Part shown: piece after piece, positions 1-64,000 of the stretch
Layout: each line of letters begins with the position of its first letter
How positions within the stretch are numbered: the stretch's first letter is position 1
Notes under the pieces: generated by a model
The model's database searches: none
What the model saw: the letters and a program-made list of their open reading frames with translations, nothing else
What the model was told of the DNA's origin: nothing
Translations under genes and position numbers: made by a program
DNA from: a virus
Length of the DNA: 64,000 bases
Virus record (IMG/VR): IMGVR_UViG_3300036944_000898
Coordinates: 1 to 64,000 of that record
Reading direction: 5' to 3' (one strand)

Positions 1-1
1 G

Positions 2-397
2 TTTCACTATAATAAAATATCAATAGTAAAATGCGATGTTCAAAATAAATCTGTTATCAACAATAAATCTTTAGATTTATATGCAACCAAAATCATCTTA
101 ACAACAGACCAAGACTTAATCAAAGATAGTGTACAAGATATTCCTGATGAGTTTTTAGAATGGTTTGTTAAAAACCCAAGTTGTGAAGAGGTTAGGACTA
201 AAAGAATATTTGGTATGGGTAGAGTTTATAGTGCTTACGAAATTATCATTCCAAAAGAAGATTTATTTACAGCTACAGGACTTAAAGCATTAGGCATTAC
301 AAAAGAAGAACCTAAAAAAAAGTTTATGTTATGGAAGAAGGTTATTTGGTTTCAAAAGAAGAACCTAAACAAGAAACTTTTGAAGAAGCTGAATTAA
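2..397 (+). CDS. hypothetical protein, N-terminus outside window (0-frame reading)
   Basis: This frame is open from the window edge to TAA at 395-397. Sequence before the A8 run looks protein-like (..PDEFLEWFVKNPSCEEV..GLKALGITKEEPKK). The last 25 codons (FMLWKKVIWFQKKNLNKKLLKKLN) look like out-of-frame AT-rich read-through. Confidence 0.5.
   Translation, partial: FHYNKISIVKCDVQNKSVINNKSLDLYATKIILTTDQDLIKDSVQDIPDEFLEWFVKNPSCEEVRTKRIFGMGRVYSAYEIIIPKEDLFTATGLKALGITKEEPKKKFMLWKKVIWFQKKNLNKKLLKKLN
300..369 (+). repeat. 17-nt direct repeat CAAAAGAAGAACCTAAA (300-316 and 353-369)
   Basis: Exact copies 53 nt apart (54 minus 1). The first reads KEEPK in the upstream ORF frame; the second reads KEEPK only in the -1 frame (ORF 331..603). 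Confidence 0.9.
316..322 (+). other. candidate -1 ribosomal frameshift heptamer A_AAA_AAG (or homopolymer indel)
   Basis: 0-frame codons are cct aaa aaa aag, so 316-322 is A AAA AAG in the X_XXY_YYZ register, the same heptamer as E. coli dnaX. The -1 frame is open from 316 to 603. Confidence 0.35.
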
Positions 398-603
398 AGA
401 CATTATTAAAAGAAGCTACTAATCAAACTACTTGTGCTTCTGAAAGAATGGGTTTTATAAATGGTGCTAAATGGCAACAAGAAAGAATGTATAGTGAGGA
501 AGAACTATTAGAATTTGCTAATTGGTGTAGAATACAAGATAATAAATATCCTAATTGCTGTAGAACTATACAACAATTATTTACACAATTTAAAAAGAAA
601 TAA
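331..603 (+). CDS. hypothetical protein, or the -1-frame C-terminal part of the upstream ORF
   Basis: 90-aa ORF with plausible composition (..EEELLEFANWCRIQDNKYPNCC..). It overlaps the upstream 0-frame tail by 67 nt. Confidence 0.65.
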   Translation: MEEGYLVSKEEPKQETFEEAELKTLLKEATNQTTCASERMGFINGAKWQQERMYSEEELLEFANWCRIQDNKYPNCCRTIQQLFTQFKKK

Positions 604-604
604 A

Positions 605-994
605 ATGAAACAAGAGTTTATACCCTACGAACAAGCATTAGCTTTAAAAGAATTAGGATTTGATGAACCTTGTTGTCAAGCATATCATACAAATGGAGAA
701 AATGAACTTAGTGCTTTCTATTCAAATCCAAATATAGTAGATGAATGGTTAAAAAAATTACCACTAATCAAAGCACCACTTTATCAACAAGCATTTAGAT
801 GGTTTAGAGAGAAGTATGGGTTATTTGGATATGTGTTTGATAGAGAAAGAGGTAATTATTATTGGGGAATTTCCAAATTATTCTCAGGTGAAACTGAAGA
901 AGATTCTTCTGAAGGACCTTTTGATGATTCATACGAAGAAGCAGAACTTGCTTGTCTTGATAAATTAATAGAAATAGTAAAAAATAAAAAATGA
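605..994 (+). CDS. hypothetical protein
   Basis: ATG at 605 lies 1 nt after the upstream stop. The track start at 515 would overlap the previous gene by 89 nt. The stop overlaps the next start (ATGA at 991-994). Confidence 0.75.
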   Translation: MKQEFIPYEQALALKELGFDEPCCQAYHTNGENELSAFYSNPNIVDEWLKKLPLIKAPLYQQAFRWFREKYGLFGYVFDRERGNYYWGISKLFSGETEEDSSEGPFDDSYEEAELACLDKLIEIVKNKK

Positions 995-1386
995 AAAAAA
1001 CATTAATAGCAGTATACGGAAGCCTCAGAAAAGAAATGGGTAATGATGATTTATTATCAACTTCTGAATATTTAGGAGATTTTGAAACTAAACCTGAATT
1101 TAGTCTTTATAGTTTAGGGTTTTATCCAGGACTTAAAACAGGTGGTAAAACTTCTGTTACAATGGAAGTATATGAAGTAGATGAAAAAACTGCTGAAAGA
1201 GTTGATAGATTAGAAAGATATACTCCTGGTGGTAATAATACATTTTATGATAAAATACCTATTGAAACACCTTATGGTGAAGCAAGTGTTTATATTTATG
1301 TAAATGATATACCAAAAGAAAAATTAGTAGAATCTGGTGATTGGAAAGCTTTTAAACAAAGTTATTTTACACCAACAATGAATTAA
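991..1386 (+). CDS. gamma-glutamylcyclotransferase-like (AIG2/GGACT fold) protein
   Basis: N-terminal AVYGSLRKEMGN (YGSL motif) and EVYEVDEKTAERVDRLE block; ~130 aa, the typical family size. Confidence 0.6.
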   Translation: MKKTLIAVYGSLRKEMGNDDLLSTSEYLGDFETKPEFSLYSLGFYPGLKTGGKTSVTMEVYEVDEKTAERVDRLERYTPGGNNTFYDKIPIETPYGEASVYIYVNDIPKEKLVESGDWKAFKQSYFTPTMN

Positions 1387-1395
1387 AAAAATTAA

Positions 1396-1980
1396 ATGAT
1401 AGAAAATTCTTATATACTTGATTTTCAAGTATTAAAAGAACAGAATATTTCTATTAATGAATTTCTAGGTTTAATACATTTGTATGAAAACTTAGGAACA
1501 GAATCTAATATATTAGATTCCTTACAACAAAAACAATTTATAAAACTAAACGAACAAGAAATAATTATTCGTGAAAAAGGTAATCTATTAATAGAGTTAT
1601 TATTAATAGAAAAAGTAAATTCTGTTAAAAATAAAAAAGAAATAAAAAAATCAGAACGACTTGTTAATAGTGAGTTAAATGGATTTATTGAAGAATTTAG
1701 AGATAAATGGAAAGGTTTAAAACCTGGAAGCATGGGTAGTTTAAGTACTTGTAAAGAGAAAATGAAAAGATGGATGCAAGAAAATCCTACATATTCACCA
1801 CAACAAATACTTAAAGCAGCGGACATATACATAAATTCTTTAAATAGTTTAACTTATTTACAACAAGCTGATTATTTTATTTATAAAAAAGATAGTAAAG
1901 AAGAAAGTTCAAGATTAAGTGCTTTTATTGATGAAATAGATACAAAAGTAACTGATAATTGGACTAGCACTTTAAAATAA
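1396..1980 (+). CDS. hypothetical protein
   Basis: 194-aa ORF in the co-directional operon; no motif recognised. Confidence 0.8.
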   Translation: MIENSYILDFQVLKEQNISINEFLGLIHLYENLGTESNILDSLQQKQFIKLNEQEIIIREKGNLLIELLLIEKVNSVKNKKEIKKSERLVNSELNGFIEEFRDKWKGLKPGSMGSLSTCKEKMKRWMQENPTYSPQQILKAADIYINSLNSLTYLQQADYFIYKKDSKEESSRLSAFIDEIDTKVTDNWTSTLK

Positions 1981-1984
1981 ATTT

Positions 1985-2161
1985 ATGACAGAACAAAATA
2001 GTTTATATGATAGAGTGTTTAACACTTTAGTAGAACGACGTGAAAGAATCCTTTCAGGTAAAATAAATTGTATTCCTTGGGGATTACCTAGATTTGAAGA
2101 AGAAAATCCAGGTATAGAACAAGGTAAATATTATAATGTTACTGCAAATAGTAAAGTGGGT
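1985..2161 (+). CDS. replicative DNA helicase (DnaB-like RecA core), exon 1
   Basis: ..CIPWGLPRFEEENPGIEQGKYYNVTANSKVG stops half-way through a P-loop. The track ORF runs 6 more codons to a stop at 2177-2179 that lies inside intron P2. Confidence 0.75.
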
Positions 2162-2214
2162 AATGTTTTGCCCAGCTAAATAGTAATATTTAGATGTAAA
2201 AATAGTAATTTTAC
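2157..2214 (+). ncRNA. intron P1 / guide sequence, P2 and a further hairpin
   Basis: P2 is 2176-2182 CTAAATA with 2187-2193 TATTTAG, capped by a GTAA (GNRA) tetraloop. A second hairpin is 2196-2201 GTAAAA with 2209-2214 TTTTAC. Confidence 0.7.
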
Positions 2215-2238
2215 AAATTAGAAAAAATTAAAAAAAAA

Positions 2239-2667
2239 ATGAACCAAAATAATCAAGAAGTTATTTATGTTTCTTTAAATGATGTACCTCAAACAACTAA
2301 TAGAAAACAATTTGTTAGATATTTTTTAAGAGGTAAAGCTTACATTACTTATTCAGATGAAGCTTGTACACAAATACAATGTAAATCAACAGCTAATAGA
2401 AGTATTACAGATTTACATAAAATAGTAATGTCTAGATTTCCAAAAACATCTTTTGAAGGTGTTGTTAAAATTGTTAAACAATTTATGGAAGAAGATAAAT
2501 CTGTTATTTTAATATGGTGTACACAAATTAACAAACCTGTAATTAGGTTTATTAATAACAAAACAGCAAGTTGGATAAGTAATCATAGTAAAAGTAATTA
2601 TTATACTAAAAAAGGTGTAGATGGTTATTCTTTAAAAGATTATGAAGAAATGATGAATAAATTATGA
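2239..2667 (+). CDS. intron-encoded ORF A1, unknown function (paralog of 4160..4618)
   Basis: 142-aa ORF between P2.x and P3. It shares QCK..NRS..D....V....P and later ISN / KKG blocks with ORF A2. Confidence 0.7.
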   Translation: MNQNNQEVIYVSLNDVPQTTNRKQFVRYFLRGKAYITYSDEACTQIQCKSTANRSITDLHKIVMSRFPKTSFEGVVKIVKQFMEEDKSVILIWCTQINKPVIRFINNKTASWISNHSKSNYYTKKGVDGYSLKDYEEMMNKL

Positions 2668-2685
2668 AAAAAAATTATTATTAAA

Positions 2686-2711
2686 TCGGATGAAAACGGT
2701 GAAAATCTATT
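2686..2711 (+). ncRNA. intron core 5' strands of P3, P4, P5
   Basis: TCGGATG 2686-2692 pairs with CGTCCGA 3465-3471 (P3). ACGGT 2696-2700 pairs with ACCGT 3398-3402 (P4). TCTATT 2706-2711 pairs with AATAGA 3388-3393 (P5). Confidence 0.7.
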
Positions 2712-2717
2712 AAAAAA

Positions 2718-3392
2718 ATGAACAAATATTTAACAAAATTAAAAAATAATAACAAAAATTACAGTGAAAACACTTTAAATGTTAGATATAACATTGAAAG
2801 TTATGGTTGTGGTGATGGTTATAAAAGTGGTTTAAAACATCGATTTTATTCAAAAGATAAATTAGATGTAATATTATTAATTGATATTATTAGAAGATTT
2901 AGATTAGGTACAGTTATTACAAATATAACTGAAAATAGTTTTAAATTTGAAAATACAACAGAAAGAAAACAAATATTTTGTTTTAGAATTTGTAGATTTG
3001 TTAGAACAACTAATATTAGAAAAATATTAGAAAATATTATTTTAATTAATAAATCTGGTGTTAGAATTCAAAATGCTTTTATATTAGGTCATTATTATAC
3101 TCATGTTGATAGTTTACATAATAATATTCCTTATTATTATGGATCAAGAGATATATTATACTGTCCAAGAACAAATAGTTCTGGTAAAGAATTTAATAGT
3201 TTAAACAAACCATATAAAACATTAAAAGAATGTATTTCCAATATTGATTTAGAGGGAATGCCTTATTCTAGTATTTTTCAAGCTTCTACAGTTGATCTTA
3301 TTGAAGAAAAAACAGAATTATTTAATATCTTAAAAACTAAAGATTTTAAAAAAGCTGAAAAATATTTGTTAAAACTTTGGTACTTAAAATAG
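2718..3392 (+). CDS. intron-encoded ORF B in the P5 loop, unknown function
   Basis: 224-aa ORF bounded by the two P5 strands; its TAG stop (3390-3392) lies inside P5'. Only a weak GDG / ..DKLDVILLIDIIRRFRLG.. resemblance to LAGLIDADG enzymes. Confidence 0.7.
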   Translation: MNKYLTKLKNNNKNYSENTLNVRYNIESYGCGDGYKSGLKHRFYSKDKLDVILLIDIIRRFRLGTVITNITENSFKFENTTERKQIFCFRICRFVRTTNIRKILENIILINKSGVRIQNAFILGHYYTHVDSLHNNIPYYYGSRDILYCPRTNSSGKEFNSLNKPYKTLKECISNIDLEGMPYSSIFQASTVDLIEEKTELFNILKTKDFKKAEKYLLKLWYLK

Positions 3393-3497
3393 ACAATACC
3401 GTGCCAAGCTTCAGGGAAGACTGATGAAGGTGTAACGACTAAGGACATTACGATGAGCCTACAGCGTCCGACATCCTTATAGGATGATGAGATAGTC
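3388..3497 (+). ncRNA. intron catalytic core (P5'-P4'-P6-P7-P3'-P8-P7')
   Basis: Visibly GC-richer than its flanks. P7 is GACTA 3437-3441 with TAGTC 3493-3497. P8 is CATCC 3472-3476 with GGATG 3482-3486. The strings GACAATACCGTGC, TAACGACTA and GAGATAGTC resemble the T4 td intron core as I recall it. Confidence 0.7.
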
Positions 3498-3533
3498 TAG
3501 ACTATAAATATAAAATATTAAATTTAGAAAAAA

Positions 3534-4133
3534 ATGAACAAAATTTGCAGAAACGCTAAAAATTATAAATTAACAGAAGGTCAAGAATACGAGATACTTC
3601 AAGAAGAAAATGGTTACGTAAGAATTATTAATGATTCAGGTAAAAACGTAAGATACGATGCTTCATTATTTGAAGACGTATTTATACCACCACCACCTCC
3701 TGCTAGAACAGAACAAGATTGCATTAATTCAATTACATACGATGGAACTACATTAAGATACATTAATATTAATGAAATACATAGACAGATAAGTGTTAAT
3801 TTAACATTAATTCAAAATAGTGGTTTTTCATGTGGTATTAATAGAATGGAAGGTATTAATACACTTTGTAGTAGAATTGAAAATCAAGATTTTGTAAATA
3901 CAGATGATGATGATTTTATTGAATTAAAAAAAGCATTATTTACTAAAGTATTTACTTATTTTACAACAAGCGAGGCTTCTAGAGGTATGTGGATGTGTTC
4001 TACTAATGAAGATGATAATTATGAAGATTATCAAACATTGTTAGATACATTATCAACACATAATAGTGGATGGTTTTTAAATCCTAATTCAGGTAACCAA
4101 ATTAAACTTTGGTATGGTATTATAAACCAATAA
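3534..4133 (+). CDS. intron-encoded ORF C, unknown function
   Basis: 199-aa ORF downstream of P7'. It has an N-terminal small beta-rich-looking segment, a PPPPP linker and an acidic C-terminal half; no nuclease motif recognised. Confidence 0.7.
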   Translation: MNKICRNAKNYKLTEGQEYEILQEENGYVRIINDSGKNVRYDASLFEDVFIPPPPPARTEQDCINSITYDGTTLRYININEIHRQISVNLTLIQNSGFSCGINRMEGINTLCSRIENQDFVNTDDDDFIELKKALFTKVFTYFTTSEASRGMWMCSTNEDDNYEDYQTLLDTLSTHNSGWFLNPNSGNQIKLWYGIINQ

Positions 4134-4159
4134 TAAATTTAATTATTAAATTATAGAGA

Positions 4160-4618
4160 ATGAAATTATACGTAGAAACAGAAAAGATTAAAGGAGAGAG
4201 AATAACTACGTTTTTAAAAAAATGCTACAATTTATATCCAAACTCTTATAATATTGTTTTTACAAGAACTTATTTTGATAAATTATTTCAAAATAAGCAA
4301 TGTAAAAAGGGTAATAGAAGTTTTGAAGATATATATGCTGTTATTAAAACATATTATCCAAACTGTACTAAAAAACACTTTGCTAATCAATTAGAAAAAA
4401 TAATTAAAAATTCTAATATAAAATTTTTATTTTGTCCAGATATTCAAAAATGGGTATTAATGAATACTTATCAAGGATCATCAATTAGTAATTATAAATA
4501 TTTATATGATTATAATTCTAGTAGATTAAAACTAAATAAAAAAGGTCAAGGTGAATATACTTATTTTGATATTATGTCATTAATGGGTTATTCTAAAATA
4601 CAATGTAAGATACAATAG
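4160..4618 (+). CDS. intron-encoded ORF A2, unknown function (paralog of 2239..2667)
   Basis: 152-aa ORF ending 9 nt before the 3' splice site. Confidence 0.7.
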   Translation: MKLYVETEKIKGERITTFLKKCYNLYPNSYNIVFTRTYFDKLFQNKQCKKGNRSFEDIYAVIKTYYPNCTKKHFANQLEKIIKNSNIKFLFCPDIQKWVLMNTYQGSSISNYKYLYDYNSSRLKLNKKGQGEYTYFDIMSLMGYSKIQCKIQ

Positions 4619-4627
4619 TTTCATACG

Positions 4628-5569
4628 AAAACACAATTTGCAGATTGGGGATTTGTATATAACCCAATACAACAAGTAATAGACAATAATTTAGATATTA
4701 AATTAAAAATTTTTTATTTTACTTTAGAAATGTCTAAAGAAGAAAAAATGTTATCAGTATTCTCTAATATTTTATATATTAAGGAAGGTATTAGATTGAG
4801 TCCAACTCAATTAAAAAGTACAAAAGCAGATAATGTTTTATCTCAAGAACATTTAGATATTATAGAAAAATATCAAGAATATTTTAATAAAATTGAAGAA
4901 ATTGTTGAATTTATTGATGACGTAAGAAATCCTTACGGAATATACAATTTAGTACGAAAGTATGCATTAGCTAATGGTAAAGTTCATTACAGAACTATTA
5001 ACATTGAAGGTAAAGCAATAGAAGTTGAAGATTATTATGAACCTAATAATCCTGAAGAATATGTAATTGTAATGATAGATCATATTGGACTCATTAGTCC
5101 TGAAAAAAATTATGATACAGGAATACCTATGACATTACATGAATCAATAGGAAAATTAAGTTCAGATTATTTAATTAAACTTCGTAATAGATTCAAATAT
5201 ATACCTGTCGTTATACAACAACAAGCTGCTGCTCAAGAATCTCTTGAAAATAAAAAATATAACAAATTAAAACCAACATTAGATGGTCTAGCTGGAAACA
5301 AAGAAACTCAACGTGATGCCAATGTTGTTGTTGGTTTATTTAGTCCATTTAGACATGAAATACCAGAGTATTTAGGTTATGATGTTACATTTTTTAAAGA
5401 TAATATTAGATTTCTTGAAATCTTAGGAGGACGAGAAGGCGGTGGTGGAACTATTTGTCCATTATATTTTGATGGTGCAGTAAATTATTTTAAAGAACTA
5501 CCTTTACCAAATGATGGTGAAAAATTACATAAAGTATGTAATTTTATAAAAAGTATTAGAAAAAAATAA
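4628..5569 (+). CDS. replicative DNA helicase (DnaB-like RecA core), exon 2
   Basis: The frame is open from 4619. KTQFADWGFVYNP..IFYFTLEMSKEEKM continues exon 1 to give ANSKVGKT (Walker A) plus the DnaB-type (S/T)LEMS motif. Also YVIVMIDHIGLI (Walker B-like). The track starts it at internal Met 4730. Confidence 0.8.
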   Translation, partial: KTQFADWGFVYNPIQQVIDNNLDIKLKIFYFTLEMSKEEKMLSVFSNILYIKEGIRLSPTQLKSTKADNVLSQEHLDIIEKYQEYFNKIEEIVEFIDDVRNPYGIYNLVRKYALANGKVHYRTINIEGKAIEVEDYYEPNNPEEYVIVMIDHIGLISPEKNYDTGIPMTLHESIGKLSSDYLIKLRNRFKYIPVVIQQQAAAQESLENKKYNKLKPTLDGLAGNKETQRDANVVVGLFSPFRHEIPEYLGYDVTFFKDNIRFLEILGGREGGGGTICPLYFDGAVNYFKELPLPNDGEKLHKVCNFIKSIRKK

Positions 5570-5605
5570 TTTAATAGTGGTGGTATATGGACGGAAGACA
5601 AATGT

Positions 5606-6370
5606 ATGATTGAATTACCTACACAAAAAACTAAAGCATCTAGAGTAAATCCTAAAAAAATTATTCTATTTTCAAATCCTAAATCAGGTAAAACTACAGC
5701 AGTGGCTGCTTTGGAAAATAACCTTATTTTAGATTTAGAAAATGGTTCTGAATTTTTAGATGCTTTAAAAATAAATGTGTTACAACTCGCAAGAGATAAC
5801 AACAAAACACCTTTAACAGTGTTAAAAGAAATAATTAATACTATAAGAGAATCCAATGAAAAAAAAGGAGGTTATACTTATAAGTTTATCACTTTAGATA
5901 CTGTGTCCGCATTAGAAGATATTGCATTAGAATTAGCAAATATATTGTATCGTAAAACACCAATGGGAAGAAATTGGACTGGAGAAGACGTAACAAAGCT
6001 ACCAAATGGAGCTGGTTATCAATATCTTAGAGAAGCAATGGATGTTATTTTAAATGAAATAGAACCTTTGTGTGATACCTTAATTATTTTAGGACACCTT
6101 AAAGCTAAATTTGTTGAAAAAGAAGGAAAAGAAATGGAATCTAGAGGATTAGCATTAACTGGTAAAATAGCATCTATACTATGTTCTCAGGTAGACGCAA
6201 TAGGTTATGTTTATCGTGAAGATAACAAAACTTTAGTAAACTTTGCTCCTTCAGAATCTTTAATTGTAGGATCTAGACCTGATCATTTGAAGAATCAAAC
6301 TATAACATTAATTGAATCTGATAAGGATGGTAAATTAACCATTGATTGGAGTAAGATTTTTATAGAATAA
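5606..6370 (+). CDS. Sak4-like / AAA_24-type RecA-fold ATPase
   Basis: N-terminal Walker A FSNPKSGKTT, Walker B-like FITLDTVSALE, ~250 aa, followed by an SSB-like gene. Confidence 0.55.
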   Translation: MIELPTQKTKASRVNPKKIILFSNPKSGKTTAVAALENNLILDLENGSEFLDALKINVLQLARDNNKTPLTVLKEIINTIRESNEKKGGYTYKFITLDTVSALEDIALELANILYRKTPMGRNWTGEDVTKLPNGAGYQYLREAMDVILNEIEPLCDTLIILGHLKAKFVEKEGKEMESRGLALTGKIASILCSQVDAIGYVYREDNKTLVNFAPSESLIVGSRPDHLKNQTITLIESDKDGKLTIDWSKIFIE

Positions 6371-6398
6371 TAGTTACTTGGTCGTAACAAACAGTTAA

Positions 6399-6425
6399 GA
6401 GGTTCTGTAAAAACCTCATTTTTTA
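6399..6425 (+). terminator. intrinsic terminator
   Basis: GAGGTT 6399-6404 with AACCTC 6412-6417, followed by a T-run. Confidence 0.6.
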
Positions 6426-6458
6426 TATAAGCCAAAATAATTTTAAAATAAAGAATAT

Positions 6459-7025
6459 ATGAGTTTTAACTTAAATGATAAGAGTTTTGATGGAAGTGTT
6501 GCAATTTTCAATAATGGAATTGCAGGAAAAGTTAATGACGTAAAAGTTACTGTAATTAAAAAAACAGCAGTAGATCCAGATAATGCACCTGATTATAAGG
6601 TAGTATTTTCTGATCAAATTGGAGATGTAAATGTAGGATTTTATTATCCTGTTGCAAATCCTTTATTTGATGAAAAAAGAAATAAAGATTTAGAAGGATG
6701 GACAATTGGTAGAATTTTATCAATTGCTAAATCTGTATTACCAAAAGATTTTGTTTTTGAAAATAAAGATACAGCTAAAGAAGTAGTTGATTATTTATTT
6801 TCTTTAATTAGACAAAATTCTGAAGGTAAAACAGTTAATGTGTTTGTTACTTATGGTACTACACAAAAAGCTTCTAAATATTTAGGACTTAGATATTTTG
6901 ATTTTGTTGAATCTTCTGATACAACAGTTTCAAGATTAGCTAAAAAACCAACAGATTTAATGGAAAGAGTTGAAGCAGATGCTCAAACAACTGATTCAGC
7001 TTCAACTCCAAAAACTGATTGGTAA
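6459..7025 (+). CDS. putative ssDNA-binding protein
   Basis: 188-aa ORF next to the Sak4-like ATPase. The flexible-looking C-terminal tail ends ..DSASTPKTDW. Assignment rests on context only. Confidence 0.35.
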   Translation: MSFNLNDKSFDGSVAIFNNGIAGKVNDVKVTVIKKTAVDPDNAPDYKVVFSDQIGDVNVGFYYPVANPLFDEKRNKDLEGWTIGRILSIAKSVLPKDFVFENKDTAKEVVDYLFSLIRQNSEGKTVNVFVTYGTTQKASKYLGLRYFDFVESSDTTVSRLAKKPTDLMERVEADAQTTDSASTPKTDW

Positions 7026-7059
7026 TAAATAAAATGTTAGTATAATTCGTAAGAACTAC

Positions 7060-7282
7060 TGAACGGTTAAAGGGTGTGTTAATAATAAAGAAATTAATAA
7101 GGTAAAGAGTATTAACACTAGTCCCTAAGCGGTTTATTTATAACATAAATAAAATGTGTTGTTCCCTTGAGAAAGGAATACGAGTTGCAATATAAAAGTG
7201 TGTACGAAAATAGTAAGGACAGCACTATGTAATAATTGTTTATACTGGTTACTAACAACACAAATGAGTTCTCAACATCGGT
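7060..7282 (+). ncRNA. candidate structured RNA of unknown class
   Basis: Non-coding and GC-richer than its surroundings. Long complementary pairs: 7076-7083 GTGTTAAT with 7111-7118 ATTAACAC; 7133-7141 with 7145-7153 (9 bp); 7156-7163 GTGTTGTT with 7254-7261 AACAACAC. Confidence 0.35.
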
Positions 7283-7378
7283 AGTCAAGTGGTACGAGTG
7301 GTTAGTCGATAGACTGCAACGTTACAGAAATGTAGATACAAAGAACATTCTAGGTGGGTTCGATTCCCACCTTGACTT
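7283..7378 (+). tRNA. tRNA-like element (non-canonical, 96 nt, isotype undetermined)
   Basis: Perfect T-arm GTGGG-TTCGATT-CCCAC (7354-7370). 7-bp acceptor AGTCAAG 7283-7289 with CTTGACT 7371-7377. D-loop-like AGTGGTTAG. I could not fold a canonical anticodon arm by eye. Confidence 0.45.
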
Positions 7379-7408
7379 CTAATATTAACTAAAATTAAAC
7401 AAAATGAA

Positions 7409-7591
7409 ATGAATATAATAAAATACATAAAAAAGTTAATTAAAAAACAAAAACTTCTTAAAAAATATAAAAATGATCCTTTAACAATTTTTCAACTTAA
7501 AAAAATTTTAGAACAAGAAATGTTTGAAAAACATTATCTTAATCAAATATATTATGAAATAAGATGTTATAATAGGTTAAAAAAATTATGA
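7409..7591 (+). CDS. small basic hypothetical protein
   Basis: 60-aa ORF whose stop overlaps the primase start (ATGA). Confidence 0.5.
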   Translation: MNIIKYIKKLIKKQKLLKKYKNDPLTIFQLKKILEQEMFEKHYLNQIYYEIRCYNRLKKL

Positions 7592-8601
7592 TTAACTTAA
7601 ATAAAAAAATGGTTAATAAAGAACTGTTATTAAAATATATAACAGATTTAGAAATTTACCAAAAATATATTAATGAAGAAATAGTTCCTGGTAAAAATAT
7701 ATTATCACCATTTAGAAATGAAAATAATGCTTCATTTGGATTATTTAAAGGTGAAGGTGGTGAAATATGTTTTAAAGATTTTAAATTAGGTGGTGGAGAT
7801 TGTATTACATTTGTAAAAACATTATTTAATTTAACATATTTTGAAGCATGTTCTAAAATTGCAATTGATTTTGGAATGGGTGATGATTTTATTGTTAAAA
7901 AAATAAATAAAACTGAAACAAACAATATTATACCAATTAATAGAAATGAATTTTTACATAAAGCAGGTACTTTAAGTCTTCAAAAAACTAAAAGAGAATG
8001 GAAAGCTTATGACTTATTATATTGGCAAGAATATGGTATATCTTTAGATACTTTAAAGTTTTTTAATGTAGAACCAATTTCACATTTTTTTGTAAATGAT
8101 AAAATAATAACAGCAGATAAATATGCATATTGCTTTAAAGAATTTAAAGATAATAAAGAAACTTATAAAATTTATCAACCATTTAATAAAACATACAAGT
8201 GGATAAATAGTCATAATAATAGTATATGGCAAGGTTGGTCACAATTACCTAAAACAGGTGAAATTTTAATTATTACAAAATCATTAAAAGATGTAATGGC
8301 ATTATATGAAGTTGCTGGGATATGTTCAGTTTCTTTACAATGTGAAAACGTATTACCCAAACAACAAATATTTGAAGAATTAAGTAGTAGATTTTTAGAT
8401 ATTTATGTTTTTTATGATAATGATTATGATAAAGAAGAAAATTGGGGTCAATTATTTGCTCAAAAATTTAAAGAATCATTTAATGTTATGGATATAATAA
8501 TTCCAGATGAATACCAATGTAAAGATTTTTCAGATTTTATAAAAAAATATGGAATAGTAAAAGCAAAAGAATTAGTTAAATCACAAATAATACCTTTTTA
8601 A
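7588..8601 (+). CDS. DnaG/T7-type primase-like protein (degenerate Zn finger plus TOPRIM)
   Basis: SPFRNENNASFGLF..CFKDFKLGGGDCITFV aligns to the CPFHxExxPSF..CFGCG zinc-ribbon region. ILIITKSLKDVMAL and FYDNDYD resemble TOPRIM E and DxD motifs. Confidence 0.55.
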   Translation: MINLNKKMVNKELLLKYITDLEIYQKYINEEIVPGKNILSPFRNENNASFGLFKGEGGEICFKDFKLGGGDCITFVKTLFNLTYFEACSKIAIDFGMGDDFIVKKINKTETNNIIPINRNEFLHKAGTLSLQKTKREWKAYDLLYWQEYGISLDTLKFFNVEPISHFFVNDKIITADKYAYCFKEFKDNKETYKIYQPFNKTYKWINSHNNSIWQGWSQLPKTGEILIITKSLKDVMALYEVAGICSVSLQCENVLPKQQIFEELSSRFLDIYVFYDNDYDKEENWGQLFAQKFKESFNVMDIIIPDEYQCKDFSDFIKKYGIVKAKELVKSQIIPF

Positions 8602-8602
8602 A

Positions 8603-9007
8603 ATGACAATTATGAATAGATTACTTGCAGTATGTTGTGAATTAAGAGAAGATTTAATAAATCATAAAATATTAAAAGATTGTAAAAAAGTTGGTGAATT
8701 TTTATCAGCACCTGAATTTACATTAATTAATGTAGAACACAATAATACTAAAGTAGGATTAAAAAAAGGTTCTAACTCTGTTGTATTTGAAGTTTATGAA
8801 GTAAATGTTACAATTTTAGATAAAGTTTCAACATTAAAAGGTTTTTATCAACATAATTACAAAATAAACATTCATGATAAAGCAGTAATAGATACGCCTT
8901 TTGGAGTAGCATATACTTACTTAGAAAAACATACAAAAATAACATCTGATAATATCATAAAAGAATATGATTATACAGATTATTTAACATATAATATAAA
9001 TAAATAA
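8603..9007 (+). CDS. divergent GGCT-like protein (paralog of 991..1386)
   Basis: VVFEVYEVNVTILDKVSTLKG..IDTPFGVAYTYL parallels VTMEVYEVDEKTAERVDRLER..IETPYGEASVYIY. The N-terminal YGSL is replaced by CCEL. Confidence 0.45.
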   Translation: MTIMNRLLAVCCELREDLINHKILKDCKKVGEFLSAPEFTLINVEHNNTKVGLKKGSNSVVFEVYEVNVTILDKVSTLKGFYQHNYKINIHDKAVIDTPFGVAYTYLEKHTKITSDNIIKEYDYTDYLTYNINK

Positions 9008-9013
9008 AAAAAA

Positions 9014-9682
9014 ATGAAAAAAATAGGAATAGTTGGTTGGAAAACAGGAGATAATAGTTTTGGTGTTACTACACCGTATATTGAATGGTTAAGTAAATTT
9101 GGTATTGTTCAAGCTTTATCACCACAAAAAGGAATCGACGAAACAATTGATTTATTAGTATTACCTGGTGGTTTAGATATTGCACCACAATCTATGGGTC
9201 AAGTACCTGGATTTCTTACATCTAATACTGATGTAATGAAACAATACTTTTACGATAACAATTTAGATCAATATTTAGAAAAAGGTACTCCAATATTTGG
9301 AATTTGTTTAGGATTTCAACAACTATGTGTTAAATTTGGAGGACAATTAGTTCAAAATTATGGTTTTGCTTATTCTAATAAAGGAAGACATGAAAGAGTT
9401 GATTCTTTAAAAGTAGTTTCTAATGAATTATACAAAATTGTAGATGAAGTAAGTTTTAAAAAAGTTAAAAAATATGAAGTAAATTCATTACATCATCAAG
9501 GTTGTTTTTTAAAAGGAATTGAAGGTACATCTATTGAAGCTTTAGCTATTGATGATACTTTTGAAAATATAGAAATTGCTAAATTTAGTGAAAATGTATA
9601 TGGTGTACAATATCATCCAGAAGAAATAAATGACGGTTTATCAACATTAATTATTAAAAAATTATTAAACTATAATGAATAA
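9014..9682 (+). CDS. class I glutamine amidotransferase / peptidase C26 (gamma-glutamyl hydrolase, PuuD-like)
   Basis: Nucleophile elbow IFGICLGFQQL, SLHHQG, and VQYHPE (His-x-Glu of the triad). Confidence 0.7.
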   Translation: MKKIGIVGWKTGDNSFGVTTPYIEWLSKFGIVQALSPQKGIDETIDLLVLPGGLDIAPQSMGQVPGFLTSNTDVMKQYFYDNNLDQYLEKGTPIFGICLGFQQLCVKFGGQLVQNYGFAYSNKGRHERVDSLKVVSNELYKIVDEVSFKKVKKYEVNSLHHQGCFLKGIEGTSIEALAIDDTFENIEIAKFSENVYGVQYHPEEINDGLSTLIIKKLLNYNE

Positions 9683-10601
9683 CACAAAATTAATAGATAG
9701 TTCTAAATTATTTACAAGTCGAAAATCTGTTGTAAATAAAAAAAGTAAAGTAATAACACAATTTAGACCAATGATTTTGTCAAGACATCCTAGTCATGAT
9801 TGTCTTAGAGCGGGTACTAAAAATATTGTACCATTACCATATCGTTCTGTAATTAGATTTGGTTCTACAACAGAAGTTCCTGATACAATCACAAATGGTG
9901 GTAATAGAATTGAAATTAATACTATTCAAAGTATTAAAAATTCAGCAAATAAATTGTTAATGAAACAAAAGTTTCAACAAGCAGCAGTAAAAACAGCAGA
10001 ATGGATTTCATATGCTAATATAGAAACATTACGTGGATGGTCTTCTGAAAAATTTCCAATTGTAGCAAAAGCACATTTTGGTTCTAAAGGAAGAGGTAAT
10101 ACCTTATTAAAAACAGCTCAAGAATTAGATCAATGGTTAATAACAAATAGTCCTTCTAGTTATATTTTTGAAAAATTTATGAACTATGGTCATGAATTTA
10201 GATTACATGTTACTGAACAAGGTTGTTTTTATGCTTGTAGAAAAGCTTTAAAACAAGGTGTTGCTGACGAAGATAAATGGAGAAGACACGATGATATTTG
10301 TGTATGGTTTTTAGAAACTAATCCTGATTTTCAAAAACCTAATTCATGGAATGATATAGAAAAAGATTGTGTTTTAGCATTAAAATCTGTTGGTGCTGAT
10401 ATTTTATCTTTTGATGTAAGAGTTCAATCTCCTACAGATTCTAAAGGTAATCCTAGAGAATATCAAGATTATATTTTATTAGAGTGTAATTCTGCAAGTT
10501 CTATGGATAATGGTTCAGGAGAATTATCAGTATGTGCTAAAAAATATATTGAAGAAGTTAGAAAAGTAATCGTAAATAAAGCAAACAAAATTTCAAAATA
10601 A
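9675..10601 (+). CDS. ATP-grasp family ligase
   Basis: FPIVAKAHFGSKGRGNTLL, EKFMNYGHEFRLHV, and ILLECNSASSM (E-x-N metal site). Confidence 0.65.
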   Translation: MNNTKLIDSSKLFTSRKSVVNKKSKVITQFRPMILSRHPSHDCLRAGTKNIVPLPYRSVIRFGSTTEVPDTITNGGNRIEINTIQSIKNSANKLLMKQKFQQAAVKTAEWISYANIETLRGWSSEKFPIVAKAHFGSKGRGNTLLKTAQELDQWLITNSPSSYIFEKFMNYGHEFRLHVTEQGCFYACRKALKQGVADEDKWRRHDDICVWFLETNPDFQKPNSWNDIEKDCVLALKSVGADILSFDVRVQSPTDSKGNPREYQDYILLECNSASSMDNGSGELSVCAKKYIEEVRKVIVNKANKISK

Positions 10602-10602
10602 T

Positions 10603-11688
10603 ATGAAAAAAACATTAAATGTACATTTTAGTGCAAATTTAGTAGATGATTCTATTGTTAAATTTTTAAAACAAGAATTTGATATTAATATTGTAAATTT
10701 ATCTCAAAATGAAATAACTAATCCAAAAAAAGAATCTGTTGAATTATTAAAAACAATTGATTTAATTATTTTTACAGGTGGTGAAGATGTAAATCCTGCT
10801 TATTATGATGAAAGTATTGGAAAATATACACATATTAATAATAAAAGAGATAACTTAGAATTTAGTTTATTAAATCCTAGAAAATTACCATCTTCTATTA
10901 TACGTACAATTCCTAAATTGGGAATATGTCGTGGTGCTCAATTATTAACTGTTCATAATGGTGGAAAATTAATTCAACATGTTGAAGGTCATAAAAATAA
11001 TAATCAAGTAATTGAAGTTGTTGTAACAAGTGGATTAACAATAAATATTGAAGTTTCTTCAGACCATCATCAAATGATGTTTCCTTATAATTTACCAGAA
11101 AGTCATTATGAATTAATTGGATATTCTAAAAAATTCCAAAGTAATACATATTTAAATGGTGCAAATGAAGAAATTAAATTACCTAAAAACTTTTTAGAAC
11201 CTGAAATTATTTATTATAAAAATAAAAATTCATTATGTATTCAAGCACATCCAGAATGGTGTATTGGTTCTGAAGGTTCTAATTATTGTTTAAAATTAAT
11301 AAATAAATATTTATTAAAAAATGAAAACAAAAATGAAAAAAAATCTTTATATTCTTTACCTGAAGGATTACCAGAAGGTAATTTTCCATTAGGTTGGAAC
11401 GCATATGATATTCATGGTGTTCATTATAAATTTGATGGTGAAAGATTTATTGAAGCTGGAGAATTTAATCAAATAAATCTTCAAAAAAAAATTAATGAAT
11501 TAAAAAAGAAATCTTCAATTAGTCATTCATGGTCTGTACCTATTTATGATTCTTTTAATGAAAAAGGTGGAAAAACTGCTAATGAAATAAAATTACCAGA
11601 TATGGAGTATTACGCACCAATTGATATTGTTCAATTAGAACCTATATCACAAGAAACTGAAAGTAAAAATGAAACAAATATTTTTTAA
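10603..11688 (+). CDS. class I glutamine amidotransferase / C26-like protein with C-terminal extension
   Basis: LIIFTGGEDVNP, LGICRGAQLL (Cys nucleophile), IQAHPEW (His/Glu), plus ~120 extra C-terminal residues. Confidence 0.65.
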   Translation: MKKTLNVHFSANLVDDSIVKFLKQEFDINIVNLSQNEITNPKKESVELLKTIDLIIFTGGEDVNPAYYDESIGKYTHINNKRDNLEFSLLNPRKLPSSIIRTIPKLGICRGAQLLTVHNGGKLIQHVEGHKNNNQVIEVVVTSGLTINIEVSSDHHQMMFPYNLPESHYELIGYSKKFQSNTYLNGANEEIKLPKNFLEPEIIYYKNKNSLCIQAHPEWCIGSEGSNYCLKLINKYLLKNENKNEKKSLYSLPEGLPEGNFPLGWNAYDIHGVHYKFDGERFIEAGEFNQINLQKKINELKKKSSISHSWSVPIYDSFNEKGGKTANEIKLPDMEYYAPIDIVQLEPISQETESKNETNIF

Positions 11689-11705
11689 TTAAAAACATAA
11701 AATAA

Positions 11706-12512
11706 ATGAAAAAACACGAAATAAAATTAGGAAGCGATCCGGAAATATTTATTGAAAAAAATGGTGAAATTGTATCTGCTGTTGGAATGATTCCAGGTAC
11801 TAAAAACGACCCACATCCAATTACAAATAAAGGTCATTGTATTCAAACAGACAATATTGCGTTTGAATTTAACATTCCACCATGTAGTACTCCTGAAGAA
11901 TATGTTGAAAACATTAATTTTGTAAAAGAACATTTAGAAGTATTAGCTAAAGCTAATGGTTGTACATTATCTGCATTAGCTTCTGGAGAAATAAATCCTA
12001 TTTATTTACAAACAGAACAAGCTCAAACATTTGGTTGTGAACCAGATTTAAACGTTTATTTACAAGATGTTAATCCCGCTCTAAATTCTGATACAAACTT
12101 TAGATGTGTTGGTGGTCATGTTCATATTGGTTATCCAAATCCAGATTTTGAAGTTTCTGAAAGGATTGTTAAAATGTTTGATATGTTAGTAACTCTTCCA
12201 GCTTTATTGAAAGATAAAGATGATCAAAGAAGAAAACAATATGGTAAAGCAGGTTCATTTAGACAAAAAGATTTTGGTGTAGAATGTAGAGCTTTATCTA
12301 ATTTTTGGATTCATTCAGATAAATTAATTAAGTGGGTTTTTGAACAAACAGTTGAAGCTGTTGAAATAGTATTAAATAATGAAGATGAATCCTTTATTAA
12401 TAAATTTTCAGAACGTGTTCAAGAAACAATTGATTCAAACAATAAAGTTGAAGCAAAAATATTAATTGTTGAAATTGAAAAAGAAAAACAATTAAAATTA
12501 GTATTTGTTTAA
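11706..12512 (+). CDS. glutamine-synthetase-fold COOH-NH2 ligase (amidoligase)-like protein
   Basis: Motif series LGSDPEIF, IAFEFNI, GGHVHIGY, GVECRAL. This is the same E..E / HxH / ExR series as ORF 14517. Confidence 0.5.
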   Translation: MKKHEIKLGSDPEIFIEKNGEIVSAVGMIPGTKNDPHPITNKGHCIQTDNIAFEFNIPPCSTPEEYVENINFVKEHLEVLAKANGCTLSALASGEINPIYLQTEQAQTFGCEPDLNVYLQDVNPALNSDTNFRCVGGHVHIGYPNPDFEVSERIVKMFDMLVTLPALLKDKDDQRRKQYGKAGSFRQKDFGVECRALSNFWIHSDKLIKWVFEQTVEAVEIVLNNEDESFINKFSERVQETIDSNNKVEAKILIVEIEKEKQLKLVFV

Positions 12513-12543
12513 TATTAATTACAAAATAAAAAAAATATAAAAA

Positions 12544-14502
12544 ATGATACAAACAATATTAATATTATTATTATTGCATTATATTGGATTATACATCTTT
12601 AAACCCAAGCATAACACATTAAATTGTGGATTGTTTGGTTGGTCAGGTAAAGATGTTAAAAAATTCAATAAAGATAAATTTGACAAATTAGGAATTTTAA
12701 ATGTTGAAAGAGGAAAAAGTTCTTGTGGTATTGCTTTTGATGGTGATATACAAATTGGAATTGATTCTGAAAAACTTTATTATGATTTTATAGTAGAACG
12801 TGAAATTAAACCTGAAAGATTTCCTGTTGTAATTGGTCACACAAGACAAAATAGTGTAGGTTTAACAAATGTTTTTAATGCACACCCTTTTGGTTTTGAT
12901 GATAATAATGGTGATTATATATTTATAGGTGCACATAACGGTACTTTAAAAAATTATAAAGATTTAGCAAAACAATATGAAATTGATGAAACAATAGAAT
13001 CTCATCATTATGATAAAGATGGAAAAGAAACTGTTGTAAAAAGAGATAAAATTGATTCTGAAATTTTATTAGAAATTATATACAAACATAAAAACTTTAA
13101 AGTTTTAAGTGAATATATTGGTGGTGCAGCATTAGTTTTTACTGATACTACAAATCCTAATATTTTATATTTATTTAAAGGTAAATCTAAAGATTATAAA
13201 AGTAGTGCTTATGAATTAACAGAAAGACCTTTATTTGTTTATGTTGAAAATAAAAATTCAATGTATTTTTCTTCATTAGAAGATTCTTTAAAAACAATTG
13301 GTGGTAATGATGATAACATTATAGATATTGATCCAAATACTGTTTATAAAATAACAAATGGTGATTTTAAAAATGCTGAAAAAATAAGCGTTACAAGAAT
13401 AAATGCTGCACAAAATCCCAGTTACAGTTCTTCAAAAAGTTATGGACCAAATTATTCTGTTTTTGATGAAGAAGATTGGATAATGAATGGAAATCGTAGT
13501 GCTTTTAACGTAAAAAAGGAAAAAGAGGAAGAGAAAAGCACAAAAATAATAACTCTTCCAGCGGCAACAACCGTAAAAGAAAAAGAAAAAGAAAAAAAAG
13601 ATTTTAATATTTATGAAGATGAAACATTAAAACCAATTAATGATTATTATGGTCGTCCTTATTTTAATAAATTAAGATGGTGGAGAAATGGTCAATTACT
13701 TACAGGTATTCATGTTTGGATTAATAATTACGGTTATTATCCAATAGGTAGTACTACAAAAACAGCAAATGATAGATTTTGGTTATATACTGATAAAGTT
13801 TTTGACGGTAAAGAATTTATTATGGATGAAAGTATTACAGGTATTATACCATTTGAATCTTCTAGAATAATAGAACCACCATTATTTTATTTTGTAGAAG
13901 GTGTTCAAGTAAAAACAGCTATTGATTATTCTCATTTTTATCATAAATATACAATGATGCAAGATCGTACTAAATATTTAGATTACATTCAATTATCTCA
14001 AATTTCAACACATCCTGTTATTAATTTAAATTTTTCTAAAAAAGATAATAGTTTACAAAATATTGTAAAAAATGGTATTATTGTAGAAAGTCTTACTTGT
14101 ACATTAATTGGTGCTGATAAAATTTATACAATAAAAAAAGGAAATTTAGTTGATACTACAACAAATCTTTATTTTGCTAATTTTAAAGAAGATTTTTACA
14201 ATATAGAAAAAGAAGATGACAATATGATAGATATTAAAGATTATGTAAATATAAAATTAGATAAAGAATCTGAAATTTTAGAACAAAATGATGATGAACT
14301 TTTAGAAAACTTAGTAGCTAAAGAAAAAGAAAATAATCAGATAATTAGAGATTTATGTGAAGAAGATTTTACAGAACCTATTAAAGATTTTCAACAAATA
14401 AGAACAAAATTATTTAATAATTTTTCAGATAACTCATTAGCTATAAAAGTTATAAGTTTTGTAGATAATGCAATGAAAGACATGAAAGAATTTATAAATT
14501 AA
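12544..14502 (+). CDS. class II (Ntn) glutamine amidotransferase domain protein with hydrophobic pro-segment and large C-terminal extension
   Basis: NCGLFGWSG (Cys28), GHTRQNSVG and NAHPF resemble PurF/GlmS-type GATase. Residues 1-20 are strongly hydrophobic. A KE-rich linker is followed by ~300 aa of unknown function. Confidence 0.6.
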   Translation: MIQTILILLLLHYIGLYIFKPKHNTLNCGLFGWSGKDVKKFNKDKFDKLGILNVERGKSSCGIAFDGDIQIGIDSEKLYYDFIVEREIKPERFPVVIGHTRQNSVGLTNVFNAHPFGFDDNNGDYIFIGAHNGTLKNYKDLAKQYEIDETIESHHYDKDGKETVVKRDKIDSEILLEIIYKHKNFKVLSEYIGGAALVFTDTTNPNILYLFKGKSKDYKSSAYELTERPLFVYVENKNSMYFSSLEDSLKTIGGNDDNIIDIDPNTVYKITNGDFKNAEKISVTRINAAQNPSYSSSKSYGPNYSVFDEEDWIMNGNRSAFNVKKEKEEEKSTKIITLPAATTVKEKEKEKKDFNIYEDETLKPINDYYGRPYFNKLRWWRNGQLLTGIHVWINNYGYYPIGSTTKTANDRFWLYTDKVFDGKEFIMDESITGIIPFESSRIIEPPLFYFVEGVQVKTAIDYSHFYHKYTMMQDRTKYLDYIQLSQISTHPVINLNFSKKDNSLQNIVKNGIIVESLTCTLIGADKIYTIKKGNLVDTTTNLYFANFKEDFYNIEKEDDNMIDIKDYVNIKLDKESEILEQNDDELLENLVAKEKENNQIIRDLCEEDFTEPIKDFQQIRTKLFNNFSDNSLAIKVISFVDNAMKDMKEFIN

Positions 14503-14516
14503 AAGTTAAAAAAAAT

Positions 14517-16265
14517 ATGTCTAAAAAAAACATAACAACAATAAAAGGAGAAGAATTACCTATTTCCAAAGCTAAAAAGTTTCCAAATGGTTATTATAAA
14601 ATAGGTGATATTAATGTTGAAAATTCAGGAGATTGTTATAAAATTAATGATAAATTTTATAGATTTGAAACAGGTCAAATTGGTTTTAATTATTCAACTA
14701 AAAAATATCAATTATTAACAAATGATTTAATATTAGGTTTAGTTGAAGATAATAAATTTGCTTACTTTAGCATAAATGAACAAGATAAATTACCTATTGT
14801 TTTAGAAAACGGAACTAAAACATTTGTAATAAATGAAAAAGTTTTAAATAGTAATTTAAACTATAGAGAACGATTATCTACAGGTGAATTTGTTCATATT
14901 TCAAAATTAAATGCTAAAGATTTTAATAAAATTTTACTTCCTAAAAATGATTATAAAACAAGTTTACCATATGACTCAAATGGTATAACACAAAAATATT
15001 CTGATATTTATAATCACTTATATGATTCAAATATAAATACATATTCATATGGTTTAGGTAAATTTTTAAATAAATTAACATTTGGTTTAGAATTTGAAAC
15101 AACTGCTGGTTTTATTCCTGAAAGAATTACTAAAAAATTAGGATTAATTCCTTTAAGAGATGGTAGTATTCCAGGTTTAGAATATGTAACAGTTCCATTA
15201 TCTGGACCAAAAGGTGTTCAAACAGTTGTAGATATTTGTAAAGAATTAGAAAAAAGAACAGAGTTTGACAATTCTTGTGCCTTACATTTACATATTGGAG
15301 GTGTACCTAGAACACCTGAATTTATTTTAGCTTTTTTAAAATTAAGTTCTTGGATGCAAAATGATATTTTTACTTTATTTCCATTATATAAAAAATATAA
15401 TATGGGAATTAAAAATAAAAATTATAGTAAACCATATGATTTATTTGAAATTTTTAGTAAATTAGATTCTGTAATTAATAGTTCTAATATTAATAAGAAT
15501 TTTGATGTATTATTTTCATTTTTAACTTCAGGTAAAGCTACTTTTAATGATTATAATAATGATTTAAATAAAGTAGAAGTACATCCTTTAGATCCATCAA
15601 CACATCAAAAATGGAATATTAAAACAAGATATTTTTTACATAATTTTATTCCATTAATATTTGGTAATAAACAAACAATTGAATTTAGAATTCATACACC
15701 AACGTTTGATAATTACAGAGTTTTAATGTTTTTATTATTTAACAGCATGTTAATTAAATTTACTGAAAAATATCAAAATAAAATATTACAAGATCCTAAT
15801 TTTTTCAGATTAATCACAAACAATGGTGATTCACGTTCAAATTTATTTAATTTATTATATTTTTATAGAAATAACGAAAGTGTTACAAATGAAGTTAGTT
15901 CTTTAATTCGTTCATTATCTCATTATTTTCAGGTAAGAAAGTCAGAAACAGAAACTTTAACCAGAGATGGTAAAATTGAATTTGAAGATAAAGATATTAT
16001 ATTTAATCCTGACATTAATTTTGATTGTATTCGTCATATTCCTTGTGAAAAATCTAATATTAAGTTACAACCTGAATTACCAAGTTTAGAACCAGAAACA
16101 ATAAAAGAATTAGCAAATATTGTTTCTAAAAAACCAATTAATACTAAAGGTTTAGTTGAACAAATAAAAGAAACTTTAAACGGTGAATTTAAAGTTGAAT
16201 CTCCATTTTTATGGTATGAAGAATTTGAAAAACAACAAATAGTTAGAGTAAATAAAAATAAATAA
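14517..16265 (+). CDS. amidoligase (Amidoligase_2-like, GS fold) with N-terminal extension
   Basis: FGLEFETTAG, RDGSIPGLEYVTVPL, CALHLHIGG, TIEFRIHTPT. Confidence 0.6.
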   Translation: MSKKNITTIKGEELPISKAKKFPNGYYKIGDINVENSGDCYKINDKFYRFETGQIGFNYSTKKYQLLTNDLILGLVEDNKFAYFSINEQDKLPIVLENGTKTFVINEKVLNSNLNYRERLSTGEFVHISKLNAKDFNKILLPKNDYKTSLPYDSNGITQKYSDIYNHLYDSNINTYSYGLGKFLNKLTFGLEFETTAGFIPERITKKLGLIPLRDGSIPGLEYVTVPLSGPKGVQTVVDICKELEKRTEFDNSCALHLHIGGVPRTPEFILAFLKLSSWMQNDIFTLFPLYKKYNMGIKNKNYSKPYDLFEIFSKLDSVINSSNINKNFDVLFSFLTSGKATFNDYNNDLNKVEVHPLDPSTHQKWNIKTRYFLHNFIPLIFGNKQTIEFRIHTPTFDNYRVLMFLLFNSMLIKFTEKYQNKILQDPNFFRLITNNGDSRSNLFNLLYFYRNNESVTNEVSSLIRSLSHYFQVRKSETETLTRDGKIEFEDKDIIFNPDINFDCIRHIPCEKSNIKLQPELPSLEPETIKELANIVSKKPINTKGLVEQIKETLNGEFKVESPFLWYEEFEKQQIVRVNKNK

Positions 16266-16268
16266 TTA

Positions 16269-16709
16269 TTGGAAAACGAATTAATATTCATTCCTTTTAA
16301 TGTACCATCATTAAAGAATTCCAAAATAAAAACCTCAAGAGGAATATTTCCTTCTAAAACAGTTAAAAATTATCTTACAGATTTAGGTATTCAAAGATAT
16401 TCAGCTTCTCGTAAAGAAGTAGTTGGATATAAAACAAAACCTAATAAATTTCAAGAATTAAGAGAAATATTTAATAAATCTTTAGAAGGAAAAGAACTTC
16501 CTGTAGAAATAGGTTTTCATTTTGTAAGAAAAACAAAGCATAAATTTGATTTTAATAATGCAAATCAAATTATAGCTGATTTACTTACAGCTCATGGAAT
16601 TATTGAAGATGATAATATGGATTATTTTATTCCATATGCGTTTAAAATGAATGATAAATTTTACACAATAGACAAGGAAAATCCTGGCGTCTATTTACAA
16701 ATAAAATAG
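16269..16709 (+). CDS. rusA: RusA-family Holliday junction resolvase
   Basis: KFDFNNANQIIADLLTAHGIIEDDN aligns with the RusA D-x-D-N..K...D.L...G...DD block. Apparent TTG start. Confidence 0.6.
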   Translation: MENELIFIPFNVPSLKNSKIKTSRGIFPSKTVKNYLTDLGIQRYSASRKEVVGYKTKPNKFQELREIFNKSLEGKELPVEIGFHFVRKTKHKFDFNNANQIIADLLTAHGIIEDDNMDYFIPYAFKMNDKFYTIDKENPGVYLQIK

Positions 16710-16712
16710 AAA

Positions 16713-17012
16713 ATGAACAATAAAGAAAAATTAAAAAATATATTATTATTAAGTACATTTATATTATCTGATGAAGAACATAATGAATTAAATAAACTTT
16801 TAGAAAATAATAAATTTAATAGAGCTAGACTTTTATTAGATGACTTATTAGAATCAAAAGAGGTTGAGATGATTATGGAACCTGACAATCAGGAATACAT
16901 TACAGAGTATAAACAACTTGATAATTTACAAAATTTGATAATTGATCTTATTGTCAATGAAGAAGTAGATGAAAGAGAAAAGCAATTTGAATCAAATTTT
17001 AAACAACAATGA
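16713..17012 (+). CDS. small acidic hypothetical protein
   Basis: 99 aa with about 23 D/E versus 12 K/R by my count. Confidence 0.7.
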   Translation: MNNKEKLKNILLLSTFILSDEEHNELNKLLENNKFNRARLLLDDLLESKEVEMIMEPDNQEYITEYKQLDNLQNLIIDLIVNEEVDEREKQFESNFKQQ

Positions 17013-18000
17013 AGAAATTGACTTAACACTTAGTTATAGTAGACTGTCAGACTTTGACAGAAATGGACCACAAGCTTTGATTAGAAAAAGTGATGTGGAA
17101 AATAAAGGAATTAAACATGGTTCAATAGTTAATGATTTACTTGTAGAGAAATTAACTGAAGAACCATTGTTTTCTAATAGATATTATATTTATGATGAAA
17201 ACAAACCAACAGCAACACTTGGAACATTATGTGATATTATTTTAAATAATTATGATAGTTTACCTAAATTAGATGTAATTCTTAAAATAGTTAAAAATAA
17301 TGGATTTTGGAGTGGTGTGAAAGTAGAAGAAACATTAATTGCAAAATTTAACACTAATGAATTTTGGGAATATTTAAAAATACAATTTAAAATTAAAGAT
17401 AAACTTGTAATCACTTTTAATGAACATTTAAGTGCTAAAAATACAGTAAATACTTTATTATCACATGAATATTCTAAAAATATATTTTATAATGATTTAG
17501 AAAATTATCATGAATTACCATTTGAAATTGAATACAAAAGATTTAAATTTAAAGGTATTTTAGATATATTTCAAATAGATCATAAAAATAAAAAAGTTTA
17601 TATGATTGATTTAAAAACTGGAGCAGGTAAATCTGAAACATTTTTAAAAAGTTTTATAGATTATAGATATTATTATCAAGGTGCTATTTATAGAATAGCT
17701 TTTAAATATTTTTGTGATAAATTTAATTTAGTAGATTATACATTAGAAAACTTTAAATTTTTATTTATAGGTAAATCTGAAAACATACCTATTATATTTG
17801 AATTTACAGAAAAATGGAATCAAGCTGCAATTAAAGGATTTAAAACTAAATCTGGATATTTTTATACAGGTATAGATGAAAATCTTGAAAAAGTATATTA
17901 TCATTGGAAACATAATAAATATGATTTTTCTAAAGATATATATGAACAAAATGGTTGTTTAATTTTAAATGATGAATTTATAGAAGTAAATGAGGTATAA
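16969..18000 (+). CDS. PD-(D/E)xK nuclease (Cas4/RecB-like exonuclease)
   Basis: GILDIFQID..VYMIDLKTG (D..D-x-K) and YYYQGAIY (QxxxY). The start is uncertain because it overlaps the previous ORF by 44 nt. Confidence 0.6.
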   Translation: MKEKSNLNQILNNNEEIDLTLSYSRLSDFDRNGPQALIRKSDVENKGIKHGSIVNDLLVEKLTEEPLFSNRYYIYDENKPTATLGTLCDIILNNYDSLPKLDVILKIVKNNGFWSGVKVEETLIAKFNTNEFWEYLKIQFKIKDKLVITFNEHLSAKNTVNTLLSHEYSKNIFYNDLENYHELPFEIEYKRFKFKGILDIFQIDHKNKKVYMIDLKTGAGKSETFLKSFIDYRYYYQGAIYRIAFKYFCDKFNLVDYTLENFKFLFIGKSENIPIIFEFTEKWNQAAIKGFKTKSGYFYTGIDENLEKVYYHWKHNKYDFSKDIYEQNGCLILNDEFIEVNEV

Positions 18001-18538
18001 TAAAAGTAAAACATATTTATTACCTTTAATTGCTCCACTTATTGGAATTGAAGAAAAGTATATTTCTGATTTAGAAAATACTTTTATGTTTGATTCTAAT
18101 AATGAATTTAATCAATGTTTTTATATTCGTCATAATTTTTCTTTTAGAAATCCGGAATTTACAAAATATGAACACAAACTTACACAATGTTATTTATTTA
18201 AAAAATTAATAGACATTAATAAAGATGAGGTTTTGTATATTTTTGATTTTCCTGAAGAATATTTACATGAATATTACTGTTTAAGAGATAGTAAATATTC
18301 AGAATTTGGTGAAGACGCAAAACAACAAATATTAAATTTTTGGACAAAATTATACGGTAAAACAACAACAGGTGTTAACTTTGTACTTTCTGTAAAAAAA
18401 ATACTATATAAAGACTCAAAATTAAAAAAACAAATTGAAGAAAGTTTAAGTTCTAAAGAACATAAAGTTATTTTAGATGATAACGCAGAACTTGGAGAAA
18501 AAGTAGAAATAAGTAATGAAACATTTACTTTAATATAA
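17990..18538 (+). CDS. hypothetical protein
   Basis: 182-aa ORF in the operon. Confidence 0.8.
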   Translation: MRYNKSKTYLLPLIAPLIGIEEKYISDLENTFMFDSNNEFNQCFYIRHNFSFRNPEFTKYEHKLTQCYLFKKLIDINKDEVLYIFDFPEEYLHEYYCLRDSKYSEFGEDAKQQILNFWTKLYGKTTTGVNFVLSVKKILYKDSKLKKQIEESLSSKEHKVILDDNAELGEKVEISNETFTLI

Positions 18539-18543
18539 TTAAA

Positions 18544-18918
18544 ATGAATTTAATAGAAATATTTAGTATAATAATTATACATTGGTTTGCAGATTTTTTA
18601 ATGCAAGATGAAAAATGGGCTTTAGGAAAAAGTAAAAATTGGAATGATTTATTAAAACATACTTTTATGTATAGTTTTATTTGGTTAATTGTTGGATTAT
18701 TTATATTTAACAATATAAATGTTTTATATTTCTTTTTAATTACTTTCATTACTCATACAATAACAGATTATTTTACATCACGTATTGTAAGTAAAAAATT
18801 TGCTAAACAACAATATGGTAGTTCAATACCTAATATAGGTGGGTTTACTATTATTGGAATTGATCAAGTATTACATTATATCCAATTATTTGCAACATAT
18901 TGGTTGTTGTGTAAATAA
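18544..18918 (+). CDS. membrane protein, DUF3307-like
   Basis: IIHWFADFLMQDE (H...DF..Q) and several hydrophobic helices. Confidence 0.5.
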   Translation: MNLIEIFSIIIIHWFADFLMQDEKWALGKSKNWNDLLKHTFMYSFIWLIVGLFIFNNINVLYFFLITFITHTITDYFTSRIVSKKFAKQQYGSSIPNIGGFTIIGIDQVLHYIQLFATYWLLCK

Positions 18919-19105
18919 CAAAATAGTGAACAAAGGTTAGTAGTAGCTTGAATCTAAACCAGTAACCTTGAGATAATATCAATACCCATTAAGATCGTCT
19001 GTTAGGGATTCTTTTTTAATAAAATTTATTAAAAATAAAAACAAACTTAAAAAACATTAAAAACATAAATAAATTTTATATTAATTAACAATTTAATAAA
19101 ATTTA

Positions 19106-20968
19106 ATGAGTTTAAGTTTAGATAAAAAAATATTAAGTGACATTACGGTATATTCAAAATATGCCAAACATTTACCTGAGTTAGAAAGAAGAGAAACTTG
19201 GGAAGAATTAGTTAAAAGAAATATGCATATGCATATAAAAAAACATCCAAATATTAAAAATGATATTGAAAATGTTTATAAAAATTTTGTTTTAACTAAA
19301 AAGATTTTACCTTCAATGCGAAGTTTACAATTTGGTGGTAGAGCAATTGACATGAATAATAGTAGAATTTATAATTGTGCATTTTTACCAATTGATGATA
19401 TTCGTAGTTTTAGTGAAACTATGTTTTTATTATTAGGTGGTACAGGTGTAGGTTATAGTGTTCAAAATCATCATATTGATAAATTACCTGAAATTAGAAA
19501 ACCTAATTTTGAACGTAAAAAAAAGTATGTAGTACAAGATAGTATTATTGGTTGGGCAGATGCTATTAAAGTTTTATTTAAATCTTACATATCAGGTGGA
19601 AGTCATATTGAGTTTGATTTATCTGATATTAGACATAAAGGAGCTTTATTAGTAACAGCAGGTGGTAAAGCACCAGGACCAGAACCTTTAAGAATTGCTT
19701 TAGTTAAAATTGAAGCTATTTTAAGAGAAAAAGAAGATGGTTCTAAATTAACTGATATAGAATGTCATGATATTCAATGTCATATTGCAGACGCTGTATT
19801 AGCAGGTGGTATTAGACGTGCAGCAATGATTAGTTTATTTGATTTAGATAGTGATGCTATGTTAAATTGTAAAGCTGGTAATTGGTGGGAATCTAATCCA
19901 CAAAGAGGTAGAGCTAATAACTCAGTAGTTCTGTTAAGACATAAAATTGATAAAAAAACTTTTGATAAAGTTTGGGAAAGAATTGAAGCTTCAGGAAGTG
20001 GTGAGCCAGGTATTTATCTTACAAATGATAAAGATTGGGGAACTAATCCATGTTGTGAAATTGCATTAAGACCTTATCAATTTTGTAATCTTTGTGAAAT
20101 TAATATGTCTAATATTGAATCTCAACAAGATTTAAATGAAAGATGTAGAGCTGCTTCTTATGTAGGTACATTACAAGCATCTTATACAGACTTTCACTAT
20201 CTTAGAGATATATGGAAAAAAAATACTGAAAAAGATGCTTTAATTGGTGTTTCTATGACAGGTATTGCATCTAAAAGTAATCTTGAATTAGATTATGAAC
20301 AAGCAGCAAATATTGTAATTGAACAAAATAAAATATTAGCTGAAGCTTTAAATATTAATCCTGCGGCAAGAACTACTGCTGTAAAACCTGCTGGAACTAC
20401 TAGTTTAGTTTTAGGTACATCATCAGGAATTCATGCTTGGCATAATGATTACTATTTAAGAAGAATGCGTATTAATAAAAATGAAGCTTTATATCAATAT
20501 TTAGCTATTTATCATTCAGAATTAATTGAAGATGAGTATTTTAGTCCTAATACTACTGCTGTAATTACAGTGCCTCAAAAAGCACCAGAAGGAGCTATAA
20601 CACGACATGAATCAACAATTGATGCTTTAGAAAGAGTTAAACTTATTTCTAAAGATTGGGTTAAAACAGGACATATTAAAGGTCAAAATACACATAATGT
20701 ATCTTGTACTGTATCTGTAAGACCTGATGAATGGAAGATTGTTGGAGAATGGATGTGGGTTAATAAAGATTACTATAATGGATTATCTGTACTTCCTTAC
20801 AATGGTGGTACTTATAAACAAACTCCATTTGAAGATTGTACTAAAGAAACTTATGATAAATTAATGGAAACATTAAAAGATATTGATTTATCTAAAGTTA
20901 TTGAAGTAAATGATACTACTAATTTAAAAGACCAAGCTGCTTGTAGTGGTGCTGGTTGTGAGATTTAA
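19106..20968 (+). CDS. nrdJ: class II (adenosylcobalamin-dependent) ribonucleotide reductase
   Basis: GTNPCCEIAL.. active-site region, LPSMRSLQFGG, GGTGVGYS, and a C-terminal Cys pair ACSGAGCEI. 620 aa, monomeric-type size. Confidence 0.7.
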   Translation: MSLSLDKKILSDITVYSKYAKHLPELERRETWEELVKRNMHMHIKKHPNIKNDIENVYKNFVLTKKILPSMRSLQFGGRAIDMNNSRIYNCAFLPIDDIRSFSETMFLLLGGTGVGYSVQNHHIDKLPEIRKPNFERKKKYVVQDSIIGWADAIKVLFKSYISGGSHIEFDLSDIRHKGALLVTAGGKAPGPEPLRIALVKIEAILREKEDGSKLTDIECHDIQCHIADAVLAGGIRRAAMISLFDLDSDAMLNCKAGNWWESNPQRGRANNSVVLLRHKIDKKTFDKVWERIEASGSGEPGIYLTNDKDWGTNPCCEIALRPYQFCNLCEINMSNIESQQDLNERCRAASYVGTLQASYTDFHYLRDIWKKNTEKDALIGVSMTGIASKSNLELDYEQAANIVIEQNKILAEALNINPAARTTAVKPAGTTSLVLGTSSGIHAWHNDYYLRRMRINKNEALYQYLAIYHSELIEDEYFSPNTTAVITVPQKAPEGAITRHESTIDALERVKLISKDWVKTGHIKGQNTHNVSCTVSVRPDEWKIVGEWMWVNKDYYNGLSVLPYNGGTYKQTPFEDCTKETYDKLMETLKDIDLSKVIEVNDTTNLKDQAACSGAGCEI

Positions 20969-20969
20969 T

Positions 20970-21173
20970 ATGAAAAAATATAGATTTTTTTATCATTTTT
21001 ATAAACAAAAAGGTAAAATGAGTATTCATTTTAAAAATACTTGTTGTGTTGTAGATGGTGTAATATGTAATGTACCATGTGAAACAAAATGGAAATCTAG
21101 ACAACCTAAGTTGGTAATGCAAGGATTTGCTTTAAATGTAAGATTTGAAAATAACATTGGAATAATAGAATAA
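20970..21173 (+). CDS. small Cys-containing hypothetical protein
   Basis: ATG lies 1 nt after the RNR stop. The track start at 20946 lies inside the RNR gene. Confidence 0.6.
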   Translation: MKKYRFFYHFYKQKGKMSIHFKNTCCVVDGVICNVPCETKWKSRQPKLVMQGFALNVRFENNIGIIE

Positions 21174-22375
21174 TGAATAACCTTTTAAAAGATAAAATTC
21201 AAATGGAAGCAGTAGCTTCATGGTTAGAATCTAATTTAAAAGGTACATTTAATGTGTCGACTGGTGTAGGAAAAACTTTTATGTTCCTACACTGTCTTCA
21301 CAAAATGCCTAAAAATAAAGATATTCACTTATTTCTTGCTGAAGTTACAGATAGAAAAAAAGACTTATGGGATGATATTATTAAATATGACTCTATTTTT
21401 AATACTAGTACTTTAATAGATTACAATCTTAAATTTAAAACTTATCAATCAGCTTATAAATTAGAAGGATATGAATTTGGATTAATAGGTGCTGATGAAA
21501 TACACAATTCATTAACTCCTGAATATTCTAAATTTTATTTTAATAATAGTTATAAAGCTATTGTAGGTTTATCAGCAACAATTGATATAAACACAAAATA
21601 TGAAATTGATAATATATTTATTACCAAAGGTGACTTACTTAATAAGATTGCTCCAATTTGTTTTAAATACACCTTAACACAAGCTAAAAATGATGGTGTT
21701 GGTAGAAATTTAAAAGTATATGTTATTAATCAAGAATTAAACAATGTTGATAAAACAATAAAAGCAGGTAATCAGTTTAAATCTTTTTTTAAAACTGAAA
21801 AACAAGCTTATGATTATTGGGATAAAGAACATAAAAAATCTTGGTTTATTGAAGATCTAGAAATGAAATCTTTAAAAATAAGAATAACATCTACAAAAAG
21901 AAGTAATTTATTATTTAACTTACCTTCTAAAATAAATACAGTTAAAGATTTATTATATAATATTAAAGGTAAAACTATAATATTTGGTAACAGTTTAGAT
22001 AGTTTATTACAAATCACACCAAATGTAGTATCATCAAGATACTCTGAAGATGAAAATAAGGCTATTAGAGAAGCGTTTGAAACAAATAAGATACAAACTA
22101 TAGGTAGCTTTAAAAAACTTCGTCAAGGAGCAAATTTAACTGGTTTAGATAATTGTATAATAATGTCTTATTTTTCATCAGAAGGACATCAAGTTCAGCA
22201 ATGGGGTAGATTAAGACCTAATGATGGTAAAATAGGAAATGTGTTTATATTGTTAACTAAAGAAACTCAAGAAAAAGTGTGGTTTGAAAAAATGACAAAA
22301 GATTTACAAGATTTTGAATTTATCTATTGTGATAATTTAAAAGATTGTATTAAAAAATATAAAGAAAATAAATAA
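21173..22375 (+). CDS. superfamily 2 DEAD/DEAH-type helicase
   Basis: STGVGKT (motif I), GADEIHNS (II), LSAT (III), QQWGRLRP (VI). Confidence 0.7.
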   Translation: MNNLLKDKIQMEAVASWLESNLKGTFNVSTGVGKTFMFLHCLHKMPKNKDIHLFLAEVTDRKKDLWDDIIKYDSIFNTSTLIDYNLKFKTYQSAYKLEGYEFGLIGADEIHNSLTPEYSKFYFNNSYKAIVGLSATIDINTKYEIDNIFITKGDLLNKIAPICFKYTLTQAKNDGVGRNLKVYVINQELNNVDKTIKAGNQFKSFFKTEKQAYDYWDKEHKKSWFIEDLEMKSLKIRITSTKRSNLLFNLPSKINTVKDLLYNIKGKTIIFGNSLDSLLQITPNVVSSRYSEDENKAIREAFETNKIQTIGSFKKLRQGANLTGLDNCIIMSYFSSEGHQVQQWGRLRPNDGKIGNVFILLTKETQEKVWFEKMTKDLQDFEFIYCDNLKDCIKKYKENK

Positions 22376-22441
22376 AATAACAAAATATATAATTACTTTT
22401 TCAATGTATATTTATTATTATTACTTAAAAATTTTTAAATT

Positions 22442-22675
22442 ATGAATAAAATACCAACAGCAGAAGAATTTTTATTAAAACATGTAAAAAATCCAGATTT
22501 AACATCTAATTTTACAGAAATATTAATAAAATTTGCTAAACTTCATGTAGAAGCAGCCTTAAAAACAGCTAATGAACATGTAGAACTTGAAGGAGATGAG
22601 GGTTCTGATTTTACAGGGATTTATGTAAATAAAGATTCAATTTTAAATGCTTATTCGTTAGAAAATATTAAATAA
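22442..22675 (+). CDS. hypothetical protein
   Basis: 77-aa ORF directly abutting the next gene. Confidence 0.7.
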   Translation: MNKIPTAEEFLLKHVKNPDLTSNFTEILIKFAKLHVEAALKTANEHVELEGDEGSDFTGIYVNKDSILNAYSLENIK

Positions 22676-23386
22676 ATGAAAAAAATTAAAGAATTACAAA
22701 AACGATCAATGTTAGGTGAAGGTAGAAATTATGGAATAGGTTTTAGTATTCTTAACAAAATTGGAAATAAATTTAAAACTTATTTACCATTTACTGCATG
22801 TAGAGATTATTTAAATGATTTTATATTTGTAGAAAAATTTAAAAAAGAAATTGGTACAGCACATGGTTATAACCATAAAATATTAAATTGTTTTGAAAAT
22901 AAACGATTTTTTTATATTGGGGTAAACACACTACATTATAATGGTGGTGGTAATTGGAATTTAAAAGATGAAGCTACAAATTTATTAATTTCTAATTATA
23001 AAAATTTAGAATCTTTTTTAAATAAAATTGAAAATAATTTAAAATTTAAATCAAGAACTACTATTGAAGTTGATGAAGATGTATTAATTTTAAAAGTTCC
23101 TATTTATTGGAGTAAATCTACACCATTAATTAGTATTTACACATTATTAATTAGATGTTATTTTAATATTTCTAATAATTTTGTTATAAATGAAGAAAAT
23201 TTAAATACACATAAACCTTTTATTGAAGCAGATAATTATTTTGTAAAATCTTGTAGTAAATATTTTAAAAATATTAAAACTGTAGATTTTGAAAATGTAG
23301 ATTATAATACTTACAATGTTGAATATACAAAATGGAGTAGTGTACATAATTTTGGAATTCAAGGTTTTTTAGGTAAAATAACGTAA
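22676..23386 (+). CDS. hypothetical protein
   Basis: 236-aa ORF; its stop overlaps the next start. Confidence 0.8.
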   Translation: MKKIKELQKRSMLGEGRNYGIGFSILNKIGNKFKTYLPFTACRDYLNDFIFVEKFKKEIGTAHGYNHKILNCFENKRFFYIGVNTLHYNGGGNWNLKDEATNLLISNYKNLESFLNKIENNLKFKSRTTIEVDEDVLILKVPIYWSKSTPLISIYTLLIRCYFNISNNFVINEENLNTHKPFIEADNYFVKSCSKYFKNIKTVDFENVDYNTYNVEYTKWSSVHNFGIQGFLGKIT

Positions 23387-23676
23387 TGAAAGATAAAGAA
23401 TTAATAAAATATCTTGTTGAAACAAATGATCCTAAATATAATTTATTAAAAGCATCAGAAGAACTTCAAGAATTAGCTTTAGTTTTAACTCAAATGGCTC
23501 TTAAAAAAGAAAAAATTGATGAACAAGAAGTTATTGATGAAATTGGAGATGTTAAAATTAGATTAAAAATAATTTCTAAACTTTTTTGTAAAAAGAAAGT
23601 TAAAGAAAGAATTAAATTTAAATTAGATAAATTTAATTCTTATATTCAAGAAGGTAAATATAAAGGAGGAATTTAA
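23386..23676 (+). CDS. MazG-like nucleotide pyrophosphohydrolase
   Basis: ASEELQELALVL..VIDEIGDVKIRL (EExxE..ExxD pattern), ~96 aa, all-alpha type. Confidence 0.5.
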   Translation: MKDKELIKYLVETNDPKYNLLKASEELQELALVLTQMALKKEKIDEQEVIDEIGDVKIRLKIISKLFCKKKVKERIKFKLDKFNSYIQEGKYKGGI

Positions 23677-24002
23677 TGACAGAAAAAAGATTTGATGAAG
23701 TAGTAGATGAAGTTTGTGAACAAATCTCAAATGTGCTTAAAGTAAAAGCGAAAGAATATCGCAGGAATAACAATCCATTTCATAATTTTGATATTGGTTC
23801 ACAACGTAGTGGGTTAATACGTGAAAAAGTATTAGATGGATTTCTATTAAAACATGAAATATCTATTGCAGATATAACTAATGATTTAGTAGATGGTAAA
23901 TTACCAACAAAAGAATTATTAAATGAAAAATTTGGAGATAATATAATTTATCTTATAATTAAAAAAGCATCTATAATTGATAAAATTGAAAAAGATGAAT
24001 AA
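23676..24002 (+). CDS. hypothetical protein (possibly all-alpha NTP-pyrophosphohydrolase-like)
   Basis: 108-aa ORF with KEYRRNNNPFHNF..LLKHEISI; only a weak family resemblance. Confidence 0.6.
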   Translation: MTEKRFDEVVDEVCEQISNVLKVKAKEYRRNNNPFHNFDIGSQRSGLIREKVLDGFLLKHEISIADITNDLVDGKLPTKELLNEKFGDNIIYLIIKKASIIDKIEKDE

Positions 24003-24219
24003 AAATGAAATAAAAAAATTATTATATAAAGAAAAACCTATTGCAAAAAAAACTAATGATTTAATAATGTTGGTTCCAATAGAAAATACTTTATATAAAA
24101 CAATTTTAAATAATGGATTAGAAGTTTATTTTACAATTCCTCCAAAAGATAAAATTGAAGAAAAAGAAATCCCTGCTCAATTATTAATTAGATGGTTGTT
24201 AGATATTAAATATGATTAA
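23995..24219 (+). CDS. hypothetical protein
   Basis: ATGAATAA overlap with the upstream stop. The track start at 23977 is an alternative. Confidence 0.65.
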   Translation: MNKNEIKKLLYKEKPIAKKTNDLIMLVPIENTLYKTILNNGLEVYFTIPPKDKIEEKEIPAQLLIRWLLDIKYD

Positions 24220-24221
24220 TT

Positions 24222-24722
24222 ATGTCAGTTATACGTTATTATAGTGATCCACATTTTCATCATAGAAATATGGCTATTAAACGTGGTTTTAAAGATGAAA
24301 ATGAAATGAATGAACATATTGTATCAGAATGGAATAAAGTTGTATTTAAAAAAGATGTAACATATATTCTTGGTGATATAACTATGGAAAAAAATAATTA
24401 TGAAATACTTAATAAACTTAATGGAATTAAAAAAGTTATATTAGGTAACCATGATGAACCTCAACATGTACCATTTTTATTACAATATGTTAATAATGTT
24501 TGTGCTTTAAAATATATTAAACATAAAGAATTTGGTAATATTATATTAAGTCACGCTCCAATTCATCCTCAAGAATTGGAATATAGATTTAATATTAATA
24601 TTCATGGTCATGTACATGAAAATACTTTAACAGATAAACGTTATATAAATGTATCTGCTGAAGTTATAGATTATAAACCTAAATTATTAAGTGAATTAAT
24701 ACCTATATTGAGAATATTATGA
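24222..24722 (+). CDS. calcineurin-like metallophosphoesterase
   Basis: SDPHFHH, LGDITM, LGNHD, SHAPIH, IHGHVH. Confidence 0.7.
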   Translation: MSVIRYYSDPHFHHRNMAIKRGFKDENEMNEHIVSEWNKVVFKKDVTYILGDITMEKNNYEILNKLNGIKKVILGNHDEPQHVPFLLQYVNNVCALKYIKHKEFGNIILSHAPIHPQELEYRFNINIHGHVHENTLTDKRYINVSAEVIDYKPKLLSELIPILRIL

Positions 24723-25174
24723 GAAATTCTAAAAGAATACCAATTTGTCTAGAATTATTTAAAAAACCTAAAATATTACAAGATTTTTTAAATTATTCTT
24801 TAGATAGTGTAATTCATACTATATATGTAGATTGGAAACTAATTGAAGAAACATGGTTAAAATATCCAGATTTAAGATTTGGACAATTATTATGTAATTT
24901 GAGATTAATTTCAAATATTGATATTGAAAATCACATTTGGAATGTAGAAGAAGATAATTGGTTAATAGATAATGGTTATTGTAATATAGAGGAAATTAAA
25001 TTTTGGGGAGTTAATTTTTATAAAAATGATAAACCTCGTAAAAAAACTAAATATGTTTTATTGAAAAATTTGAAAATAGATCATATAATAAATATAATTA
25101 AATTTTTTGAAAATAGATTAGATAGAATACCTATAAAGTATTTAGAATATTTTAAACAAAGAATAAATGAATAA
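24719..25174 (+). CDS. hypothetical protein
   Basis: 151-aa ORF with overlapping start and stop on both sides. Confidence 0.8.
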   Translation: MRNSKRIPICLELFKKPKILQDFLNYSLDSVIHTIYVDWKLIEETWLKYPDLRFGQLLCNLRLISNIDIENHIWNVEEDNWLIDNGYCNIEEIKFWGVNFYKNDKPRKKTKYVLLKNLKIDHIINIIKFFENRLDRIPIKYLEYFKQRINE

Positions 25175-25889
25175 AAATAGTGTAGAACTTTTAGGCTTTT
25201 ATGGAAGTGATGAGGTTGTAGCACAATCTGCTTGGACCAGTACATCAAGAGATATTACAGATGCTAAAAAAGAAAGAATTTCTAATTTATTAGAAATGCT
25301 TTGGTCTAATAAACATGAAACACCATTTGAGAAAGTTTCAGTACACTTTTTAGTTGATACTGAAATAGCTAGTCATATTCATTTGTTAAAACATAGAATG
25401 TCTAGTATTAATGGTGAATCAGCTAGATATAAAGAATTAAAAGAAGATAAATTTTATTTACCTAAAGATTGGAAAGGTATTCAAATACAATCTAAAGAAA
25501 TAGATATGTTATATGGAAATGGCGATTGGTATAAAACTTTAGAATCATTTACAAAAGAAGCTAATAATTTATATCATGCTTGTTTAGAAGATTTAACACC
25601 TGTATTAGGTCGTAAAAGAGCTAAAGAAAGTGCTAGATTTTTTAAAACATATAATTCACAAATCCAAGCTGATGTAACTTTTAATATGAGAAGTTTTGCT
25701 AATTTTATTAAATTAAGAAATAGTGAACATGCTCAATTAGAAATTAGAGAAATTGCACAACAAATGTGGAATTTAGTTCAAACTGAAACTGAAGGTAAAT
25801 TTGATAATATACTTAAAGTTATTGATGATAGAATTAAATTTGAAGAAAAGTGTGAAAAGTATAAAGAATTAATAATGAATTTAGAATGA
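25167..25889 (+). CDS. thyX: flavin-dependent thymidylate synthase
   Basis: ThyX signature LLKHRMSSINGESARY (RHRxxS..ES.R type), ~240 aa. Confidence 0.75.
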   Translation: MNKNSVELLGFYGSDEVVAQSAWTSTSRDITDAKKERISNLLEMLWSNKHETPFEKVSVHFLVDTEIASHIHLLKHRMSSINGESARYKELKEDKFYLPKDWKGIQIQSKEIDMLYGNGDWYKTLESFTKEANNLYHACLEDLTPVLGRKRAKESARFFKTYNSQIQADVTFNMRSFANFIKLRNSEHAQLEIREIAQQMWNLVQTETEGKFDNILKVIDDRIKFEEKCEKYKELIMNLE

Positions 25890-26059
25890 TTCAAAAAATA
25901 ATTATATTATGTTTTGAAACATCTGAAGTTTTAATTTATAATTATGACTCAAATATTTGGGAAGATGTCGAAGATTTTTTAACATCTGAAGAAATTGATA
26001 TAAGTCCAAATAATTGTCAATGGATGGTTGTTAATGAATTAAATATACAAATAAAATGA
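25886..26059 (+). CDS. small acidic hypothetical protein (57 aa, below the track cutoff)
   Basis: ATGA overlaps with both thyX (25886-25889) and the next gene (26056-26059). It exactly fills an otherwise empty 166-nt gap. Confidence 0.55.
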   Translation: MIQKIIILCFETSEVLIYNYDSNIWEDVEDFLTSEEIDISPNNCQWMVVNELNIQIK

Positions 26060-26325
26060 TACAACAAATATTAATAATGTTAGAATTAACTATCCTACAA
26101 AATGCAAGTTTTACTTTAGTTAGTAGAGCAAGAAATAGTAGCAGTTTGTTATATCATACTGTTGCTTCAATATTATCAAATGGTATATGGTTACTTGTTA
26201 TTAGACATGTAGTTACTAATTTTGATAATTGGATATTAATGGTTACTTATGTAATAGGTGCTGTTATTGGAAGTATTGGTATGCATTATATTGCTATGAA
26301 ATATTTTGAAAAACCTAAAAATTAA
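26056..26325 (+). CDS. small integral membrane protein
   Basis: 89 aa with three hydrophobic segments; last gene of the + block. Confidence 0.7.
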   Translation: MIQQILIMLELTILQNASFTLVSRARNSSSLLYHTVASILSNGIWLLVIRHVVTNFDNWILMVTYVIGAVIGSIGMHYIAMKYFEKPKN

Positions 26326-26337
26326 ATAAAAACAAAA

Positions 26338-26376
26338 AAGAGGTAGCTACAATTAGTAGACTACCTCTTTTTTTTT
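26338..26376. terminator. bidirectional intrinsic terminator between the convergent blocks
   Basis: AAGAGGTAG 26338-26346 with CTACCTCTT 26361-26369, flanked by an A-run upstream and a T-run downstream. Confidence 0.75.
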
Positions 26377-26382
26377 GACTTT

Positions 26383-29300
26383 TTATTTATTTATTAATGA
26401 ATATCTTTGTTTATATGTATTCATAAATAATGATTTACCAGGTGCTAATTTAAAAGCATGGTTTAACATTATATTTTCATCTTTAGAATTTTCACTTAAC
26501 CAATCAAGATAACTTTCATTATCTTTAGGATTAAAATTAATAGGTGTCATAATATCGTTTATTACAGTAAATCCGTTTTGTAAAAACCTATTTGCTGCAA
26601 CAGGATTACTAATCATTCTATTTAACTCGGCAATATTTCTAAATTGAGAAAGTTCAGATTCTAATCTTCTAAATGCAAATAATAAAAAATATAGTTCATC
26701 ATCATCACCTGCATTAGCCGCCATTATAGCTCCTAAAAGTGGTAATATGATAGCTGTCATGGATACTTCAAAAAATACTTGTTTCAAATTAGCTTTTTCA
26801 TAATCAGAAAGATTTTTAAAATTTTCCTTAGTCATTTGTAAATTTAAATGTCTAATTAAAGGAAAAAACGTTCTAACAAAAGTAGTATAAATACCTTCTG
26901 TAAATTCTTGTTCTGCATTATTAAATGTTAAGTCTTCATCATCTAATTCATCTTTAGATTTATTTGCTGTACCTATACCTTTATATCTATATTGTGCTTG
27001 TGATAAAAAGAAGTTTTTAAACATTAAAGCCATTTTACCATACCATTTTTTAGATATTTCAGCTTTCATATTGTTATCATAAACACCATATAAATCTTCT
27101 ACTTTTTTCTTTAATAAATAGTTTATAGATTGTTTTCCTGATGTGTGATAATTATCAACTAAATTATATTCAGAATATGTAAAATAATCTTTTGTTTTTA
27201 AAATACCATTATCATCTAAATATAACATATCAAATATAGAAGCGGCATTTTCTTTAGTTGTAATATTACCTTCTTTATCAATATATTTATGTTCTTTATT
27301 CATAACAGGTATTGAACGTAACATTGCTTCTGTTAAAATAGAATTTAACCCGTGTTCTACAGATTCATTAATAAAATTAGTATTATGTAAAGACATCATT
27401 TCTTTAATAGTACTATTATTAAGAAAATCTTGTTTATTAATATTCATTCCACCAATAATATCGAACATATTTAACATTTGATTATGAAATGATTTTTTAA
27501 CAGGATTGGAAATATCTGCCATAATTTTAGGTAAATTTGCAGTATAATTTGCTTCAGCTTTAGCTAAATTTGATTTATTAATATATTTTCCACCAATTCT
27601 TAACATAAGCATCATAGTTTGACCATTAAGAAAATTGACAAAACCACTACCTATATTCAAAGACATACCTACAAAAGCAGCAGCTCCATTAATTCTAGAT
27701 GTTAATTTATTAGCATCTAAACTTCCAAATAATTTTTCTTCATTATAAGAAGTTACATCATATAAAGCTGTTTCTAGTATACCTTTGATTTTTTCTGCTT
27801 CATTACTAAATTCACCTGAGAATGTTTGACCTTGAACTTCTTCTTTTGAAAATATATTTTTAGCCCATTTACCAGAAAGTAAAGATTTCTTTTTATATTC
27901 TTTTTCTTTAGCAATATCTAAAAATAATTTTAATTTATTTTCATTAGCTGAACGATGTTTAAATGAAATAGAGTTAGATTCTTCAGCTCTATATACTGTA
28001 AATAAATCTAAAGACTGATCTTTAGATTCTAATTTACCTCTAAAATTAATTTGTACACGTTTAAGTTCTTCTCCTCTGTTATCAAAAGCTTGACCATAAT
28101 TTATATCGTCAACTTTAGTTTCTTTTAAATCAGTCCAAGCATCTTTAGCTTGACCTTTAAAATCACCTTCTAAAGTTCTTTCTTTTGCAGATTTAGTTTT
28201 AGATGGTAATTTATAATATTCTGCACCAAAAAATGTAGAATATAAACCACCTTTACCTTTATAATTTAATTCATGATTACTTTTAGTTTGTGTTCTAAAA
28301 AAATCTAAAACTTTTTCTTCTTCAGTAGATAATGGTTTATTTAAATATTTATTAGAAGGTTTTCTATTACCTAATTCATCAAACATAGTGTTATTTTTAA
28401 TCCATTTTTTATATTCAGGATCTTCTTTAACATTAAAGTCTTCATTATCTTTATTTTTTTCATTTAAAGAATTTAACATTTTATTGTAATCTTCTTTAAA
28501 TTTAATAGAATATTTACTTTTTAAATAATATCTATCTTCAGATTTATTTAACTCTAGTAAATTACCATATTTTTTAGACATTGAAACTGAATTATTAAAA
28601 TCAGAATATGATTTAAATATTTTATCATACTTAAAATTAATTGCAGTAATATCTTTTAATATAACATCTCTCATTTTACCAACAACATTAGCCATCATAT
28701 TTATTAAAGGACTATTAATATTTAATAAATCAGACCAAGTTTTAGCAAAACTTGTAATATCAATATAAGGATTATTTATTATACTTTTAGCAGCATCTTC
28801 TAAATCTTTTTTAATAGCTTCAGCATATTTATTAGACATTTGACTACCAACCCATTCTAATTTAGATTCTTTAGGATTTGTTAATTTATCATACTCTAAT
28901 GATAATTTATTTTTCCATTTGTTAATAACTTTTTTATTTGTTGAAGCATCTGAAAATAATTTAATTGCAGATTCTTTTTTAAGTTTTTTAATTTTAGCAA
29001 TTAAATCATCATGTGGTTTTGAAAGCTCATTTATTTTAGTTTTTATAATTCTAATTTCTAATTTATCTTCACGACTTAATGTTGAATCTTTTAATGTATC
29101 ATCAATTAATGATTTTATATCATCTAATAAATCATATGAAGCTAAATAATCTTCATAATTATTTGCGACATCTAAATAATCTTTATTAGATAATTGAGTA
29201 ATAGATTCATTTTCAATATTATTGTATAATTCAGAATCTACAATAAATTTATTAGCTTTAAAAAATGTTTTATCTACAGTATCTTTAACATCTTCAGGAA

Positions 29301-31218
29301 TTATAAATTCTCCTTTTTCATTTTTAAAACCATCAAAGTTTTTTACTTTAATATGTTTTTCTCCATTATAAACAACATCGATAACTTTAAATTTATTTTC
29401 TAAACCTTTTTCTAATTTATAAATTGCATTTTTAAAAGAAACCATATAAGCAGTAATAGCTTTAAATTTATTTAAACCAGATAACCTTTCTAATTCATTT
29501 TCTAAAACTCTAAATTCTTCTAAAAATTCTCCCGCTTTTTCTTTATTAGATTTTTTAGTTCTATTAATTAACTCAGCAATTTTACTTTTAGCTTTATTAA
29601 CTAAATGTTCAGCTTTTTTATCAATAGTTTCTAATTCATATGTTTCAGACGGTTCAATCTGTTTTTCAAATATTAATTGTTTTTGACTAGACATACCTTG
29701 ATAATCTCGTCTATCTGATTCTACAAAATCAATTACTTTTTCAATTAAATCATTAGTTTTTTTAGATTTAACTAGACCAAACAATCTTCTAATAGCATTT
29801 ATAAAATTATCCCAAAATCTATATCTTTTTTGTTCATCTAATTTTTTTAATTCAGCTCTAAATTTTGGATTAGCATATATTTCAGATACAAATTCAAATT
29901 TATTTGTAAAACCATAAAATCTTTCTTGACCATAAGTTTCAATATTTTGGTCAATTTGTTTTTGAAGATCATTGTGTGAAAATACATAATACGCTCTTTC
30001 AATAAAATTATTAAATTCTTTTTCTTCAAATGTTTGAGGATTTTTTAAAGCTTGTATTGTTTGAGCGTGAGCTAATTCATGTAAAAAACCTTCAACAACT
30101 TCTTTAGTTGTTATATTTTTAATTCTATTTCTACTTATTTGAATTGTGTTTGTATTATTTACAATTTGCATTAAAGTATTTTTATTACTTAATTGTTCAT
30201 CAGATACAAATTGAAATTTAGCACCAGTTCTACCAACTAATTTTCTAGCTTTTTGAATTAATTCTTTACCTTCTGGAGTAAAATCATTAAAATTATTAAG
30301 AATATTTTCAAGAATTTCATCTACAGTAATCTTACCTTGTTTATTATTAAATAAAATTTTATTATGTTCAGAAATATAATCTTTTTTTAATTGATTTACT
30401 TTATCTTCTATAAATAAAACACCTTTTAATAATCCTTTTTTAATTATATTTTCACTAAATATAGATTCGTTTTCTTCAGATTCAAATTTAGATAAATCTT
30501 TTTTAGTTGTTTCTTTATCATCTAAAACATCTTTAAAAGGCGCTTTATTTAAATAACTTTGTAAATTATATTCTTTTATTCTTTCTTTCCAACTTAAAAT
30601 ATGTTCAGAATTTAATCTAAAATTATTAGATTCATTTTCTAAATATTCATCTTCCATTGCATCAAATTCAGCATCTTCCATTGCCCAAGCCATATTAGAT
30701 GCTTTTTTAATATCATATTCTGATAAATTTGGAAAAACTTCTTTTAATATTTCTAAAAGATTATTATAATTTTGCAAATGTTTATTTTTAGTTTCTTCAT
30801 CAGAAGAATCTTTTGAAAATCTATAAGAATCTGCTAATTGGGCAAATACTCTAGTTGGTAATTTATTAAAAGCATTTTGAGAAATATATTTAGCTCCTTT
30901 TTCATTTGGATAAGGTCTAATTGTATTAGTTTCATCATATTCTTCTTTTGTTAATCTCGGATTATCTAATACAATATTATCTATAAAAATTTTAACATCA
31001 TCTCTATTAGATAAAGATTGTATTTTATTTTCTAAAGATTCTGAAATATTAGTAAATATTTTTTTAGATTGATTTAATTCATCAATAGTAGGAAATCTAT
31101 CTTCTATATTATTTTTACTTTGCCACAAACCTATTTTTGCAGCAGCAACAACAGGAGAAACATTTAATTCTCCTGCTATTTTAGCTACATCTGGATGATT
31201 TTTATTTATACAACTCAT
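26383..31218 (-). CDS. giant virion/ejection-type protein with zincin HExxH motif and C-terminal membrane segments
   Basis: 1611-aa ORF. FLHELAHAQT is encoded at 30067-30081. Hydrophobic stretches occur near the C-terminus (..AIILPLLGAIMAANAG..). Confidence 0.6.
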   Translation of the reverse strand: MSCINKNHPDVAKIAGELNVSPVVAAAKIGLWQSKNNIEDRFPTIDELNQSKKIFTNISESLENKIQSLSNRDDVKIFIDNIVLDNPRLTKEEYDETNTIRPYPNEKGAKYISQNAFNKLPTRVFAQLADSYRFSKDSSDEETKNKHLQNYNNLLEILKEVFPNLSEYDIKKASNMAWAMEDAEFDAMEDEYLENESNNFRLNSEHILSWKERIKEYNLQSYLNKAPFKDVLDDKETTKKDLSKFESEENESIFSENIIKKGLLKGVLFIEDKVNQLKKDYISEHNKILFNNKQGKITVDEILENILNNFNDFTPEGKELIQKARKLVGRTGAKFQFVSDEQLSNKNTLMQIVNNTNTIQISRNRIKNITTKEVVEGFLHELAHAQTIQALKNPQTFEEKEFNNFIERAYYVFSHNDLQKQIDQNIETYGQERFYGFTNKFEFVSEIYANPKFRAELKKLDEQKRYRFWDNFINAIRRLFGLVKSKKTNDLIEKVIDFVESDRRDYQGMSSQKQLIFEKQIEPSETYELETIDKKAEHLVNKAKSKIAELINRTKKSNKEKAGEFLEEFRVLENELERLSGLNKFKAITAYMVSFKNAIYKLEKGLENKFKVIDVVYNGEKHIKVKNFDGFKNEKGEFIIPEDVKDTVDKTFFKANKFIVDSELYNNIENESITQLSNKDYLDVANNYEDYLASYDLLDDIKSLIDDTLKDSTLSREDKLEIRIIKTKINELSKPHDDLIAKIKKLKKESAIKLFSDASTNKKVINKWKNKLSLEYDKLTNPKESKLEWVGSQMSNKYAEAIKKDLEDAAKSIINNPYIDITSFAKTWSDLLNINSPLINMMANVVGKMRDVILKDITAINFKYDKIFKSYSDFNNSVSMSKKYGNLLELNKSEDRYYLKSKYSIKFKEDYNKMLNSLNEKNKDNEDFNVKEDPEYKKWIKNNTMFDELGNRKPSNKYLNKPLSTEEEKVLDFFRTQTKSNHELNYKGKGGLYSTFFGAEYYKLPSKTKSAKERTLEGDFKGQAKDAWTDLKETKVDDINYGQAFDNRGEELKRVQINFRGKLESKDQSLDLFTVYRAEESNSISFKHRSANENKLKLFLDIAKEKEYKKKSLLSGKWAKNIFSKEEVQGQTFSGEFSNEAEKIKGILETALYDVTSYNEEKLFGSLDANKLTSRINGAAAFVGMSLNIGSGFVNFLNGQTMMLMLRIGGKYINKSNLAKAEANYTANLPKIMADISNPVKKSFHNQMLNMFDIIGGMNINKQDFLNNSTIKEMMSLHNTNFINESVEHGLNSILTEAMLRSIPVMNKEHKYIDKEGNITTKENAASIFDMLYLDDNGILKTKDYFTYSEYNLVDNYHTSGKQSINYLLKKKVEDLYGVYDNNMKAEISKKWYGKMALMFKNFFLSQAQYRYKGIGTANKSKDELDDEDLTFNNAEQEFTEGIYTTFVRTFFPLIRHLNLQMTKENFKNLSDYEKANLKQVFFEVSMTAIILPLLGAIMAANAGDDDELYFLLFAFRRLESELSQFRNIAELNRMISNPVAANRFLQNGFTVINDIMTPINFNPKDNESYLDWLSENSKDENIMLNHAFKLAPGKSLFMNTYKQRYSLINK

Positions 31219-31221
31219 ACA

Positions 31222-31575
31222 TTATTTTTTTAAAAATCTTAATTTATATAAAGTAGATGAAAGTAATTCAATAATATCATCACTAATTTGTTGAAGATAA
31301 CCATCTTCCAATGTTAATCTATAATCTTCTACAGATTTAACACATTCTTTTAAATATGGTATAATTTCAACACCTTCTTTTAAAGTTATTTTATAACCTG
31401 TTATTATTTTATATTTACCTTGATAAGATTCTATAAATCTATCTCTTAACTCAACTATTTCTTGATATAAATCATTCAAAGCCATATGATCTGAAAATTT
31501 ATCAGTCTGTAAATGAGCTATATGACTATTTATTTCTATATCAAATAGTAAACTTGCAAATTCTTGTATTTTCAT
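31222..31575 (-). CDS. small four-helix, Dps/ferritin-like protein
   Basis: SHIAHLQTDKFSDHMALNDLYQEIVELRDRFIE resembles the Dps H..W...G..F..H..F..Y..D..E pattern. ATG at 31575 overlaps the upstream TAA (TAATG). The track TTG start at 31584 is less likely. Confidence 0.4.
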   Translation of the reverse strand: MKIQEFASLLFDIEINSHIAHLQTDKFSDHMALNDLYQEIVELRDRFIESYQGKYKIITGYKITLKEGVEIIPYLKECVKSVEDYRLTLEDGYLQQISDDIIELLSSTLYKLRFLKK

Positions 31576-34500
31576 TATAAACAATTTTCAATTATGTGTT
31601 CTCTTTCTTCATTATTCATAGAATTAAAATCAGCTTCAGTTCTACCAGATTCAATCCATTTATCTTTAATTTCTTCCCAAAGTTGCTTATCTTGTTCAAG
31701 TTGATCAAATAAAGATAATTGATTAGGATTTTTATAATTTTTTAAAACATCTTCTTCTGATAATAAATTAAAATCTTTTGTATTTAAAAATAATCGTAAA
31801 GCTTCTTTTTCTTCAATTGATTTAGCTTTAATATAATCTTCATAAATATCTTTAATTGACATCTGACTATAATCATAACCATTATTATCTTCCTCTACAT
31901 AATAATTTGTTAAAAATTCTGTTTCAGATCCATTTTCTAAAACTCTTTCAGGATTATTAAAAGCTTCTTCAATATTATCTTTTGTAATAGTTTCACCTAA
32001 AACATTATCTAAATCTTTACCATATTGTTCTTTACTTAATAAAGTAAATTTATTTTTAGGATTTAAAAGTTGTTCTTTAATATTATTATCATCAATTTGT
32101 TTAAAAAATTCATCAGAATATTTAATAACTTCAGATTTAACTTCTTGTTTAGTTTCAATAGATTGTTTAATTTCTTGTTCTTGATTAACAATAGGTTGTT
32201 CTGTTTTTAACATATTTTCATCAAAGTTATTTAAATCTAATTCTACGTTATAATTATTAGATACAGGTGTATTTTTGATTTTAACATATATAAATTTATC
32301 TGTTTTAGATATACCAACTAATCTATAAAATTCTTCATTAACTTTAATAAATTGACCTTTATTTGTTGTAGATTGTAATACAAATTTATTATTAAGAGTT
32401 TCTTTTAAATCTGAATCAAAAACATTTTTAACAATACTTGTATCTGTTAAATTATTAAGATAAAATTTATTTTCAAATTCTTCAAAATTAGATTTATTAA
32501 ATATATCTTTAACTTTATTATTAATATTTAATTTAATAAAATATTGATAAGGAATATAAGAATAAAATTGAGTTCTATTTGAATTAAATCCTGAAGTTAA
32601 AAAACTATATTTAACTAATTGTTCTGCAAAATCTGGGTGATCTTCAAATAATTGTTCCCAAGAATTAGTAAATAATCTTTGAAATTCTAAAGATCTATCA
32701 GAATTATTTAAACCAATTTTATCATTAGAAATATTAAGGTTGTCTATTATAAAATATTTATCTTTAACATCTTCTTTAAAATTTTGTAAAGTTTTATGAG
32801 TATTATCTAATATATTTTCTTTTTCAGTATCTTGTATATCAAAAACTTTAGAATAAATATATGTTTTAAATTGTCTTGATAATTTTTCATAAATTTCTTC
32901 TTTTTTAGAATAAGATTTAGTTATATCATCGACCATAACACTTAACAGATTTCTAACATTTTCATTAGACATTGGAAACATTGAAGAATTTTTTTCTAAA
33001 ATATCTTTAATTTTTAAAAGATTATTATAATATTTAGATAAAATAGTATTTTGTAACTTAGAATCAAATCCTTTTATAATACCTTTAATAGGTTTATTAT
33101 TTTCATCTGTAGTTTTTTCACTATTTATTTTAATTTCATCAAGTAAACTTTCTAAATAGAATATTCCATTTGGATCTTTACCAACACCATTAACATCTAA
33201 TTTACCAAAATCAACAATAGTTTTTAAATTTTTACTAGAATTTTGAATATTTCTAAATTCATTCAATAATGTGATTTGAAAATTTAAATTAGTATTTTTT
33301 TCATTTTTAATTTGATTTCTAAAATATTGTAAATCTAATTTAAATTCACCATACTGACTTATCATTCTATCAAATAAATTTAAAGATTCTGGTTTATAAA
33401 CTTGATTATAAAAACTAGAAGCTAAATTAAAAAATTTATTATAATCTTCTTCACTATTATTTAAACGTTTAATAACTTCAGTTTTTACATTATCTCTTTT
33501 CTTTAATATATCAACATTATCTTCTAATTCTGAAATATTTAAATCATTAAAATATTGTACATATAAGGATGAATAAATTGGTTTACCACCTTTTTCTTCA
33601 TCACCAATAAAATCTTGAATAATAAATTGTTTAAACTTATTAAAAGTATCACCTGATTGATTATCAAACAATCCTTCATTATCTTGTTGATATTGATTGT
33701 ATCTTGAAATAATAGGATTTGCTAAAAAATTTACTACATATAACGGATGTACACCCATTCTAATCATTAAATTACCTACATTAGTAGTAGATGTAGTCCA
33801 GTTACCTTTTGAAATATAAGGATCTTTAGCAATATCCACAAAAGCATTAAGAATAGTTCCTAACGTTTCACCAATTTTAACTTTTTTAATTGTTTTTTTA
33901 AATTCTTCAATTCTTTCTTTTGGTGCTTTTGAATCAATCATTTCAGAAACATAATAGTTTAAATCTTCTTCAGATAATTCTTCAGAATATTCCATATCTA
34001 ATTCAGTTTCTTTATTAATCATATTATAATTACCCCAAGTGAAATTAGCTAAATTTGAAATTATTAATTTACCAGTTCTCCAAATATCAGTCATAGCATT
34101 AGCTTCCATACCAACACCTGCTTTACCACCTAAAAAAGAATATCTTAATTTAACATCATCTCTAGGATTCATAGCATTCATAAAAGAATTAGATTCTTCA
34201 GGTTTTAAATTATTTATTTCTTTTTTAATGAAATCATTATCAATAGATTTCATTAAATCACTATATACTTCAGGATTAGTTAATACTGATTTATATATTT
34301 CAATAAGTTTATTTTGCTCACCTTTAGCTCCTTTTGTAGAATATTGTAAACCTGTTGTTGTAAAATTTAAATCTTTAAATGTTAATTTTACTTGTTTAGA
34401 TTCTGAATTATTAACAATAAAATTAATTAATTCTTTTCTTATATTTCTTAAAAATAAAGTTTTATCTTCTTTATTTTCAACATTATTATATTCTGAAATA

Positions 34501-37500
34501 AAATCACTAGATAAAACGTCATTATCTATATTATCAAATTTATCTAAAAACTTTTTATAATTAGATAATGTTTCTTCATTATTTATTCCTCTTAAAACTT
34601 TTTCAACTTGTTCAAATACTTCCTCTTCTTTATGTACAACTTGCTCATATTGAGGAAACATTACGTACATTTTATCAATATCATAATCTGAACCTGTTTT
34701 AGAAGTAATACCAACATAAGCTACAATTGTATCACCTGCTGATTCAGGAAGTATTCCTGCAATTTGTAATGAATCATTTGATGGTAATCCTTGATTAGGA
34801 ATTCTATAACCAATAATATTTTCTTGAATTCTTTTATCTATAATAGGATGTCCTCCATTATAACTTATAAATAATTCATCTACAGTAAAATCTTTCCAAT
34901 TAGGAATATATTTAGCTATAAATGATGCTGGTACAAACACACTACCTGGTGTTACATTTCTAGAACCATCTTCATTAGTTCTAATCATTGGTGGATTTAA
35001 ACCTTTAATATTTGGATTTAATATAATACCACTTTTACCTTGTTTAATATTATTATAAGTTAAACCAAAGTCTGCCATTTGAATAAATGAACCACCATTA
35101 GTTTGAATTTTAATAACACTTTTATTAATCATACTAGCAAATATTTGAAATATTTTACCAGTTGTTTGAGGTATTCCAAACAAAGAAGTTTCAGCTTCTA
35201 ATGCTTTAATAACATTTTCTGAACCACCTCTAGATTTTAATTCACTAATTAATGATTTATAAAATCTTTTAGTATTAATAATATTTCCTTTATCATCAAT
35301 ACCTGCTTTACTGATTAATCTTTTATATCCTTCATCACTTAAATTACCAATAGTTTTAACTAATTCATCGTTTAATTCTTGACCTGTTATTTTTTTACCT
35401 TTATATGTAAAATTAGAATTATTTAAATAATGTTTAATACCCGCTAAAATATTTTTTTGAATTTGTGAACCTACATCTGTAGATTTAAAATTCTTAGTTG
35501 GTAAATCTTGTTGAAGTTTCCAACCATGATTATTTAATGTTTGAACATTAAAAGATAATTGTTCGTTAGGTAAGAGATTACCATTATTATCGTGTATTTT
35601 AGTAGGTGTTATTGAACCAACTTTAACACCATCAAAAGTAATTAATTCTTGTATTTGATCTTTATAATCTAAAGTTTCACCTTTATCATTTTTAGTCATT
35701 TTATCAAAAACTCTTTCTAAGTCAGTACCTTTAATTAAAGACTTAGATAATACAGCTTGAGAATATTTTAAATATGTAGGTTTACCATTTATTTTATAAA
35801 AATAAACACCTTTTAAAGGTTGTGCTGCTACTTTTAATTCTTCTTTGGTATATATTTCATTTTTATCAAAATTCATTTTTTTAAATACACTATCGTGTAT
35901 TTCAGACCATTCTCCTAATCTTTGTTTAAGAAACTTCCATCTTTCAGGTGTAATCCATGCTTGAGCATCTGTACTATTAATATCAGACAACATTTCTATT
36001 GTATGTTCATCTATTCCATTAATTTCATTATCTTTCTTTAAAGCTTCTAAAAATGGACTATCTTGTATTACTGCTTCTATTGTAGCAATATTAAAAGATT
36101 CTTCACCTGGTTTTAAAATTAAATATTTACCATCAGTATATGTAGCAGGTACTCTCTTTTTAAAATCTACAGAATCTTTATAGTAAGAAACATCACCAGT
36201 AAATAATTTACTAAATTCAATATTATTAGAAATACCATTAATCATATAATCAATAGCCATTTTAGTAATAGCATTACTTATACCGTTTGGTGTATTACTT
36301 TGAGTGTATTCATCTAAAATATTAATATCTAGTAATTTATTAATATAAAGACTATTTTCTACTTTAATTAAACCTAAACTTAACATTTCTTTTAATGTTT
36401 TTCTAGCTTCAAATGTAATCATTGTTTGAAGATAATTATTAAATTTATCTTCTAAACCTATTTTATTTAAAGTAAAATCAGTTAAATCTTTAATTTTTAA
36501 AGTACCATTACTATTGTAAATAATATCTACTATTTCTTTTTCAATATTGGATTTAGCACTACCATTATTTAACTTATCAAAATATTGTGATTTAAAAGCA
36601 TTACCATTAAAAAATTCTATTGATTTTGGATTTTCTAAAAATTTTTTATAATTATAATGATAATGTGGTGTTAATTTAGAATAATCATTATTTTTAATTG
36701 CTTCTTCAACTTCTTCTTTAGCGACTAAAGCTCTTTTTAATTCAGATAAATAATAATTAAAATATGTTTTTTTAACTTCATCTGACAATTCAAACTCATC
36801 TAATTCAACATTATATCCTACAAAACTTTTTAATCTTTTAATTAAACTTTTAAAAGTAAATTCTGTAGATTTATCAGCTTGTGTAATTGTTCTTACAAAA
36901 CTTTGAGTTTTTAAAACAGAATTAATATTATTAATAAAATAATCTTTAAAACTTAAATCTGTTGTTTTTTTAAATTCATCTTTAGTACCAGATAAAGTTA
37001 TTTCACCAAGTATTCCAAGTTTTACTTTTTCAAGATTAGCTCTACCTATTTCAACAAGTTCTTTAAATGATTTGTCTTTATTTTTAGAATCTTTTAATTC
37101 AAACCATTCTTCTACCCATCTAGAGCTTTCTTGATATGGGTCATTATAATAGTTTTTTAATAATATAGATGGATCTTTTTTCCATCTTTCTAATTCCATA
37201 TGTAAATGAGAAGGATTACTAAAAACCCATCTTTTTTCTCCACCAATTCTTAAATTAACATCAGACATATCGTTATTAATAAAAGCTTGTGCTCTTATTA
37301 ACTTGTTAATTTCATCAGTAGATTGAAATGTTTTACTAATATTTATTTCAAGTTTTAAATTATCATTAATATTTTTTAATACATAATTATCTAATTTTGA
37401 AATAAGATTGTTAATTTTATTAAAAATTTCAATTCTATCTTTTTCTGAAAGTTCTTTAAGATTTGTATTTAATGGAAAATCTAAGTAATAATTAAAAGCA

Positions 37501-38822
37501 TCGTCTGAAATATTTAAACCTAAATTTTTTAATAATTGTTGTGTGTATTTTTTATAATTTTCAATTTTTTCAACGTTACTTTTATCTTTATTATTTAAAA
37601 CAGACGCTTTATTAAAAACTTGTTTAACTTCCGCTGTAATTTTAGAAAGATAAGGTTTTAAATCTTCTCTTATTTTATTATCACCTAATGTAAATTTATT
37701 ATTAAAAGCATTAATAAACATATCTTTTACAATATTAATTTTATCAATACTATTTGATAAATCTATTGTATTTTGACTAAAACCTTTATCTGTTTTAGAA
37801 TATTTTTCATTTACAAAAGTATTTTTAGCTTTGTAAAAACCTTGAATAAATTCATTTCTAAAATTTTCATCTTTATTATCTATTAAAGATTTATAAACTT
37901 CTTTTAAATATGGAAAATAATTTGAAAATTCTTGTATTTTATTTAAATAAATATCATATAAATATTCATTTTCTAAAGGTATTTCATTAGATAAAATATC
38001 TTGTAATTTAGAATAAACAACATCAAAATCAATTAATGTAAAATCATCCCAAATTTCATCTTTTTTTTCTGTATTATTAAGTAAACTTAATCTTAATTTA
38101 ACATTAGTAGTTACTTTAGATTTACCAGATCTTTCAAAAGATGCTTTACCTATAACACCTTCTCTATTATTTTCTAAATCTTCTTCAATATCTTCATCTT
38201 CTTTAATATCAATAGTTAAATCTTTAAATTTTTGAATAACTAAATCTTTTAATTCATCAATGTTTTCTAAAGCTTCTTCTAAATATAAAAGTCTACCGTA
38301 AGCATCTGCTGCTTCTTCTTCAGTACCAGTTTCAGTAATATCTTCTAATTGTTTGATTTTTTTATTTATTTCAAAAACAATAAATTTATCAATTTTAGGT
38401 AATGAATTAGTTGTTGAAAAATCAATATTATTAAAATTAACATTTAAATGTCTTTTAATATAAGATGCAACAAGTCTTGAAGTAACATTTTTAATTTGTT
38501 CTCCAGTCCATATTTTAGAAATACCTTTAGCAGAAGATGGAAAATATGATCTATTATTATTTTTATCTAAAAAATAATATTTATTTTCATCTTTATCAAA
38601 TATTAATAAAGGTTCACCATTTTCATCTAATCTTTCATTTTGAATACCTTTTTTATAAGCATCCACATAATTAAAACCAAATAATTTATCAAATGTTTTA
38701 TCTTCAAACCAATTATAATAAAAAGTAGCTAACTGTTCATTACCGTTAGCTACTCCATTATAAATAGTCTTAAATAAAATAGATTCTCCTTTATTAGTTT
38801 TACTAATTTTTATACATCCCAT
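31575..38822 (-). CDS. giant virion protein, putative two-barrel (QDE-1/RDR-like) RNA polymerase
   Basis: 2415-aa ORF. GYRIPNQGLPSND-x27-GSDYDIDKMYV (34674-34805) mirrors the R-x-P..D / GSDLDGD signature of RDR-type polymerases and NADFDGDQM of beta-prime. Confidence 0.5.
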   Translation of the reverse strand: MGCIKISKTNKGESILFKTIYNGVANGNEQLATFYYNWFEDKTFDKLFGFNYVDAYKKGIQNERLDENGEPLLIFDKDENKYYFLDKNNNRSYFPSSAKGISKIWTGEQIKNVTSRLVASYIKRHLNVNFNNIDFSTTNSLPKIDKFIVFEINKKIKQLEDITETGTEEEAADAYGRLLYLEEALENIDELKDLVIQKFKDLTIDIKEDEDIEEDLENNREGVIGKASFERSGKSKVTTNVKLRLSLLNNTEKKDEIWDDFTLIDFDVVYSKLQDILSNEIPLENEYLYDIYLNKIQEFSNYFPYLKEVYKSLIDNKDENFRNEFIQGFYKAKNTFVNEKYSKTDKGFSQNTIDLSNSIDKINIVKDMFINAFNNKFTLGDNKIREDLKPYLSKITAEVKQVFNKASVLNNKDKSNVEKIENYKKYTQQLLKNLGLNISDDAFNYYLDFPLNTNLKELSEKDRIEIFNKINNLISKLDNYVLKNINDNLKLEINISKTFQSTDEINKLIRAQAFINNDMSDVNLRIGGEKRWVFSNPSHLHMELERWKKDPSILLKNYYNDPYQESSRWVEEWFELKDSKNKDKSFKELVEIGRANLEKVKLGILGEITLSGTKDEFKKTTDLSFKDYFINNINSVLKTQSFVRTITQADKSTEFTFKSLIKRLKSFVGYNVELDEFELSDEVKKTYFNYYLSELKRALVAKEEVEEAIKNNDYSKLTPHYHYNYKKFLENPKSIEFFNGNAFKSQYFDKLNNGSAKSNIEKEIVDIIYNSNGTLKIKDLTDFTLNKIGLEDKFNNYLQTMITFEARKTLKEMLSLGLIKVENSLYINKLLDINILDEYTQSNTPNGISNAITKMAIDYMINGISNNIEFSKLFTGDVSYYKDSVDFKKRVPATYTDGKYLILKPGEESFNIATIEAVIQDSPFLEALKKDNEINGIDEHTIEMLSDINSTDAQAWITPERWKFLKQRLGEWSEIHDSVFKKMNFDKNEIYTKEELKVAAQPLKGVYFYKINGKPTYLKYSQAVLSKSLIKGTDLERVFDKMTKNDKGETLDYKDQIQELITFDGVKVGSITPTKIHDNNGNLLPNEQLSFNVQTLNNHGWKLQQDLPTKNFKSTDVGSQIQKNILAGIKHYLNNSNFTYKGKKITGQELNDELVKTIGNLSDEGYKRLISKAGIDDKGNIINTKRFYKSLISELKSRGGSENVIKALEAETSLFGIPQTTGKIFQIFASMINKSVIKIQTNGGSFIQMADFGLTYNNIKQGKSGIILNPNIKGLNPPMIRTNEDGSRNVTPGSVFVPASFIAKYIPNWKDFTVDELFISYNGGHPIIDKRIQENIIGYRIPNQGLPSNDSLQIAGILPESAGDTIVAYVGITSKTGSDYDIDKMYVMFPQYEQVVHKEEEVFEQVEKVLRGINNEETLSNYKKFLDKFDNIDNDVLSSDFISEYNNVENKEDKTLFLRNIRKELINFIVNNSESKQVKLTFKDLNFTTTGLQYSTKGAKGEQNKLIEIYKSVLTNPEVYSDLMKSIDNDFIKKEINNLKPEESNSFMNAMNPRDDVKLRYSFLGGKAGVGMEANAMTDIWRTGKLIISNLANFTWGNYNMINKETELDMEYSEELSEEDLNYYVSEMIDSKAPKERIEEFKKTIKKVKIGETLGTILNAFVDIAKDPYISKGNWTTSTTNVGNLMIRMGVHPLYVVNFLANPIISRYNQYQQDNEGLFDNQSGDTFNKFKQFIIQDFIGDEEKGGKPIYSSLYVQYFNDLNISELEDNVDILKKRDNVKTEVIKRLNNSEEDYNKFFNLASSFYNQVYKPESLNLFDRMISQYGEFKLDLQYFRNQIKNEKNTNLNFQITLLNEFRNIQNSSKNLKTIVDFGKLDVNGVGKDPNGIFYLESLLDEIKINSEKTTDENNKPIKGIIKGFDSKLQNTILSKYYNNLLKIKDILEKNSSMFPMSNENVRNLLSVMVDDITKSYSKKEEIYEKLSRQFKTYIYSKVFDIQDTEKENILDNTHKTLQNFKEDVKDKYFIIDNLNISNDKIGLNNSDRSLEFQRLFTNSWEQLFEDHPDFAEQLVKYSFLTSGFNSNRTQFYSYIPYQYFIKLNINNKVKDIFNKSNFEEFENKFYLNNLTDTSIVKNVFDSDLKETLNNKFVLQSTTNKGQFIKVNEEFYRLVGISKTDKFIYVKIKNTPVSNNYNVELDLNNFDENMLKTEQPIVNQEQEIKQSIETKQEVKSEVIKYSDEFFKQIDDNNIKEQLLNPKNKFTLLSKEQYGKDLDNVLGETITKDNIEEAFNNPERVLENGSETEFLTNYYVEEDNNGYDYSQMSIKDIYEDYIKAKSIEEKEALRLFLNTKDFNLLSEEDVLKNYKNPNQLSLFDQLEQDKQLWEEIKDKWIESGRTEADFNSMNNEEREHIIENCL

Positions 38823-38825
38823 ATT

Positions 38826-41800
38826 TTATATATTACATACTTTATTAACAACTTCATTTAATTTCTCAAAATTAAATTCTTGTTTTAATTGTTCAAATTG
38901 ATCTAAAACATTCATAGATTTTGGTTTAAAATCTAAATTGTCTTTTGCAAATTTTATTATTTTAAATTTATCTTTAATATTTGTTATATTTTCAATGTTA
39001 GACAAAGATACGAAATTTTCTTCAATATTCCTAATTTTTTCTTCAATTTCTTTTATTCTAACATTAAAAACAGCTTTTAATGAAGCTATTGGTGCTTTAT
39101 CACGATTAGAAACTTCAGTTTGAAGTTGTTTTTTTAAATCTTCTAATGATTCAGTTACTTCATAACTTTCACCAGTATCAGGATCTACAACAGTTTTAGT
39201 TAACTTAAAATTAGGATTAGTACCAAAAGCATTTGTTTCTTCAGGTTCATTTTCTAAGGCTTTTAGTTCTGCATCATATTCAGCATTAATTTCTTGTTGA
39301 TTTTGTAATTTGCCTTCATAATCGATTTTTACATAATCTTCTTTAATTAATTTTTTATTTACACCCCATTTTTCTAATTCTTCCTGTCTTCTTCTTTCTA
39401 TATCAGCTTTTTTAGCTTCAATATTAGATTGAGGTTCATTATATACAATTTCTTTTGATAAATGTATTTCTGTATTGTCAATTTCTTTTTCTTCTTTAGA
39501 AACAGTTTTATTATCTTCTAAATTAATAACATCATTATTTAAATAAATATTACTATAACCTTCAAACATATCTTTATTAATAGATACGTTTGTACTAACT
39601 AAAGCATTACCACTTTCATTATCAAAATTACCAATATCAAATACATGTTTAATATATTCATCATTATTTAATTTATCAGCTTTTATATTAGTTTTTTTAT
39701 ACATTATAAAATTAACTAAATGATTTAATCTTGCTAATTCATTAGTATCTAATTCTGATTCATCATTAATTAAAGCATCTATATTATTGTTTTGAAATCC
39801 TATAAACCCAATACTAGATAAATTCATTTCATAACCAATAGAACCATTTTCTTGTAAGTCTTCATTAACTTTTTGAATTAAACTTCCTAAAGTAAGATTA
39901 CCACTATTATCAATAAATAATTTAGTAATTGGATTGTTATTTTGACTAAAAGTAATATATTCTATAATTTCTTTAAGTCTAGTAATATTATTAGCTTTTG
40001 AAGATAATTTAATTTCAGAATTTAATATATCAAAAGCTTTTTTACCAATATTATCTTCTATAAATTTAATAAATTTATCATCACTTAATACATTTTCACC
40101 TTCATTATTTTTTATAGTTTTAGACAATAATGCAAAAAGTTGAACTGTTGATTTAGCTTTATCTCTAGTAATTCTTTTATTATTTAATTTAATAGGAACT
40201 TTTTCACCATTAGGTCTAGTTACTACTAAAAATAAATCACCACTATGAAATGAGTTTACAACATTAAAAAAACTATCAACAGCTATTTGTCTAGTTTTAG
40301 TATGAACTAATTGTTTAGAATGATTAACAATGTATGAATTTTCTTTGATATAATTAATTTTTTGTTCATTAGTCATACCATTAAAAACACTTAATTTTAA
40401 TACATTATTATTTGTAGAATTATTATCTAAGTTTAATTTACCCTTACCCTGACCTTGAACAGAACCTTTAAATTTAGTAAAATCACCTTTATTGTCAATT
40501 AAAGCTTTTATAATAGATTTACGTAATAGTAATTCATTTTTAATAAAAATATCATTTTCAGCTACATTATTTGTTTTAGCTTTTAAAAATGAAGAAGCTT
40601 TTTCTTTACCATTATTTAAAGTAACTTGTATTGGTAAATAATTTTCTAACCATTCTTGATGTTCTTTTAAAAATTCTATTTCTGAAGGTATTAATAAATT
40701 TCCATTTTTTAATTTTGTAAAAATAGCTAATATAGTAGGTTGACCTGTAATATATTTTAAATCACCTAAACTAAAAACTACATCATCTTTAGTTTTATCT
40801 CTAGGTTCTTTTTCAAACTTTTTAAATATATCACTAAAAAAGTTTTGAATTTTATGACCTAAAGTATTATTTTCTTTAGGTGTAACAACTTCTATACTTG
40901 TAAAAGAATTTAATATATCATTATCTTTCTCTTTTCTAATAGAATCATCTTTAGCTAAATCTTCTTTATTTATACCTTCTAATTCAGATAATTTAAAATC
41001 AGATTTATCTTCAACTTTTTCTTGTGTAGGTAATGTGTTAATTTGTTCTTCATTTAAAAGTACAATAGCATCTTTTACTTCTTCTGGAATATCTTGTTCT
41101 TTTAAAAATTCACCTAAATCTTCTTGAGTAAATGTAGGATTACCTTGTTCATCTAAACTTTGGTCAATCATATCTTTAATCTCTTTTTCTACTTCAGCAA
41201 CTTCATTAACTTTTAAAGCAGAATCTATTTTATCGTCTTCTGTTATTTCAGGTTTTTGAAATACTGTATTTTCTTCTTTTATTTGTTGAAATAAATCTTC
41301 TTTTTCTTTTTTTAATGTTTCAAGTTCTTGATTATTTACTTCTGAAGTTTTTGCTTTATTTTTTTCGGAAGAGATAGTAATTTCATTTTTTGTATTACTG
41401 TCTTTTTTGTCGACTGTTTCATTTTTATTTATTTTTAAATTATATAATAATGCTTCTATTGTTTCTAAATTACTATATGCTTGATTTAAAACATCATTTT
41501 CTTCTTTAGTGTTTTTATCATTATATAATCTTACTGTACGTTTAAAAGCATCTATTAACCATAATGATAATTGTAATTCTTGAGATTTAGTTAAAATTTT
41601 ATCTTCGTATAAATTATCTAAAGCTTCTGCTACAATATTTGTCATATTAGTTTCCCAAATAGTATCTAATATAGCATTAAGATTAGAATAATTATTTTCA
41701 AGTTTTTCAATTACTTCTTCAGTATTTTCAATTTCTTGACGATATTTTAGTTGATTTCTTTTAATTTCAACAGCAGTAATTAATTTTTCATTTTTAATTT

Positions 41801-44534
41801 CTTGAGATGGTTTATTAATAGGTGATAAAGAAATAATATTTCCTTTACTATCAATATTAATAATATATTTTATATCATTAACTGTTACAGAATCTTCTGT
41901 AATATCTGTAATATTATATTTAGTATCTAATGTATCAAGTTTAAAAGAATTTATATCTTCAACAATTATTTCATGAATTGTATTATCATCATGTAACTCA
42001 TATCTATTATCATTAATTTTAATTAAAGTACCTTTAATATTACCATTTAAAATTACTCTTTTATTTAAATTTTCTAATAAAAATATTTTTTTATTTAATT
42101 CTTTAATTCTGGGATCTTCAACTGGTTTAGTTTTTTTATTTTTTGTAGGTATTGATTTATTAGTTGTAGTTGATGTCGTTGTATTACTAATAGGAGTATT
42201 TACAGGTGTGTTAGATAAAGGTGATGTTGGTACTACTGGTGTAGTCTTATTTGTAGGGCTAAATGCTGCTAATAATTCATCAGGAGGCATTTCATCTTTT
42301 AAAATATCTTCTTTTTCAGAAAGATCTTCAATATTATCTTCTTCCTTTGATAAAAAATCATCATTTATTTTTTTATTGTCAAAATAATTTTCTGATATTT
42401 CAATACTAGTTTCTTTTAATTTATCTTCTAATTTATTTTTATAATCTAAAAGTTTTTTATATGATTCATTTTTAAAAGCATGTTGTTCTTTCTTTTTATT
42501 TGTAAAAGATTCTGTAGTATCTGTATTATGAACATAATCATTAATTAATTCATCTGTGGTTACTTCATTTAAACCATGAATATTATTTAATTGTTCTAAT
42601 TCTTTATTTACAGATTTTAATTTATTTTGAACTTGTTCTTTTTCCATTTCAGCTAAAGCATAAGAACTACTTAATCTATTAAAATATTCAGCTTTAGCTA
42701 AATCTAATATTTTTTGTTGTTCTTTATTTTTAGCTTTAATTTTAACATCAAATCTTTTATTTATAAAATTAGTATAAAAATCATATTTTTTAGAAACATT
42801 TTCTGCTGTTTTAATTACTTCTTCTTTTCTAGATTTAATTATTTCAAAATCTTCAGAATTTTTAACTTCATCTGATTCTAACATTTTATCATAATATTGA
42901 GTTAAAGCATCAATTCCAATTTCTCCACTTTTTACAAATGGTAAAATTACATCTTGAATTGTTTTGTTTCTAACTTTTTCTAATGTTTCTTCATTACCAC
43001 TAGTTAAAGCTTCATCATATTCGTCAAATCTATTACTTAAAGCATCTATTGTTTTAAATTTTTCAATAATTTCTTTTTTACTAACGGATCTTTGATTATT
43101 ATAATTATAAGAAACATTTCCTGAAGGGTCTGTTAACGCTTGTAATGTTTGGTCATATCTTTGTGTTAAAGATACAGCTTCATCACTTTGTTTTTTATTA
43201 CGAACATCTTCTTTTCTACCTTGATAAACAGACATTGAAGAACCTAATAAACCTCCTAAAAATATAGCTTTTTGTCCATCAACTGAAGATATAGTATCCA
43301 AATAAGCTTCTTTTAATCCTTTAGGGTCAAAATCATCAAAACTTAACAAACCATCTCCTTTTAAATTATTTTTTTTAGCTTTGTTTTTAAAATAATTTTC
43401 AACAGTAGTTTGTGATGCTTCCTCTACAAAACCTTCAGATAATGTAGAACCAGCCATTCTTTTACCGCTATTTTTTAAAAATTCTTTAGCTCCATATTTA
43501 GACATAAATTTACTAGCCCCTTTACCAAACATGATAGAGGATTGTATTGCATTAGGAATAGTTAATAAAGCAACATTAGATACAAACATATTTTTACCAA
43601 GAATTGCTTTTTGAGTATTAAATTCTTGTTCAGCTTGTTCCATTGTTTTACCGGAAGATAACACATTATCTATAAATTCATTTTTATTTTCTTTTTCAAA
43701 AGAATCCATTGCCATTCCAGATTCCGCAGCTGCTTCTAAATAAGTATTAGCTGTTGTTGCTGCAATCATATCAAAATTTTCAACAGTTAATCCTAATTGT
43801 GAAGCTTTTTGAGCACCTTGCATTAACTTTTGAAATTTAGTACCTTTACTACCAAGTGATAACGCTACTTCTGAAGTACGTGCTAATTTTGAACCTAAAC
43901 CTAAACCTTTTAATATTGCACCAGGTACAAGCATTGATGCCATAAAACCAATACCATCAGCTCCTTCTGTAGCCCAAAAATCTACAGAAGAGATATTATC
44001 CCAAAGATTACCTTCTTTTACTGATTTTTTAACATATATGGGTAAAGCCTCATTATTTACTTTTTCATTTAATTCTGTAATACTTTTAATCCAACCGTTA
44101 TTAAATGCTTGTTCTGTAAAAGAATATTCATTTTTACCTGTAATAGCGTCTGAAGCTTCTCCATATAAACCACCACCTAAACCACCAACATATCCTGGAA
44201 TTTTAGCTATTTCAGAAATAATTTTAGTACTAATTCTAGGTGATAATTTTATAAGTTTATTTAAACTACTTTGATTATTAGCTCTTAATTCACCAAATGG
44301 ATCATTTGAATTTGTATCACCAATACCACCATAAATAGTATGAGGATTTTCCCAACCTTGTAAATAATCTTTATTACCAGAAGTGTTAAAAGCTTCTATT
44401 TTTATATTATTAGGATTGGTTTTATTTTTTTCTTTTAAATATGCTTTTACTCTAGGATCAACTTTAAAACCATCGTCATAAGTTTTAGCTATTGTTTTCT
44501 TAGATATTGGTTTTCCAATTTCTTCTTCTTCCAT
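38826..44534 (-). CDS. giant virion/ejection-type protein
   Basis: 1902-aa ORF with Gly/Ala-rich hydrophobic N-terminal segments, a T/P-rich linker (..PVVPTSPLSNTPVNTPISNTTTSTTT..) and long K/E coiled-coil-like stretches. Confidence 0.6.
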   Translation of the reverse strand: MEEEEIGKPISKKTIAKTYDDGFKVDPRVKAYLKEKNKTNPNNIKIEAFNTSGNKDYLQGWENPHTIYGGIGDTNSNDPFGELRANNQSSLNKLIKLSPRISTKIISEIAKIPGYVGGLGGGLYGEASDAITGKNEYSFTEQAFNNGWIKSITELNEKVNNEALPIYVKKSVKEGNLWDNISSVDFWATEGADGIGFMASMLVPGAILKGLGLGSKLARTSEVALSLGSKGTKFQKLMQGAQKASQLGLTVENFDMIAATTANTYLEAAAESGMAMDSFEKENKNEFIDNVLSSGKTMEQAEQEFNTQKAILGKNMFVSNVALLTIPNAIQSSIMFGKGASKFMSKYGAKEFLKNSGKRMAGSTLSEGFVEEASQTTVENYFKNKAKKNNLKGDGLLSFDDFDPKGLKEAYLDTISSVDGQKAIFLGGLLGSSMSVYQGRKEDVRNKKQSDEAVSLTQRYDQTLQALTDPSGNVSYNYNNQRSVSKKEIIEKFKTIDALSNRFDEYDEALTSGNEETLEKVRNKTIQDVILPFVKSGEIGIDALTQYYDKMLESDEVKNSEDFEIIKSRKEEVIKTAENVSKKYDFYTNFINKRFDVKIKAKNKEQQKILDLAKAEYFNRLSSSYALAEMEKEQVQNKLKSVNKELEQLNNIHGLNEVTTDELINDYVHNTDTTESFTNKKKEQHAFKNESYKKLLDYKNKLEDKLKETSIEISENYFDNKKINDDFLSKEEDNIEDLSEKEDILKDEMPPDELLAAFSPTNKTTPVVPTSPLSNTPVNTPISNTTTSTTTNKSIPTKNKKTKPVEDPRIKELNKKIFLLENLNKRVILNGNIKGTLIKINDNRYELHDDNTIHEIIVEDINSFKLDTLDTKYNITDITEDSVTVNDIKYIINIDSKGNIISLSPINKPSQEIKNEKLITAVEIKRNQLKYRQEIENTEEVIEKLENNYSNLNAILDTIWETNMTNIVAEALDNLYEDKILTKSQELQLSLWLIDAFKRTVRLYNDKNTKEENDVLNQAYSNLETIEALLYNLKINKNETVDKKDSNTKNEITISSEKNKAKTSEVNNQELETLKKEKEDLFQQIKEENTVFQKPEITEDDKIDSALKVNEVAEVEKEIKDMIDQSLDEQGNPTFTQEDLGEFLKEQDIPEEVKDAIVLLNEEQINTLPTQEKVEDKSDFKLSELEGINKEDLAKDDSIRKEKDNDILNSFTSIEVVTPKENNTLGHKIQNFFSDIFKKFEKEPRDKTKDDVVFSLGDLKYITGQPTILAIFTKLKNGNLLIPSEIEFLKEHQEWLENYLPIQVTLNNGKEKASSFLKAKTNNVAENDIFIKNELLLRKSIIKALIDNKGDFTKFKGSVQGQGKGKLNLDNNSTNNNVLKLSVFNGMTNEQKINYIKENSYIVNHSKQLVHTKTRQIAVDSFFNVVNSFHSGDLFLVVTRPNGEKVPIKLNNKRITRDKAKSTVQLFALLSKTIKNNEGENVLSDDKFIKFIEDNIGKKAFDILNSEIKLSSKANNITRLKEIIEYITFSQNNNPITKLFIDNSGNLTLGSLIQKVNEDLQENGSIGYEMNLSSIGFIGFQNNNIDALINDESELDTNELARLNHLVNFIMYKKTNIKADKLNNDEYIKHVFDIGNFDNESGNALVSTNVSINKDMFEGYSNIYLNNDVINLEDNKTVSKEEKEIDNTEIHLSKEIVYNEPQSNIEAKKADIERRRQEELEKWGVNKKLIKEDYVKIDYEGKLQNQQEINAEYDAELKALENEPEETNAFGTNPNFKLTKTVVDPDTGESYEVTESLEDLKKQLQTEVSNRDKAPIASLKAVFNVRIKEIEEKIRNIEENFVSLSNIENITNIKDKFKIIKFAKDNLDFKPKSMNVLDQFEQLKQEFNFEKLNEVVNKVCNI

Positions 44535-44536
44535 AA

Positions 44537-46528
44537 TTATCTATTTTGTTCTATCTTATTTAAAGCATTTTGAGCAATAGCTTGACCTTTTAAACCACCT
44601 TTATCTCTAATTAATTTAAGTAATTCTACTTCAGGACTATTTGTACCGTAACCATCAGATGCACCAGATGTAATATTTGTTTTATCCCCTAATCTAACTG
44701 TTATTGTAAAAGGTTTACTTTCTCCAACAGTTCCTTTTTTCCATATACCACTTAATATTTTTTCATTAGCATCATTATCTTTTCCAGGATAAACTCTAAA
44801 TCTCATAGAAGGATAACCATTATCATTATCAGACATATCTACAAATTCTAATTTATCTGCTGTTTGCATTACTTTATGAATGTTAATTCTATTTTGAGCT
44901 ATGTTCTTTCTCATATCACCTTTTCTTAAATCATGCATGTTTCCTTCACTATCACTAACTTGTGTTATTGAACTAAAAGCATTAGCAGATGTTGGATTTT
45001 GTACAACTTGTGATAATTTATCGTTTATTACAGAAATCATTTTACCTGTTCCTTTTTGAGAATCAGAAGTTAATGGTGCATAATATTGAGTATATTTATT
45101 TTGGTTAGAAAATACATCGTTTTTATAATTATTATATACTTTAGATTTATTTAATACATTTTTTCTATAATTTTCAGTTATTTCTGGATGTTCTCTTGCA
45201 AAAATAGCAGTACTACTATCTCCTAACATTTCATTAGAACCATAATTTCCATCTGTTAAAAATTTAGCAAAATTATATTCTTTTGAATCTTTTTTATATT
45301 TAGATAAAAATTTATCTTTTGAATTATTATATATTCTTTCTACTTGACCTAAAGTAATTCCTTTAGAACCAGGTATTCCTAATTCATTTGCATAATGAAC
45401 ATGCACAGCCTTACCATTACTTTTAATAATGTTAGAATATTGATGTATTTTATTTTTGTCAATTTTATTGTAATTATCTAACATTCCTTTAGCTACAATA
45501 TATTGTTCTTTTTCATCATCATTTAAATTAGAAAATCCTTTTTTATCTAATCTGTTTACAATACCTATTGATTGTCCAATACTTTCATCAGGATCTGAAG
45601 ATGCTTCTTCAGTGTTAGCCATTGTAATTGCATTAGCTTGTTGTTCTGTTGCTAAATCTAATGAGTTTTTATAACCATCTACATTTATTTTACTAACATC
45701 TTTTCTTTGAATATCTGTATCTATTTTAGTTAATCCTAAATTATATGCTTCAGATAAAGCACTTTCTACAGATTGTCCAGCATATTCTCTAGCTTTACTT
45801 AAATCACTTGTAGGATCATTAAGTTTTGTATAAATAGAAGTTAATCCTGCTACAATTTGAGGATTGTTATAACTTACTTTATTACCAGTTTCTCTATTTG
45901 TAACAACAATAGAACCGTTTGGTCCAGCACTAATACTACCATTACCACTAATTATATCTGTAGCTATTTTAGAATTTCCTGTTATTTTAGAAATTTGTTC
46001 CCATTCATCTTGAATAGTTCTTTTTTCAGGAGCAGATAATGAACCTATAGATGTAATTTCACCTTTTTCATCATAACCTTTATATTGATTTAAATGTTTA
46101 TTCCAATTTAAATCAAATTCTTGTTGTGACCATTTTTTATCTTCATTAGATTTTTTAAAATCTTCTAAAGCTTTAAAATATGTACTATGTGCGTTATTTA
46201 TTTGTCCAAGTCTTCCTGTTGGAGAAAATTCATCTTTAACTTCTCTATTTAATTTAATAACATTGTCTGTCATTCCATTATCAAATCCTTTATTTGCTAA
46301 ATCTGAACTTAAAGCATCTATTCTACTTAATAAATAATCTTTACGTTGTTTTGCTTCTTCTGTATGAACAGGTAATGCGTTTATTTTATCTAACTCAGAT
46401 TGTTGAGATTGTATATCTTTTTGTACATTATTATGTTGTTCTCTCATTGCAAGAGGTGTCATCATAATTTCTTGCATACTCATTGGATTATATGCAGAAA
46501 CTGAACCATTATCAAATCGATTTGCCAT
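44537..46528 (-). CDS. virion-associated hypothetical protein
   Basis: 663-aa ORF in the same tightly packed operon. Confidence 0.7.
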   Translation of the reverse strand: MANRFDNGSVSAYNPMSMQEIMMTPLAMREQHNNVQKDIQSQQSELDKINALPVHTEEAKQRKDYLLSRIDALSSDLANKGFDNGMTDNVIKLNREVKDEFSPTGRLGQINNAHSTYFKALEDFKKSNEDKKWSQQEFDLNWNKHLNQYKGYDEKGEITSIGSLSAPEKRTIQDEWEQISKITGNSKIATDIISGNGSISAGPNGSIVVTNRETGNKVSYNNPQIVAGLTSIYTKLNDPTSDLSKAREYAGQSVESALSEAYNLGLTKIDTDIQRKDVSKINVDGYKNSLDLATEQQANAITMANTEEASSDPDESIGQSIGIVNRLDKKGFSNLNDDEKEQYIVAKGMLDNYNKIDKNKIHQYSNIIKSNGKAVHVHYANELGIPGSKGITLGQVERIYNNSKDKFLSKYKKDSKEYNFAKFLTDGNYGSNEMLGDSSTAIFAREHPEITENYRKNVLNKSKVYNNYKNDVFSNQNKYTQYYAPLTSDSQKGTGKMISVINDKLSQVVQNPTSANAFSSITQVSDSEGNMHDLRKGDMRKNIAQNRINIHKVMQTADKLEFVDMSDNDNGYPSMRFRVYPGKDNDANEKILSGIWKKGTVGESKPFTITVRLGDKTNITSGASDGYGTNSPEVELLKLIRDKGGLKGQAIAQNALNKIEQNR

Positions 46529-48426
46529 TATTTTCTTCCTATTTTATTCATTTTTAAATAACCACCATATGTTTGTGGTAAACCATAAGTACGTGTTGAA
46601 TTCTGGTAAGCTTCAGCTTGTTTTCTTTGTTCTGGAGTTAAACCTTGAAATATTTTATCAGCTAAAGCTTTTTGTTTAGCATATTTCATATTATCATCAA
46701 GTGTAGGATCTTTAGAAATAGCATCATATTGAGCTTTATAGTCAGGATTAGATTTTAAATAATCTCCCATCCAACTATAACCTGTAATTTTTTCAGCTTG
46801 ATTTTTAAATATTTCTTCTTTACCAATTTCACCTAAATCTGTACCAATAGCTCCTAAATATTTAGATTTTTCATTTCTATATGCTGCTTGATTTTTATCA
46901 TTAATATCAAGTTCTTGATTAGCTTGATTAATATTAGCTTGATTAACTCCTAAATTAAATTGTTGACCAGCCATATTTGTTTGTCTATTTTGTGCTGAAG
47001 CATTCATATAAGCATCTGATAAAGCTTTAGTTTTATTTAAACCTGCTCCAATTATAGAATTACGAACAGCTCCTTGTGAACCACCAATTTGACTTACAGC
47101 ATTTATTGAATTATTATATTCATTATTAGCTATATTCTGTAATGATTGTTCATCAACATATTCAGGTTTAAACTTATCTGTTAATCTATCTAATCTTGTA
47201 TATGCTGGTTTTTTTAATTTAGCTAATTGTAAAGCATTCATAGCTACTGGAGCATATTTTAACATTTTACCACCATTTCTATCTAACCAATTTCCTTCAT
47301 TATTTTTAGTATTTGAAGTAGTTATAGTTTTATTTTTTTGATAATAATCTTCCATACCTTGTCTTACTCCAGTAGGTTCTACAAAAGGTTGTTCTGGAGA
47401 TTTTAACATTGAAGTATCTGGAGTTTCAGGATCATTATATTTATAACCTTCTTTTGTTAGACCTAAAGCATCAGCTTCTCCTTGATTTGGAATATTTATT
47501 TTTCCATTTTTGTAAATTCTATTAATATTAGAAAATTGACTTGGAGTAGTATTTAGGTATCCTTGCTTTTTCATATAATCTGAAGCAAAATTTTGATAAG
47601 CATTAAATGATTTTGGACCAAAATTTCCATCTGGATTTACACCTAAAGCATTTTGAATATTTTTAATAGAATCAGGATTTATATCTGCTGTTGGAGCTTT
47701 AGGTAATATTGGACCACCTAATGCAAATTTATCTGTTAAATTAGCAGAATTTGCATTATTTCTTAAATCTAAAGATTGTTGTTTTTTAGCTTTATTTGCA
47801 CCAATTATAGATGAACCTAAACCAACTGCTGCTCCTACACCCATTCCGATAGGACCAAACATTGAACCAGCTTGAGCACCTGTTGCAGCTGCACCTAAAT
47901 AAGGTGATGCTTTACCTGCTAATCCTGCTAAACCACCTGTAATATTACCAACTTCAGCAATATTAAAATCTCCACCCATAAACATTTGATTTTGTTCTGT
48001 AAATTGTTCCATACCTTCTGGTATTTCACCATTCATCATATCGGGAACTTCTTGTTGATTAGATTGCATTGATTGAGCAATTTGCTCAGCTTTTTGTTGT
48101 TCTTGTTGTTTAATAGTTTCTTGAGCTTGTTTAAGTCTATCTAAAAATACATTTTTAGTTTCTAAACTATGTTTATCATTTCTATCTTTAAATTTATTAT
48201 CAATAGCTTTAGAAGCATCTGCAAATGTTTTACCTTTAATATATGAAGGTAAATTCATTTCTTTAGTCATATTTTCATCAATAGCAATTCTATTAGAATA
48301 AACATAATTTTTTAATTTTGTTTCACCTTGTTCAACGGTATTATTACCACCAACAGGTACACCACCAAGTGGATTTTGGTGATGTAAACCACCTTCATCA
48401 AATCTTGTAAGATTGTTGTTTTGCAT
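46528..48426 (-). CDS. virion protein with glycine-zipper membrane segment and peptidoglycan-binding-like motif
   Basis: GGLAGLAGKASPYLGAAATGAQAGSMFGPIGMGVGAAVGLGSSIIGA, and IQNALGVNPDGNFGPKSFNAYQNF (PG_binding_1-like, ~47593-47658). Confidence 0.55.
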   Translation of the reverse strand: MQNNNLTRFDEGGLHHQNPLGGVPVGGNNTVEQGETKLKNYVYSNRIAIDENMTKEMNLPSYIKGKTFADASKAIDNKFKDRNDKHSLETKNVFLDRLKQAQETIKQQEQQKAEQIAQSMQSNQQEVPDMMNGEIPEGMEQFTEQNQMFMGGDFNIAEVGNITGGLAGLAGKASPYLGAAATGAQAGSMFGPIGMGVGAAVGLGSSIIGANKAKKQQSLDLRNNANSANLTDKFALGGPILPKAPTADINPDSIKNIQNALGVNPDGNFGPKSFNAYQNFASDYMKKQGYLNTTPSQFSNINRIYKNGKINIPNQGEADALGLTKEGYKYNDPETPDTSMLKSPEQPFVEPTGVRQGMEDYYQKNKTITTSNTKNNEGNWLDRNGGKMLKYAPVAMNALQLAKLKKPAYTRLDRLTDKFKPEYVDEQSLQNIANNEYNNSINAVSQIGGSQGAVRNSIIGAGLNKTKALSDAYMNASAQNRQTNMAGQQFNLGVNQANINQANQELDINDKNQAAYRNEKSKYLGAIGTDLGEIGKEEIFKNQAEKITGYSWMGDYLKSNPDYKAQYDAISKDPTLDDNMKYAKQKALADKIFQGLTPEQRKQAEAYQNSTRTYGLPQTYGGYLKMNKIGRK

Positions 48427-48447
48427 TTATAATTTATTTTAAGTTAT

Positions 48448-48478
48448 AAAAAAAGGAGAATAAAATTAATTATTCTCC
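48448..48478 (-). terminator. intrinsic terminator after the GIY-YIG gene
   Basis: GGAGAATA 48455-48462 with TATTCTCC 48471-48478. The A-run at 48448-54 is a T-run on the - strand. Confidence 0.65.
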
Positions 48479-48523
48479 TTAAATTTTATTGTGTTATAAG
48501 TTTAGATATTAAATTAATTTTTT

Positions 48524-49186
48524 TTAAATTAAATCTACTAAGTGTTTACTTATTCTTATTGCATTTTTTTCTTCATCTACAATTGCTATTATAACATTTT
48601 CATTAAATACAATCCATTTATTTTTATCTAAATCATATTTATAATAAGCATTAAATTTATCTTTTATTGATTTATAATTTCTCCAAGATAAAATTAATTC
48701 TAGTTCATTTTCATAAAATTCTCTTGTAACTACTCTATATGTAGATTTAATTGTTGAAGAATTATTAATACTTAATGTAGGAATTTGTTTTATATTTAAA
48801 AATTTAGCTGCACTTAATAAAGAATTAAATTCTTTTATTAAATTACCTCTTAAATCTAATAAACATGTTTTTTTACAAAGAGTTTCAGCACCTCCACAAT
48901 TAGTAAACATTGTTAAATTATATAATTCATCAATATTATATTTTTCAAGATAATCTGCTTCTATTTTAAATAATTCATTTCTATCTATATTTTCAAAAAC
49001 CTCTAAAATTTCATAACTAAACTTTTCAACACCATATTTATTATATGAAGATTGTAAATGTTTATTATTATGTTTATTATTTTTAAGATTGTTAAAATGT
49101 TGATTAATTCTAGTAGTAATATTATTACTAGAACCTATATAAATTTTATTATTTACTAAATTTTTAATACTGTATATTCCTATCAT
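48524..49186 (-). CDS. free-standing GIY-YIG homing endonuclease
   Basis: GIYSIKN..KIYIGSS..R..QH..N..H.N..LQ..YNKYG..E..YN: the full GIY-YIG module, plus a ~120-aa C-terminal putative DNA-binding part. Confidence 0.8.
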   Translation of the reverse strand: MIGIYSIKNLVNNKIYIGSSNNITTRINQHFNNLKNNKHNNKHLQSSYNKYGVEKFSYEILEVFENIDRNELFKIEADYLEKYNIDELYNLTMFTNCGGAETLCKKTCLLDLRGNLIKEFNSLLSAAKFLNIKQIPTLSINNSSTIKSTYRVVTREFYENELELILSWRNYKSIKDKFNAYYKYDLDKNKWIVFNENVIIAIVDEEKNAIRISKHLVDLI

Positions 49187-49261
49187 ATTTTAATTTTCTG
49201 CAAGATACAAAAAATAATTAAGAATTCCAAACTTTTTATTAATTATTTTGTATAAATATTT

Positions 49262-52200
49262 TTAATATGTAGTATAAAATACATTCATATTATGTAAAAT
49301 TAATTTATAATTATTTGTGTTATTAAATTGAACTTTTAATTTAATATATGGTGCTCTAATTCTATTTCTATTTTGACGAGGTATTAAAGCATTCCAATCT
49401 CTAAATTTACGTCTAAGATTATTATTTCTACCTACTACTAAAGGTATTAATGTAGAATCTTGATAATCATTATACGCTTGTATATGTGTTAATGTTTTAT
49501 CAACTTGATCTACATTGTTTAATGTTACATCAGATTTAAAATTAACATTATCAAAAACACAATCTTGTGTAGGCTCAGGATTAACATTTAATGTAACATT
49601 TGAAGGATAATAAACATTATAAAATTTATTATATTCTCCTATATATTGTTTATATAGTTTATTAACATCAGGATGTGTTGTAATAAAATGGTCACCTTTA
49701 CTTATATATATACTAGGTATATAATCATAAAAAGAAATAAAACTATTTTTAATTTCATTAAAACTAACTGTAAATGATTTATCACCTTGATGAAAACTCA
49801 TAAACACATCATTATTAATAAAATCATAACCTGAAGATATACCTTGTTTAAGTAAAGGATTATCTATTTTAAGTTGATTTAATAGATTATTATTAATAAA
49901 GAATGTATGTAGACCTTTTTCATCAGATAAACCTTTAATATTACCTCTAAACGCATTAAACGAACGATTTAAAGCATCATAAAAATAAATACCTTGTGGA
50001 GATGTAACAACAGACCATTTATTAATTGTACCTGTATCTGTAGTTATATATTTATAATCTTGCAATACACCACCTGTACCTAACTCTACAGCTAATCCAT
50101 CTGAACCTTGAATCTGAACTCTAGGATTAATAGATAAAAAAGAAAAAGCTTTATCTTGAATTGAATATAATTCATCGTTTAACATTGCTAATGAATTAAT
50201 TGCTCCAAATTTACCATCTAATGTTATTACATCATTTATTAACAAGTCTGTCCAACTATCTATTAATTCACCAGCAGATTTTAATTTAGAAGATATTATA
50301 TTTGTATCAAAATTATTAACTTTTTTAAAATTATAATTTAGATTTCTTCTTTTAATTAAATCAGGTTGTTGTGAATAAACTTTATTATATTTATGATAAT
50401 CAGCATCAAAATATTGAAATTTATTATCCCAATCATTTAAACTTAAGTCATTTCTATTTTTAACATCTACTGTTGTTTCTGTTAAAAATTCTACAATTTC
50501 TTCATATTGTTTAGTACCTTGGTCTGTTATAGTAGTTTCTTTTCTAACTATTCTTAAAAATTTAAAGTAGTTTACAAAAGTATCACCAGGAGAATCAATA
50601 TTAATTACATTGTTTGTGATTAATGAATAATCACCTATTTCAATATAGTTAGTACGTTTTTTATCTTCCCATGAATTACCACCATATATACCACCTAAAT
50701 AAATTTCTTCTTTAGATTTAAATAATTCTCCAATTAAACCATTGTTTTCACCAATTAAACCAGCATCACTAAATAAATTTTCAAGTTGTTTTCTATCCCA
50801 GTTATCTACAGTGTTTGTATTTGGTCCTGTTACTAAAGTAATACATTTATTATTGTCACTATTAATAGCAACAATTCTTCTACCATATGTACCTTTATCA
50901 TCCCAATTACTATTACCATCTGTTAAACAAGATTGTAATGAATTAGTATATCTATATTTAGTATCATTATTATAAGTTGTAAAATCTTGACCTTTTTCAG
51001 TTACTTCAGGAGTACCATAAATAGAATTAAATATTTTATTACTAGAACTTATAAAACCACCAGAAGGAATAGAATTTAATATATCAACACTAATACTATT
51101 TGTGTTACTTTCTTTAATTATATCTGTAACACTAGAAGATAAAGCTTTAGCTTCCACATCCAAGTTGCCTAAAATTAAAGCTATTGGTTCAATTACTAAA
51201 AAATAATCAAATATTCTATCTAAATTAAAAGGAGGAATTGATGTAAATGTTTGTGAAAAGTTAATAGTTTGTGTACCAATAACAGATGTTAATTGTGTTA
51301 ATACATTATTACCTTGATTATCTGAACATATTTTAATGGTATATGGTATTGTTGTATAACCTACAGAAGGTGTAAAAATATACTCAATATTTGTTTGATC
51401 AAAATCAGCATCTAGAGTTATTCTAACAGCTCTATTACCATATGAAAATCCAACATTAACATTTAAAGGATCTGAACCTGATGTAGTAACAAAAGAATTG
51501 TTTATTTGTACAATATTATTTAAAGTAACATTGTCTGTAATTTTTACATTACCATAACCTCTATAAAACAAATTAGTTTCAATTCTATTAGGATTAGTAC
51601 CACCTGGATGTGCAATAATACCATTATCCATGTTACTATATGCACTACCTGTAATACCTGCTGTTGCTCCTGCAAAATGTGGAGATATACCAAAATAAGC
51701 TTTTGATTCTATAACTTCATTACCATCAGTAAGTTCTTCTTTACTCCAAGATGCGTTATAATTATTTTTTAAAGCGCCTTTAATTTTTAAAGATAGTCCT
51801 GGATTTAATTGAATTGTATTACTAAATAATACTTCAGGTGAGTACAATTGTAGCATGTTGTTAAATTGCCAAAATTTACCAGCAGCGTCTGAATCTCCAT
51901 AATAAGGAACTTGAACTTCTGTATTAGCACCAAATGTACCAGCTAAATCATCTAAATGAGAACAACGTTTTAAAGGTTGTGTATCACCATATTGAGAAAA
52001 CTGATTACAGTTTCTTAATAATATATTTGGTATTTTAGGAATTTCAGAACTTTTATTTCTTTTATATGTTAAATCATAACTTTCTATTGTAGATTTATTA
52101 TTAATCATCATTGTACCCAATATACCATTAGCTACAATTGTTTTATCATTAATACCTCTTTCTGCAATTAATATTTTATAACCAATTGGTTTAGTATAAC

Positions 52201-53722
52201 TATCTGTAAAATTAGAAGATGTATTTAACCATACATAAAAGTCAGGTTTTAATTCAACTTTAAAAGTATTATAATTTCCTAATAAATTACCTTCTCTAAC
52301 TTTAAAATCTGCAATCCAATTAGGTAAACTTACTTGACCATACGAGTTATAAAATTGAATAGCTGTTCTATAAATCTCTTCATCTTTAAAATATTTATTA
52401 TTTATATCATAAACATTAGATTGTGTTAATTCATATTTTAAATACTTACCTTCACCACCATATGTTGTACCATTTTCTTGAAATTTATATAAATCATAAT
52501 CTAAATTAATAGAATCAAATTTATCTTCATAATCGTCAGTAAATGTGTTTGTTATAACACGTTGTGTACCAGATAAAGAACCTGTAGATAAATTTACATC
52601 ATCATAAACAATTGAAGTTCTGTCAGATTTAAAACTATAAGCTCTACAATCTAATTTTAATTCATAATTTATTTCTTTATAGTTTGCAAAAAATAATCTA
52701 TTGTCTTTACTATTAATATGTTTAGGTATCATTATATCTGAACCTAAAAATAAAAATTCTTCTAGAGATAAATTTTCTATAATAGACCCATCATCAAATA
52801 TTTCTATTACATTTGTAGAAGGTATTTCTCTATCTTCAATTAAAGATATAGAAGGTATTTCATTAAATGAAGTATATTTAATAGCATATACTTTTATGTT
52901 AGTATAAGAACTATCAATATTATCTATTCTAACAACAGGTATTGTACCAACTTTTTCATTAACATTACCACCTCCTAATCCTACTCCTTTATCTAAACTA
53001 ACTAATTCACTTAAAGAACTTAATTTTGTTTGTGATGAATTTAATCTATATAAATTATAAGCATATTGAATCATACCTGCTGTATGATTTCCACCTGATA
53101 ATTTTTTAGTAATAATTGGTTGTGATAAACTAAATTCACCAACCATATTTATTACATTTTCAGGAATATCTATAATTTCTTCTAAATCACCATTTAATAT
53201 AGAATGATTAATATTAATAAATCTCATTTGATTATTACTATCAACCCAATATACTTTATCTATATTTATATTTTCAAAATTATTAATTGTTTGAATAGGG
53301 TATTCAATTGAAAAATTTAAATTTCTTAAATATAATAATTGTATTCTATAATTAGAATAAGGAACTTTCCATATACAATCAAAACCATTATTATCTGTTG
53401 TAAATAAAATAATATAATCCCTACTATTAGAATAACCTATAATTAATTGTGTTCCACTTTGTGTACCATAATTAATTTCAGAAGTTGTATAATCTATAAT
53501 ATCTGAATTATAAGAAATAGTTTTATTTGTATAATCTATAACTGGTGTAGGAACATTTAAAATTAAAGAGTTACCTTTTTCATTTGTAATAGAACCTGTA
53601 CTTTGTGTATCTGTAGCTAAAATACGTATATTTTTACCTTCAAAATAAAATTGATTACTAAATTCTGATTTAGTAACATCTTGTATCATACCGTTGTATG
53701 AATGTGTAACGAATTTATTCAT
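49262..53722 (-). CDS. large tail/baseplate-type structural protein
   Basis: 1486-aa ORF, beta-rich and N/T/S/G/Y-rich, upstream of the giant-protein operon. Function assigned from size, composition and position only. Confidence 0.5.
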   Translation of the reverse strand: MNKFVTHSYNGMIQDVTKSEFSNQFYFEGKNIRILATDTQSTGSITNEKGNSLILNVPTPVIDYTNKTISYNSDIIDYTTSEINYGTQSGTQLIIGYSNSRDYIILFTTDNNGFDCIWKVPYSNYRIQLLYLRNLNFSIEYPIQTINNFENINIDKVYWVDSNNQMRFININHSILNGDLEEIIDIPENVINMVGEFSLSQPIITKKLSGGNHTAGMIQYAYNLYRLNSSQTKLSSLSELVSLDKGVGLGGGNVNEKVGTIPVVRIDNIDSSYTNIKVYAIKYTSFNEIPSISLIEDREIPSTNVIEIFDDGSIIENLSLEEFLFLGSDIMIPKHINSKDNRLFFANYKEINYELKLDCRAYSFKSDRTSIVYDDVNLSTGSLSGTQRVITNTFTDDYEDKFDSINLDYDLYKFQENGTTYGGEGKYLKYELTQSNVYDINNKYFKDEEIYRTAIQFYNSYGQVSLPNWIADFKVREGNLLGNYNTFKVELKPDFYVWLNTSSNFTDSYTKPIGYKILIAERGINDKTIVANGILGTMMINNKSTIESYDLTYKRNKSSEIPKIPNILLRNCNQFSQYGDTQPLKRCSHLDDLAGTFGANTEVQVPYYGDSDAAGKFWQFNNMLQLYSPEVLFSNTIQLNPGLSLKIKGALKNNYNASWSKEELTDGNEVIESKAYFGISPHFAGATAGITGSAYSNMDNGIIAHPGGTNPNRIETNLFYRGYGNVKITDNVTLNNIVQINNSFVTTSGSDPLNVNVGFSYGNRAVRITLDADFDQTNIEYIFTPSVGYTTIPYTIKICSDNQGNNVLTQLTSVIGTQTINFSQTFTSIPPFNLDRIFDYFLVIEPIALILGNLDVEAKALSSSVTDIIKESNTNSISVDILNSIPSGGFISSSNKIFNSIYGTPEVTEKGQDFTTYNNDTKYRYTNSLQSCLTDGNSNWDDKGTYGRRIVAINSDNNKCITLVTGPNTNTVDNWDRKQLENLFSDAGLIGENNGLIGELFKSKEEIYLGGIYGGNSWEDKKRTNYIEIGDYSLITNNVINIDSPGDTFVNYFKFLRIVRKETTITDQGTKQYEEIVEFLTETTVDVKNRNDLSLNDWDNKFQYFDADYHKYNKVYSQQPDLIKRRNLNYNFKKVNNFDTNIISSKLKSAGELIDSWTDLLINDVITLDGKFGAINSLAMLNDELYSIQDKAFSFLSINPRVQIQGSDGLAVELGTGGVLQDYKYITTDTGTINKWSVVTSPQGIYFYDALNRSFNAFRGNIKGLSDEKGLHTFFINNNLLNQLKIDNPLLKQGISSGYDFINNDVFMSFHQGDKSFTVSFNEIKNSFISFYDYIPSIYISKGDHFITTHPDVNKLYKQYIGEYNKFYNVYYPSNVTLNVNPEPTQDCVFDNVNFKSDVTLNNVDQVDKTLTHIQAYNDYQDSTLIPLVVGRNNNLRRKFRDWNALIPRQNRNRIRAPYIKLKVQFNNTNNYKLILHNMNVFYTTY

Positions 53723-53763
53723 TTCTTCAAAAAATGTTTAAGTTATTAATTATTAAATAGTTA

Positions 53764-54492
53764 CTACCTGTAACGTCGAAGGCGTTCTTTTTCTCCAAGT
53801 TTTTTAAACTTGTTTTGATGTGCTGTTGTATTAATTATAAGTCTATTAATAGCATTCATCATTGATTCCATTTTATCTAAACCTGGCATACTTAATGACA
53901 TTTGTGCAGAAGGTACATAAAAATATCTTTTTTGTTGTATGTATTCAAAAGCTTTATCTGTAATTTTACCCATCATCCATAAAGGTTCTAAATACCTACT
54001 TAAAATATAATATTCTAAAGCTAATTGAACTTTTTGATTATCTGGAATTAAAGGATAACCTTCTTCATCTGTAGCAATTGCTTTATAGCCTATTTGTACA
54101 CAACCATCACACATAGAAGTAAACATAATACCATTTTGAATTTTATATGTAAATTCATTTCTATTATGATGTGTTTGAGAACTTTCATTTGTAAATTCAT
54201 TAGTATCTAAATGATAAATATTTGTAGCTTCTCTCATAGCTATTGGTTCAGTTGTACCACCGTCAAAATATTCAACACCTTCTATATATAATAAATCACA
54301 AGGTAATTCAGCTTTATAAGATGTTAAATTTAATTTTTCTAATTTATTTAAGTATATTACAGGCGCACCTAAAAGTTTAATACATTCTAAAGCATATTCA
54401 GCAGCTTCTTCATATGTAAGTTCTGATGCTAAAGGATTTTTTAAAACTGACCATATAATAGTACCTAATGAGTTATATTGTGAATTTGTCAT
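53764..54492 (-). CDS. putative virion structural protein
   Basis: 242-aa ORF in the late operon. Confidence 0.7.
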   Translation of the reverse strand: MTNSQYNSLGTIIWSVLKNPLASELTYEEAAEYALECIKLLGAPVIYLNKLEKLNLTSYKAELPCDLLYIEGVEYFDGGTTEPIAMREATNIYHLDTNEFTNESSQTHHNRNEFTYKIQNGIMFTSMCDGCVQIGYKAIATDEEGYPLIPDNQKVQLALEYYILSRYLEPLWMMGKITDKAFEYIQQKRYFYVPSAQMSLSMPGLDKMESMMNAINRLIINTTAHQNKFKKLGEKERLRRYR

Positions 54493-54494
54493 AA

Positions 54495-55013
54495 TTAATA
54501 TAGTAAAAAAGTATCATACTTATCTTTGTTTTCATCTTTAATTCTATTACCTAATGCTCTTGCAAAAGATCTAACAGTTTTAAATTTATAATATTTTTTA
54601 TTTTTAAATGGATATATGTATTTTTTAAAATATAATCTAAATACATATTTAGAAGTATGATAATTAGTAAATCTAACTAAAAGCTTTTTTTCTTTAGCTT
54701 CTTCATCTTCTAACCATAATTTATTTGTAGCAACCCAGTCTACAGGTGCTTTATTAACTAATTTACCATTAGCTATAACAGGAACTTGTTTTAATTTTTT
54801 AACAGATATAGATGAACCTAAATAAGGTAATTGATAGTCTAAATTTTCTTCTATAATTAATTCTGTTATTTTTTCATTAAAATCCGCAATCACATTATAA
54901 AACTTTTTATTTGTAATATCTAATTCTGTATATTCTTTTTTAAAGTATTTATAATAATCAGGCATTCCATAATCTTTTTTTATTTTACCTTCTGTACGTT
55001 TATTCTTTATCAT
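54495..55013 (-). CDS. hypothetical protein (basic)
   Basis: 172-aa ORF in the late operon. Confidence 0.7.
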   Translation of the reverse strand: MIKNKRTEGKIKKDYGMPDYYKYFKKEYTELDITNKKFYNVIADFNEKITELIIEENLDYQLPYLGSSISVKKLKQVPVIANGKLVNKAPVDWVATNKLWLEDEEAKEKKLLVRFTNYHTSKYVFRLYFKKYIYPFKNKKYYKFKTVRSFARALGNRIKDENKDKYDTFLLY

Positions 55014-55689
55014 CTACACTATTATTTTTAGTATCTTCAGGTATATTTAATTTTTTAATTAATTCATTAACAATTTCATTTTTAATTAAATCAACATAAT
55101 GAGGTTGTAATGGATAATTAGATGTTAATTCATTAAAACAAGGTAATATGTCATTACAAGAACAACAATTAGAATAATTTGCTAATTCTAAAGGATCTTC
55201 AAATACACCTGTTATTGTAAGACATTCTAATAAATTTAAAGTATCTTCTTCACTTATTAAATAAATATATTTATCATTATCTAAAAATGCAAATATAGCT
55301 CTATTAAAAGGTGAATGTTTTGAATAAATAGCTTTTTGTTTAGTTACAAAATTAAATGGAATTGAAATTCTTTCTGTTGGTTTAACAGAAGTAATTGCTG
55401 ATTTAATATGTAATTCTAATGGTTGTGGAATAGGTTTTTTAGTTCTAATAATTGTAGCACAATCTAAATTTAAACCACATTCATTTACAGATACTCTTTC
55501 TAAACCTAAACATAGTGTTTGTGTTACAGATATATCTGTAGTTCTTTGATAGTTATTTAAGTCTTGTCTTAAATATTTAGCTCTTTTAATACCATATAAA
55601 TATATAATATATTCATTAGATATTTCTGAATCGTCTGTGTAAGCTTTTAAACTTTCACGTACATCGTATATAATATTTTCTAGTATCAT
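55000..55689 (-). CDS. putative virion structural protein
   Basis: ATG at 55689 (MILENIIYD..). The track start at 55716 is a TTG lying inside the upstream terminator hairpin. Confidence 0.7.
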   Translation of the reverse strand: MILENIIYDVRESLKAYTDDSEISNEYIIYLYGIKRAKYLRQDLNNYQRTTDISVTQTLCLGLERVSVNECGLNLDCATIIRTKKPIPQPLELHIKSAITSVKPTERISIPFNFVTKQKAIYSKHSPFNRAIFAFLDNDKYIYLISEEDTLNLLECLTITGVFEDPLELANYSNCCSCNDILPCFNELTSNYPLQPHYVDLIKNEIVNELIKKLNIPEDTKNNSVDDKE

Positions 55690-55700
55690 TTTAATTATAT

Positions 55701-55736
55701 AAAAAAAGGTACTCAACTTTATGAGTTAAGTACCTT
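55701..55736 (-). terminator. intrinsic terminator after the exonuclease gene
   Basis: AAGGTAC 55706-55712 with GTACCTT 55730-55736. The A-run at 55701-07 is a T-run on the - strand. Confidence 0.6.
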
Positions 55737-55744
55737 CGTTATGT

Positions 55745-56677
55745 TTATTTATTTAATTTATATTTTAAATAATTAGTATTAGACATTTCAAATATTCTAT
55801 CATTATCTAAATCTTTCATTATTCTTTTAATAGTTCCTGTATTAGTAGTTATTGATTTAACTAATTCTAAATTGTAATTACCACTAATTGGTGAACTATA
55901 TTTAACTTCTCCATTTAATACACCTGTGTGAACTCTAGGATTATCTAAATATTGTAATTCATTATAAACTTTTTCAAGTTGTCTAACATCTTCGTCACAA
56001 TAGTCTAACATATCTTTCATTGCATTTCTATCATTTAACATTACAACTTTATTCCATAAATCAGGAGTTGTTTGTATTTTACCTTCAAAACCTAAAAATT
56101 TAGATATATAATCTAATCTATTTGAATTTAAATAAAGTTTAGTTTTTGCTAATTTTAATGTATCAAATTGTTTATAATTAGGTAACATTGGTATTCTATG
56201 AAATAAAGCTCTGGTTTTTAACCATTTAAGATCAAAATTATCACCATTATGTGCAACAATTAAATCTGCTTCATTTAATACTTCAACAAATTGTTCTATA
56301 AGAAATTTATCACATTGATTTTTATCCCAAGTTAAATTATAAACTTCATCTTCACCTTGCCATTTATAAGAAACACAAATAATTGCTCTTTCTTTTGTAA
56401 TTTGGTTAGGCATTATATTTTGTTTATAACCAGCTCTCCAAAACCAACCTATATTAGGTGATGTTTCTAAATCGTAAATTAATACTTTAGCTGTTTTTGT
56501 TTTAACTTTATTTATAATTTGTGTGTTTTCTTGTCGACATTGTTTTAAAGCTTCTTTACAATCTTTTATTGTAGTTTCAAAACCTTTATTTCTTAAATGA
56601 TCTCTCAATCTCTTTCCACCTTCTTTAATATATCCAGGACGATTACGTAAAAATTCTTTAATTTCTAATAAATTCAT
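55745..56677 (-). CDS. DEDDy 3'-5' exonuclease (RNase H-fold, PolB-exo/YprB-like)
   Basis: VLIYDLETS (ExoI), VAHNGDNFDLKWL (ExoII), LDYCDEDVRQL (ExoIII, Y-x3-D). Confidence 0.7.
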   Translation of the reverse strand: MNLLEIKEFLRNRPGYIKEGGKRLRDHLRNKGFETTIKDCKEALKQCRQENTQIINKVKTKTAKVLIYDLETSPNIGWFWRAGYKQNIMPNQITKERAIICVSYKWQGEDEVYNLTWDKNQCDKFLIEQFVEVLNEADLIVAHNGDNFDLKWLKTRALFHRIPMLPNYKQFDTLKLAKTKLYLNSNRLDYISKFLGFEGKIQTTPDLWNKVVMLNDRNAMKDMLDYCDEDVRQLEKVYNELQYLDNPRVHTGVLNGEVKYSSPISGNYNLELVKSITTNTGTIKRIMKDLDNDRIFEMSNTNYLKYKLNK

Positions 56678-56756
56678 ATTTAATTATTTACAATTATTGT
56701 ACAAAGGTACAAAATATATTTAACATTTCCAAATAAAATAGCAATTATTTTCTAAT

Positions 56757-57353
56757 TTATTTTTTAATGTTAATTAATCTTATATTATATTCTGCAAAAA
56801 TAACGTTATTTATTGGATCATAAGAAGCTCCAAATAAGTCACCTTTTTTATTTTGAAATTTAATATCGTATTTATAACCTAAATCAAAGTTATTATTTAA
56901 ATATAATCCTCCACCTGTATATAATGCAAATACAGTTTTCTTTTCAGGTAGTCTAGCTTTAATGGTTATTTTAGGAGCTATTTTAAGAAGCTCTCCTTTA
57001 GTTTCTGTAAAAATTGATACATCAGCTATACTATCATTAAAATCATTCTTATATTGTCTTATTTTAGTTGCATCAGCATACATTGTTACTTTTACAGTAT
57101 CAGGTGCTTTTTCAAATACTTTAACTTGTACTGTATCTACTTTTCCAGGTAAATAAACAACATCACCTTTTATGTTTTTGTATTTAGTTACTATTTTAGA
57201 AGGTAATTCTTTAGGTAAAAATATAGTATCAAATTGTTTTACTAACTTAGTTTTATATTTTATAGTATCTGAATAACAACTTCTCTGTAAAAATATAATA
57301 AATAATAATCCTATAATAATAAAATAAGGTATTAATTTTTTATAATTAATCAT
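56757..57353 (-). CDS. secreted, membrane-anchored or lipoprotein-like protein
   Basis: N-terminal LIPYFIIIGLLFIIFLQRSC hydrophobic segment followed by Cys; the rest looks beta-rich. Confidence 0.55.
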   Translation of the reverse strand: MINYKKLIPYFIIIGLLFIIFLQRSCYSDTIKYKTKLVKQFDTIFLPKELPSKIVTKYKNIKGDVVYLPGKVDTVQVKVFEKAPDTVKVTMYADATKIRQYKNDFNDSIADVSIFTETKGELLKIAPKITIKARLPEKKTVFALYTGGGLYLNNNFDLGYKYDIKFQNKKGDLFGASYDPINNVIFAEYNIRLINIKK

Positions 57354-57978
57354 AAATATTAAGTATTAAATATGCTACAAAAGTATCTGATATTGTATTT
57401 GAATTTAATTTATCTATTTTATAAAAAGGTATGTTATTTGGAAAAGCTGGATTTATAGGTCCTACTAGTATTTCATTATATTCTAATATTTCTGTTAAAT
57501 CATTAGATAATCTAGATTGAACTTGAAAAAATAAATCATATTTTACTGTTGTAAAATCAATATCTAAACATTGAATTGCAAAAACACCAACATCTTTTCT
57601 TTCAATTATTATATTTGGTATATTATTATAATTTTCCACAATAAAAGGATCATCAACATTGTCTTGTAGTATTTTTGCTGAAAATTTACGAGTAGGTTGT
57701 AAAAAATCTAATTTAGAATTATTAATTAAAATCAAATCTCCTTCTAATATATTTTTACCTAATCCATAAAAACTTTCACCTTTATAATCTAAAGGTAATA
57801 AGTATTTTAAAACATTATTGTTTTCATCAATTACTAATAAAATAATTGTTTGTTCACCATTTATTACAATTGTGCTATTATCAAGTAAATCTTGTAATGT
57901 TGTAGTAATTTGACCAAGTCTAAATACTTTAGGTTGCTTACTATCTGTTTTTAAACTTTTATTTAAAATTATATTCAT
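57346..57978 (-). CDS. hypothetical protein
   Basis: 210-aa ORF between the endolysin and the membrane protein. Confidence 0.75.
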   Translation of the reverse strand: MNIILNKSLKTDSKQPKVFRLGQITTTLQDLLDNSTIVINGEQTIILLVIDENNNVLKYLLPLDYKGESFYGLGKNILEGDLILINNSKLDFLQPTRKFSAKILQDNVDDPFIVENYNNIPNIIIERKDVGVFAIQCLDIDFTTVKYDLFFQVQSRLSNDLTEILEYNEILVGPINPAFPNNIPFYKIDKLNSNTISDTFVAYLILNIYD

Positions 57979-57983
57979 ATGTT

Positions 57984-58478
57984 TTATTTTTTAAAGTATA
58001 AATCTGCTTCTGCTTTTCTTCTACGAATTAATCCTGGTAATGTTTTACCATCTGCTGTTATATATTTAGTTTCAAACCAAGTTCTAATTTCTTTATCAGA
58101 AGCTTTATTGTTAATTAATCTATATAATGTAGAAGAACCACCTGTATTATAAACATAAGATACTAAAGCACTAAATTGATTTGTTGTTAAAGGTATTTTT
58201 ATATTTTGAGAAACAATTTCTTCTCTAGGTGATAAATCTTGAGTTAACGCTATTAAAGCTTCAGCGACAGTTTTAATTGTAATATTATCATAAGCTAACT
58301 TTTTATTCGCAGCTCCTTTAATAAAATTACCTTTTTTATCTCTCATAGCTCTACCATAACCTTCAGTCCATATTCCTATTGGGTCCATTTTAGGTTGTAA
58401 ACCAATTAAAGTTAAATCGCCATCATGAAGTGATTCAAATTCTTTTATTAATTTAACTCCTTCATTGTTTGTTTTCAT
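57984..58478 (-). CDS. endolysin, GH24 (T4/P22-type lysozyme)
   Basis: GVKLIKEFESL..MDPIGIWTEGYG carries the E / D / T catalytic pattern. Confidence 0.8.
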   Translation of the reverse strand: MKTNNEGVKLIKEFESLHDGDLTLIGLQPKMDPIGIWTEGYGRAMRDKKGNFIKGAANKKLAYDNITIKTVAEALIALTQDLSPREEIVSQNIKIPLTTNQFSALVSYVYNTGGSSTLYRLINNKASDKEIRTWFETKYITADGKTLPGLIRRRKAEADLYFKK

Positions 58479-58981
58479 TATTTATGTATTTTTTTATATT
58501 TATCTAATTCTAATTTAATTTTTTCACAAAAAACTTTTAAATCTTCATGTGCTTTTTCTAAAGCGTTATATTTATCAGTTAATTCTCTATGTAGTTTTTC
58601 CCAGTTTTGTGACTGTTCAACTTCTTTAGCATATGCTAACTGAATTGTATTAAATTGTTCTTGTAATAAAATATATTTTTTATCTACATCATCTATACGA
58701 CTTCTAAAGTATTCTCTTTCATTTTTAAATTCTAAAGCAATTGTATCACGATCAGTTCTAAAATTTTCTTTATCTATATTAGATTGTGTTAATAAACTAT
58801 CATATAATTCTCTTACTTTTACAGCATAATCAATTTCAGAAATTTCTATTTCTACATTGGATTTTTTTAAATCTTGTTCTTGTTTTTGTTTACCACCAAG
58901 AAAATAACCAATTACACCACTTATACTTCCTCCTCCTAAAACTGTTAACCAGTTAGCAGAAACCCATTCTAATACTGTCAT
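58478..58981 (-). CDS. type II membrane protein with long coiled coil (i-spanin- or holin-like)
   Basis: One N-terminal TM (WLTVLGGGSISGVIGYFLGG) then ~130 aa of heptad-like sequence; directly upstream of the endolysin. Confidence 0.5.
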   Translation of the reverse strand: MTVLEWVSANWLTVLGGGSISGVIGYFLGGKQKQEQDLKKSNVEIEISEIDYAVKVRELYDSLLTQSNIDKENFRTDRDTIALEFKNEREYFRSRIDDVDKKYILLQEQFNTIQLAYAKEVEQSQNWEKLHRELTDKYNALEKAHEDLKVFCEKIKLELDKYKKIHK

Positions 58982-58990
58982 TAAATATTT

Positions 58991-59344
58991 TTATTTTAAT
59001 TGATTTTTTAAGATATTGTATTTTTCTCTTATTTCTTTACGTTCATTTATTATGTCAGTAGGAATTTCACTTCCTAATTCTGTTTGTCTTGTATAATACC
59101 AATCAGTTTTAAAAAGTTCTTCAAACTGCATTTTATTAATTTGTTCTAATTTTTGTTTATTAAAATTATTAATATCTTCTTGAGTTGCCGTTTCAATTAT
59201 ATCTGTAAAATTTTCATTAATATTTGGTAAAATAAATAATTTTATTTTATCTTCAAAATCTTGATTCCATTCTAAGAATTTACCTTGTGGGTTTTCAACT
59301 TCTTGAATTACTAATCCATCTGCGTGTTTAAATATTATTTTCAT
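58991..59344 (-). CDS. hypothetical protein
   Basis: 117-aa ORF. Confidence 0.75.
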   Translation of the reverse strand: MKIIFKHADGLVIQEVENPQGKFLEWNQDFEDKIKLFILPNINENFTDIIETATQEDINNFNKQKLEQINKMQFEELFKTDWYYTRQTELGSEIPTDIINERKEIREKYNILKNQLK

Positions 59345-59345
59345 A

Positions 59346-59819
59346 TTAATTGTCTTTTAGTAATACCATACTTGATAATGCTCTAAATACTGAACTTTGA
59401 CCAGCCGTTCCTGTTGCAAATTGCAAAGTAATAGTTCCTCCTGTACTACTTGTGTTTAATAATGCAACATATCTTGTTTGTTGAACATTACTTGCTCCTG
59501 CAAAAGCAGTTATAACAGAACCAATATTATGAACAGATGATGCTGGATTGGTTGCAGTATTAACGTTAAATGATAATGTCGAATGAATACCATTTGCTCC
59601 TGAAGGTAAGCCTGACCATTGTATTCTCATACCTCCTCCTGAAGCACAACCACCATATAAAAAACCTTCAATTCTGTATGTTGAATTTGCTTCTACTATA
59701 AAAAATATTGTTGTGTTTAATGGTGTAACAGCAGTCGTTGTTATATCTCCTGTTTGTTGTGGTATTTCTGTTAATCTTATACCAACTTGACTTTTATTTA
59801 TTGGTTTACTACTTTGCAT
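59346..59819 (-). CDS. putative tail-fibre tip / receptor-binding-type protein
   Basis: 157 aa, beta-rich and G/S/T/A-rich, adjacent to the fibre-like gene. Confidence 0.4.
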   Translation of the reverse strand: MQSSKPINKSQVGIRLTEIPQQTGDITTTAVTPLNTTIFFIVEANSTYRIEGFLYGGCASGGGMRIQWSGLPSGANGIHSTLSFNVNTATNPASSVHNIGSVITAFAGASNVQQTRYVALLNTSSTGGTITLQFATGTAGQSSVFRALSSMVLLKDN

Positions 59820-59822
59820 ATC

Positions 59823-61028
59823 TTAATTAGTTATTAATATATTTTGAATTGATACACTATCTAATGCGGAATTTAAAGCTACTGAAACAAAACAATATAA
59901 TGGTTGTGTTACATCATACGCATAAGATGAAGCCGTTGTATTTGAACCAGTAAAATCTGTATTTGAAGAAATTGAAAATGCTAATCCCTTTAAATTACCA
60001 CCCGATATATTAAAATTTCTTTGCATTGCATTATAAAGATTTGATGCCGATACAGTTAAAGTTGCAACAGTTGTTGATGTTGCAAAATTATTTACTGAAT
60101 TAAATTTTAATCTAATATTTGCAGTATTCGCTATACCTACTTTATTTATTTGTAAAGTAACTAATCTCATAATGTCATCAGTCGAAAAAGAGTTAGCACC
60201 AATAGTAAAAGACATAACATTAGTTTCATTAGTAATTCCTGTATGTGGAGTTGTTGCAGTTGTATTTTTATAAACAAAATTCTTATTTTGTTTTAAAGCC
60301 AACAACGCATCAACCTCCGCTTGTGAATAGTAAGGTTGTATTCCTGTAATAGCGTTAGAATAAATCACTACTACATAATCTCCACTATCTAAAGTATCAT
60401 TTATAGTAATTTGATTTGGTGCAACTAAAGTATATTGACTTGTTGATAACGCTCCTTGTCCTTGAACTTCTACGCTATAAACTTGTCCGTAATTACTCGC
60501 TAAAGTAAAAGTTTGTGAACCACTAAATGTAAACTCTTCACGAAGTAAATTACCTACTTGTGTTAAATTAGCTTTTAAATCTAATCCATCATCGACATAA
60601 GTTTCAGTTGCTAATCCTGCTATGCTTGGAATTGTTGGAAATACTGTCGGTACTCCTGACCCATCTAAATATTCAGTATTATTTCCTGTTGGGTTATCAA
60701 ACTTATTTGATAAAAAATTATCTACTTCTAATTGAGTATATTTATCCAAATCAATTATATTTGCTTCTACATGTGTATGTGCAGAAGGTGGAAAAGTTGA
60801 AGGTTTGTTTAATAATTCTTCATCACCTGATACCGCATTCCAATCTGTATTTACATTTTTTTCAGCGTCAACTGGAGCAAAACTATTTGGTAAATTATTA
60901 AATTTAGTTTTTTCTAAAGTTGTTAAATGAATATAATCACCTACGTTTAAACCAGATAAATCATTATGTATTGAAACACCTCCACTTCCTGTTGAAATTG
61001 GAGGTAATGTATTATCTATTTTAGCCAT
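59823..61028 (-). CDS. tail fibre-like protein
   Basis: N-terminal ..GDYIHLTTLEKTKFNNLP.. and SAHTHVEANIIDL motifs recur in phage fibre proteins; S/T/N-rich C-terminus. Confidence 0.5.
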   Translation of the reverse strand: MAKIDNTLPPISTGSGGVSIHNDLSGLNVGDYIHLTTLEKTKFNNLPNSFAPVDAEKNVNTDWNAVSGDEELLNKPSTFPPSAHTHVEANIIDLDKYTQLEVDNFLSNKFDNPTGNNTEYLDGSGVPTVFPTIPSIAGLATETYVDDGLDLKANLTQVGNLLREEFTFSGSQTFTLASNYGQVYSVEVQGQGALSTSQYTLVAPNQITINDTLDSGDYVVVIYSNAITGIQPYYSQAEVDALLALKQNKNFVYKNTTATTPHTGITNETNVMSFTIGANSFSTDDIMRLVTLQINKVGIANTANIRLKFNSVNNFATSTTVATLTVSASNLYNAMQRNFNISGGNLKGLAFSISSNTDFTGSNTTASSYAYDVTQPLYCFVSVALNSALDSVSIQNILITN

Positions 61029-61426
61029 TATACTGTTTGTGTTAAATATTTAAAAACAACTTTACTTCCAGCAAGTACTGTAAATTCAAGAGGTGTTTGA
61101 TTTAAATTTGTAAATTCTGTATTTAAAGTTGTTCTAGTAGGATATGTTATTAAATCAGAACCTACTAATTGTGTTATATTTCCTTCTAGTATCATTATAG
61201 AGTAACTGTGAAAAGAATTAATCGGATATATTACTTCTTCATCTATTGTAGGTTCGTAATACACAATTGTTTCTAAACCATAATCAGTTCCACCATTAGC
61301 ACATGTATTAACAGCGGCTACTAATTCTACTAATTTTACTAAATCTTCATTTTTTATTTTATTACAACTTGCAAACGCTATTAAAAGTTCATTTACAGTT
61401 TGATTTATTTCTGAGCAATTAATCAT
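61028..61426 (-). CDS. hypothetical structural protein
   Basis: 132-aa ORF; start and stop overlap its neighbours. Confidence 0.7.
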   Translation of the reverse strand: MINCSEINQTVNELLIAFASCNKIKNEDLVKLVELVAAVNTCANGGTDYGLETIVYYEPTIDEEVIYPINSFHSYSIMILEGNITQLVGSDLITYPTRTTLNTEFTNLNQTPLEFTVLAGSKVVFKYLTQTV

Positions 61427-61436
61427 TTTATTTTAT

Positions 61437-61733
61437 TTAACAAGTTATACCATTATCCCATGTAAATACAATTCTACCTATACAATTGTAAGTTAATGTG
61501 TTAACATCAATACATCCATTTATAAAAACTTCTTCATTTATATTTGAAGAATTCCAAACATATGTTTCAGGAATATCACCTGGTAACCATCCTTGATATT
61601 GAAAACCTACTGTAATTGTACTACAACCTCCTGATGGATTAGGTGTTGCACGAACACTTACTAAATGTCTAAAATTATTAACAATAGATGTAACTCTACG
61701 CTGTCTTAAAAGTCCTTTTTTAAAAGATCTCAT
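61437..61733 (-). CDS. small Cys-containing hypothetical protein
   Basis: 98-aa ORF with a basic N-terminus and 5 Cys. Confidence 0.7.
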   Translation of the reverse strand: MRSFKKGLLRQRRVTSIVNNFRHLVSVRATPNPSGGCSTITVGFQYQGWLPGDIPETYVWNSSNINEEVFINGCIDVNTLTYNCIGRIVFTWDNGITC

Positions 61734-61736
61734 TTT

Positions 61737-62534
61737 TTAAAGTTTAGTGTTACCTAATAAATAATATGCAGATGTTGCTAATTTTTTTTCTAACAATACG
61801 TTATCGTTTTGACCAGCTATTTTAAAGCCCACTACAGTATTTAAAACACTAACACCACTTGTTACAAACGTTACATCTCCTGTACCTTCTTGAATAAATC
61901 CAATAGATAATGAATCTTGTAATCCATCTGGTATTGTAACAGTTATATTTGTTGAACTATTGTTTACAAATATTGTATAATTATCATCACCATTAGTTAT
62001 TGTATAATTAGCATTAATAACTTTTTGTAAATTATTAGCTGTTGCATCAAGACCATTTGTTCCATTAGTACCATTTGTTCCTACAGCTCCATTAGTAACT
62101 GTAAATGTAGAAGTATCTCCATCTGTATATGTAATAGTATATGTATCTATTAAACCAACAGTTCCAGTTTTAACAATGTTAGAAATACCAACTCCATCAG
62201 CACCATCCGCACCAGCAGGACCTGTATTAGATATTTCAAAAAAATTAAATATTTTATTTGAATATGTTACACCAAAAGCAACAGTATTATTGGGATATGT
62301 AAAATCATCAGATGTTAATAAACCATCCCCATCTCCAATTTCACGTTCTCTCCATTCATATGTTTTACGAGTATCTAAACAAAATACTTTTAAACCATCA
62401 TAATATGTAAATGCTTTATTATTACTAACACCTAAAGAAGCTAACGCAAATTCTGTTAAAGATATTGTTTTAACATCTAACGGTATTTGAGTTGTTATAT
62501 TTAAACCTACGGGTATATTACTAAAATCTGGCAT
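61737..62534 (-). CDS. tail fibre-like protein with short collagen-like G-X-Y runs
   Basis: GPAGADGADGVG and GAVGTNGTNGTNGLD (encoded at ~62052-62225). Confidence 0.55.
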   Translation of the reverse strand: MPDFSNIPVGLNITTQIPLDVKTISLTEFALASLGVSNNKAFTYYDGLKVFCLDTRKTYEWREREIGDGDGLLTSDDFTYPNNTVAFGVTYSNKIFNFFEISNTGPAGADGADGVGISNIVKTGTVGLIDTYTITYTDGDTSTFTVTNGAVGTNGTNGTNGLDATANNLQKVINANYTITNGDDNYTIFVNNSSTNITVTIPDGLQDSLSIGFIQEGTGDVTFVTSGVSVLNTVVGFKIAGQNDNVLLEKKLATSAYYLLGNTKL

Positions 62535-63184
62535 TATATTTTTTTAATTTTAAAATTAATTTCACCATGTGAATATGTATTTTTAGAAACAAATAATCTA
62601 CAATTATTTATAGCTTCATAATAAGTGTCAAAAGCGTGTGTAACATCATTATTTAAAACATCATATATTTTAAAAACATCTGTAGATAATGTTTCTATTA
62701 TAGCAAATGATATTTTACCAACATTTGTATAAGTTATATTTTTACCAATATCAAATGATAAATAAGTATCATTTGGTTTTGTATTTAGATAATTTGTATT
62801 TACAATTAATAACTTTATATCTTCAAAATCAGAATTATAATCTGATTCTTGCCAATAAAATATTTTATTAACTTGTGTATATTGATTACAATCTACAGCT
62901 TCTGCTTGAACAAAAGTTATTGTAGGTTGAATAGTATATTTTTGTACATTTGTAACATGACATATTTCTTCAGAATTAAAATAAATTTTTCTATATAAAT
63001 CCATTAAAACTCTTCGTTGGTCATTTGTTAATTCAATACAACAATTATTTAATAAGTCATGTGTTAAATTTAATATATATAAATCAATAGTATTTAATTT
63101 TCCATTTAATTTACCTTGATTAAATATTCTATCTAAAGAACTTATTAATACTGCTGTATTATTTTGTTCATTTATTTCTAACAT
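62534..63184 (-). CDS. hypothetical structural protein
   Basis: 216-aa ORF. Confidence 0.75.
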   Translation of the reverse strand: MLEINEQNNTAVLISSLDRIFNQGKLNGKLNTIDLYILNLTHDLLNNCCIELTNDQRRVLMDLYRKIYFNSEEICHVTNVQKYTIQPTITFVQAEAVDCNQYTQVNKIFYWQESDYNSDFEDIKLLIVNTNYLNTKPNDTYLSFDIGKNITYTNVGKISFAIIETLSTDVFKIYDVLNNDVTHAFDTYYEAINNCRLFVSKNTYSHGEINFKIKKI

Positions 63185-63759
63185 TAGTTTGCTTGATTAA
63201 ATTGTCCACATGAATTACATTGAACTTGATTACAGCTTTTACATTGACTAAGTTCACATAATCTTTTTAATTTATTTACATTAGCTATTGCTTGTAAATA
63301 AAATCCAAGTTCTATTGATTTTTTTACAGAATCTATTAATAAACTAATAGTTACTATAAGGTTTTTAGTAGTTAAATTATTACATGTACTACAATCTGTT
63401 ATTTCAGATTTTAATAAATAATCTAACATACAAGCATAATAAGGTAATAAATTATATGTTATACCTAAAGCAGGTAATAAGCAATTACTACATGTAGGAC
63501 TTGGAGCATCACTTTCTATTTCTAAAAAATATATATCTTCAAATTTTAAAATACCTAATTCTGTAGCAGTTACAATAAATACTTCTTTATTATTTATAGC
63601 TTCTATTTTATAACTTAAATTTGTAGCTAAAGAATAATCCTTAAAAGAATTCATATCCCATAGCAATATAGAAGTTATATTATAACTAATTGTTGTTTCT
63701 ATATCGATAGCTAATTTACTACCATTTTCAATTATAGAAAAATTATTTATTGTTATCAT
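63184..63759 (-). CDS. Cys-rich hypothetical structural protein
   Basis: 191 aa with clusters CSNC, CSTCNN and CELSQCKSCNQVQCNSCGQ. Confidence 0.75.
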   Translation of the reverse strand: MITINNFSIIENGSKLAIDIETTISYNITSILLWDMNSFKDYSLATNLSYKIEAINNKEVFIVTATELGILKFEDIYFLEIESDAPSPTCSNCLLPALGITYNLLPYYACMLDYLLKSEITDCSTCNNLTTKNLIVTISLLIDSVKKSIELGFYLQAIANVNKLKRLCELSQCKSCNQVQCNSCGQFNQAN

Positions 63760-63771
63760 ATTTTTTTATAT

Positions 63772-63801
63772 AAAAAAAAGGAGAAGATTTCTCCTCTCCT
63801 T
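63772..63801 (-). terminator. intrinsic terminator after the partial upstream gene
   Basis: AAGGAGA 63778-63784 with TCTCCTT 63795-63801. The A-run at 63772-79 is a T-run on the - strand. Confidence 0.6.
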
Positions 63802-63817
63802 TTATAGGTTTTATTTA

Positions 63818-64000
63818 TTATACTACAGCTAAATTAGCAGGAACTACAGCATTACTTGCAACAGCAGTTCTAATTGCGGTAAGAATTGTGTTAGTGTTTG
63901 CGTTGTTACCTAAAGTGTCTGTACCTTTATCAATTAAAGTTGTTAACACTTTATATTGTCTTTCAACAATAGTTTCTTTACGAGGAGTGTAATAAACAAT
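63818..64000 (-). CDS. C-terminal 60 aa of a gene continuing beyond the window (possibly the major capsid protein)
   Basis: The reverse complement reads IVYYTPRKETIVERQYKVLTTLIDKGTDTLGNNANTNTILTAIRTAVASNAVVPANLAVV*. A strong terminator follows, as expected for a highly expressed gene. The capsid identity is a guess. Confidence 0.4.
   Translation of the reverse strand: MVYYTPRKETIVERQYKVLTTLIDKGTDTLGNNANTNTILTAIRTAVASNAVVPANLAVV

What the first reader, a model, noticed from the sequence alone, without database searches (positions are those of the whole stretch)
2157..4633. A 2.47-kb td-like group I intron splits the replicative helicase inside its Walker A motif and carries ORFs in three separate peripheral positions
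Seen directly. The ORF at 1985 ends ..TANSKVG at T2161. The frame open from 4619 continues KTQFADWGF..IFYFTLEMS from A4628. Joining 2161 to 4628 in phase 0 gives ANSKVGKT (AxxxxGKT P-loop) followed by the DnaB-type (S/T)LEMS motif, so neither half is a complete ATPase. Group I rules are met: the last exon base T2161 forms a U.G wobble in a 5-bp P1 (2157-2161 TGGGT with 2170-2174 GCCCA). The adjacent guide segment 2164-2169 TGTTTT pairs perfectly with the first 6 nt of exon 2 (P10). The intron ends in G4627. P2 (2176-2193) is a 7-bp hairpin with a GTAA tetraloop. Long-range pairs give P3 (2686-2692 with 3465-3471), P4 (2696-2700 with 3398-3402), P5 (2706-2711 with 3388-3393), P7 (3437-3441 with 3493-3497) and P8 (3472-3486). 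The core strings resemble the T4 td intron from memory. The unusual part is the ORF load. Phage group I introns normally carry none or one homing-endonuclease ORF in one loop. Here ORF A1 sits between P2.x and P3, ORF B fills the P5 loop, and ORFs C and A2 lie after P7', with A2 ending 9 nt before the splice site. P1 is ~0.5 kb from P3, and the terminal G is ~1.1 kb from P7'.
Basis: partly seen in the sequence, partly recalled or inferred. Interest (0 to 1): 0.88.

Follow-up and report, generated by a model that had tools for sequence, protein, structure and literature searches.

The report
Four-gene group I intron in helicase
The replicative helicase gene of this marine crAss-like phage is split inside its ATP-binding loop by a real self-splicing-type (group I) intron, unusual because four protein genes, none a recognisable homing endonuclease, each sit in their own RNA loop.

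Summary
Joining 2161 to 4628 gives a 372-aa DnaB-like helicase reading ANSKVG|KTQ. Relatives without the insert read straight through the same codons.

The 2466-nt insert is a phage-type (IA-like) group I intron.
- A 761-nt relative at the same site (L028) matches Rfam RF00028 full length (67.1 bits).
- The window's own 3' core matches it as a 5'-truncated hit (25.5 bits, E 5e-5).
- With the ORFs removed, seven homologues keep 95% of the proposed pairs, against 35-42% in register-shifted controls. Compensatory changes occur in 16 pairs.

The ORFs occupy four loops, not three. Each is closed by its own stem: a P2/P3 stem for A1, P5 for B, P9 for C, and a terminal stem holding A2's start and stop codons.

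About 24 related loci carry the intron at this site, at 0.5-4.1 kb with different ORF sets. One is the cultured Cellulophaga phage phi14:2, where it is unannotated. About 34 loci lack it.

No window ORF matches a known endonuclease. A1, A2 and C also occur as free-standing genes beside intron-less helicases.

Verdict: a new variant of a known kind. Splicing itself is untested.

The parts
1985..2161 (+). Helicase exon 1 (59 codons, ends ...TANSKVG)
   Evidence: It is 75% identical to phi14:2 exon 1. It is contiguous with exon 2 in cr108_1 and about 34 IMG/VR loci.
2157..2174 (+). P1 (TGGGT 2157-2161 with GCCCA 2170-2174, U.G at the 5' splice site), enclosing the guide TGTTTT 2164-2169 that pairs with exon 2 (P10)
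   Evidence: The P1 G-C pair becomes U-A in L036. U.G is invariant in 7 of 7 sequences. P10 covaries in phi14:2: GATTT with AAATC (read by eye).
2176..2193 (+). P2 hairpin (7 bp, GTAA loop). The stop codon for ribosomes reading through from exon 1 is at 2177-2179.
   Evidence: 100% of cells paired, one compensatory pair.
2201..2682 (+). Peripheral stem AATAGTAATT (2201-2210) with AATTATTATT (2673-2682), closing around ORF A1
   Evidence: Predicted independently by RNAalifold, with covarying pairs. Also present in the single-sequence fold. Duplex energy -7.9 kcal/mol. Stem and ORF are both absent from L028.
2239..2667 (+). ORF A1 (142 aa, family fam0)
   Evidence: dN/dS is 0.16-0.45. It is a free-standing gene just upstream of intron-less helicases in many loci.
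2686..2711 (+). 5' strands of P3 (2686-2692), P4 (2696-2700) and P5 (2706-2711), with J3/4 AAA and J4/5 GAAAA
   Evidence: P3 has two compensatory pairs (UA/CG to CG/UA).
2718..3392 (+). ORF B (224 aa, fam4) in the P5 loop; its stop codon TAG lies inside P5'
   Evidence: L007 and L028 have P5 closed by a GAAA loop with no ORF. dN/dS is 0.70-0.86. Only 11 homologues were found and none has a Pfam domain.
3388..3497 (+). 3' half of the catalytic core: P5', P4', P6/P6a (3403-3431), J6/7, P7 (3437-3441), P7.1 hairpin (3442-3460), P3' (3465-3471), P8 (3472-3486), J8/7, P7' (3493-3497)
   Evidence: Rfam RF00028 5'-truncated hit on window 3386-3513: 25.5 bits, E 5.3e-5. 84% identical over 70 nt to the Rfam-positive intron of Dulem virus 41. 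Covariation in P6a, P7.1 and P8.
3502..4156 (+). Long-range P9: CTATAA 3502-3507 plus ATTAAATT 3517-3524 pair with AATTTAAT 4136-4143 plus TTATAG 4151-4156, closing around ORF C
   Evidence: RNAalifold. Duplex energy -8.3 kcal/mol. The strands are nearly invariant, with one compensatory pair. In L028 the loop is 40 nt and holds no ORF.
3534..4133 (+). ORF C (199 aa, fam3; homologue of phi14:2 g028)
   Evidence: 34% identity, E 1e-19. AlphaFold2 model with pLDDT 89.6: an SH3/KOW-like N-terminal barrel plus a weakly GNAT-like alpha/beta domain. dN/dS is 0.30-0.57. Free-standing upstream of intron-less helicases.
4160..4624 (+). Terminal stem ATGAAATTA (4160-4168) with TAGTTTCAT (4616-4624), closing around ORF A2 and containing its start and stop codons
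   Evidence: -7.2 and -8.7 kcal/mol for two slightly different flanking stretches. L007 has ATGCAA with TTGCAT, a compensatory change seen by eye in the output.
4160..4618 (+). ORF A2 (152 aa, fam0)
   Evidence: It is the only ORF in the compact intron L028. AlphaFold2 model pLDDT 71.5, with only weak winged-helix matches. 907 clusters at 50% identity.
4619..4627 (+). 3' tail TTTCATACG ending in the terminal G (4627), the 3' splice site
   Evidence: Nearly all inserts at this site end in G at the boundary set by the protein alignment.
4628..5569 (+). Helicase exon 2 (KTQFADW...; carries the LEMS motif and the rest of the DnaB-like domain)

Best explanation
Window 2162-4627 is one group I intron of the phage IA type. 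P7.1 lies between P7 and P3', and the core closely resembles other phage introns. It is inserted at the G|K codon boundary of the Walker A motif of the DnaB-like replicative helicase.

Inferred mechanism, by analogy with established group I chemistry:
1. The pre-mRNA folds P1-P10 around the P3-P8 core.
2. An external guanosine attacks after U2161.
3. The terminal G4627 docks in P7.
4. The exons are ligated to restore ...ANSKVGKTQ... .

Four protein genes interrupt the 2.47 kb without breaking the fold, because each sits in the loop of its own closing helix:
- A1 in an extra stem between P2 and P3;
- B in P5;
- C in P9;
- A2 in a last stem that holds its start and stop codons, 3 nt before the terminal G.

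With the ORFs removed, about 330 nt of RNA is left. It is collinear with a 761-nt relative that a covariance model recognises as a complete group I intron.

The ORFs are probably real genes; A1, C and A2 are under purifying selection. They are not recognisable homing endonucleases. They belong to families of small accessory genes that lie free-standing beside the helicase gene in related phages. The intron loops therefore act as tolerated sites for such genes.

Whether any of these proteins moves the intron or helps it fold is unknown. Translating the ORFs and folding the core are expected to be mutually exclusive on a single transcript (inference).
For: Shown:
- In-phase junction restoring AxxxxGKT plus LEMS. 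DnaB-like helicase hits.
- An uninterrupted allele in cr108_1 reads ANSKIGKTQIAD across the junction. About 34 loci are uninterrupted and 24 are interrupted at the same codon boundary.
- phi14:2 is split at the identical point by 2616 nt.
- The compact homologue L028 5229-5447 matches RF00028 at 67.1 bits, E 3.6e-17, over the full model including P1.
- The window's own 3386-3513 matches RF00028 as a truncated hit, E 5.3e-5.
- 84% identity over 70 nt to the Rfam-positive Dulem virus intron.
- On a MAFFT alignment of 7 ORF-less introns, 95.1% of cells pair, against 35-42% when partners are slid. 16 pairs change on both sides, against 2-5 in slid controls. 0 of 500 shuffles reach these values.
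- RNAalifold independently recovers P1, P2, P3, P4, P5, P6, P6a and P8, plus the stems closing A1 and C.
- z = -5.5 for the window's own ORF-less RNA.
- Modular presence or absence of each ORF: L028 has only A2; L007 lacks B; L036 and phi14:2 lack A2.
- dN/dS below 0.6 for A1, C and A2.

No nuclease family was found for any window ORF in Pfam, PHROGs or NCBIfam (all four ORFs), or in PDB profile searches of families fam0 (A1/A2), fam3 (C) and fam4 (B). Foldseek was run only on the models of A2 and C.
Against: - No RNA data: splicing itself is not demonstrated here or, as far as I could find, for phi14:2.
- Rfam finds nothing in the intact window at its gathering threshold, or in a 3-kb permissive scan. 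That is expected with ORFs of 0.4-0.7 kb inside the model. The direct window hit is truncated and below the gathering score.
- P1 is short (5 bp). P10 is only 3-6 bp among relatives. Some relatives have uncompensated P1 mismatches (L048, L049).
- The terminal G is 1.13 kb from P7' in sequence. It depends on two AU-rich stems (P9 and the A2 stem) that show little covariation because they hardly vary.
- ORF B evolves almost neutrally (dN/dS 0.7-0.9).
- The covariation set is small (7 sequences), and I derived the tested structure partly from these same sequences.
Confidence: 0.9

Rival explanations
1. The intron loops are occupied by selfish genes, not passive cargo. One or more of A1, A2, B or C would be a new, unrecognised kind of homing endonuclease that targets the helicase P-loop region. 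It would have moved from a free-standing position beside the helicase into the intron, following the 'collaborative homing' route to mobile introns. This refines the best explanation rather than excluding it.
For: - Presence/absence polymorphism at one exact site in about 58 loci.
- A fam0 gene is the only ORF in the minimal intron L028.
- fam0 and fam3 genes lie directly upstream of intron-less helicases (L020, L030, L046, L054, L189, L192). This resembles the layout of free-standing endonucleases next to their target gene, described in PMC3984707.
- A second intron with a GIY-YIG gene, and LAGLIDADG ORFs, occur in the same gene and lineage.
Against: - There is no nuclease motif or fold. In fam0 the only invariant residues are R53 and C92 in the wide alignment. 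Y4, Y38, C48, R53, S54 and C92 are invariant in the narrow one.
- Foldseek gives only weak winged-helix matches for A2 (E at least 0.17). For C it gives SH3-like plus GNAT-like matches.
- fam0 forms tandem arrays of 3-5 copies away from any helicase (L188, L190, L191). It has 907 clusters. That looks like a diversifying accessory family rather than a site-specific nuclease.
- Many introns of the lineage carry no fam0 gene at all (L049, L050, L040).
Confidence: 0.25
2. The element is a decayed intron that no longer splices, or splices poorly. The helicase would then be a pseudogene, or be rescued by another helicase or by a host or phage splicing factor.
For: - The ORF load is very large, with long distances between P1 and P3 and between P7' and the terminal G.
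- The intact sequence gives no Rfam hit.
- P1 and P10 are short.
Against: - Every core helix is intact in the window.
- Both exons keep open frames and 49-98% identity to intact helicases.
- The same architecture persists across loci whose exon 2 is 84-98% identical to the window's, with compensatory changes in P1, P2, P3, P6a, P7.1 and P8. That implies selection on the fold.
- The cultured, viable phage phi14:2 has the same split and no second copy of this helicase elsewhere in its genome by tblastn (only the two exon pieces match).
- Each ORF has a closing stem.
Confidence: 0.05
3. The helicase is expressed as two separate polypeptides that assemble, with no RNA splicing, as some phage genes split by mobile endonuclease genes do.
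For: RefSeq annotates phi14:2 this way: g024 is a 64-aa hypothetical protein and g029 is 'DnaB'.
Against: - The break falls between G and K of GKT.
- The downstream frame has no start codon before the Met of LEMS. The second piece would lack the P-loop lysine, and the first would end ...KVGNVLPS*.
- The interruption is bounded exactly by a U.G P1 pair and a terminal G, and contains a complete group I core.
Confidence: 0.01
4. The insert is two or more nested or tandem self-splicing elements (a twintron) rather than one intron.
For: Relatives do have a second, independent group I intron 9 nt upstream (L005 and others).
Against: - Only one set of core motifs (P4-J4/5, J5/4-P4', J6/7-P7, J8/7-P7') exists in the whole 64-kb window.
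- The window lacks the upstream intron.
- The spacers between the ORFs correspond one-to-one to pieces of a single core.
Confidence: 0.02

Closest known systems
T4 td, nrdB and nrdD (sunY) introns and other phage IA-type group I introns (Rfam RF00028)
   Same: - Self-splicing-type core with P7.1 between P7 and P3', and a U.G pair at the 5' splice site.
- A stop codon soon after the 5' splice site.
- Insertion in a highly conserved motif of a DNA-metabolism gene.
- ORFs looped out of peripheral helices.
- The compact relative L028, with one ORF between the core and the 3' splice site, resembles the nrdD (sunY) layout (from my own knowledge).
- The core string is 70-80% identical to introns in Klebsiella, Vibrio, Flavobacterium, Enterococcus and Pelagibacter phages.
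   Different: - Four ORFs in four loops instead of none or one.
- None of them is a GIY-YIG, HNH, LAGLIDADG or other recognised endonuclease.
- The ORF complement differs from locus to locus in the same intron lineage.
IStrons (for example CdISt1 of Clostridioides difficile): an IA2 group I intron with an IS605-type element at its 3' end
   Same: A bacterial-type IA intron carrying more than one ORF, placed between the core and the 3' splice site, while remaining splicing-competent (PMC3984707).
   Different: - No transposase (TnpA/TnpB) homology was found.
- The ORFs are spread over four loops rather than sitting in one 3' block.
- The host is a phage gene with a fixed insertion site.
Collaborative homing / endonuclease-gene invasion systems (free-standing endonuclease next to an ORF-less intron, as in the cyanophage psbA / F-CphI case)
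   Same: The gene families found inside this intron are found free-standing right next to the intron's target gene in relatives. That is the layout proposed as the precursor of mobile introns (PMC3984707).
   Different: No endonuclease activity or motif is known for these families. Several unrelated families show the same inside/outside pattern (fam0, fam3, fam5, fam9).
Group I introns of gut crAss-like phages (Delta and Zeta groups; Yutin et al. 2021, PMC7886860)
   Same: The same virus order. Introns lie in core replication and structural genes. The introns complicate annotation.
   Different: [quoted passage not shown]
- This one is in the helicase of marine phi14:2-like phages (Steigviridae-like).
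- It has no such domain, so that kind of search would not find it.
Large multi-ORF or nested group I introns of fungal mitochondria
   Same: Kilobase-sized group I introns with ORFs in more than one loop (from my own knowledge; see also PMC6279837, listed).
   Different: Those ORFs are LAGLIDADG or GIY-YIG endonucleases or maturases, or host genes such as rps3. The introns are organellar, not phage.

Membership tests
Group I intron (Rfam RF00028) | Conserved catalytic core P3-P8 (P4-P6 and P3-P7-P8 domains) recognised by the covariance model | tested here: met
   - L028, the compact homologue at the same site, scores 67.1 bits (gathering score 50) over the full model.
- Window 3386-3513 gives a 5'-truncated hit of 25.5 bits, E 5.3e-5.
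- The intact window gives no hit, because the ORFs interrupt the model.
Group I intron (Rfam RF00028) | P1 with a U.G wobble at the 5' splice site, formed with an internal guide sequence that also pairs with exon 2 (P10) | tested here: met
   - U2161.G2170 is invariant in 7 of 7 sequences.
- The P1 pair G-C becomes U-A in L036.
- P10 is 6 bp in the window and changes in step in phi14:2.
Group I intron (Rfam RF00028) | Terminal guanosine at the 3' end of the intron | tested here: met
   G4627. Nearly all inserts at this site end in G.
Group I intron (Rfam RF00028) | Helices supported by compensatory base changes among homologues | tested here: met
   16 of 68 pairs change on both sides. 95.1% of cells pair, against 35-42% in slid controls. 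0 of 500 shuffles reach these values. RNAalifold agrees. Caveat: only 7 sequences, and I derived the structure partly from them.
Group I intron (Rfam RF00028) | Guanosine-dependent self-splicing and exon ligation | not testable with these tools
   Needs RT-PCR or RNA-seq, or in vitro splicing. Indirect support only: in-phase restoration of GKT, and intron-less alleles.
Subgroup IA2 (td-like) | P7.1 and P7.2 between P7 and P3', with the subgroup-specific P2 and P9 periphery | tested here: inconclusive
   One covarying hairpin (P7.1, 3442-3460) lies between P7 and P3'. A second one (P7.2) is not evident in the window. No subgroup classifier was available. The similarity to T4 td itself comes from memory.
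Mobile (homing) group I intron | [quoted passage not shown] | tested here: not met
   - No hit for A1, B, C or A2 in Pfam, PHROGs or NCBIfam.
- No hit in PDB profile searches of their three families.
- No hit in Foldseek, run for A2 and C only.
- LAGLIDADG-like ORFs occur in some relatives (L040, L051), not in the window.
Mobile (homing) group I intron | Presence/absence polymorphism at one precise site among related genomes | tested here: met
   24 loci interrupted and about 34 uninterrupted at G59|K60.
IStron | IS200/IS605-type transposase genes embedded near the 3' end of the intron | tested here: not met
   No transposase family hit.
Twintron / twin-ribozyme intron | A second ribozyme core inside the intron | tested here: not met
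   Only one set of core motifs in the window.
DnaB-like replicative helicase (the host gene) | Walker A GKT/S, followed by the DnaB-type C-terminal domain in one polypeptide | tested here: met
   Met only after joining the exons: DnaB_C E 1.8e-6 and phrog_19 E 4.4e-16. 49% identity over 375 aligned positions to the cr108_1 replicative helicase.

The most novel reading that the evidence does not exclude
In this phage lineage a group I intron acts as a gene-carrying platform. Its peripheral loops (the P2/P3 junction, P5, P6/P7.1-P8, P9 and the 3' tail) repeatedly gain and lose small accessory genes. These come from the same pool that fills the variable block next to the helicase. At least one family (fam0, winged-helix-like, 900+ clusters) would be either a new class of intron-mobilising protein or an RNA-folding helper for an intron whose parts lie kilobases apart.
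Probability: 0.3. Interest if true: 0.8.

Novelty: new variant of a known kind. Interest (0 to 1): 0.62.

Why it matters
1. Annotation. The replicative helicase of phi14:2-like marine crAss-like phages is one spliced gene. The RefSeq record of the cultured phage phi14:2 lists it as a 64-aa hypothetical protein plus a truncated 'DnaB', with four 'hypothetical' genes in between. Searches that find introns through endonuclease domains will miss this lineage.

2. Intron biology. About 20 variants at one site range from 0.5 to 4.1 kb. They carry zero to five or more ORFs from some 15 families, in at least five structural positions. This natural series shows how much foreign coding sequence a group I fold can tolerate and how each insertion is closed by a stem.

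3. Origin of mobile introns. The same families occur inside the intron and free-standing beside the intron-less gene. This makes the proposed route from free-standing gene to intron ORF testable in a culturable system (phi14:2 on Cellulophaga baltica).

4. It raises the question of what non-endonuclease genes gain from residing in an intron of an essential early gene.

Tried and rejected
- Rfam on the intact window at the gathering threshold, and permissively on 1900-4900, found nothing relevant. A 54-kb permissive scan of five related loci also missed L028. The same intron scored 67 bits once searched on its own. The earlier misses are therefore filter and interruption effects, not evidence against an intron.
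- Rfam on phi14:2 9000-17000 gave no hit, for the same reason.
- ORF function. Pfam, PHROGs and NCBIfam gave nothing significant; the best were C's N-terminus to phrog_4927 (unknown function, E 4.7e-5) and weak DUF hits. PDB profile searches also gave nothing significant.
- Foldseek for A2 gave only weak winged-helix matches. For C, PDB matches were SH3-like and GNAT-like at E 5e-3 or weaker. BFVD gave only uncharacterised phage proteins.
- I looked for remnants of exon 1 or of the RNA core in the spacers of intron-less loci that carry A1-C-A2 upstream of the helicase. The spacers are 1-40 nt or the genes overlap, and no remnants were found. I considered that the shared order A1, C, A2 inside and outside the intron proves a single relocation event. 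I rejected that as unproven: the chance of a shared order for three genes is 1 in 6, and L046 and L192 have the order A2-A1-C.
- I searched viral contigs for the ligated junction string. There were 16 hits, but only one is a helicase, and a distant one. Not informative.
- The 519-nt insert in L064, a distant helicase at 46% identity, could not be given clean splice sites by eye. I left it out.
- Sigma-70 promoter scanning was not attempted. Bacteroidota and crAss-like promoters are not covered by that tool.

Full report
**What the window is.** Window 1-8000 carries the replication module of a crAss-like phage. The joined helicase is most similar to those of Cellulophaga phage phi14:2 (Crassvirales, Steigviridae), the uncultured gut phage cr108_1, and crAss001-like phages. 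IMG/VR holds many closer relatives, up to 98% identical in exon 2.

**Check of the observation.** Every coordinate in the finding is correct.
- The ORF from 1985 ends ...TANSKVG at T2161, then runs on in frame to a stop at 2177-2179.
- The frame that opens at 4619 reads KTQFADW...FTLEMS from A4628.
- Joining 2161 to 4628 is in phase. The product is a 372-aa protein that matches DnaB_C (E 1.8e-6) and the PHROG family of DnaB-like replicative helicases (E 4.4e-16).
The insert ends in G4627.
- ORFs A1 (2239-2667), B (2718-3392), C (3534-4133) and A2 (4160-4618) are present. A1 and A2 are distant paralogues.

**Is the junction real?**
- cr108_1 has an uninterrupted helicase that aligns across the junction as ANSKIGKTQIAD (49% identity over 375 aligned positions).
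- Among 63 IMG/VR loci found with the joined protein, about 34 are uninterrupted at this point. 23 of them, plus phi14:2 (24 in all), are interrupted at exactly the same G|K boundary, by 519 to 4091 nt.
- The cultured phage phi14:2 is one of the interrupted genomes. Exon 1 ends at 13149 and exon 2 starts at 15766 of NC_021806, with 2616 nt and genes g025-g028 between them. RefSeq annotates the two exons as unrelated genes g024 and g029.
- Exon 2 has no start codon before the Met of LEMS. Two independent polypeptides would therefore leave no intact P-loop.

**Is it a group I intron?** Rfam finds nothing in the intact window. That is expected when 0.4-0.7-kb ORFs sit inside the model. Three lines of evidence settle the point.
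1. L028 carries a 761-nt version at the same site. Its RNA (P1 to P9) is contiguous and it has a single ORF. Positions 5229-5447 match RF00028 over the whole model at 67.1 bits (gathering score 50, E 3.6e-17). The alignment starts in exon 1 at GUAAAGUGGGU.
2. The window's own contiguous 3' half of the core (3386-3513) matches RF00028 as a 5'-truncated hit covering model positions 80-253, at 25.5 bits and E 5.3e-5. It is also 84% identical over 70 nt to an ORF-less intron in the primase/polymerase gene of Dulem virus 41, which scores 71.7 bits.
3. I removed the ORFs from seven introns of the window's subfamily (window, L005, L039, L041, L007, L036, L028) and aligned the rest with MAFFT.
Versions with partners slid by 1-3 columns pair 35-42%.
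   - 16 pairs change on both sides, against 2-5 in slid controls. 0 of 500 shuffles reach either value.
   - Compensatory changes fall in P1 (G-C to U-A in L036, where the Val codon GTG is GTT), P2, P3 (two pairs), P6a, P7.1 and P8.
   - RNAalifold, given no structure, recovers P1, P2, P3, P4, P5, P6, P6a and P8.
   - The window's ORF-less RNA alone folds with z = -5.5.

By eye, phi14:2 also changes P10 (GATTT with AAATC), P4 (ACGGG with CCCGT) and P7 (GACTG with CAGTC) in step. Only one set of core motifs exists in the 64-kb window, so this is one intron and not a twintron.

**Where the ORFs sit.** I find four, each closed by its own helix.
- A1 lies in the loop of a 10-bp stem, 2201-2210 with 2673-2682. 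RNAalifold predicts it with covarying pairs. L028 lacks both the stem and the ORF.
- B fills the P5 loop and its stop codon lies in P5'. In L007 and L028, P5 is closed by a GAAA loop instead.
- C lies in the loop of a long-range P9, 3502-3524 with 4136-4156. This long-range pairing replaces the local 3' hairpin I had first drawn there. In L028 that loop is 40 nt.
- A2 lies in a last 9-bp stem, ATGAAATTA 4160-4168 with TAGTTTCAT 4616-4624. The stem contains A2's start and stop codons and ends 3 nt before the terminal G. L007 has ATGCAA with TTGCAT there.

In RNA terms, then, P1-P2, P3-P8, P9 and the 3' splice site are brought together even though they are 0.5 and 1.1 kb apart in sequence. The P9 and A2 stems are AU-rich and almost invariant, so covariation says little about them.

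**What the ORFs are.**
- None of the four matches a homing-endonuclease family, or any named family, in Pfam, PHROGs or NCBIfam. PDB profile searches of their three families were also negative.
- A1 and A2 form family fam0. It has 907 clusters at 50% identity in the large protein library, and all proteins listed are unnamed.
- The A2 model (pLDDT 71.5) gives only weak winged-helix matches.
- The C model is confident (pLDDT 89.6). It shows an SH3/KOW-like N-terminal barrel shared with many small phage proteins, plus an alpha/beta domain weakly similar to GNAT folds (best E 5.5e-3).
- B has only 11 homologues.
- dN/dS against four relatives is 0.16-0.45 for A1, 0.30-0.57 for C, 0.29-0.54 for A2 and 0.70-0.86 for B. 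A1, C and A2 therefore behave as constrained genes. B is barely constrained, yet stays open even in phi14:2.
- All four ORFs follow A-rich leaders, as is usual for Bacteroidota translation starts (my own knowledge).

**The lineage as a whole.** ORFs found in the 24 inserts (three of them duplicate contigs) cluster into about 20 families.
- The window-type introns carry subsets of A1, B, C and A2.
- The phi14:2-type introns carry other sets (fam2, fam5, fam7, fam8, fam9), a LAGLIDADG-like ORF between P7 and P7' in L040 and L051, and fam0 at the 3' end in some.
- fam0 occurs in three different structural positions: between P2 and P3, in P5 (L042), and in the 3' tail.

**The unexpected result** is. 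The same families are free-standing, tightly packed genes immediately beside intron-less helicase genes.
- L020: A1-C-A2-helicase.
- L030: A1-C-helicase.
- L054: fam5-A1-C-helicase.
- L046 and L192: A2-A1-C-helicase.
- A dozen loci: A1-helicase-fam9.

No remnants of exon 1 or of the RNA core lie between them. I cannot tell the direction of movement. The shared gene order is not strong evidence for a single event (1 in 6 by chance, and not always kept). The pattern fits two readings:
- passive capture of accessory genes from the variable block next to the helicase.

Blocks of short unknown genes are a noted feature of crAss-like genomes (PMC10136315).

**Mechanism, with steps marked.**
- Shown: the fold, the splice-site signatures, the in-phase junction, the site polymorphism and the ORF modularity.
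- Inferred: guanosine-initiated self-splicing that restores GKT. Ribosomes from exon 1 stop at 2177-2179 before reaching the core. Translating B and A2 competes with folding, because their ends lie in P5 and in the terminal stem.
- Unknown: how the intron moves, and what the four proteins do.

**Comparison with what is known.**
- Group I introns in phage DNA-metabolism genes are classical.
- Introns in crAss-like phages were reported for the gut Delta and Zeta groups. [quoted passage not shown]
- I found no report of the helicase intron of phi14:2-like phages.
- The closest multi-ORF precedent in bacteria is the IStron, an IA2 intron with an IS605-type element at its 3' end. It differs in gene content and in having one insertion block.

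The thing is a member of a known kind (group I intron), with all sequence-level defining features met. Its architecture is unusual: four non-endonuclease ORFs in four loops, within a lineage that swaps such ORFs freely.

**Verdict.** Observation confirmed and interpretation supported with the refinements above. Novelty: new variant of a known kind. Interest 0.62. The score reflects a specialist's likely surprise at the ORF load and the inside/outside pattern, and the availability of a cultured phage for direct tests. It is held down because the ribozyme is ordinary and splicing and ORF functions are untested.

Noticed in passing
L005 897-1845 (also L007, L036/L037, L043/L044, L048, L051); the corresponding window site is 2152|2153: These relatives carry a second, independent group I intron. 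It has a GIY-YIG ORF and a canonical core (GTTCAACGACTA ... GATATAGTC), and is inserted between AGT|AAA (Ser56|Lys57). A 9-nt mini-exon AAAGTGGGT is left between the two introns. The window lacks this upstream intron.
   Followed up: partly
L041 ~6690/7675; L058 ~2110/3216; L062 ~3133/4211; L063 ~4875/6001 (locus coordinates): The same helicase gene is interrupted at further positions in other relatives: residues about 289/290, 261/262, 281/283 and 163/164. LAGLIDADG-like or GIY-YIG ORFs lie in three of the four gaps (L058, L062, L063). The gene is a hot spot with at least five or six insertion sites.
   Followed up: no
L004 (NC_021806.1) 12982-16707: The RefSeq annotation of the cultured Cellulophaga phage phi14:2 lists helicase exon 1 as hypothetical protein g024 (64 aa) and exon 2 as a 280-aa 'DnaB' (g029) starting at the Met of LEMS. 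g025-g028 lie between them as ordinary genes. The PolB intron of the same record was curated as a join, but the helicase intron was not.
   Followed up: yes
L188 2745-3532; L190 183-1417; L191 1675-3329: Genes of the A1/A2 family (fam0) occur as tandem arrays of 3-5 paralogues in blocks of small genes, away from any helicase. Some proteins of 255-304 aa contain two copies of the domain. The family has 907 clusters at 50% identity and no name in any library searched.
   Followed up: partly
L052 4914-5303; L004 14804-15052 (phi14:2 g027) and other phi14:2-type introns: An open reading frame (fam1, motif DNPVPS ... NGVET) runs straight through the conserved core (J5/4-P4'-P6 ... J6/7-P7 ... to J8/7). 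The conserved 'peptide' motifs are simply the conserved RNA strings GACAATCCCGTGCC and AACGGTGTAGAGACT. It is unclear whether it is ever translated.
   Followed up: no
phi14:2-type introns, e.g. L040 insert positions 35-75 and L067 insert positions 1240-1275 (counted from the first base of the insert): In this subfamily a conserved GAAA-capped hairpin (AATCCTA GAAA TAGGGGTT, with covariation) and about 20 more nt lie between the P3 5' strand (CTCA/TTCC/CTCT/CATC, covarying with TGAG/GGAA/GGAG/GATG) and P4. Group I introns normally have a 3-nt J3/4 there. The window subfamily has the normal AAA.
   Followed up: no
window 515-994, 991-1386 and 1396-1980: Upstream of exon 1 lie three genes:
- a small gene shared with L020 (EFIPYE.ALALKELGFDE);
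- an ORF that looked AIG2/GGACT-like to me by eye, which NCBIfam did not confirm; a fam0 gene sits next to a gene with a Pfam GGACT hit in L188;
- a 194-aa gene ending ...DNWTSTLK, also seen upstream in L020 and L030. I guess it is the replisome-organizer-like gene; no family hit and no comparison with phi14:2 g022 was made.
Gene order in this block differs between relatives.
   Followed up: no
L039 3506-3545 (locus), within the P1 loop: L039 has a 33-nt hairpin-forming insertion (ATTATAAATTTGACATACGTTATTTACGTATGAG) between the 5' splice site and the internal guide sequence. Even the P1 loop tolerates insertions in this lineage.
   Followed up: no

Follow-up and report, generated by a model that had tools for sequence, protein, structure and literature searches.

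A crAss-like-phage version of a known phage amide-ligase module

The amide-ligase module of phages and its layout in the window

The phiEco32/Kuravirus and LUZ24/Bruynoghevirus phages, together with PA11, RIO-1, and 7-11, carry a cassette that shares PF14395, PF12224, a RimK-like ATP-grasp protein, and an AIG2/GGCT protein, and that lies in the pre-replication/replication block with a primase gene adjoining. The OM43 and Poseidoniales papers (PMC10580990, PMC11706807) trace this 'amidoligase' or 'peptidoglycan-modification' module to Iyer 2009, and PMC5498523 and PMC11945000 trace it to Hardies 2013. The original prediction was correct in stating that phage neighborhoods of this type had come up in comparative genomic surveys. 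No biochemical or genetic characterization of the module in any phage was found in the literature searched, as had also been supposed.

We find that the region from 8603 to 16265 of the window (the whole 64,000-nucleotide stretch of viral DNA analyzed here) is the crAss-like-phage version of this module, not a new kind of system. The novelty implied by the original prediction does not stand, as the module is already recognized and annotated in Crassvirales genomes, and the published peptidoglycan hypothesis (see below) had gone unmentioned. An ORF check returned seven plus-strand ORFs with exactly the coordinates first given and intergenic spacings of -8 to +31 nt, bearing out a real, tightly packed cassette; two terminator-like sites were found, no excess over the 1.6 expected by chance. 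Its neighbors in Pfam and PHROG searches are a primase (7588 to 8601) on one side and RusA (16269) and an exonuclease (16969) on the other, in line with the proposed location between primase and recombination genes. The cassette had been described as early, but its timing is an assumption, and what is seen is its position in a replication/recombination block packed as one unit. The motifs on which the enzyme calls were based are all present and conserved in homologue alignments, and profile searches support three carboxylate-amine ligases together with gamma-glutamyl/glutamine amidohydrolases; all seven assignments hold, except that the protein encoded at 8603 is a degenerate GGCT. The catalytic residues of the other six are retained across 45 to 79 divergent homologues, and these six look active as judged from their sequences.

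Homologues of the COOH-NH2 ligase are present in 315 GenBank phage records, and the same gene set is annotated in phi14:2, cr108_1, Lbo-JY46, LUZ24, SU10, and phiM6. About 80 IMG/VR contigs, many of them 90 to 105 kb, keep the gene order and composition: primase, GGCT, (C26), ATP-grasp, (C26), COOH-NH2 ligase, GAT-II, amidoligase, and usually RusA and exonuclease. The order of the COOH-NH2 ligase, GAT-II, and amidoligase is kept in every IMG/VR locus spanning this triad. Between 0 and 2 C26 genes are present per locus. A phmmer search with the window's protein did not find the ATP-grasp in four loci, although for one of them (L072) the LUZ24 protein as query recovered a divergent ATP-grasp, so the pathway is not a fixed one.

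The window is directly syntenic, at 33 to 41% amino acid identity, with Cellulophaga phage phi14:2 (g037 to g041) and crAss-like phage cr108_1, with the common order primase, GGCT (absent from cr108_1), ATP-grasp, COOH-NH2 ligase, GAT-II, amidoligase, RusA, and exonuclease. In phi14:2 there are no C26 genes and the amidoligase is followed by a UDG; cr108_1 has two paralogous proteins of 300 to 330 aa with no assigned function. The window, in contrast to both, has a degenerate GGCT within the cassette, with the canonical copy relocated to 991. Like the window, the phiEco32/LUZ24-type cassettes encode a class-II GATase with a long C-terminal extension, but the window differs from the LUZ24-type cassette in its two C26 genes, a hydrophobic leader on the Ntn protein, and the degenerate GGCT paralogue. 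GGCT and ATP-grasp come first in the window, downstream of a DnaG-type primase, whereas in LUZ24 and SU10 the gene order is different and the cassette lies upstream of a T7-type primase/helicase. LUZ24 and SU10 have an unannotated gene of about 190 to 205 aa, with no Pfam match, at the C26 position, and two unannotated genes (about 320 to 400 aa each) upstream of the ligase that have no detectable counterpart in the window.

Ligases and hydrolases of the cassette

The first ligase (9675 to 10601) is a RimK/PurK-like ATP-grasp carboxylate-amine ligase whose gene begins 8 nt before the preceding one ends. It matches PHROG 2599 (4e-24); its Pfam ATP-grasp match (3.9e-4) is below the gathering score, and NCBIfam PurK (3.3e-8) and rimK_fam (4.6e-8) are likewise below cut-off, but residues K132, E174, R176, H178, and E270 are invariant in 75/75 homologues and N272 is kept in 63 of them. 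The second (11706 to 12512) is a phiEco32-type COOH-NH2 ligase type 2 of the GCS/GS superfamily (Pfam PF14395, 8.8e-10; PHROG 3815, 2.8e-71) with E13, E54, H138, E193, and R195 invariant in all 75 homologues, and no solved relative is detectable by sequence. The third (14517 to 16265) is an Amidoligase_2 protein, a GS/GCL-fold carboxylate-amine ligase (PHROG 2443, 5.5e-37) whose PF12224 score (7.6e-5) is just over the Pfam cut-off; the same model is matched by 40/40 aligned homologues, and E192, E194, D215, E222, H257, H259, E389, and R391 are invariant in 79/79. Its AlphaFold2 (AF2) model (pLDDT 82.6, pTM 0.79) has an all-beta N-terminal domain (residues 1 to 130), with no recognizable relatives by Foldseek or by Pfam over the homologues, and a partly disordered C-terminal tail; the best Foldseek matches, GCL 2gwc, YbdK 1r8g, and the GS homologue 4hpp, are weak (E 0.02 to 0.1).

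Two GGCT-related proteins are encoded on the plus strand. The product of 991 to 1386 is, as originally predicted, a canonical AIG2-like GGCT with the YGSLR motif and the LERY Glu intact (Pfam GGACT/AIG2, 6.3e-18), and both Pfam and its PDB match (YtfP 1xhs, 9e-20) place it in the GGACT/YtfP subfamily, whose substrates are gamma-glutamyl-amines (Oakley 2010, as reported in a citing preprint). It scores 150 to 178 bits against the canonical second GGCT of a tandem-GGCT clade, and by sequence its orthologues are the GGCTs that related phages encode within the cassette; in the window this gene has been displaced upstream by 7.2 kb. The GGCT-like label first given to the product of 8603 to 9007 is right as to homology (BLASTP E-values of 5e-15 against the 991 protein and 3e-12 against g037 of phi14:2) but not as to activity, since CCELR replaces YG(S/T)LR and Lys replaces the catalytic LEGY Glu; it matches no Pfam GGCT/AIG2 model and no PHROG family. 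These degenerate motifs recur in three relatives (L005 to L007; L004 is the same phage in another assembly), and the protein is probably a pseudoenzyme or binding subunit. Such a conserved pseudo-GGCT is a new detail of this cassette.

The two C26-type cysteine amidohydrolases have the class-I glutamine amidotransferase fold. C26a (9014 to 9682; Pfam Peptidase_C26, 7.7e-25) has a Cys98-His201-Glu203 triad kept in 44 to 45 of 45 homologues; the solved structures nearest to it are those of Lin1909 and a 'probable glutamine amidotransferase' (7d4r), PuuD (6vtv) being a further match, and its best NCBIfam matches are the glutaminase subunits PabA, GuaA, and TrpG. C26b (10603 to 11688; Peptidase_C26, 6.3e-19; PHROG 7218, 3.5e-34) has a Cys109-His216-Glu218 triad present in 63 to 67 of 67 homologues, which are mostly about 210 to 403 aa, and a low-complexity, variable C-terminal tail (about residues 240 to 361).

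The GAT-II protein (from 12544) begins with a hydrophobic 27-residue leader, MIQTILILLLLHYIGLYIFKPKHNTLN (12544 to 12624), that must be translated because there is no Met before Cys28. Residues 2 to 18 form a helix in the AF2 model. The leader is the one transmembrane-like segment (KD19 = 2.08) that a hydropathy scan finds in the seven cassette proteins, which are otherwise soluble and have no signal peptide. A leader of this kind, a new detail, is present in roughly half of the crAss-like homologues, including that of phi14:2. The Ntn class-II glutamine amidotransferase/gamma-glutamyl amidohydrolase domain follows (residues 28 to 290; 12625 to 13413; Pfam GATase_6, 1.2e-7), with C28, R101, N132, G133, and D171 invariant in 40 homologues. 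We take these to correspond to Cys1, Arg73, Asn98, Gly99, and Asp123 of Escherichia coli GlmS, which bind the free alpha-amino and alpha-carboxylate groups of the glutamyl moiety. Foldseek matches include GlmS, GFAT, PurF, AsnB, and EgtC (about 1e-10 to 1e-6), and we note that the domain resembles both EgtC, a gamma-glutamyl amidohydrolase, and true amidotransferases. A disordered 56-residue linker (residues 295 to 350; AF2 pLDDT <50) precedes a family-specific C-terminal region (13594 to 14502) composed of an alpha/beta domain (351 to 555; pLDDT 83 to 95 over most of 351 to 540) and a long helical hairpin (583 to 651). The C-terminal domain has no consistent Pfam match over 40 homologues, and exhaustive scanning of 1.84 billion representatives with HMMER recovered it in 119 proteins, nearly all of 500 to 720 aa with the domain at about residues 300 to 550 and the remainder short fragments; its confinement to a single architecture is also a new detail.

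A candidate amide-bond pathway and its alternatives

We consider it about an even chance that the cassette specifies a cytoplasmic pathway forming amide bonds on a small amine or peptide via gamma-glutamyl/glutamine chemistry. The genes would be cotranscribed with the replication genes, and the three ATP-dependent carboxylate-amine ligases (RimK-like ATP-grasp, phiEco32-type COOH-NH2 ligase, and Amidoligase_2) would act in the cytoplasm on a short peptide or low-molecular-weight amine, forming at most three amide bonds, with a gamma-glutamyl group or glutamine-derived nitrogen acting as transient handle or nitrogen donor. The handle could then be removed as 5-oxoproline by the gamma-glutamylamine-type cyclotransferase (the canonical copy at 991 to 1386, with its degenerate paralogue at 8603), or as glutamate by the three cysteine amidohydrolases (two C26, one Ntn class II) that recognize glutamine or gamma-glutamyl amides; the Ntn enzyme would need leader cleavage at Asn27|Cys28 to become active. 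Speaking for this reading are the retained catalytic residues, the packing and conserved synteny of the cassette, the amine-directed GGCT subtype, the PuuD and EgtC matches, the glutamyl-binding residues of the Ntn domain, and the absence of export or membrane signals other than the Ntn leader; the variable C26 and ATP-grasp content speaks against it. The original prediction saw no evident substrate, and indeed no substrate-specific domain was found in the cassette, the GAT-II C-terminal and amidoligase N-terminal domains having no recognizable relatives. We rank a polyamine-type or amino-acid/peptide amine first, with DNA and proteins lower.

In their sequences, gamma-glutamyl 'make and break' and plain glutamine-dependent amidation are indistinguishable. 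MurT/GatD, AsnB, and CobB/CobQ are amidation systems of the latter kind, and three glutaminase-type proteins might similarly feed ammonia to three ligases that convert carboxylates to carboxamides. The equal numbers of ligases and GATase-fold proteins, the constant order of the triad, the glutaminase-subunit matches of C26a, and the full glutamine-binding set of the Ntn domain are all consistent with this. Nonetheless, we regard such a machine as unlikely: the near-universal GGCT of the module has no role in ammonia transfer, the disordered linker is ill suited to an ammonia channel, C26 genes vary in number while the ligase set is constant in most loci, and Pfam scores favor Peptidase_C26 over GATase.

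The published proposal, which PMC5498523, PMC11945000, and PMC10580990 repeat with credit to Iyer 2009 and Hardies 2013, is peptidoglycan-peptide remodeling, in which the ligases rebuild or alter the stem peptide of cytoplasmic wall precursors, through gamma-glutamyl and D-Ala-D-Ala-like bonds, and GGCT and amidohydrolases recycle it; superinfection would thereby be blocked, or the wall made ready for lysis. The unusual bonds of the stem peptide have their parallel in the three ligase types, and the Ntn leader could put that enzyme at the inner membrane, the site of lipid II synthesis. We find this doubtful, however, as no Mur-ligase, transpeptidase, flippase, or secretion signal was found in the cassette by Pfam or hydropathy, the module is found in replication rather than lysis blocks, and a virus of Poseidoniales, archaea that lack murein, also has the amidoligase and GATase pair (PMC11706807).

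Because RimK is the family nearest to the ATP-grasp, a RimK-like or pupylation-like process in which a phage or host protein is polyglutamylated or tagged with a peptide, with GGCT and amidohydrolases as erasers, has also to be weighed. The Pup ligase has a GS fold and GGACT cleaves gamma-glutamyl-epsilon-lysine, both of which fit, and the abstract of the 2009 Iyer survey is said to discuss peptide-tagging systems. This is improbable, though: no small tag-like ORF lies in or beside the cassette of the window; DUF7195, the small protein encoded beside GAT-II in LUZ24 and SU10, lacks a conserved C-terminal Glu or Gln and has no counterpart in the window; and Ntn and GGCT enzymes require a glutamyl group with a free alpha-amino group, fitting small molecules better than polypeptide tags.

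Modification of DNA was a candidate in the original prediction, and post-replicative DNA or nucleotide-pool hypermodification with an amino-acid, polyamine, or amide substituent would suit the primase or primase/helicase gene that adjoins the cassette in Crassvirales, LUZ24, SU10, and phiM6 (IME180 has a primase/helicase gene about 4 kb away from its COOH-NH2 ligase homologue, on the downstream side, with nothing else annotated in that stretch). The sequence evidence disfavors it and makes it very improbable. Pfam and PHROG scans of ORFs in the 26-kb plus-strand block, several of which have no match at all, did not find 5-HMUDK, aGPT-Pplase, DpdA, a hydroxymethylase, or a glycosyltransferase, and the window encodes a normal ThyX. 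Restriction palindromes are strongly avoided in the window (GATC observed/expected 0.43; GATATC, 0 versus 11.5 expected; GGTACC, 0 versus 7.9; GAATTC, 11 versus 28), so the DNA is likely exposed to restriction enzymes. We know of no report of modification in LUZ24- and phiEco32-type phage DNA, which is routinely sequenced and cut.

Finally, generic auxiliary nitrogen or glutamine metabolism raising host amino-acid supply has been claimed for 'Phage-ZRK32', a preparation of which, with amidoligase, GATase, GGCT, and 'glutathione synthase' genes, boosted bacterial growth on nitrate/ammonium (PMC10945688). That effect is one of the whole phage preparation, with no gene-level or enzymatic evidence, none of the cassette proteins scores above the equivalog threshold for an NCBIfam metabolic enzyme, and seven genes with three unrelated ligases are excessive for glutamine supply, making this explanation hardly credible.

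Comparison with gamma-glutamyl pathways

Folds analogous to those of the cassette also occur in the gamma-glutamyl cycle and glutathione enzymes (GshA, GshB, GGT, and GGCT), which comprise a GCS-superfamily ligase, an ATP-grasp, an Ntn hydrolase, and a GGCT. In the cassette, however, the Ntn protein belongs with the class-II amidotransferases instead of GGT, the GGCT belongs to the GGACT/YtfP (amine) subtype, and there is no GshA or GshB family match in Pfam or NCBIfam.

For the amide-bond pathway that we favor, there are parallels in the transient gamma-glutamyl handles of butirosin (BtrJ/BtrG), Puu/Pau polyamine, and ergothioneine (EgtA/EgtC) chemistry. In these, BtrJ is an ATP-grasp and BtrG a GGCT, PuuA/PauA are GS-type ligases and PuuD/PauD C26 hydrolases, and EgtA is a GCS and EgtC an Ntn GAT-II, such that each pair of folds makes and removes a gamma-glutamyl amide on an amine, and the same fold pairs are found in the window. 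Structural or sequence neighbors of the cassette proteins include PuuD and EgtC, and Foldseek links the amidoligase weakly to the GS homologue 4hpp. The cassette differs from these protecting-group pathways in having no oxidase, transferase, or carrier to act between ligation and deprotection (and no dehydrogenase, acyl carrier, or sulfoxide synthase), in reaching no curated equivalog score, and in uniting the three types of ligase with the three types of hydrolase in one operon.

The cassette and the known module

The 64-kb window has a GC content of ~24% and comprises a plus-strand block extending to ~26 kb, with replication, recombination, and nucleotide-metabolism genes, followed by a minus-strand block whose genes include ORFs of 1486 to 2415 aa; the GC skew changes sign at ~26 kb, the point at which the coding strand switches. 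Among cultured phages, Cellulophaga phage phi14:2 (Crassvirales, Steigviridae) is the nearest relative, with protein identities of 33-41% and direct synteny. A 101,567-bp contig on record encodes a protein identical to the window's GAT-II product, and a Logan contig bearing the identical protein has the same ORF layout; because of this synteny and these identical proteins, we read the window as an uncultured crAss-like phage. A megablast search of GenBank phages with the cassette returned no nucleotide match, and relatives were found at the protein level only. In the minus-strand block, three successive ORFs of 1611, 2415, and 1902 aa (26383-44534) match no PHROG family at E ≤1e-5, and a 1486-aa ORF (49262-53722) matches a virion structural protein family (PHROG, 4e-284). 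A gene related to those for DNA polymerase exonuclease subunits (55745-56677, minus strand; PHROG 403, 1.2e-56) lies far from the plus-strand replication block, among what are taken to be structural genes.

The seven plus-strand ORFs of the cassette (8603-16265) lie where they had been predicted, with intergenic spacings of -8 to +31 nt, between a primase gene (7588-8601) and genes for RusA (16269) and an exonuclease (16969). Terminator-like sites within the cassette are no more frequent than expected by chance, and at 24% GC both promoter and terminator scans were uninformative. No uracil-DNA glycosylase gene is present between the amidoligase and RusA genes (16265-16269), the position that it occupies in phi14:2 and cr108_1.

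Profile searches with Pfam and PHROG back each of the domain assignments previously made from motifs. The C26a (9014) and C26b (10603) proteins, named like the others by the start coordinates of their plus-strand genes, match Peptidase_C26 (Pfam, 7.7e-25 and 6.3e-19, respectively); the COOH-NH2 ligase (11706) matches COOH-NH2_lig (PF14395, 8.8e-10, above cut-off; PHROG 3815, 2.8e-71) and is 38% identical to LUZ24 gp16; GAT-II (12544) matches GATase_6 (1.2e-7); and the amidoligase (14517) matches Amidoligase_2 (PF12224, 7.6e-5, 23.1 bits against a cut-off of 22; PHROG, 5.5e-37), with PF12224 also matched by 40 of 40 aligned homologues. The ATP-grasp protein (9675) falls below the Pfam threshold and is matched by PHROG 2599 (4e-24) and by the NCBIfam PurK and RimK models (~4e-8). 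Outside of the cassette, the canonical GGCT (991-1386, plus strand) matches GGACT (6.3e-18), and the 194-aa ORF directly downstream of it (1396-1980) has a weak match to a 5'-nucleotidase family (Pfam, 0.0024, below cut-off). All NCBIfam matches of cassette proteins are far under their equivalog cut-offs, and therefore no specific enzyme name can be transferred; PADLOC defence models gave no match. A PDB sequence search found no solved relative of the amidoligase family or the COOH-NH2 ligase, and only marginal matches for the ATP-grasp protein. Structure prediction, which had been proposed for each protein, yielded two usable models, of the 652-aa GAT-II and the 582-aa amidoligase; the best Foldseek matches of the latter (pLDDT 82.6, pTM 0.79) are weak, and are to glutamate-cysteine ligase, YbdK, and glutamine synthetase homologues (E 0.02-0.1).

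These features are those of the phage amidoligase module of the phiEco32/LUZ24/RIO-1 type: a PF14395 ligase, a PF12224 amidoligase beside a class-II GATase, and a location at the side of the primase, together with a RimK-like ATP-grasp protein, whose motifs are conserved, and AIG2/GGCT proteins, represented by the canonical 991 protein and the degenerate 8603 protein. The original prediction, that the cassette builds and trims a gamma-glutamyl or amidated product, was right in its classes of enzyme chemistry but overstated the novelty, because the cassette is a known phage module. In the passages of two papers that credit it to Iyer et al. 2009 (PMC10580990, PMC11706807), the module was described by comparative genomics, with a speculative role in cell-wall modification and superinfection exclusion; according to PMC5498523 and PMC11945000, Hardies et al. 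2013 then developed this into a 'peptidoglycan modification cassette'. A benefit to nitrogen metabolism is claimed in one paper without gene-level evidence (PMC10945688). A full-text literature search found no biochemical or genetic characterisation of the module, and no report of a known product.

Distribution and gene order

Few multi-enzyme cassettes of lytic phages are as widespread as this module, which has been known since 2009; it is also present in a large clade of crAss-like phages, with contigs often ~100 kb. Outside Crassvirales, relatives of the COOH-NH2 ligase are found by tblastn in 315 of 50,697 GenBank phage records (121 Pseudomonas, 94 Escherichia, and 22 Vibrio, as well as Aeromonas, Proteus, Salmonella, and others). 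About 80 IMG/VR contigs, many of them 90-105 kb long, share one gene order: primase, GGCT, (C26a), ATP-grasp, (C26b), COOH-NH2 ligase, GAT-II, and amidoligase, usually followed by RusA and exonuclease. A whole crAss-like lineage has the cassette as a constant element of its replication block. Among 80 IMG/VR loci, the order COOH-NH2 ligase, GAT-II, amidoligase is kept in every locus covering the triad, with GAT-II directly upstream of the amidoligase wherever both are spanned; GGCT is nearly universal, and C26 copies number from zero to two. A phmmer search with the window's ATP-grasp protein finds none in four loci, in one of which (L072) a divergent ATP-grasp protein is detected with the LUZ24 protein.

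LUZ24, SU10, phiM6, and Privateer have much the same annotated gene set. The cassette adjoins a primase or primase/helicase gene in LUZ24, SU10, phiM6, and Crassvirales; in IME180 a primase/helicase gene follows the ligase homologue at a distance of ~4 kb, the stretch being otherwise unannotated, and in Privateer the cassette is upstream of RNR. In the Leptolyngbya cyanophage Lbo-JY46 (L003, 1-3679) it lies immediately downstream of the genes for PncB (nicotinate phosphoribosyltransferase) and PrsA (PRPP synthetase), a context of NAD and PRPP salvage without a primase. The amidoligase gene is present as two ORFs in four of the compared loci (L031, L048, L081, and L083), where the match spans ~2.2-2.4 kb for ~420-490 residues, and the COOH-NH2 ligase gene in five (L014, L015, L031, L033, and L082), a pattern that points to insertion of an intron or a homing-endonuclease element, or to a frameshift; HNH genes are present within the cassettes of UFV-P2 and phiM6. 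Cellular relatives are confined to 11 MAG contigs in a search of 185,579 species, each represented by a single genome, and as these are taken to be mis-binned phage contigs, they provide neither a bacterial operon context nor a clue to the host.

Catalytic residues, the GGCT pair, and GAT-II

Conservation was assessed in alignments of 45-79 homologues per protein, drawn from 80 IMG/VR loci. In six of the enzymes the catalytic positions are essentially invariant, the 8603 protein being the exception. These positions are Cys98, His201, and Glu203 in C26a; Cys109, His216, and Glu218 in C26b; K132, E174, R176, H178, E270, and N272 in the ATP-grasp protein; E13, E54, H138, E193, and R195 in the COOH-NH2 ligase; E192, E194, D215, E222, H257, H259, E389, and R391 in the amidoligase; and C28, R101, N132, G133, and D171 in the Ntn domain of GAT-II, the last four of which are invariant in 40 homologues. 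All six predicted enzymes are under purifying selection. As judged from sequence, the predicted set is intact, with three ATP-dependent carboxylate-amine ligases, three cysteine amidohydrolases, and one gamma-glutamylamine-type cyclotransferase; the folds of the amidohydrolases recognise glutamine or gamma-glutamyl amides. All of the module enzymes are predicted to be cytoplasmic, and are compactly co-encoded with replication genes.

Three small features of the cassette merit attention: the conserved pseudo-GGCT, the hydrophobic leader that precedes the Ntn cysteine, and a domain seen nowhere else. The 8603 protein is a clear GGCT homologue (BLASTP, 5e-15 against the 991 protein), but has CCELR in place of YG(S/T)LR and LKGF in place of LEGY, and so lacks both the YG(S/T)L substrate-binding motif and the catalytic Glu, both of which the 991 protein has. 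Because this degenerate state is common to three distinct relatives (L005-L007), it has been maintained and is not a sign of decay. In a sister clade, GGCT is present as a tandem pair, one degenerate and one canonical, and the 991 protein resembles the canonical cassette GGCT of that clade (150-178 bits), such that the working GGCT of the cassette sits 7.2 kb upstream. The cassette itself thus retains a pseudo-GGCT, with 991 as the predicted working copy. Canonical and degenerate pairs are seen in several crAss-like clades (L005-L018), some with tandem GGCTs in which a GxYDDYR-type protein of 163-246 aa precedes a canonical one of 134-140 aa; in the window the two are apart, the degenerate copy belonging to the cassette and the canonical one lying ~7 kb upstream. 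Two GGCT genes are likewise present in Sinorhizobium phage phiM6. The pairing suggests a heteromer or a binding-only paralogue.

Foldseek matches residues 28-290 of GAT-II (model mean pLDDT 81.5) to the glutaminase domains of GlmS, GFAT, PurF, AsnB, and EgtC (E ~1e-10 to 1e-6), the fold of the Ntn domain being that of GlmS, PurF, and AsnB; we take R101, N132, G133, and D171 to correspond to the glutamine-binding and oxyanion residues Arg73, Asn98, Gly99, and Asp123 of GlmS. The invariant Ntn cysteine is residue 28, and is preceded by a hydrophobic, transmembrane-like leader of 27 residues (12544-12624), which must be translated because there is no Met before the Cys; Ntn activity would require its autoproteolytic removal. 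Roughly half of the crAss-like homologues, including that of phi14:2, have the leader, and the others start with Met-Cys. GAT-II of cr108_1 and Lbo-JY46 also starts with Met-Cys, and the PHROG alignment implies leader-less forms in the other phage families of those models. The leader is the sole transmembrane-like segment among the seven cassette proteins, and is mildly compatible with the published hypothesis that the module modifies peptidoglycan. No other sequence feature here bears specifically on that role, however, and it fits poorly with an amidoligase and GATase core reported in an archaeal virus (PMC11706807); we regard it as rather unlikely.

Beyond the Ntn domain, the GAT-II model continues with a disordered linker of 56 residues, which leads into an alpha/beta domain modelled with confidence (residues 351-555) and then a helical hairpin. 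The N-terminal domain dominates the matches in a whole-chain Foldseek search, and no Pfam family is matched consistently by the C-terminal domain across 40 homologues, nor does this domain correspond to a known type of synthase (acceptor) domain. An exhaustive HMMER scan of 1.84 billion representatives found it in only 119 proteins and in one architecture; nearly all measure 500-720 aa and have the domain at an equivalent position; the others are short fragments. Conservation within the domain falls mostly on Gly, Pro, and aromatic residues, which suggests a role in binding or as a scaffold more than a second active site.

Substrate and comparison with known pathways

The cassette enzymes may form one pathway, building amide bonds on a small amine or peptide, in which a gamma-glutamyl group, or the nitrogen of glutamine, would be used and later removed, a logic modelled on BtrJ/BtrG, PuuA/PuuD, and EgtA/EgtC. 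The near-universal presence of GGCT argues for at least one gamma-glutamyl-amine intermediate, and among substrates we rank a polyamine-type or peptide amine first, above proteins and DNA. Modification of DNA had been among the candidates proposed, and Lee et al. noted that in viromes the genes for thymidine hypermodification have amidoligase and amidotransferase genes as neighbours (PMC8989533). We consider DNA hypermodification by the cassette very improbable: no known base-modification enzyme, whether 5-hmdU kinase, aGPT-Pplase, dUMP hydroxymethylase, TET/JBP, or another, was named among the plus-strand ORFs tested with Pfam and PHROG, the window encodes an ordinary ThyX (PF02511, 1.1e-34), and restriction palindromes are strongly avoided. 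Observed/expected ratios are 0.43 for GATC (z ~-7), 0.56 for CATG, and 0.57 for CTAG, and GATATC (0 against 11.5 expected), GGTACC (0 against 7.9), and GAATTC (11 against 28) are depleted, an indirect indication that the phage DNA is exposed to restriction enzymes.

A small carrier or tag protein of the pupylation or LysW type, ending in Glu or Gln, was rejected, as the cassette has no small ORF and no gap longer than 31 nt; the flanking small ORFs and the C-terminal tails of the window gave no DUF7195 or tag-like match. The C-terminal EDYFE of LUZ24 gp20, a DUF7195 protein, resembles the EDWGE tail of LysW, but gp20 was also rejected as a tag, because SU10 gp084 lacks an EDYFE-type end and the window has no counterpart.

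The module lies beside the primase gene in replication modules of the DnaG type (Crassvirales) as well as of the T7 type (LUZ24, Kuravirus, phiM6), and its nearest characterised relatives handle gamma-glutamyl-amines. In a reading that joins these two points, the module is coupled to replication, not to the cell wall, and could neutralise or conjugate intracellular polyamines or another amine. As a joint proposition we think this quite unlikely. If it were true, amine handling would shield the replicating phage DNA against a host response based on polyamines, or alternatively provide a new DNA- or replisome-associated conjugate, with the pseudo-GGCT and the leader-bearing Ntn enzyme acting as regulatory parts. 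Were the product identified, hundreds of phage genomes could be annotated together, and a new chemistry of host takeover might come to light. More tractable for this than the uncultured phage of the window are LUZ24, with Pseudomonas aeruginosa as host, and the Kuraviruses of E. coli.

The cassette departs from the Puu/Pau pathway in several respects. First, the C26 proteins score 30 and 23 bits against the PuuD model, for which the cut-off is 266. Second, no cassette protein matches any glutamine-synthetase family, and no oxidase or dehydrogenase is named among the scanned neighbours of the window cassette. Unlike the window, LUZ24 and SU10 encode a DUF7195 protein of ~75 aa directly downstream of GAT-II (gp20, 11047-11268 of the LUZ24 locus L085; gp084, 11647-11880 of the SU10 locus L086). 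Unannotated genes of LUZ24, SU10, and cr108_1 (~300-400 aa) have no Pfam match, and phmmer connects them neither with one another nor with the window. The cassette is thus a further example of a phage module that is already known but functionally unsolved, and not a new type of system.

Follow-up and report, generated by a model that had tools for sequence, protein, structure and literature searches.

A probable orthologue of the phi14:2 virion RNA polymerase in an uncultured crAss-like phage, and conserved cysteines at the ends of three giant proteins

The 2415-aa protein and its catalytic motif

Does this very AT-rich phage (24% GC) package an RNA polymerase of its own? The window analyzed here comprises 64 kb of a genome of probably ~100 kb and contains on the minus strand an open reading frame of 2415 aa (31575..38822), in which a sequence-only reading had located the signature of a two-barrel RNA polymerase. 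The codons were read and agreed exactly with the open reading frame and the three aspartates named there: D1379 is encoded at 34686-34688, D1381 at 34680-34682, and D1383 at 34674-34676, all by GAT. They form the predicted catalytic metal-binding motif DYDID (34674..34688, minus strand), which aligns with 1361-DFDID-1365 of gp66, the virion RNA polymerase of Cellulophaga phage phi14:2 (Crassvirales, Steigviridae). The motif lies in a conserved block of the predicted second double-psi beta-barrel (residues 1338-1389; 34656..34811, minus strand). The peptide quoted earlier for this block matched the translation exactly, but its span is slightly wider than the interval 34674-34805 given for it.

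The motif DxDxD occurs once in the protein; chance alone would produce ~0.81 such motifs in 2415 aa at 7.0% Asp, hence the bare motif is not significant. It rises above chance because of the homology around it. The catalytic block matches that of phi14:2 gp66 residue for residue (IGYRIPNQG..SND.LQI.GILPE..GDTIVAY..I..KTGSD[Y/F]DIDKMYVM), with Ile at motif position 4 in both proteins, and GSDYDIDKMYVM of the 2415-aa protein pairs with GSDFDIDKMYVM of gp66 in the alignment. Comparison of 39 sequences revealed Y1339, R1340, I1341, P1342, Q1344, S1348, L1358, P1359, T1376, G1377, and D1379 as invariant; within the 850-1720 core, residues that are invariant or nearly so were mainly found at ~890-1380. 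Among 80 IMG/VR relatives, the motif was DFDID in 59, DFDVD in 8, and DYDID in 6; a minority of the scored motifs (6 of 73) have Tyr instead of Phe at position 2. Apparently, this is a tolerated, conservative variant, since independent relatives have DYDID too, Flavobacterium phage Fpv1 among them.

Homology, predicted structure and gene neighbourhood

The 2415-aa protein was compared with gp66 by several methods. A phmmer search against the PDB identified 6VR4_A (phi14:2 gp66) with E=7e-176 and residues 43-2141 aligned; blastp against phi14:2 g066 gave E=4.8e-178 and 28% identity over 2240 columns, and pairwise alignment with MAFFT 30.6% identity over 2055 aligned residues. Identity in the core was 35.5%. 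A profile search of PDB sequences returned 6VR4 at E=0 as the sole significant match. Pfam and PHROGs gave no meaningful match to the protein; neither contains models for the gp66 family, therefore their silence is no evidence against a polymerase. The Pfam domain RNA_pol (PF00940) was absent from the 2415-aa, 1611-aa, 1902-aa, and 1486-aa proteins and from the ten largest plus-strand open reading frames. A megablast search of the gene against 50,697 phage records yielded no match, thus this collection contains no close cultured relative.

According to the published gp66 structure, gp66 and Neurospora QDE-1 each consist of a single chain with two double-psi beta-barrels, a connector of ~140 residues, and three Mg-binding aspartates; for ~1600 residues of the phage protein, no relatives of their fold are known. 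Connector, bridge helix, and trigger loop of gp66 all have counterparts in the window protein. The connector between the barrels, with boundaries taken from the published gp66 definition, corresponds to residues 1099-1246 (35085..35528, minus strand; 48 of 144 residues identical to gp66 1095-1238), the bridge helix to residues 1552-1582 (34077..34169, minus strand; 13 of 31 identical to gp66 1529-1559), and the trigger loop to residues 1649-1687 (33762..33878, minus strand; 21 of 39 identical to gp66 1598-1636). Residues 203-237 (38112..38216, minus strand) aligned to the cleft-blocking, self-inhibiting domain of gp66; this assignment is tentative because just 10 of 38 residues are identical. 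The window protein differs from gp66, to which it is 28-31% identical, by Tyr for Phe in the motif and by an additional length of 235 residues; the three insertions it carries, at 1619-1645, 1718-1770, and 1781-1801, follow the bridge helix and trigger loop, and a segment near its C-terminus (residues 2271-2412) is not matched in gp66.

Residues 850-1720 were modelled with AlphaFold2 (mean pLDDT 72; 80-94 across the barrels), and the model shows beta-rich blocks flanking the aligned connector region on both sides. A Foldseek search of this core against the PDB, the kind of check the sequence-only reading had proposed, found structural similarity to 6VR4_A (E=6.5e-50, TM 0.60) as the sole significant match; the next matches were sub-threshold (E 0.08-2.8) and comprised beta-prime-like chains of the AR9, PhiKZ, E. 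coli, and Streptomyces RNA polymerases. The predicted fold is consistent with a single chain in which a connector of ~140 residues links two double-psi beta-barrels. A direct link to QDE-1 and RDR enzymes was not reproduced: QDE-1 was recovered neither by phmmer nor by the PDB profile search nor among the 50 Foldseek matches listed. Hence, direct similarity to QDE-1 is not claimed here; the relationship is known from the published superposition of the structures. QDE-1 is half the length of the phage protein, and motif position 4 is Gly in QDE-1 and RDR enzymes (D-x-D-G-D) but Ile in the window protein.

The gene neighbourhood agrees with that of phi14:2. Pfam identified a crAss muzzle protein (E=1.5e-200) and, additionally, crAss cargo protein 1 and ring protein 1; the gene order is muzzle, cargo 1, gp67-like protein, RNA polymerase, gp65-like zincin, and then a converging replication block. 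Likewise, phi14:2 has a g067-like gene upstream and a g065-like zincin gene downstream of the polymerase, behind muzzle and cargo genes, and opposite-strand replication genes converge on this block. In the window, the upstream gene encodes a gp67-like virion protein of 1902 aa (38826..44534, minus strand; blastp against g067, E=1.8e-67) and the downstream gene a gp65-like protein of 1611 aa (26383..31218, minus strand; blastp against g065, E=9.6e-69). The latter contains the zincin motif HELAH at residue 380 (nt 30067-30081) and a weak Pfam SprT-like match at residues 336-407; PHROGs returned nothing for either protein. Unlike phi14:2, the window has an extra small gene between the polymerase and gp65-like genes (31222..31584, minus strand), which belongs to DUF5856 (Pfam, E=1.2e-19) and PHROG 858 (E=1.6e-21). 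Its likely start is the ATG at 31573-31575, overlapping the polymerase stop codon, and a homologue with 80% identity is located at the equivalent position in the metagenomic relative L003 (Logan SRR25392342_22159).

The longest plus-strand open reading frame in the 64-kb window has 652 aa. The ten largest include enzymes of nucleotide metabolism, helicase, and amidoligase type, and three have no Pfam match; within the window, none carries a Pfam RNA polymerase domain, in line with the earlier observation that the early block lacks a T7-like RNA polymerase gene. Scans of the whole window with Rfam at the gathering threshold and for tRNA returned nothing.

The full-length homology and the matching neighbourhood bear out the two-barrel, crAss-type RNA polymerase that had been proposed. 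We consider it very probable that the 2415-aa protein is the orthologue of the phi14:2 virion RNA polymerase gp66 in an uncultured crAss-like phage; the sequence offers no argument against this assignment. Structure and role of the gp66 family are already published, and phi14:2 gp66 (6VR4) is its only member that has been solved and characterized experimentally. The window protein is a diverged addition (~30% identity) to this known family; its sequence holds no surprise but will help annotation and the definition of invariant residues.

Relatives and group I introns

Closer relatives were found in IMG/VR and other metagenomes. Core identity to the window protein is 80% for L010 (IMGVR_UViG_3300020050_010026) and 92% for P0001, which reaches 94% over the N-terminal 1464 residues; L010, L003, and P0001 show the gene order of the window. 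The window protein and its uncultured relatives have the C-terminal tail EER.HII.NCL in common. In the C-terminal extension, L003 carries a cpYpsA-like insert where the window protein has an acidic segment.

In L003, L002, and ~5 of 78 IMG/VR loci, a group I intron (~0.93 kb) that contains a LAGLIDADG open reading frame interrupts the DxDxD-coding DNA; the window gene, in contrast, is uninterrupted. Each end of the insert gave a partial match to Rfam Intron_gpI (37.6 and 24.5 bits, under the gathering score of 50), and in-frame joining of the exons restored DFDVD or DFDID. The two predicted splicing sites are 6 nt apart. Together with the LAGLIDADG frame, these results favor a group I intron over stop-codon recoding and a true gene split, which were rejected as explanations for the truncated homologues. 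In a large protein search, ~45 of 73 matches ended at residues 1379-1381; this search gave only proteins of ≤1500 aa, so intron-split genes are over-represented in it, whereas the DNA-level survey with ~5 of 78 loci interrupted is unbiased. Homing of introns into DxDxD-coding DNA is a common reason for this gene being called as two truncated proteins.

Proposed role and rival readings

The activity of gp66 of phi14:2 is Mg-dependent; its Asp-to-Ala mutants are inactive, each motif Asp being essential, the protein is present in the virion, and early transcription is rifampicin-resistant (Drobysheva et al., bioRxiv 10.1101/2020.03.07.982082). The conformation crystallized is incompatible with catalysis. 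The polymerase orthologue of crAss001 is also a virion component (Bayfield et al. 2023). From homology with phi14:2 we infer packaging, injection, and rifampicin-resistant early transcription for the window phage as well. Polymerase copies would be made late and enter the capsid in a self-inhibited state; they would then reach the host by threading through the tail, either before the DNA or together with it. Inside the host the polymerase would refold and transcribe the converging plus-strand early block of replication and nucleotide metabolism genes. Early transcription would thus proceed without the host polymerase and be rifampicin-resistant, and the host RNA polymerase would then take over the middle and late genes. 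The virion RNA polymerase of coliphage N4 (Schitoviridae) is likewise giant, packaged in the capsid, ejected, and used to transcribe early genes; this enzyme shares the life-style logic, but its fold is unrelated (T7-like, single-barrel-free).

The DxDxD could have arisen by chance in a large protein of structural or cargo type that is devoid of polymerase activity. About 0.8 such motifs are indeed expected at this size and Asp content, the muzzle protein carries one too (DADFD), and Pfam and PHROGs provide no polymerase annotation. However, the motif together with ~50 flanking residues aligns with the proven catalytic site of gp66, homology extends over the full length (phmmer E-value above), and the motif block is invariant even in relatives that are ~30% identical. 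The gp66 homology, the block alignment, and the Foldseek match effectively refute this reading, to which we assign practically no probability. Loss of catalysis in a genuine gp66 homologue, leaving it to serve only as an ejected scaffold or channel component while the host RNA polymerase transcribes the early genes, is also very improbable. Tyr in place of Phe at motif position 2, the lineage-specific insertions, the unmatched C-terminal segment, and the catalytically incompatible crystal conformation of gp66 itself could be taken in favor of such a loss; yet all three Asp are kept along with the invariant residues around them, the bridge helix, and the trigger loop, and DYDID is found in independent relatives.

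The polymerase might, furthermore, be active and yet be neither packaged nor injected; it would then work within the cell, for instance transcribing middle or late genes or acting on RNA templates in the manner of QDE-1. The gene lies on the late-type structural strand, which implies late expression, and QDE-1 relatives are able to copy RNA. Against such a use, orthologues are virion components in both phi14:2 and crAss001, the gene is located among tail and cargo genes, and late expression followed by packaging is exactly the scheme of phi14:2. Additionally, the polymerase shares a pattern of terminal cysteines with two other cargo proteins (see below), which suggests joint handling. We regard a purely intracellular role as very improbable and prefer the packaged and injected polymerase.

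Terminal cysteines of three giant proteins

The RNA polymerase contains only two cysteines in 2415 aa, the N-terminal Cys3 (38814..38816) and the penultimate residue Cys2414 (31581..31583), and cysteines are found at C3 and the penultimate position (residue 2179) of phi14:2 gp66 as well. The gp67-like protein (1902 aa) has a single, C-terminal cysteine, C1900 (38835-38837), and the gp65-like protein (1611 aa) a single, N-terminal one, C3 (31210-31212); all are encoded on the minus strand. These junction cysteines represent nearly all cysteines in the roughly 6000 residues of the three giant proteins. A cysteine among the first 8 residues of the polymerase was present in all 44 non-redundant relatives scored for this end, and one among the last 6 in all 49 scored for the other. 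Of 40 labelled relatives, 39 have the C-terminal cysteine of the gp67-like protein, as do 17 additional upstream open reading frames that bear no label, and the N-terminal cysteine of the gp65-like protein was present in all 64 relatives. Junction cysteines are conserved in Steigviridae, Suoliviridae, Intestiviridae, Fpv1, and the 80 IMG/VR loci; among these loci and the reference phages the pattern occurs at nearly every junction of separately encoded proteins. No mention of it was found in the literature searched.

Some genomes encode neighbouring members of the trio as fused proteins. At most fused junctions the cysteine pair is gone while the pair of the other junction is kept, as in Fpv1, four Suoliviridae genomes, and L050/L059; the fusions of the Intestiviridae crAss002 and cr8_1 have too many internal cysteines for the pattern to be judged. 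The outer ends of the trio, the N-terminus of the gp67-like and the C-terminus of the gp65-like protein, are Cys-free in every genome examined for those ends. In crAss001 the pattern persists though the genes are not adjacent. Nucleotide-level causes such as translational coupling were rejected because gp47 of crAss001, encoded on the opposite strand to gp50/gp49, keeps the cysteine pattern.

The presence of cysteines at unfused junctions and their absence at most fused ones suggest head-to-tail disulfide links, and the three proteins may form a chain with the polymerase in the middle. This reading, drawn from sequence comparison, is a serious possibility that falls a little short of probable. 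Disulfides would connect C1900 of the gp67-like protein to C3 of the polymerase and C2414 of the polymerase to C3 of the gp65-like protein; the three giant proteins would travel as one chain and be taken apart by the reducing cytoplasm, freeing active polymerase. Alternatively, the terminal cysteines could bind a shared metal ion in a zinc clasp of four termini, or be lipidated or otherwise modified. Zinc hooks and clasps formed by cysteines of different chains exist, which speaks for such a site, as do the exactly four junction cysteines per three-protein set. Fusion, however, removes one pair in most cases and leaves the other, a behavior that fits independent pairs better than a four-ligand site, and the Cys-free outer ends argue against a generic modification of protein ends. 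We therefore consider a clasp or modification unlikely.

For the packaging, ordering, and ejection of the giant cargo proteins of crAss-like phages (~0.7 MDa) through the narrow tail, a question still open according to Bayfield et al. (2023), the disulfide-linked chain provides a concrete and cheaply testable hypothesis. If true, the chain would constitute a reductively cleavable "polyprotein" that fixes stoichiometry and order of giant cargo packaging and ejection.

The 2415-aa protein and its relation to gp66

The 2415-aa protein is encoded by an uninterrupted ORF on the minus strand of the window (31575..38822). The sequence-only reading had proposed a two-barrel virion RNA polymerase and quoted a peptide which was found, in exact match, at residues 1338-1389 (nt 34656-34811); the codons of D1379, D1381 and D1383 were located at 34686-34688, 34680-34682 and 34674-34676, respectively, within the interval 34674-34688 assigned to them. 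DYDID is the sole DxDxD of the polymerase. Since chance alone would give about 0.8 of them in a protein with this Asp content (7.0%), and the muzzle protein has one too, the bare motif proves nothing; therefore, the argument must rest on its context. Of 73 motifs scored in 80 loci, 6 had tyrosine at position 2, as did that of Flavobacterium phage Fpv1; judged from these motifs, this residue is conservative. Antisense to the polymerase gene lies a 173-aa ORF with a GTG start (34039..34560, plus strand), probably a chance ORF.

Searched with phmmer, the full set of PDB sequences yielded a single significant entry, 6VR4 (E=7.3e-176); this is gp66 of Cellulophaga phage phi14:2, a DNA-dependent virion RNA polymerase, which matched in three collinear stretches covering query residues 43-2141. 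The motif region reads IGYRIPNQGLPSNDSLQIAGILPESAGDTIVAYVGITSKTGSDYDIDKMYVMFP in the window polymerase and IGYRIPNQGQSSNDPLQIVGILPEAMGDTIVAYTEIPTKTGSDFDIDKMYVMLP in the matching stretch of gp66. Pairwise alignment with the gp66 sequence taken from the annotated phi14:2 record gave 30.6% identity over 2055 aligned positions, and the functional elements published for gp66 were transferred via this alignment. Identical residues amounted to 48/144 in the connector (residues 1099-1246), 4/5 in the catalytic motif (1379-1383), 13/31 in the bridge helix (1552-1582) and 21/39 in the trigger loop (1649-1687); the cleft-blocking domain was weakly assigned to residues 203-237 (10/38). The 2415-aa protein belongs to the gp66 family, and all catalytic elements open to a check by sequence are conserved. 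When it was aligned with metagenomic relatives (39 sequences), the invariant and near-invariant columns of the core (850-1720) were found mainly at about 890-1380 and included YRIP.Q, LP, TG.D and a first-barrel lysine.

The AlphaFold2 model of residues 850-1720 reached a mean pLDDT of 72, with values of 80-94 across both beta-rich blocks. A Foldseek search of the PDB with this model returned 6VR4_A as the only significant match (E=6.5e-50, query-normalised TM 0.60); phage AR9, PhiKZ and bacterial RNA polymerase chains followed, all below threshold. QDE-1 was not recovered from the PDB by sequence or profile search, nor among the 50 Foldseek matches listed, which fits the published identity of 8.6% between gp66 and QDE-1 (Drobysheva et al., bioRxiv 10.1101/2020.03.07.982082).

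The C-terminal region of the polymerase (residues 2183-2415; 31578-32276) has little or no counterpart in gp66, and residues 2271-2412 were left unaligned by MAFFT. Its last approximately 50 residues (QLSLFD...EER.HII.NCL) are common to the relative L003 (Logan SRR25392342_22159; 15008-18244), and the segment ahead of this shared tail varies: L003 has a weak cpYpsA/SLOG-like domain there, and the window protein an acidic stretch.

Gene neighbourhood

Pfam matches to the muzzle protein (49262..53722, E=1.5e-200), cargo protein 1 (46528..48426) and ring protein 1 (53764..54492) identify the source of the window as a crAss-like phage. The minus-strand order is muzzle, GIY-YIG endonuclease, cargo protein 1, a 663-aa protein, a 1902-aa protein, the polymerase, a 120-aa DUF5856 protein and a 1611-aa protein. 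The 1902-aa protein (38826..44534) is homologous to phi14:2 g067 (E=1.8e-67) and the 1611-aa protein (26383..31218) to g065 (E=9.6e-69); the HELAH of the latter sits within a weak SprT/zincin match, a feature also described for gp65 of phi14:2. The block faces opposite-strand genes including a ribonucleotide reductase and an SNF2-type helicase, and the same convergence is found in phi14:2. The two-barrel virion polymerase reading is thus supported by homology to the gp66 family, conserved catalytic elements and a crAss-like gene context. No plus-strand ORF of the window exceeds 652 aa, and none of the ten largest contains an RNA polymerase domain; the earlier statement that the early block lacks a T7-like RNA polymerase therefore holds for the window, which is part of the genome.

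The DUF5856 gene (PHROG 858, 'starvation-inducible transcriptional regulator'; 117-120 aa; 31222..31584, minus strand) is wedged between the polymerase and gp65-like genes, and its likely start, an ATG, shares nucleotides with the stop codon of the polymerase gene. L003 has a counterpart of 80% identity in the corresponding place, and phi14:2 and the relative L002 lack the gene. The free-standing GIY-YIG homing endonuclease gene (48524..49186, minus strand; Pfam E=1.5e-11) separates the muzzle gene from that of cargo protein 1, a place where no gene was called in L002 or L003. A 310-aa protein with 3'-5' exonuclease/RNase H-like domains is encoded beside tail genes inside the structural block (55745..56677, minus strand). 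The presumed early block harbors a cluster of peptide-ligase-type genes (9675..16265, plus strand), comprising a weak ATP-grasp match, peptidase C26/GATase, a phiEco32-like COOH-NH2 ligase, a class-II glutamine amidotransferase and amidoligase_2; their products may make or modify a small peptide or metabolite.

Introns at the catalytic motif of relatives

Many database homologues end exactly at residues 1379-1381. In L002 (14107-15062) and L003 (about 14069-15037), an insert of about 0.93 kb, read as a group I intron, breaks the gene within the DNA encoding DxDxD; it holds a 214-aa LAGLIDADG ORF, and each of its ends gives a partial match to the Rfam group I intron family that stays under the gathering score of that family. 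Joining of the exons restores GSD|FDVD in L002 and GSDFD|IDKM in L003; the two insertion sites, after the first or second Asp codon, are 6 nt apart. Further carriers are L022, L023, L041, L042 and L081; the interruption occurs in only about 5 of 78 IMG/VR loci. The window gene is intact and free of an intron, and an Rfam scan of the whole window at the gathering threshold gave no match. A LAGLIDADG intron endonuclease in the same gene block was already drawn by Yutin et al. (2021).

Terminal cysteines and proposed role

The three giant proteins of the window contain cysteine only at the ends facing each other: C1900 in the 1902-aa protein (38835-38837), C3 and C2414 in the polymerase (38814-38816 and 31581-31583) and C3 in the 1611-aa protein (31210-31212). 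The same pattern is found in phi14:2, with C1797 of 1797 in g067, C3 and C2179 of 2180 in g066 and C3 in g065. When the termini from 80 IMG/VR loci were counted without redundancy, a cysteine was present near the C-terminus of the upstream protein in 39/40 cases (and in 17 further unlabelled upstream ORFs), near the polymerase N- and C-termini in 44/44 and 49/49, and near the N-terminus of the downstream protein in 64/64; most of these giant proteins contain no further cysteine. Other ORFs of the same loci showed terminal cysteines in 0/60 (N-terminus) and 1/60 (C-terminus). The pattern also occurs in cr111_1 and several Suoliviridae and Intestiviridae genomes; it is weaker in cr273_1 (Suoliviridae), where 49 residues separate the last cysteine of the fused protein from its end. 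It is kept in crAss001 though gp47 is encoded on the strand opposite gp50 and gp49. In this genome (11120-29724), gp49 and the polymerase gene (gp50) have the opposite orientation to gp47, and the single HExxH is located in gp47, not in the downstream neighbour of the polymerase.

Most fusions of two of the three proteins lack the junction cysteines: the 4401-aa fusion of Fpv1 has a single cysteine at residue 4400, and the polymerase-gp65 fusions of L050 and L059 (about 3520 aa) have one at residue 7. The fusions of crAss002 and cr8_1 (Intestiviridae) contain so many internal cysteines that they are uninformative here. Because the cysteines lie at facing termini, are conserved across crAss-like phages and are absent at most fused junctions, the simplest reading suggests pairwise disulfides that would join the three giant proteins head-to-tail. 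Extensive disulfides were described in the crAss001 virion tail (Bayfield et al. 2023); the terminal cysteines are mentioned neither there, nor in the gp66 preprint, nor in the other literature searched.

Compared at the nucleotide level with 50,697 phage records, the polymerase gene gave no match. Core identity is 35.5% to phi14:2, the best cultured relative, and 80% and 92% to the metagenomic relatives L010 (IMGVR_UViG_3300020050_010026) and P0001. The polymerase is an ordinary though diverged member of a published family, and only the terminal-cysteine pattern may be new to specialists. By analogy with phi14:2, the polymerase would be made late, packaged in a self-inhibited state and delivered together with the DNA; it would then carry out rifampicin-resistant transcription of the early genes, and middle and late genes would pass to the host polymerase.
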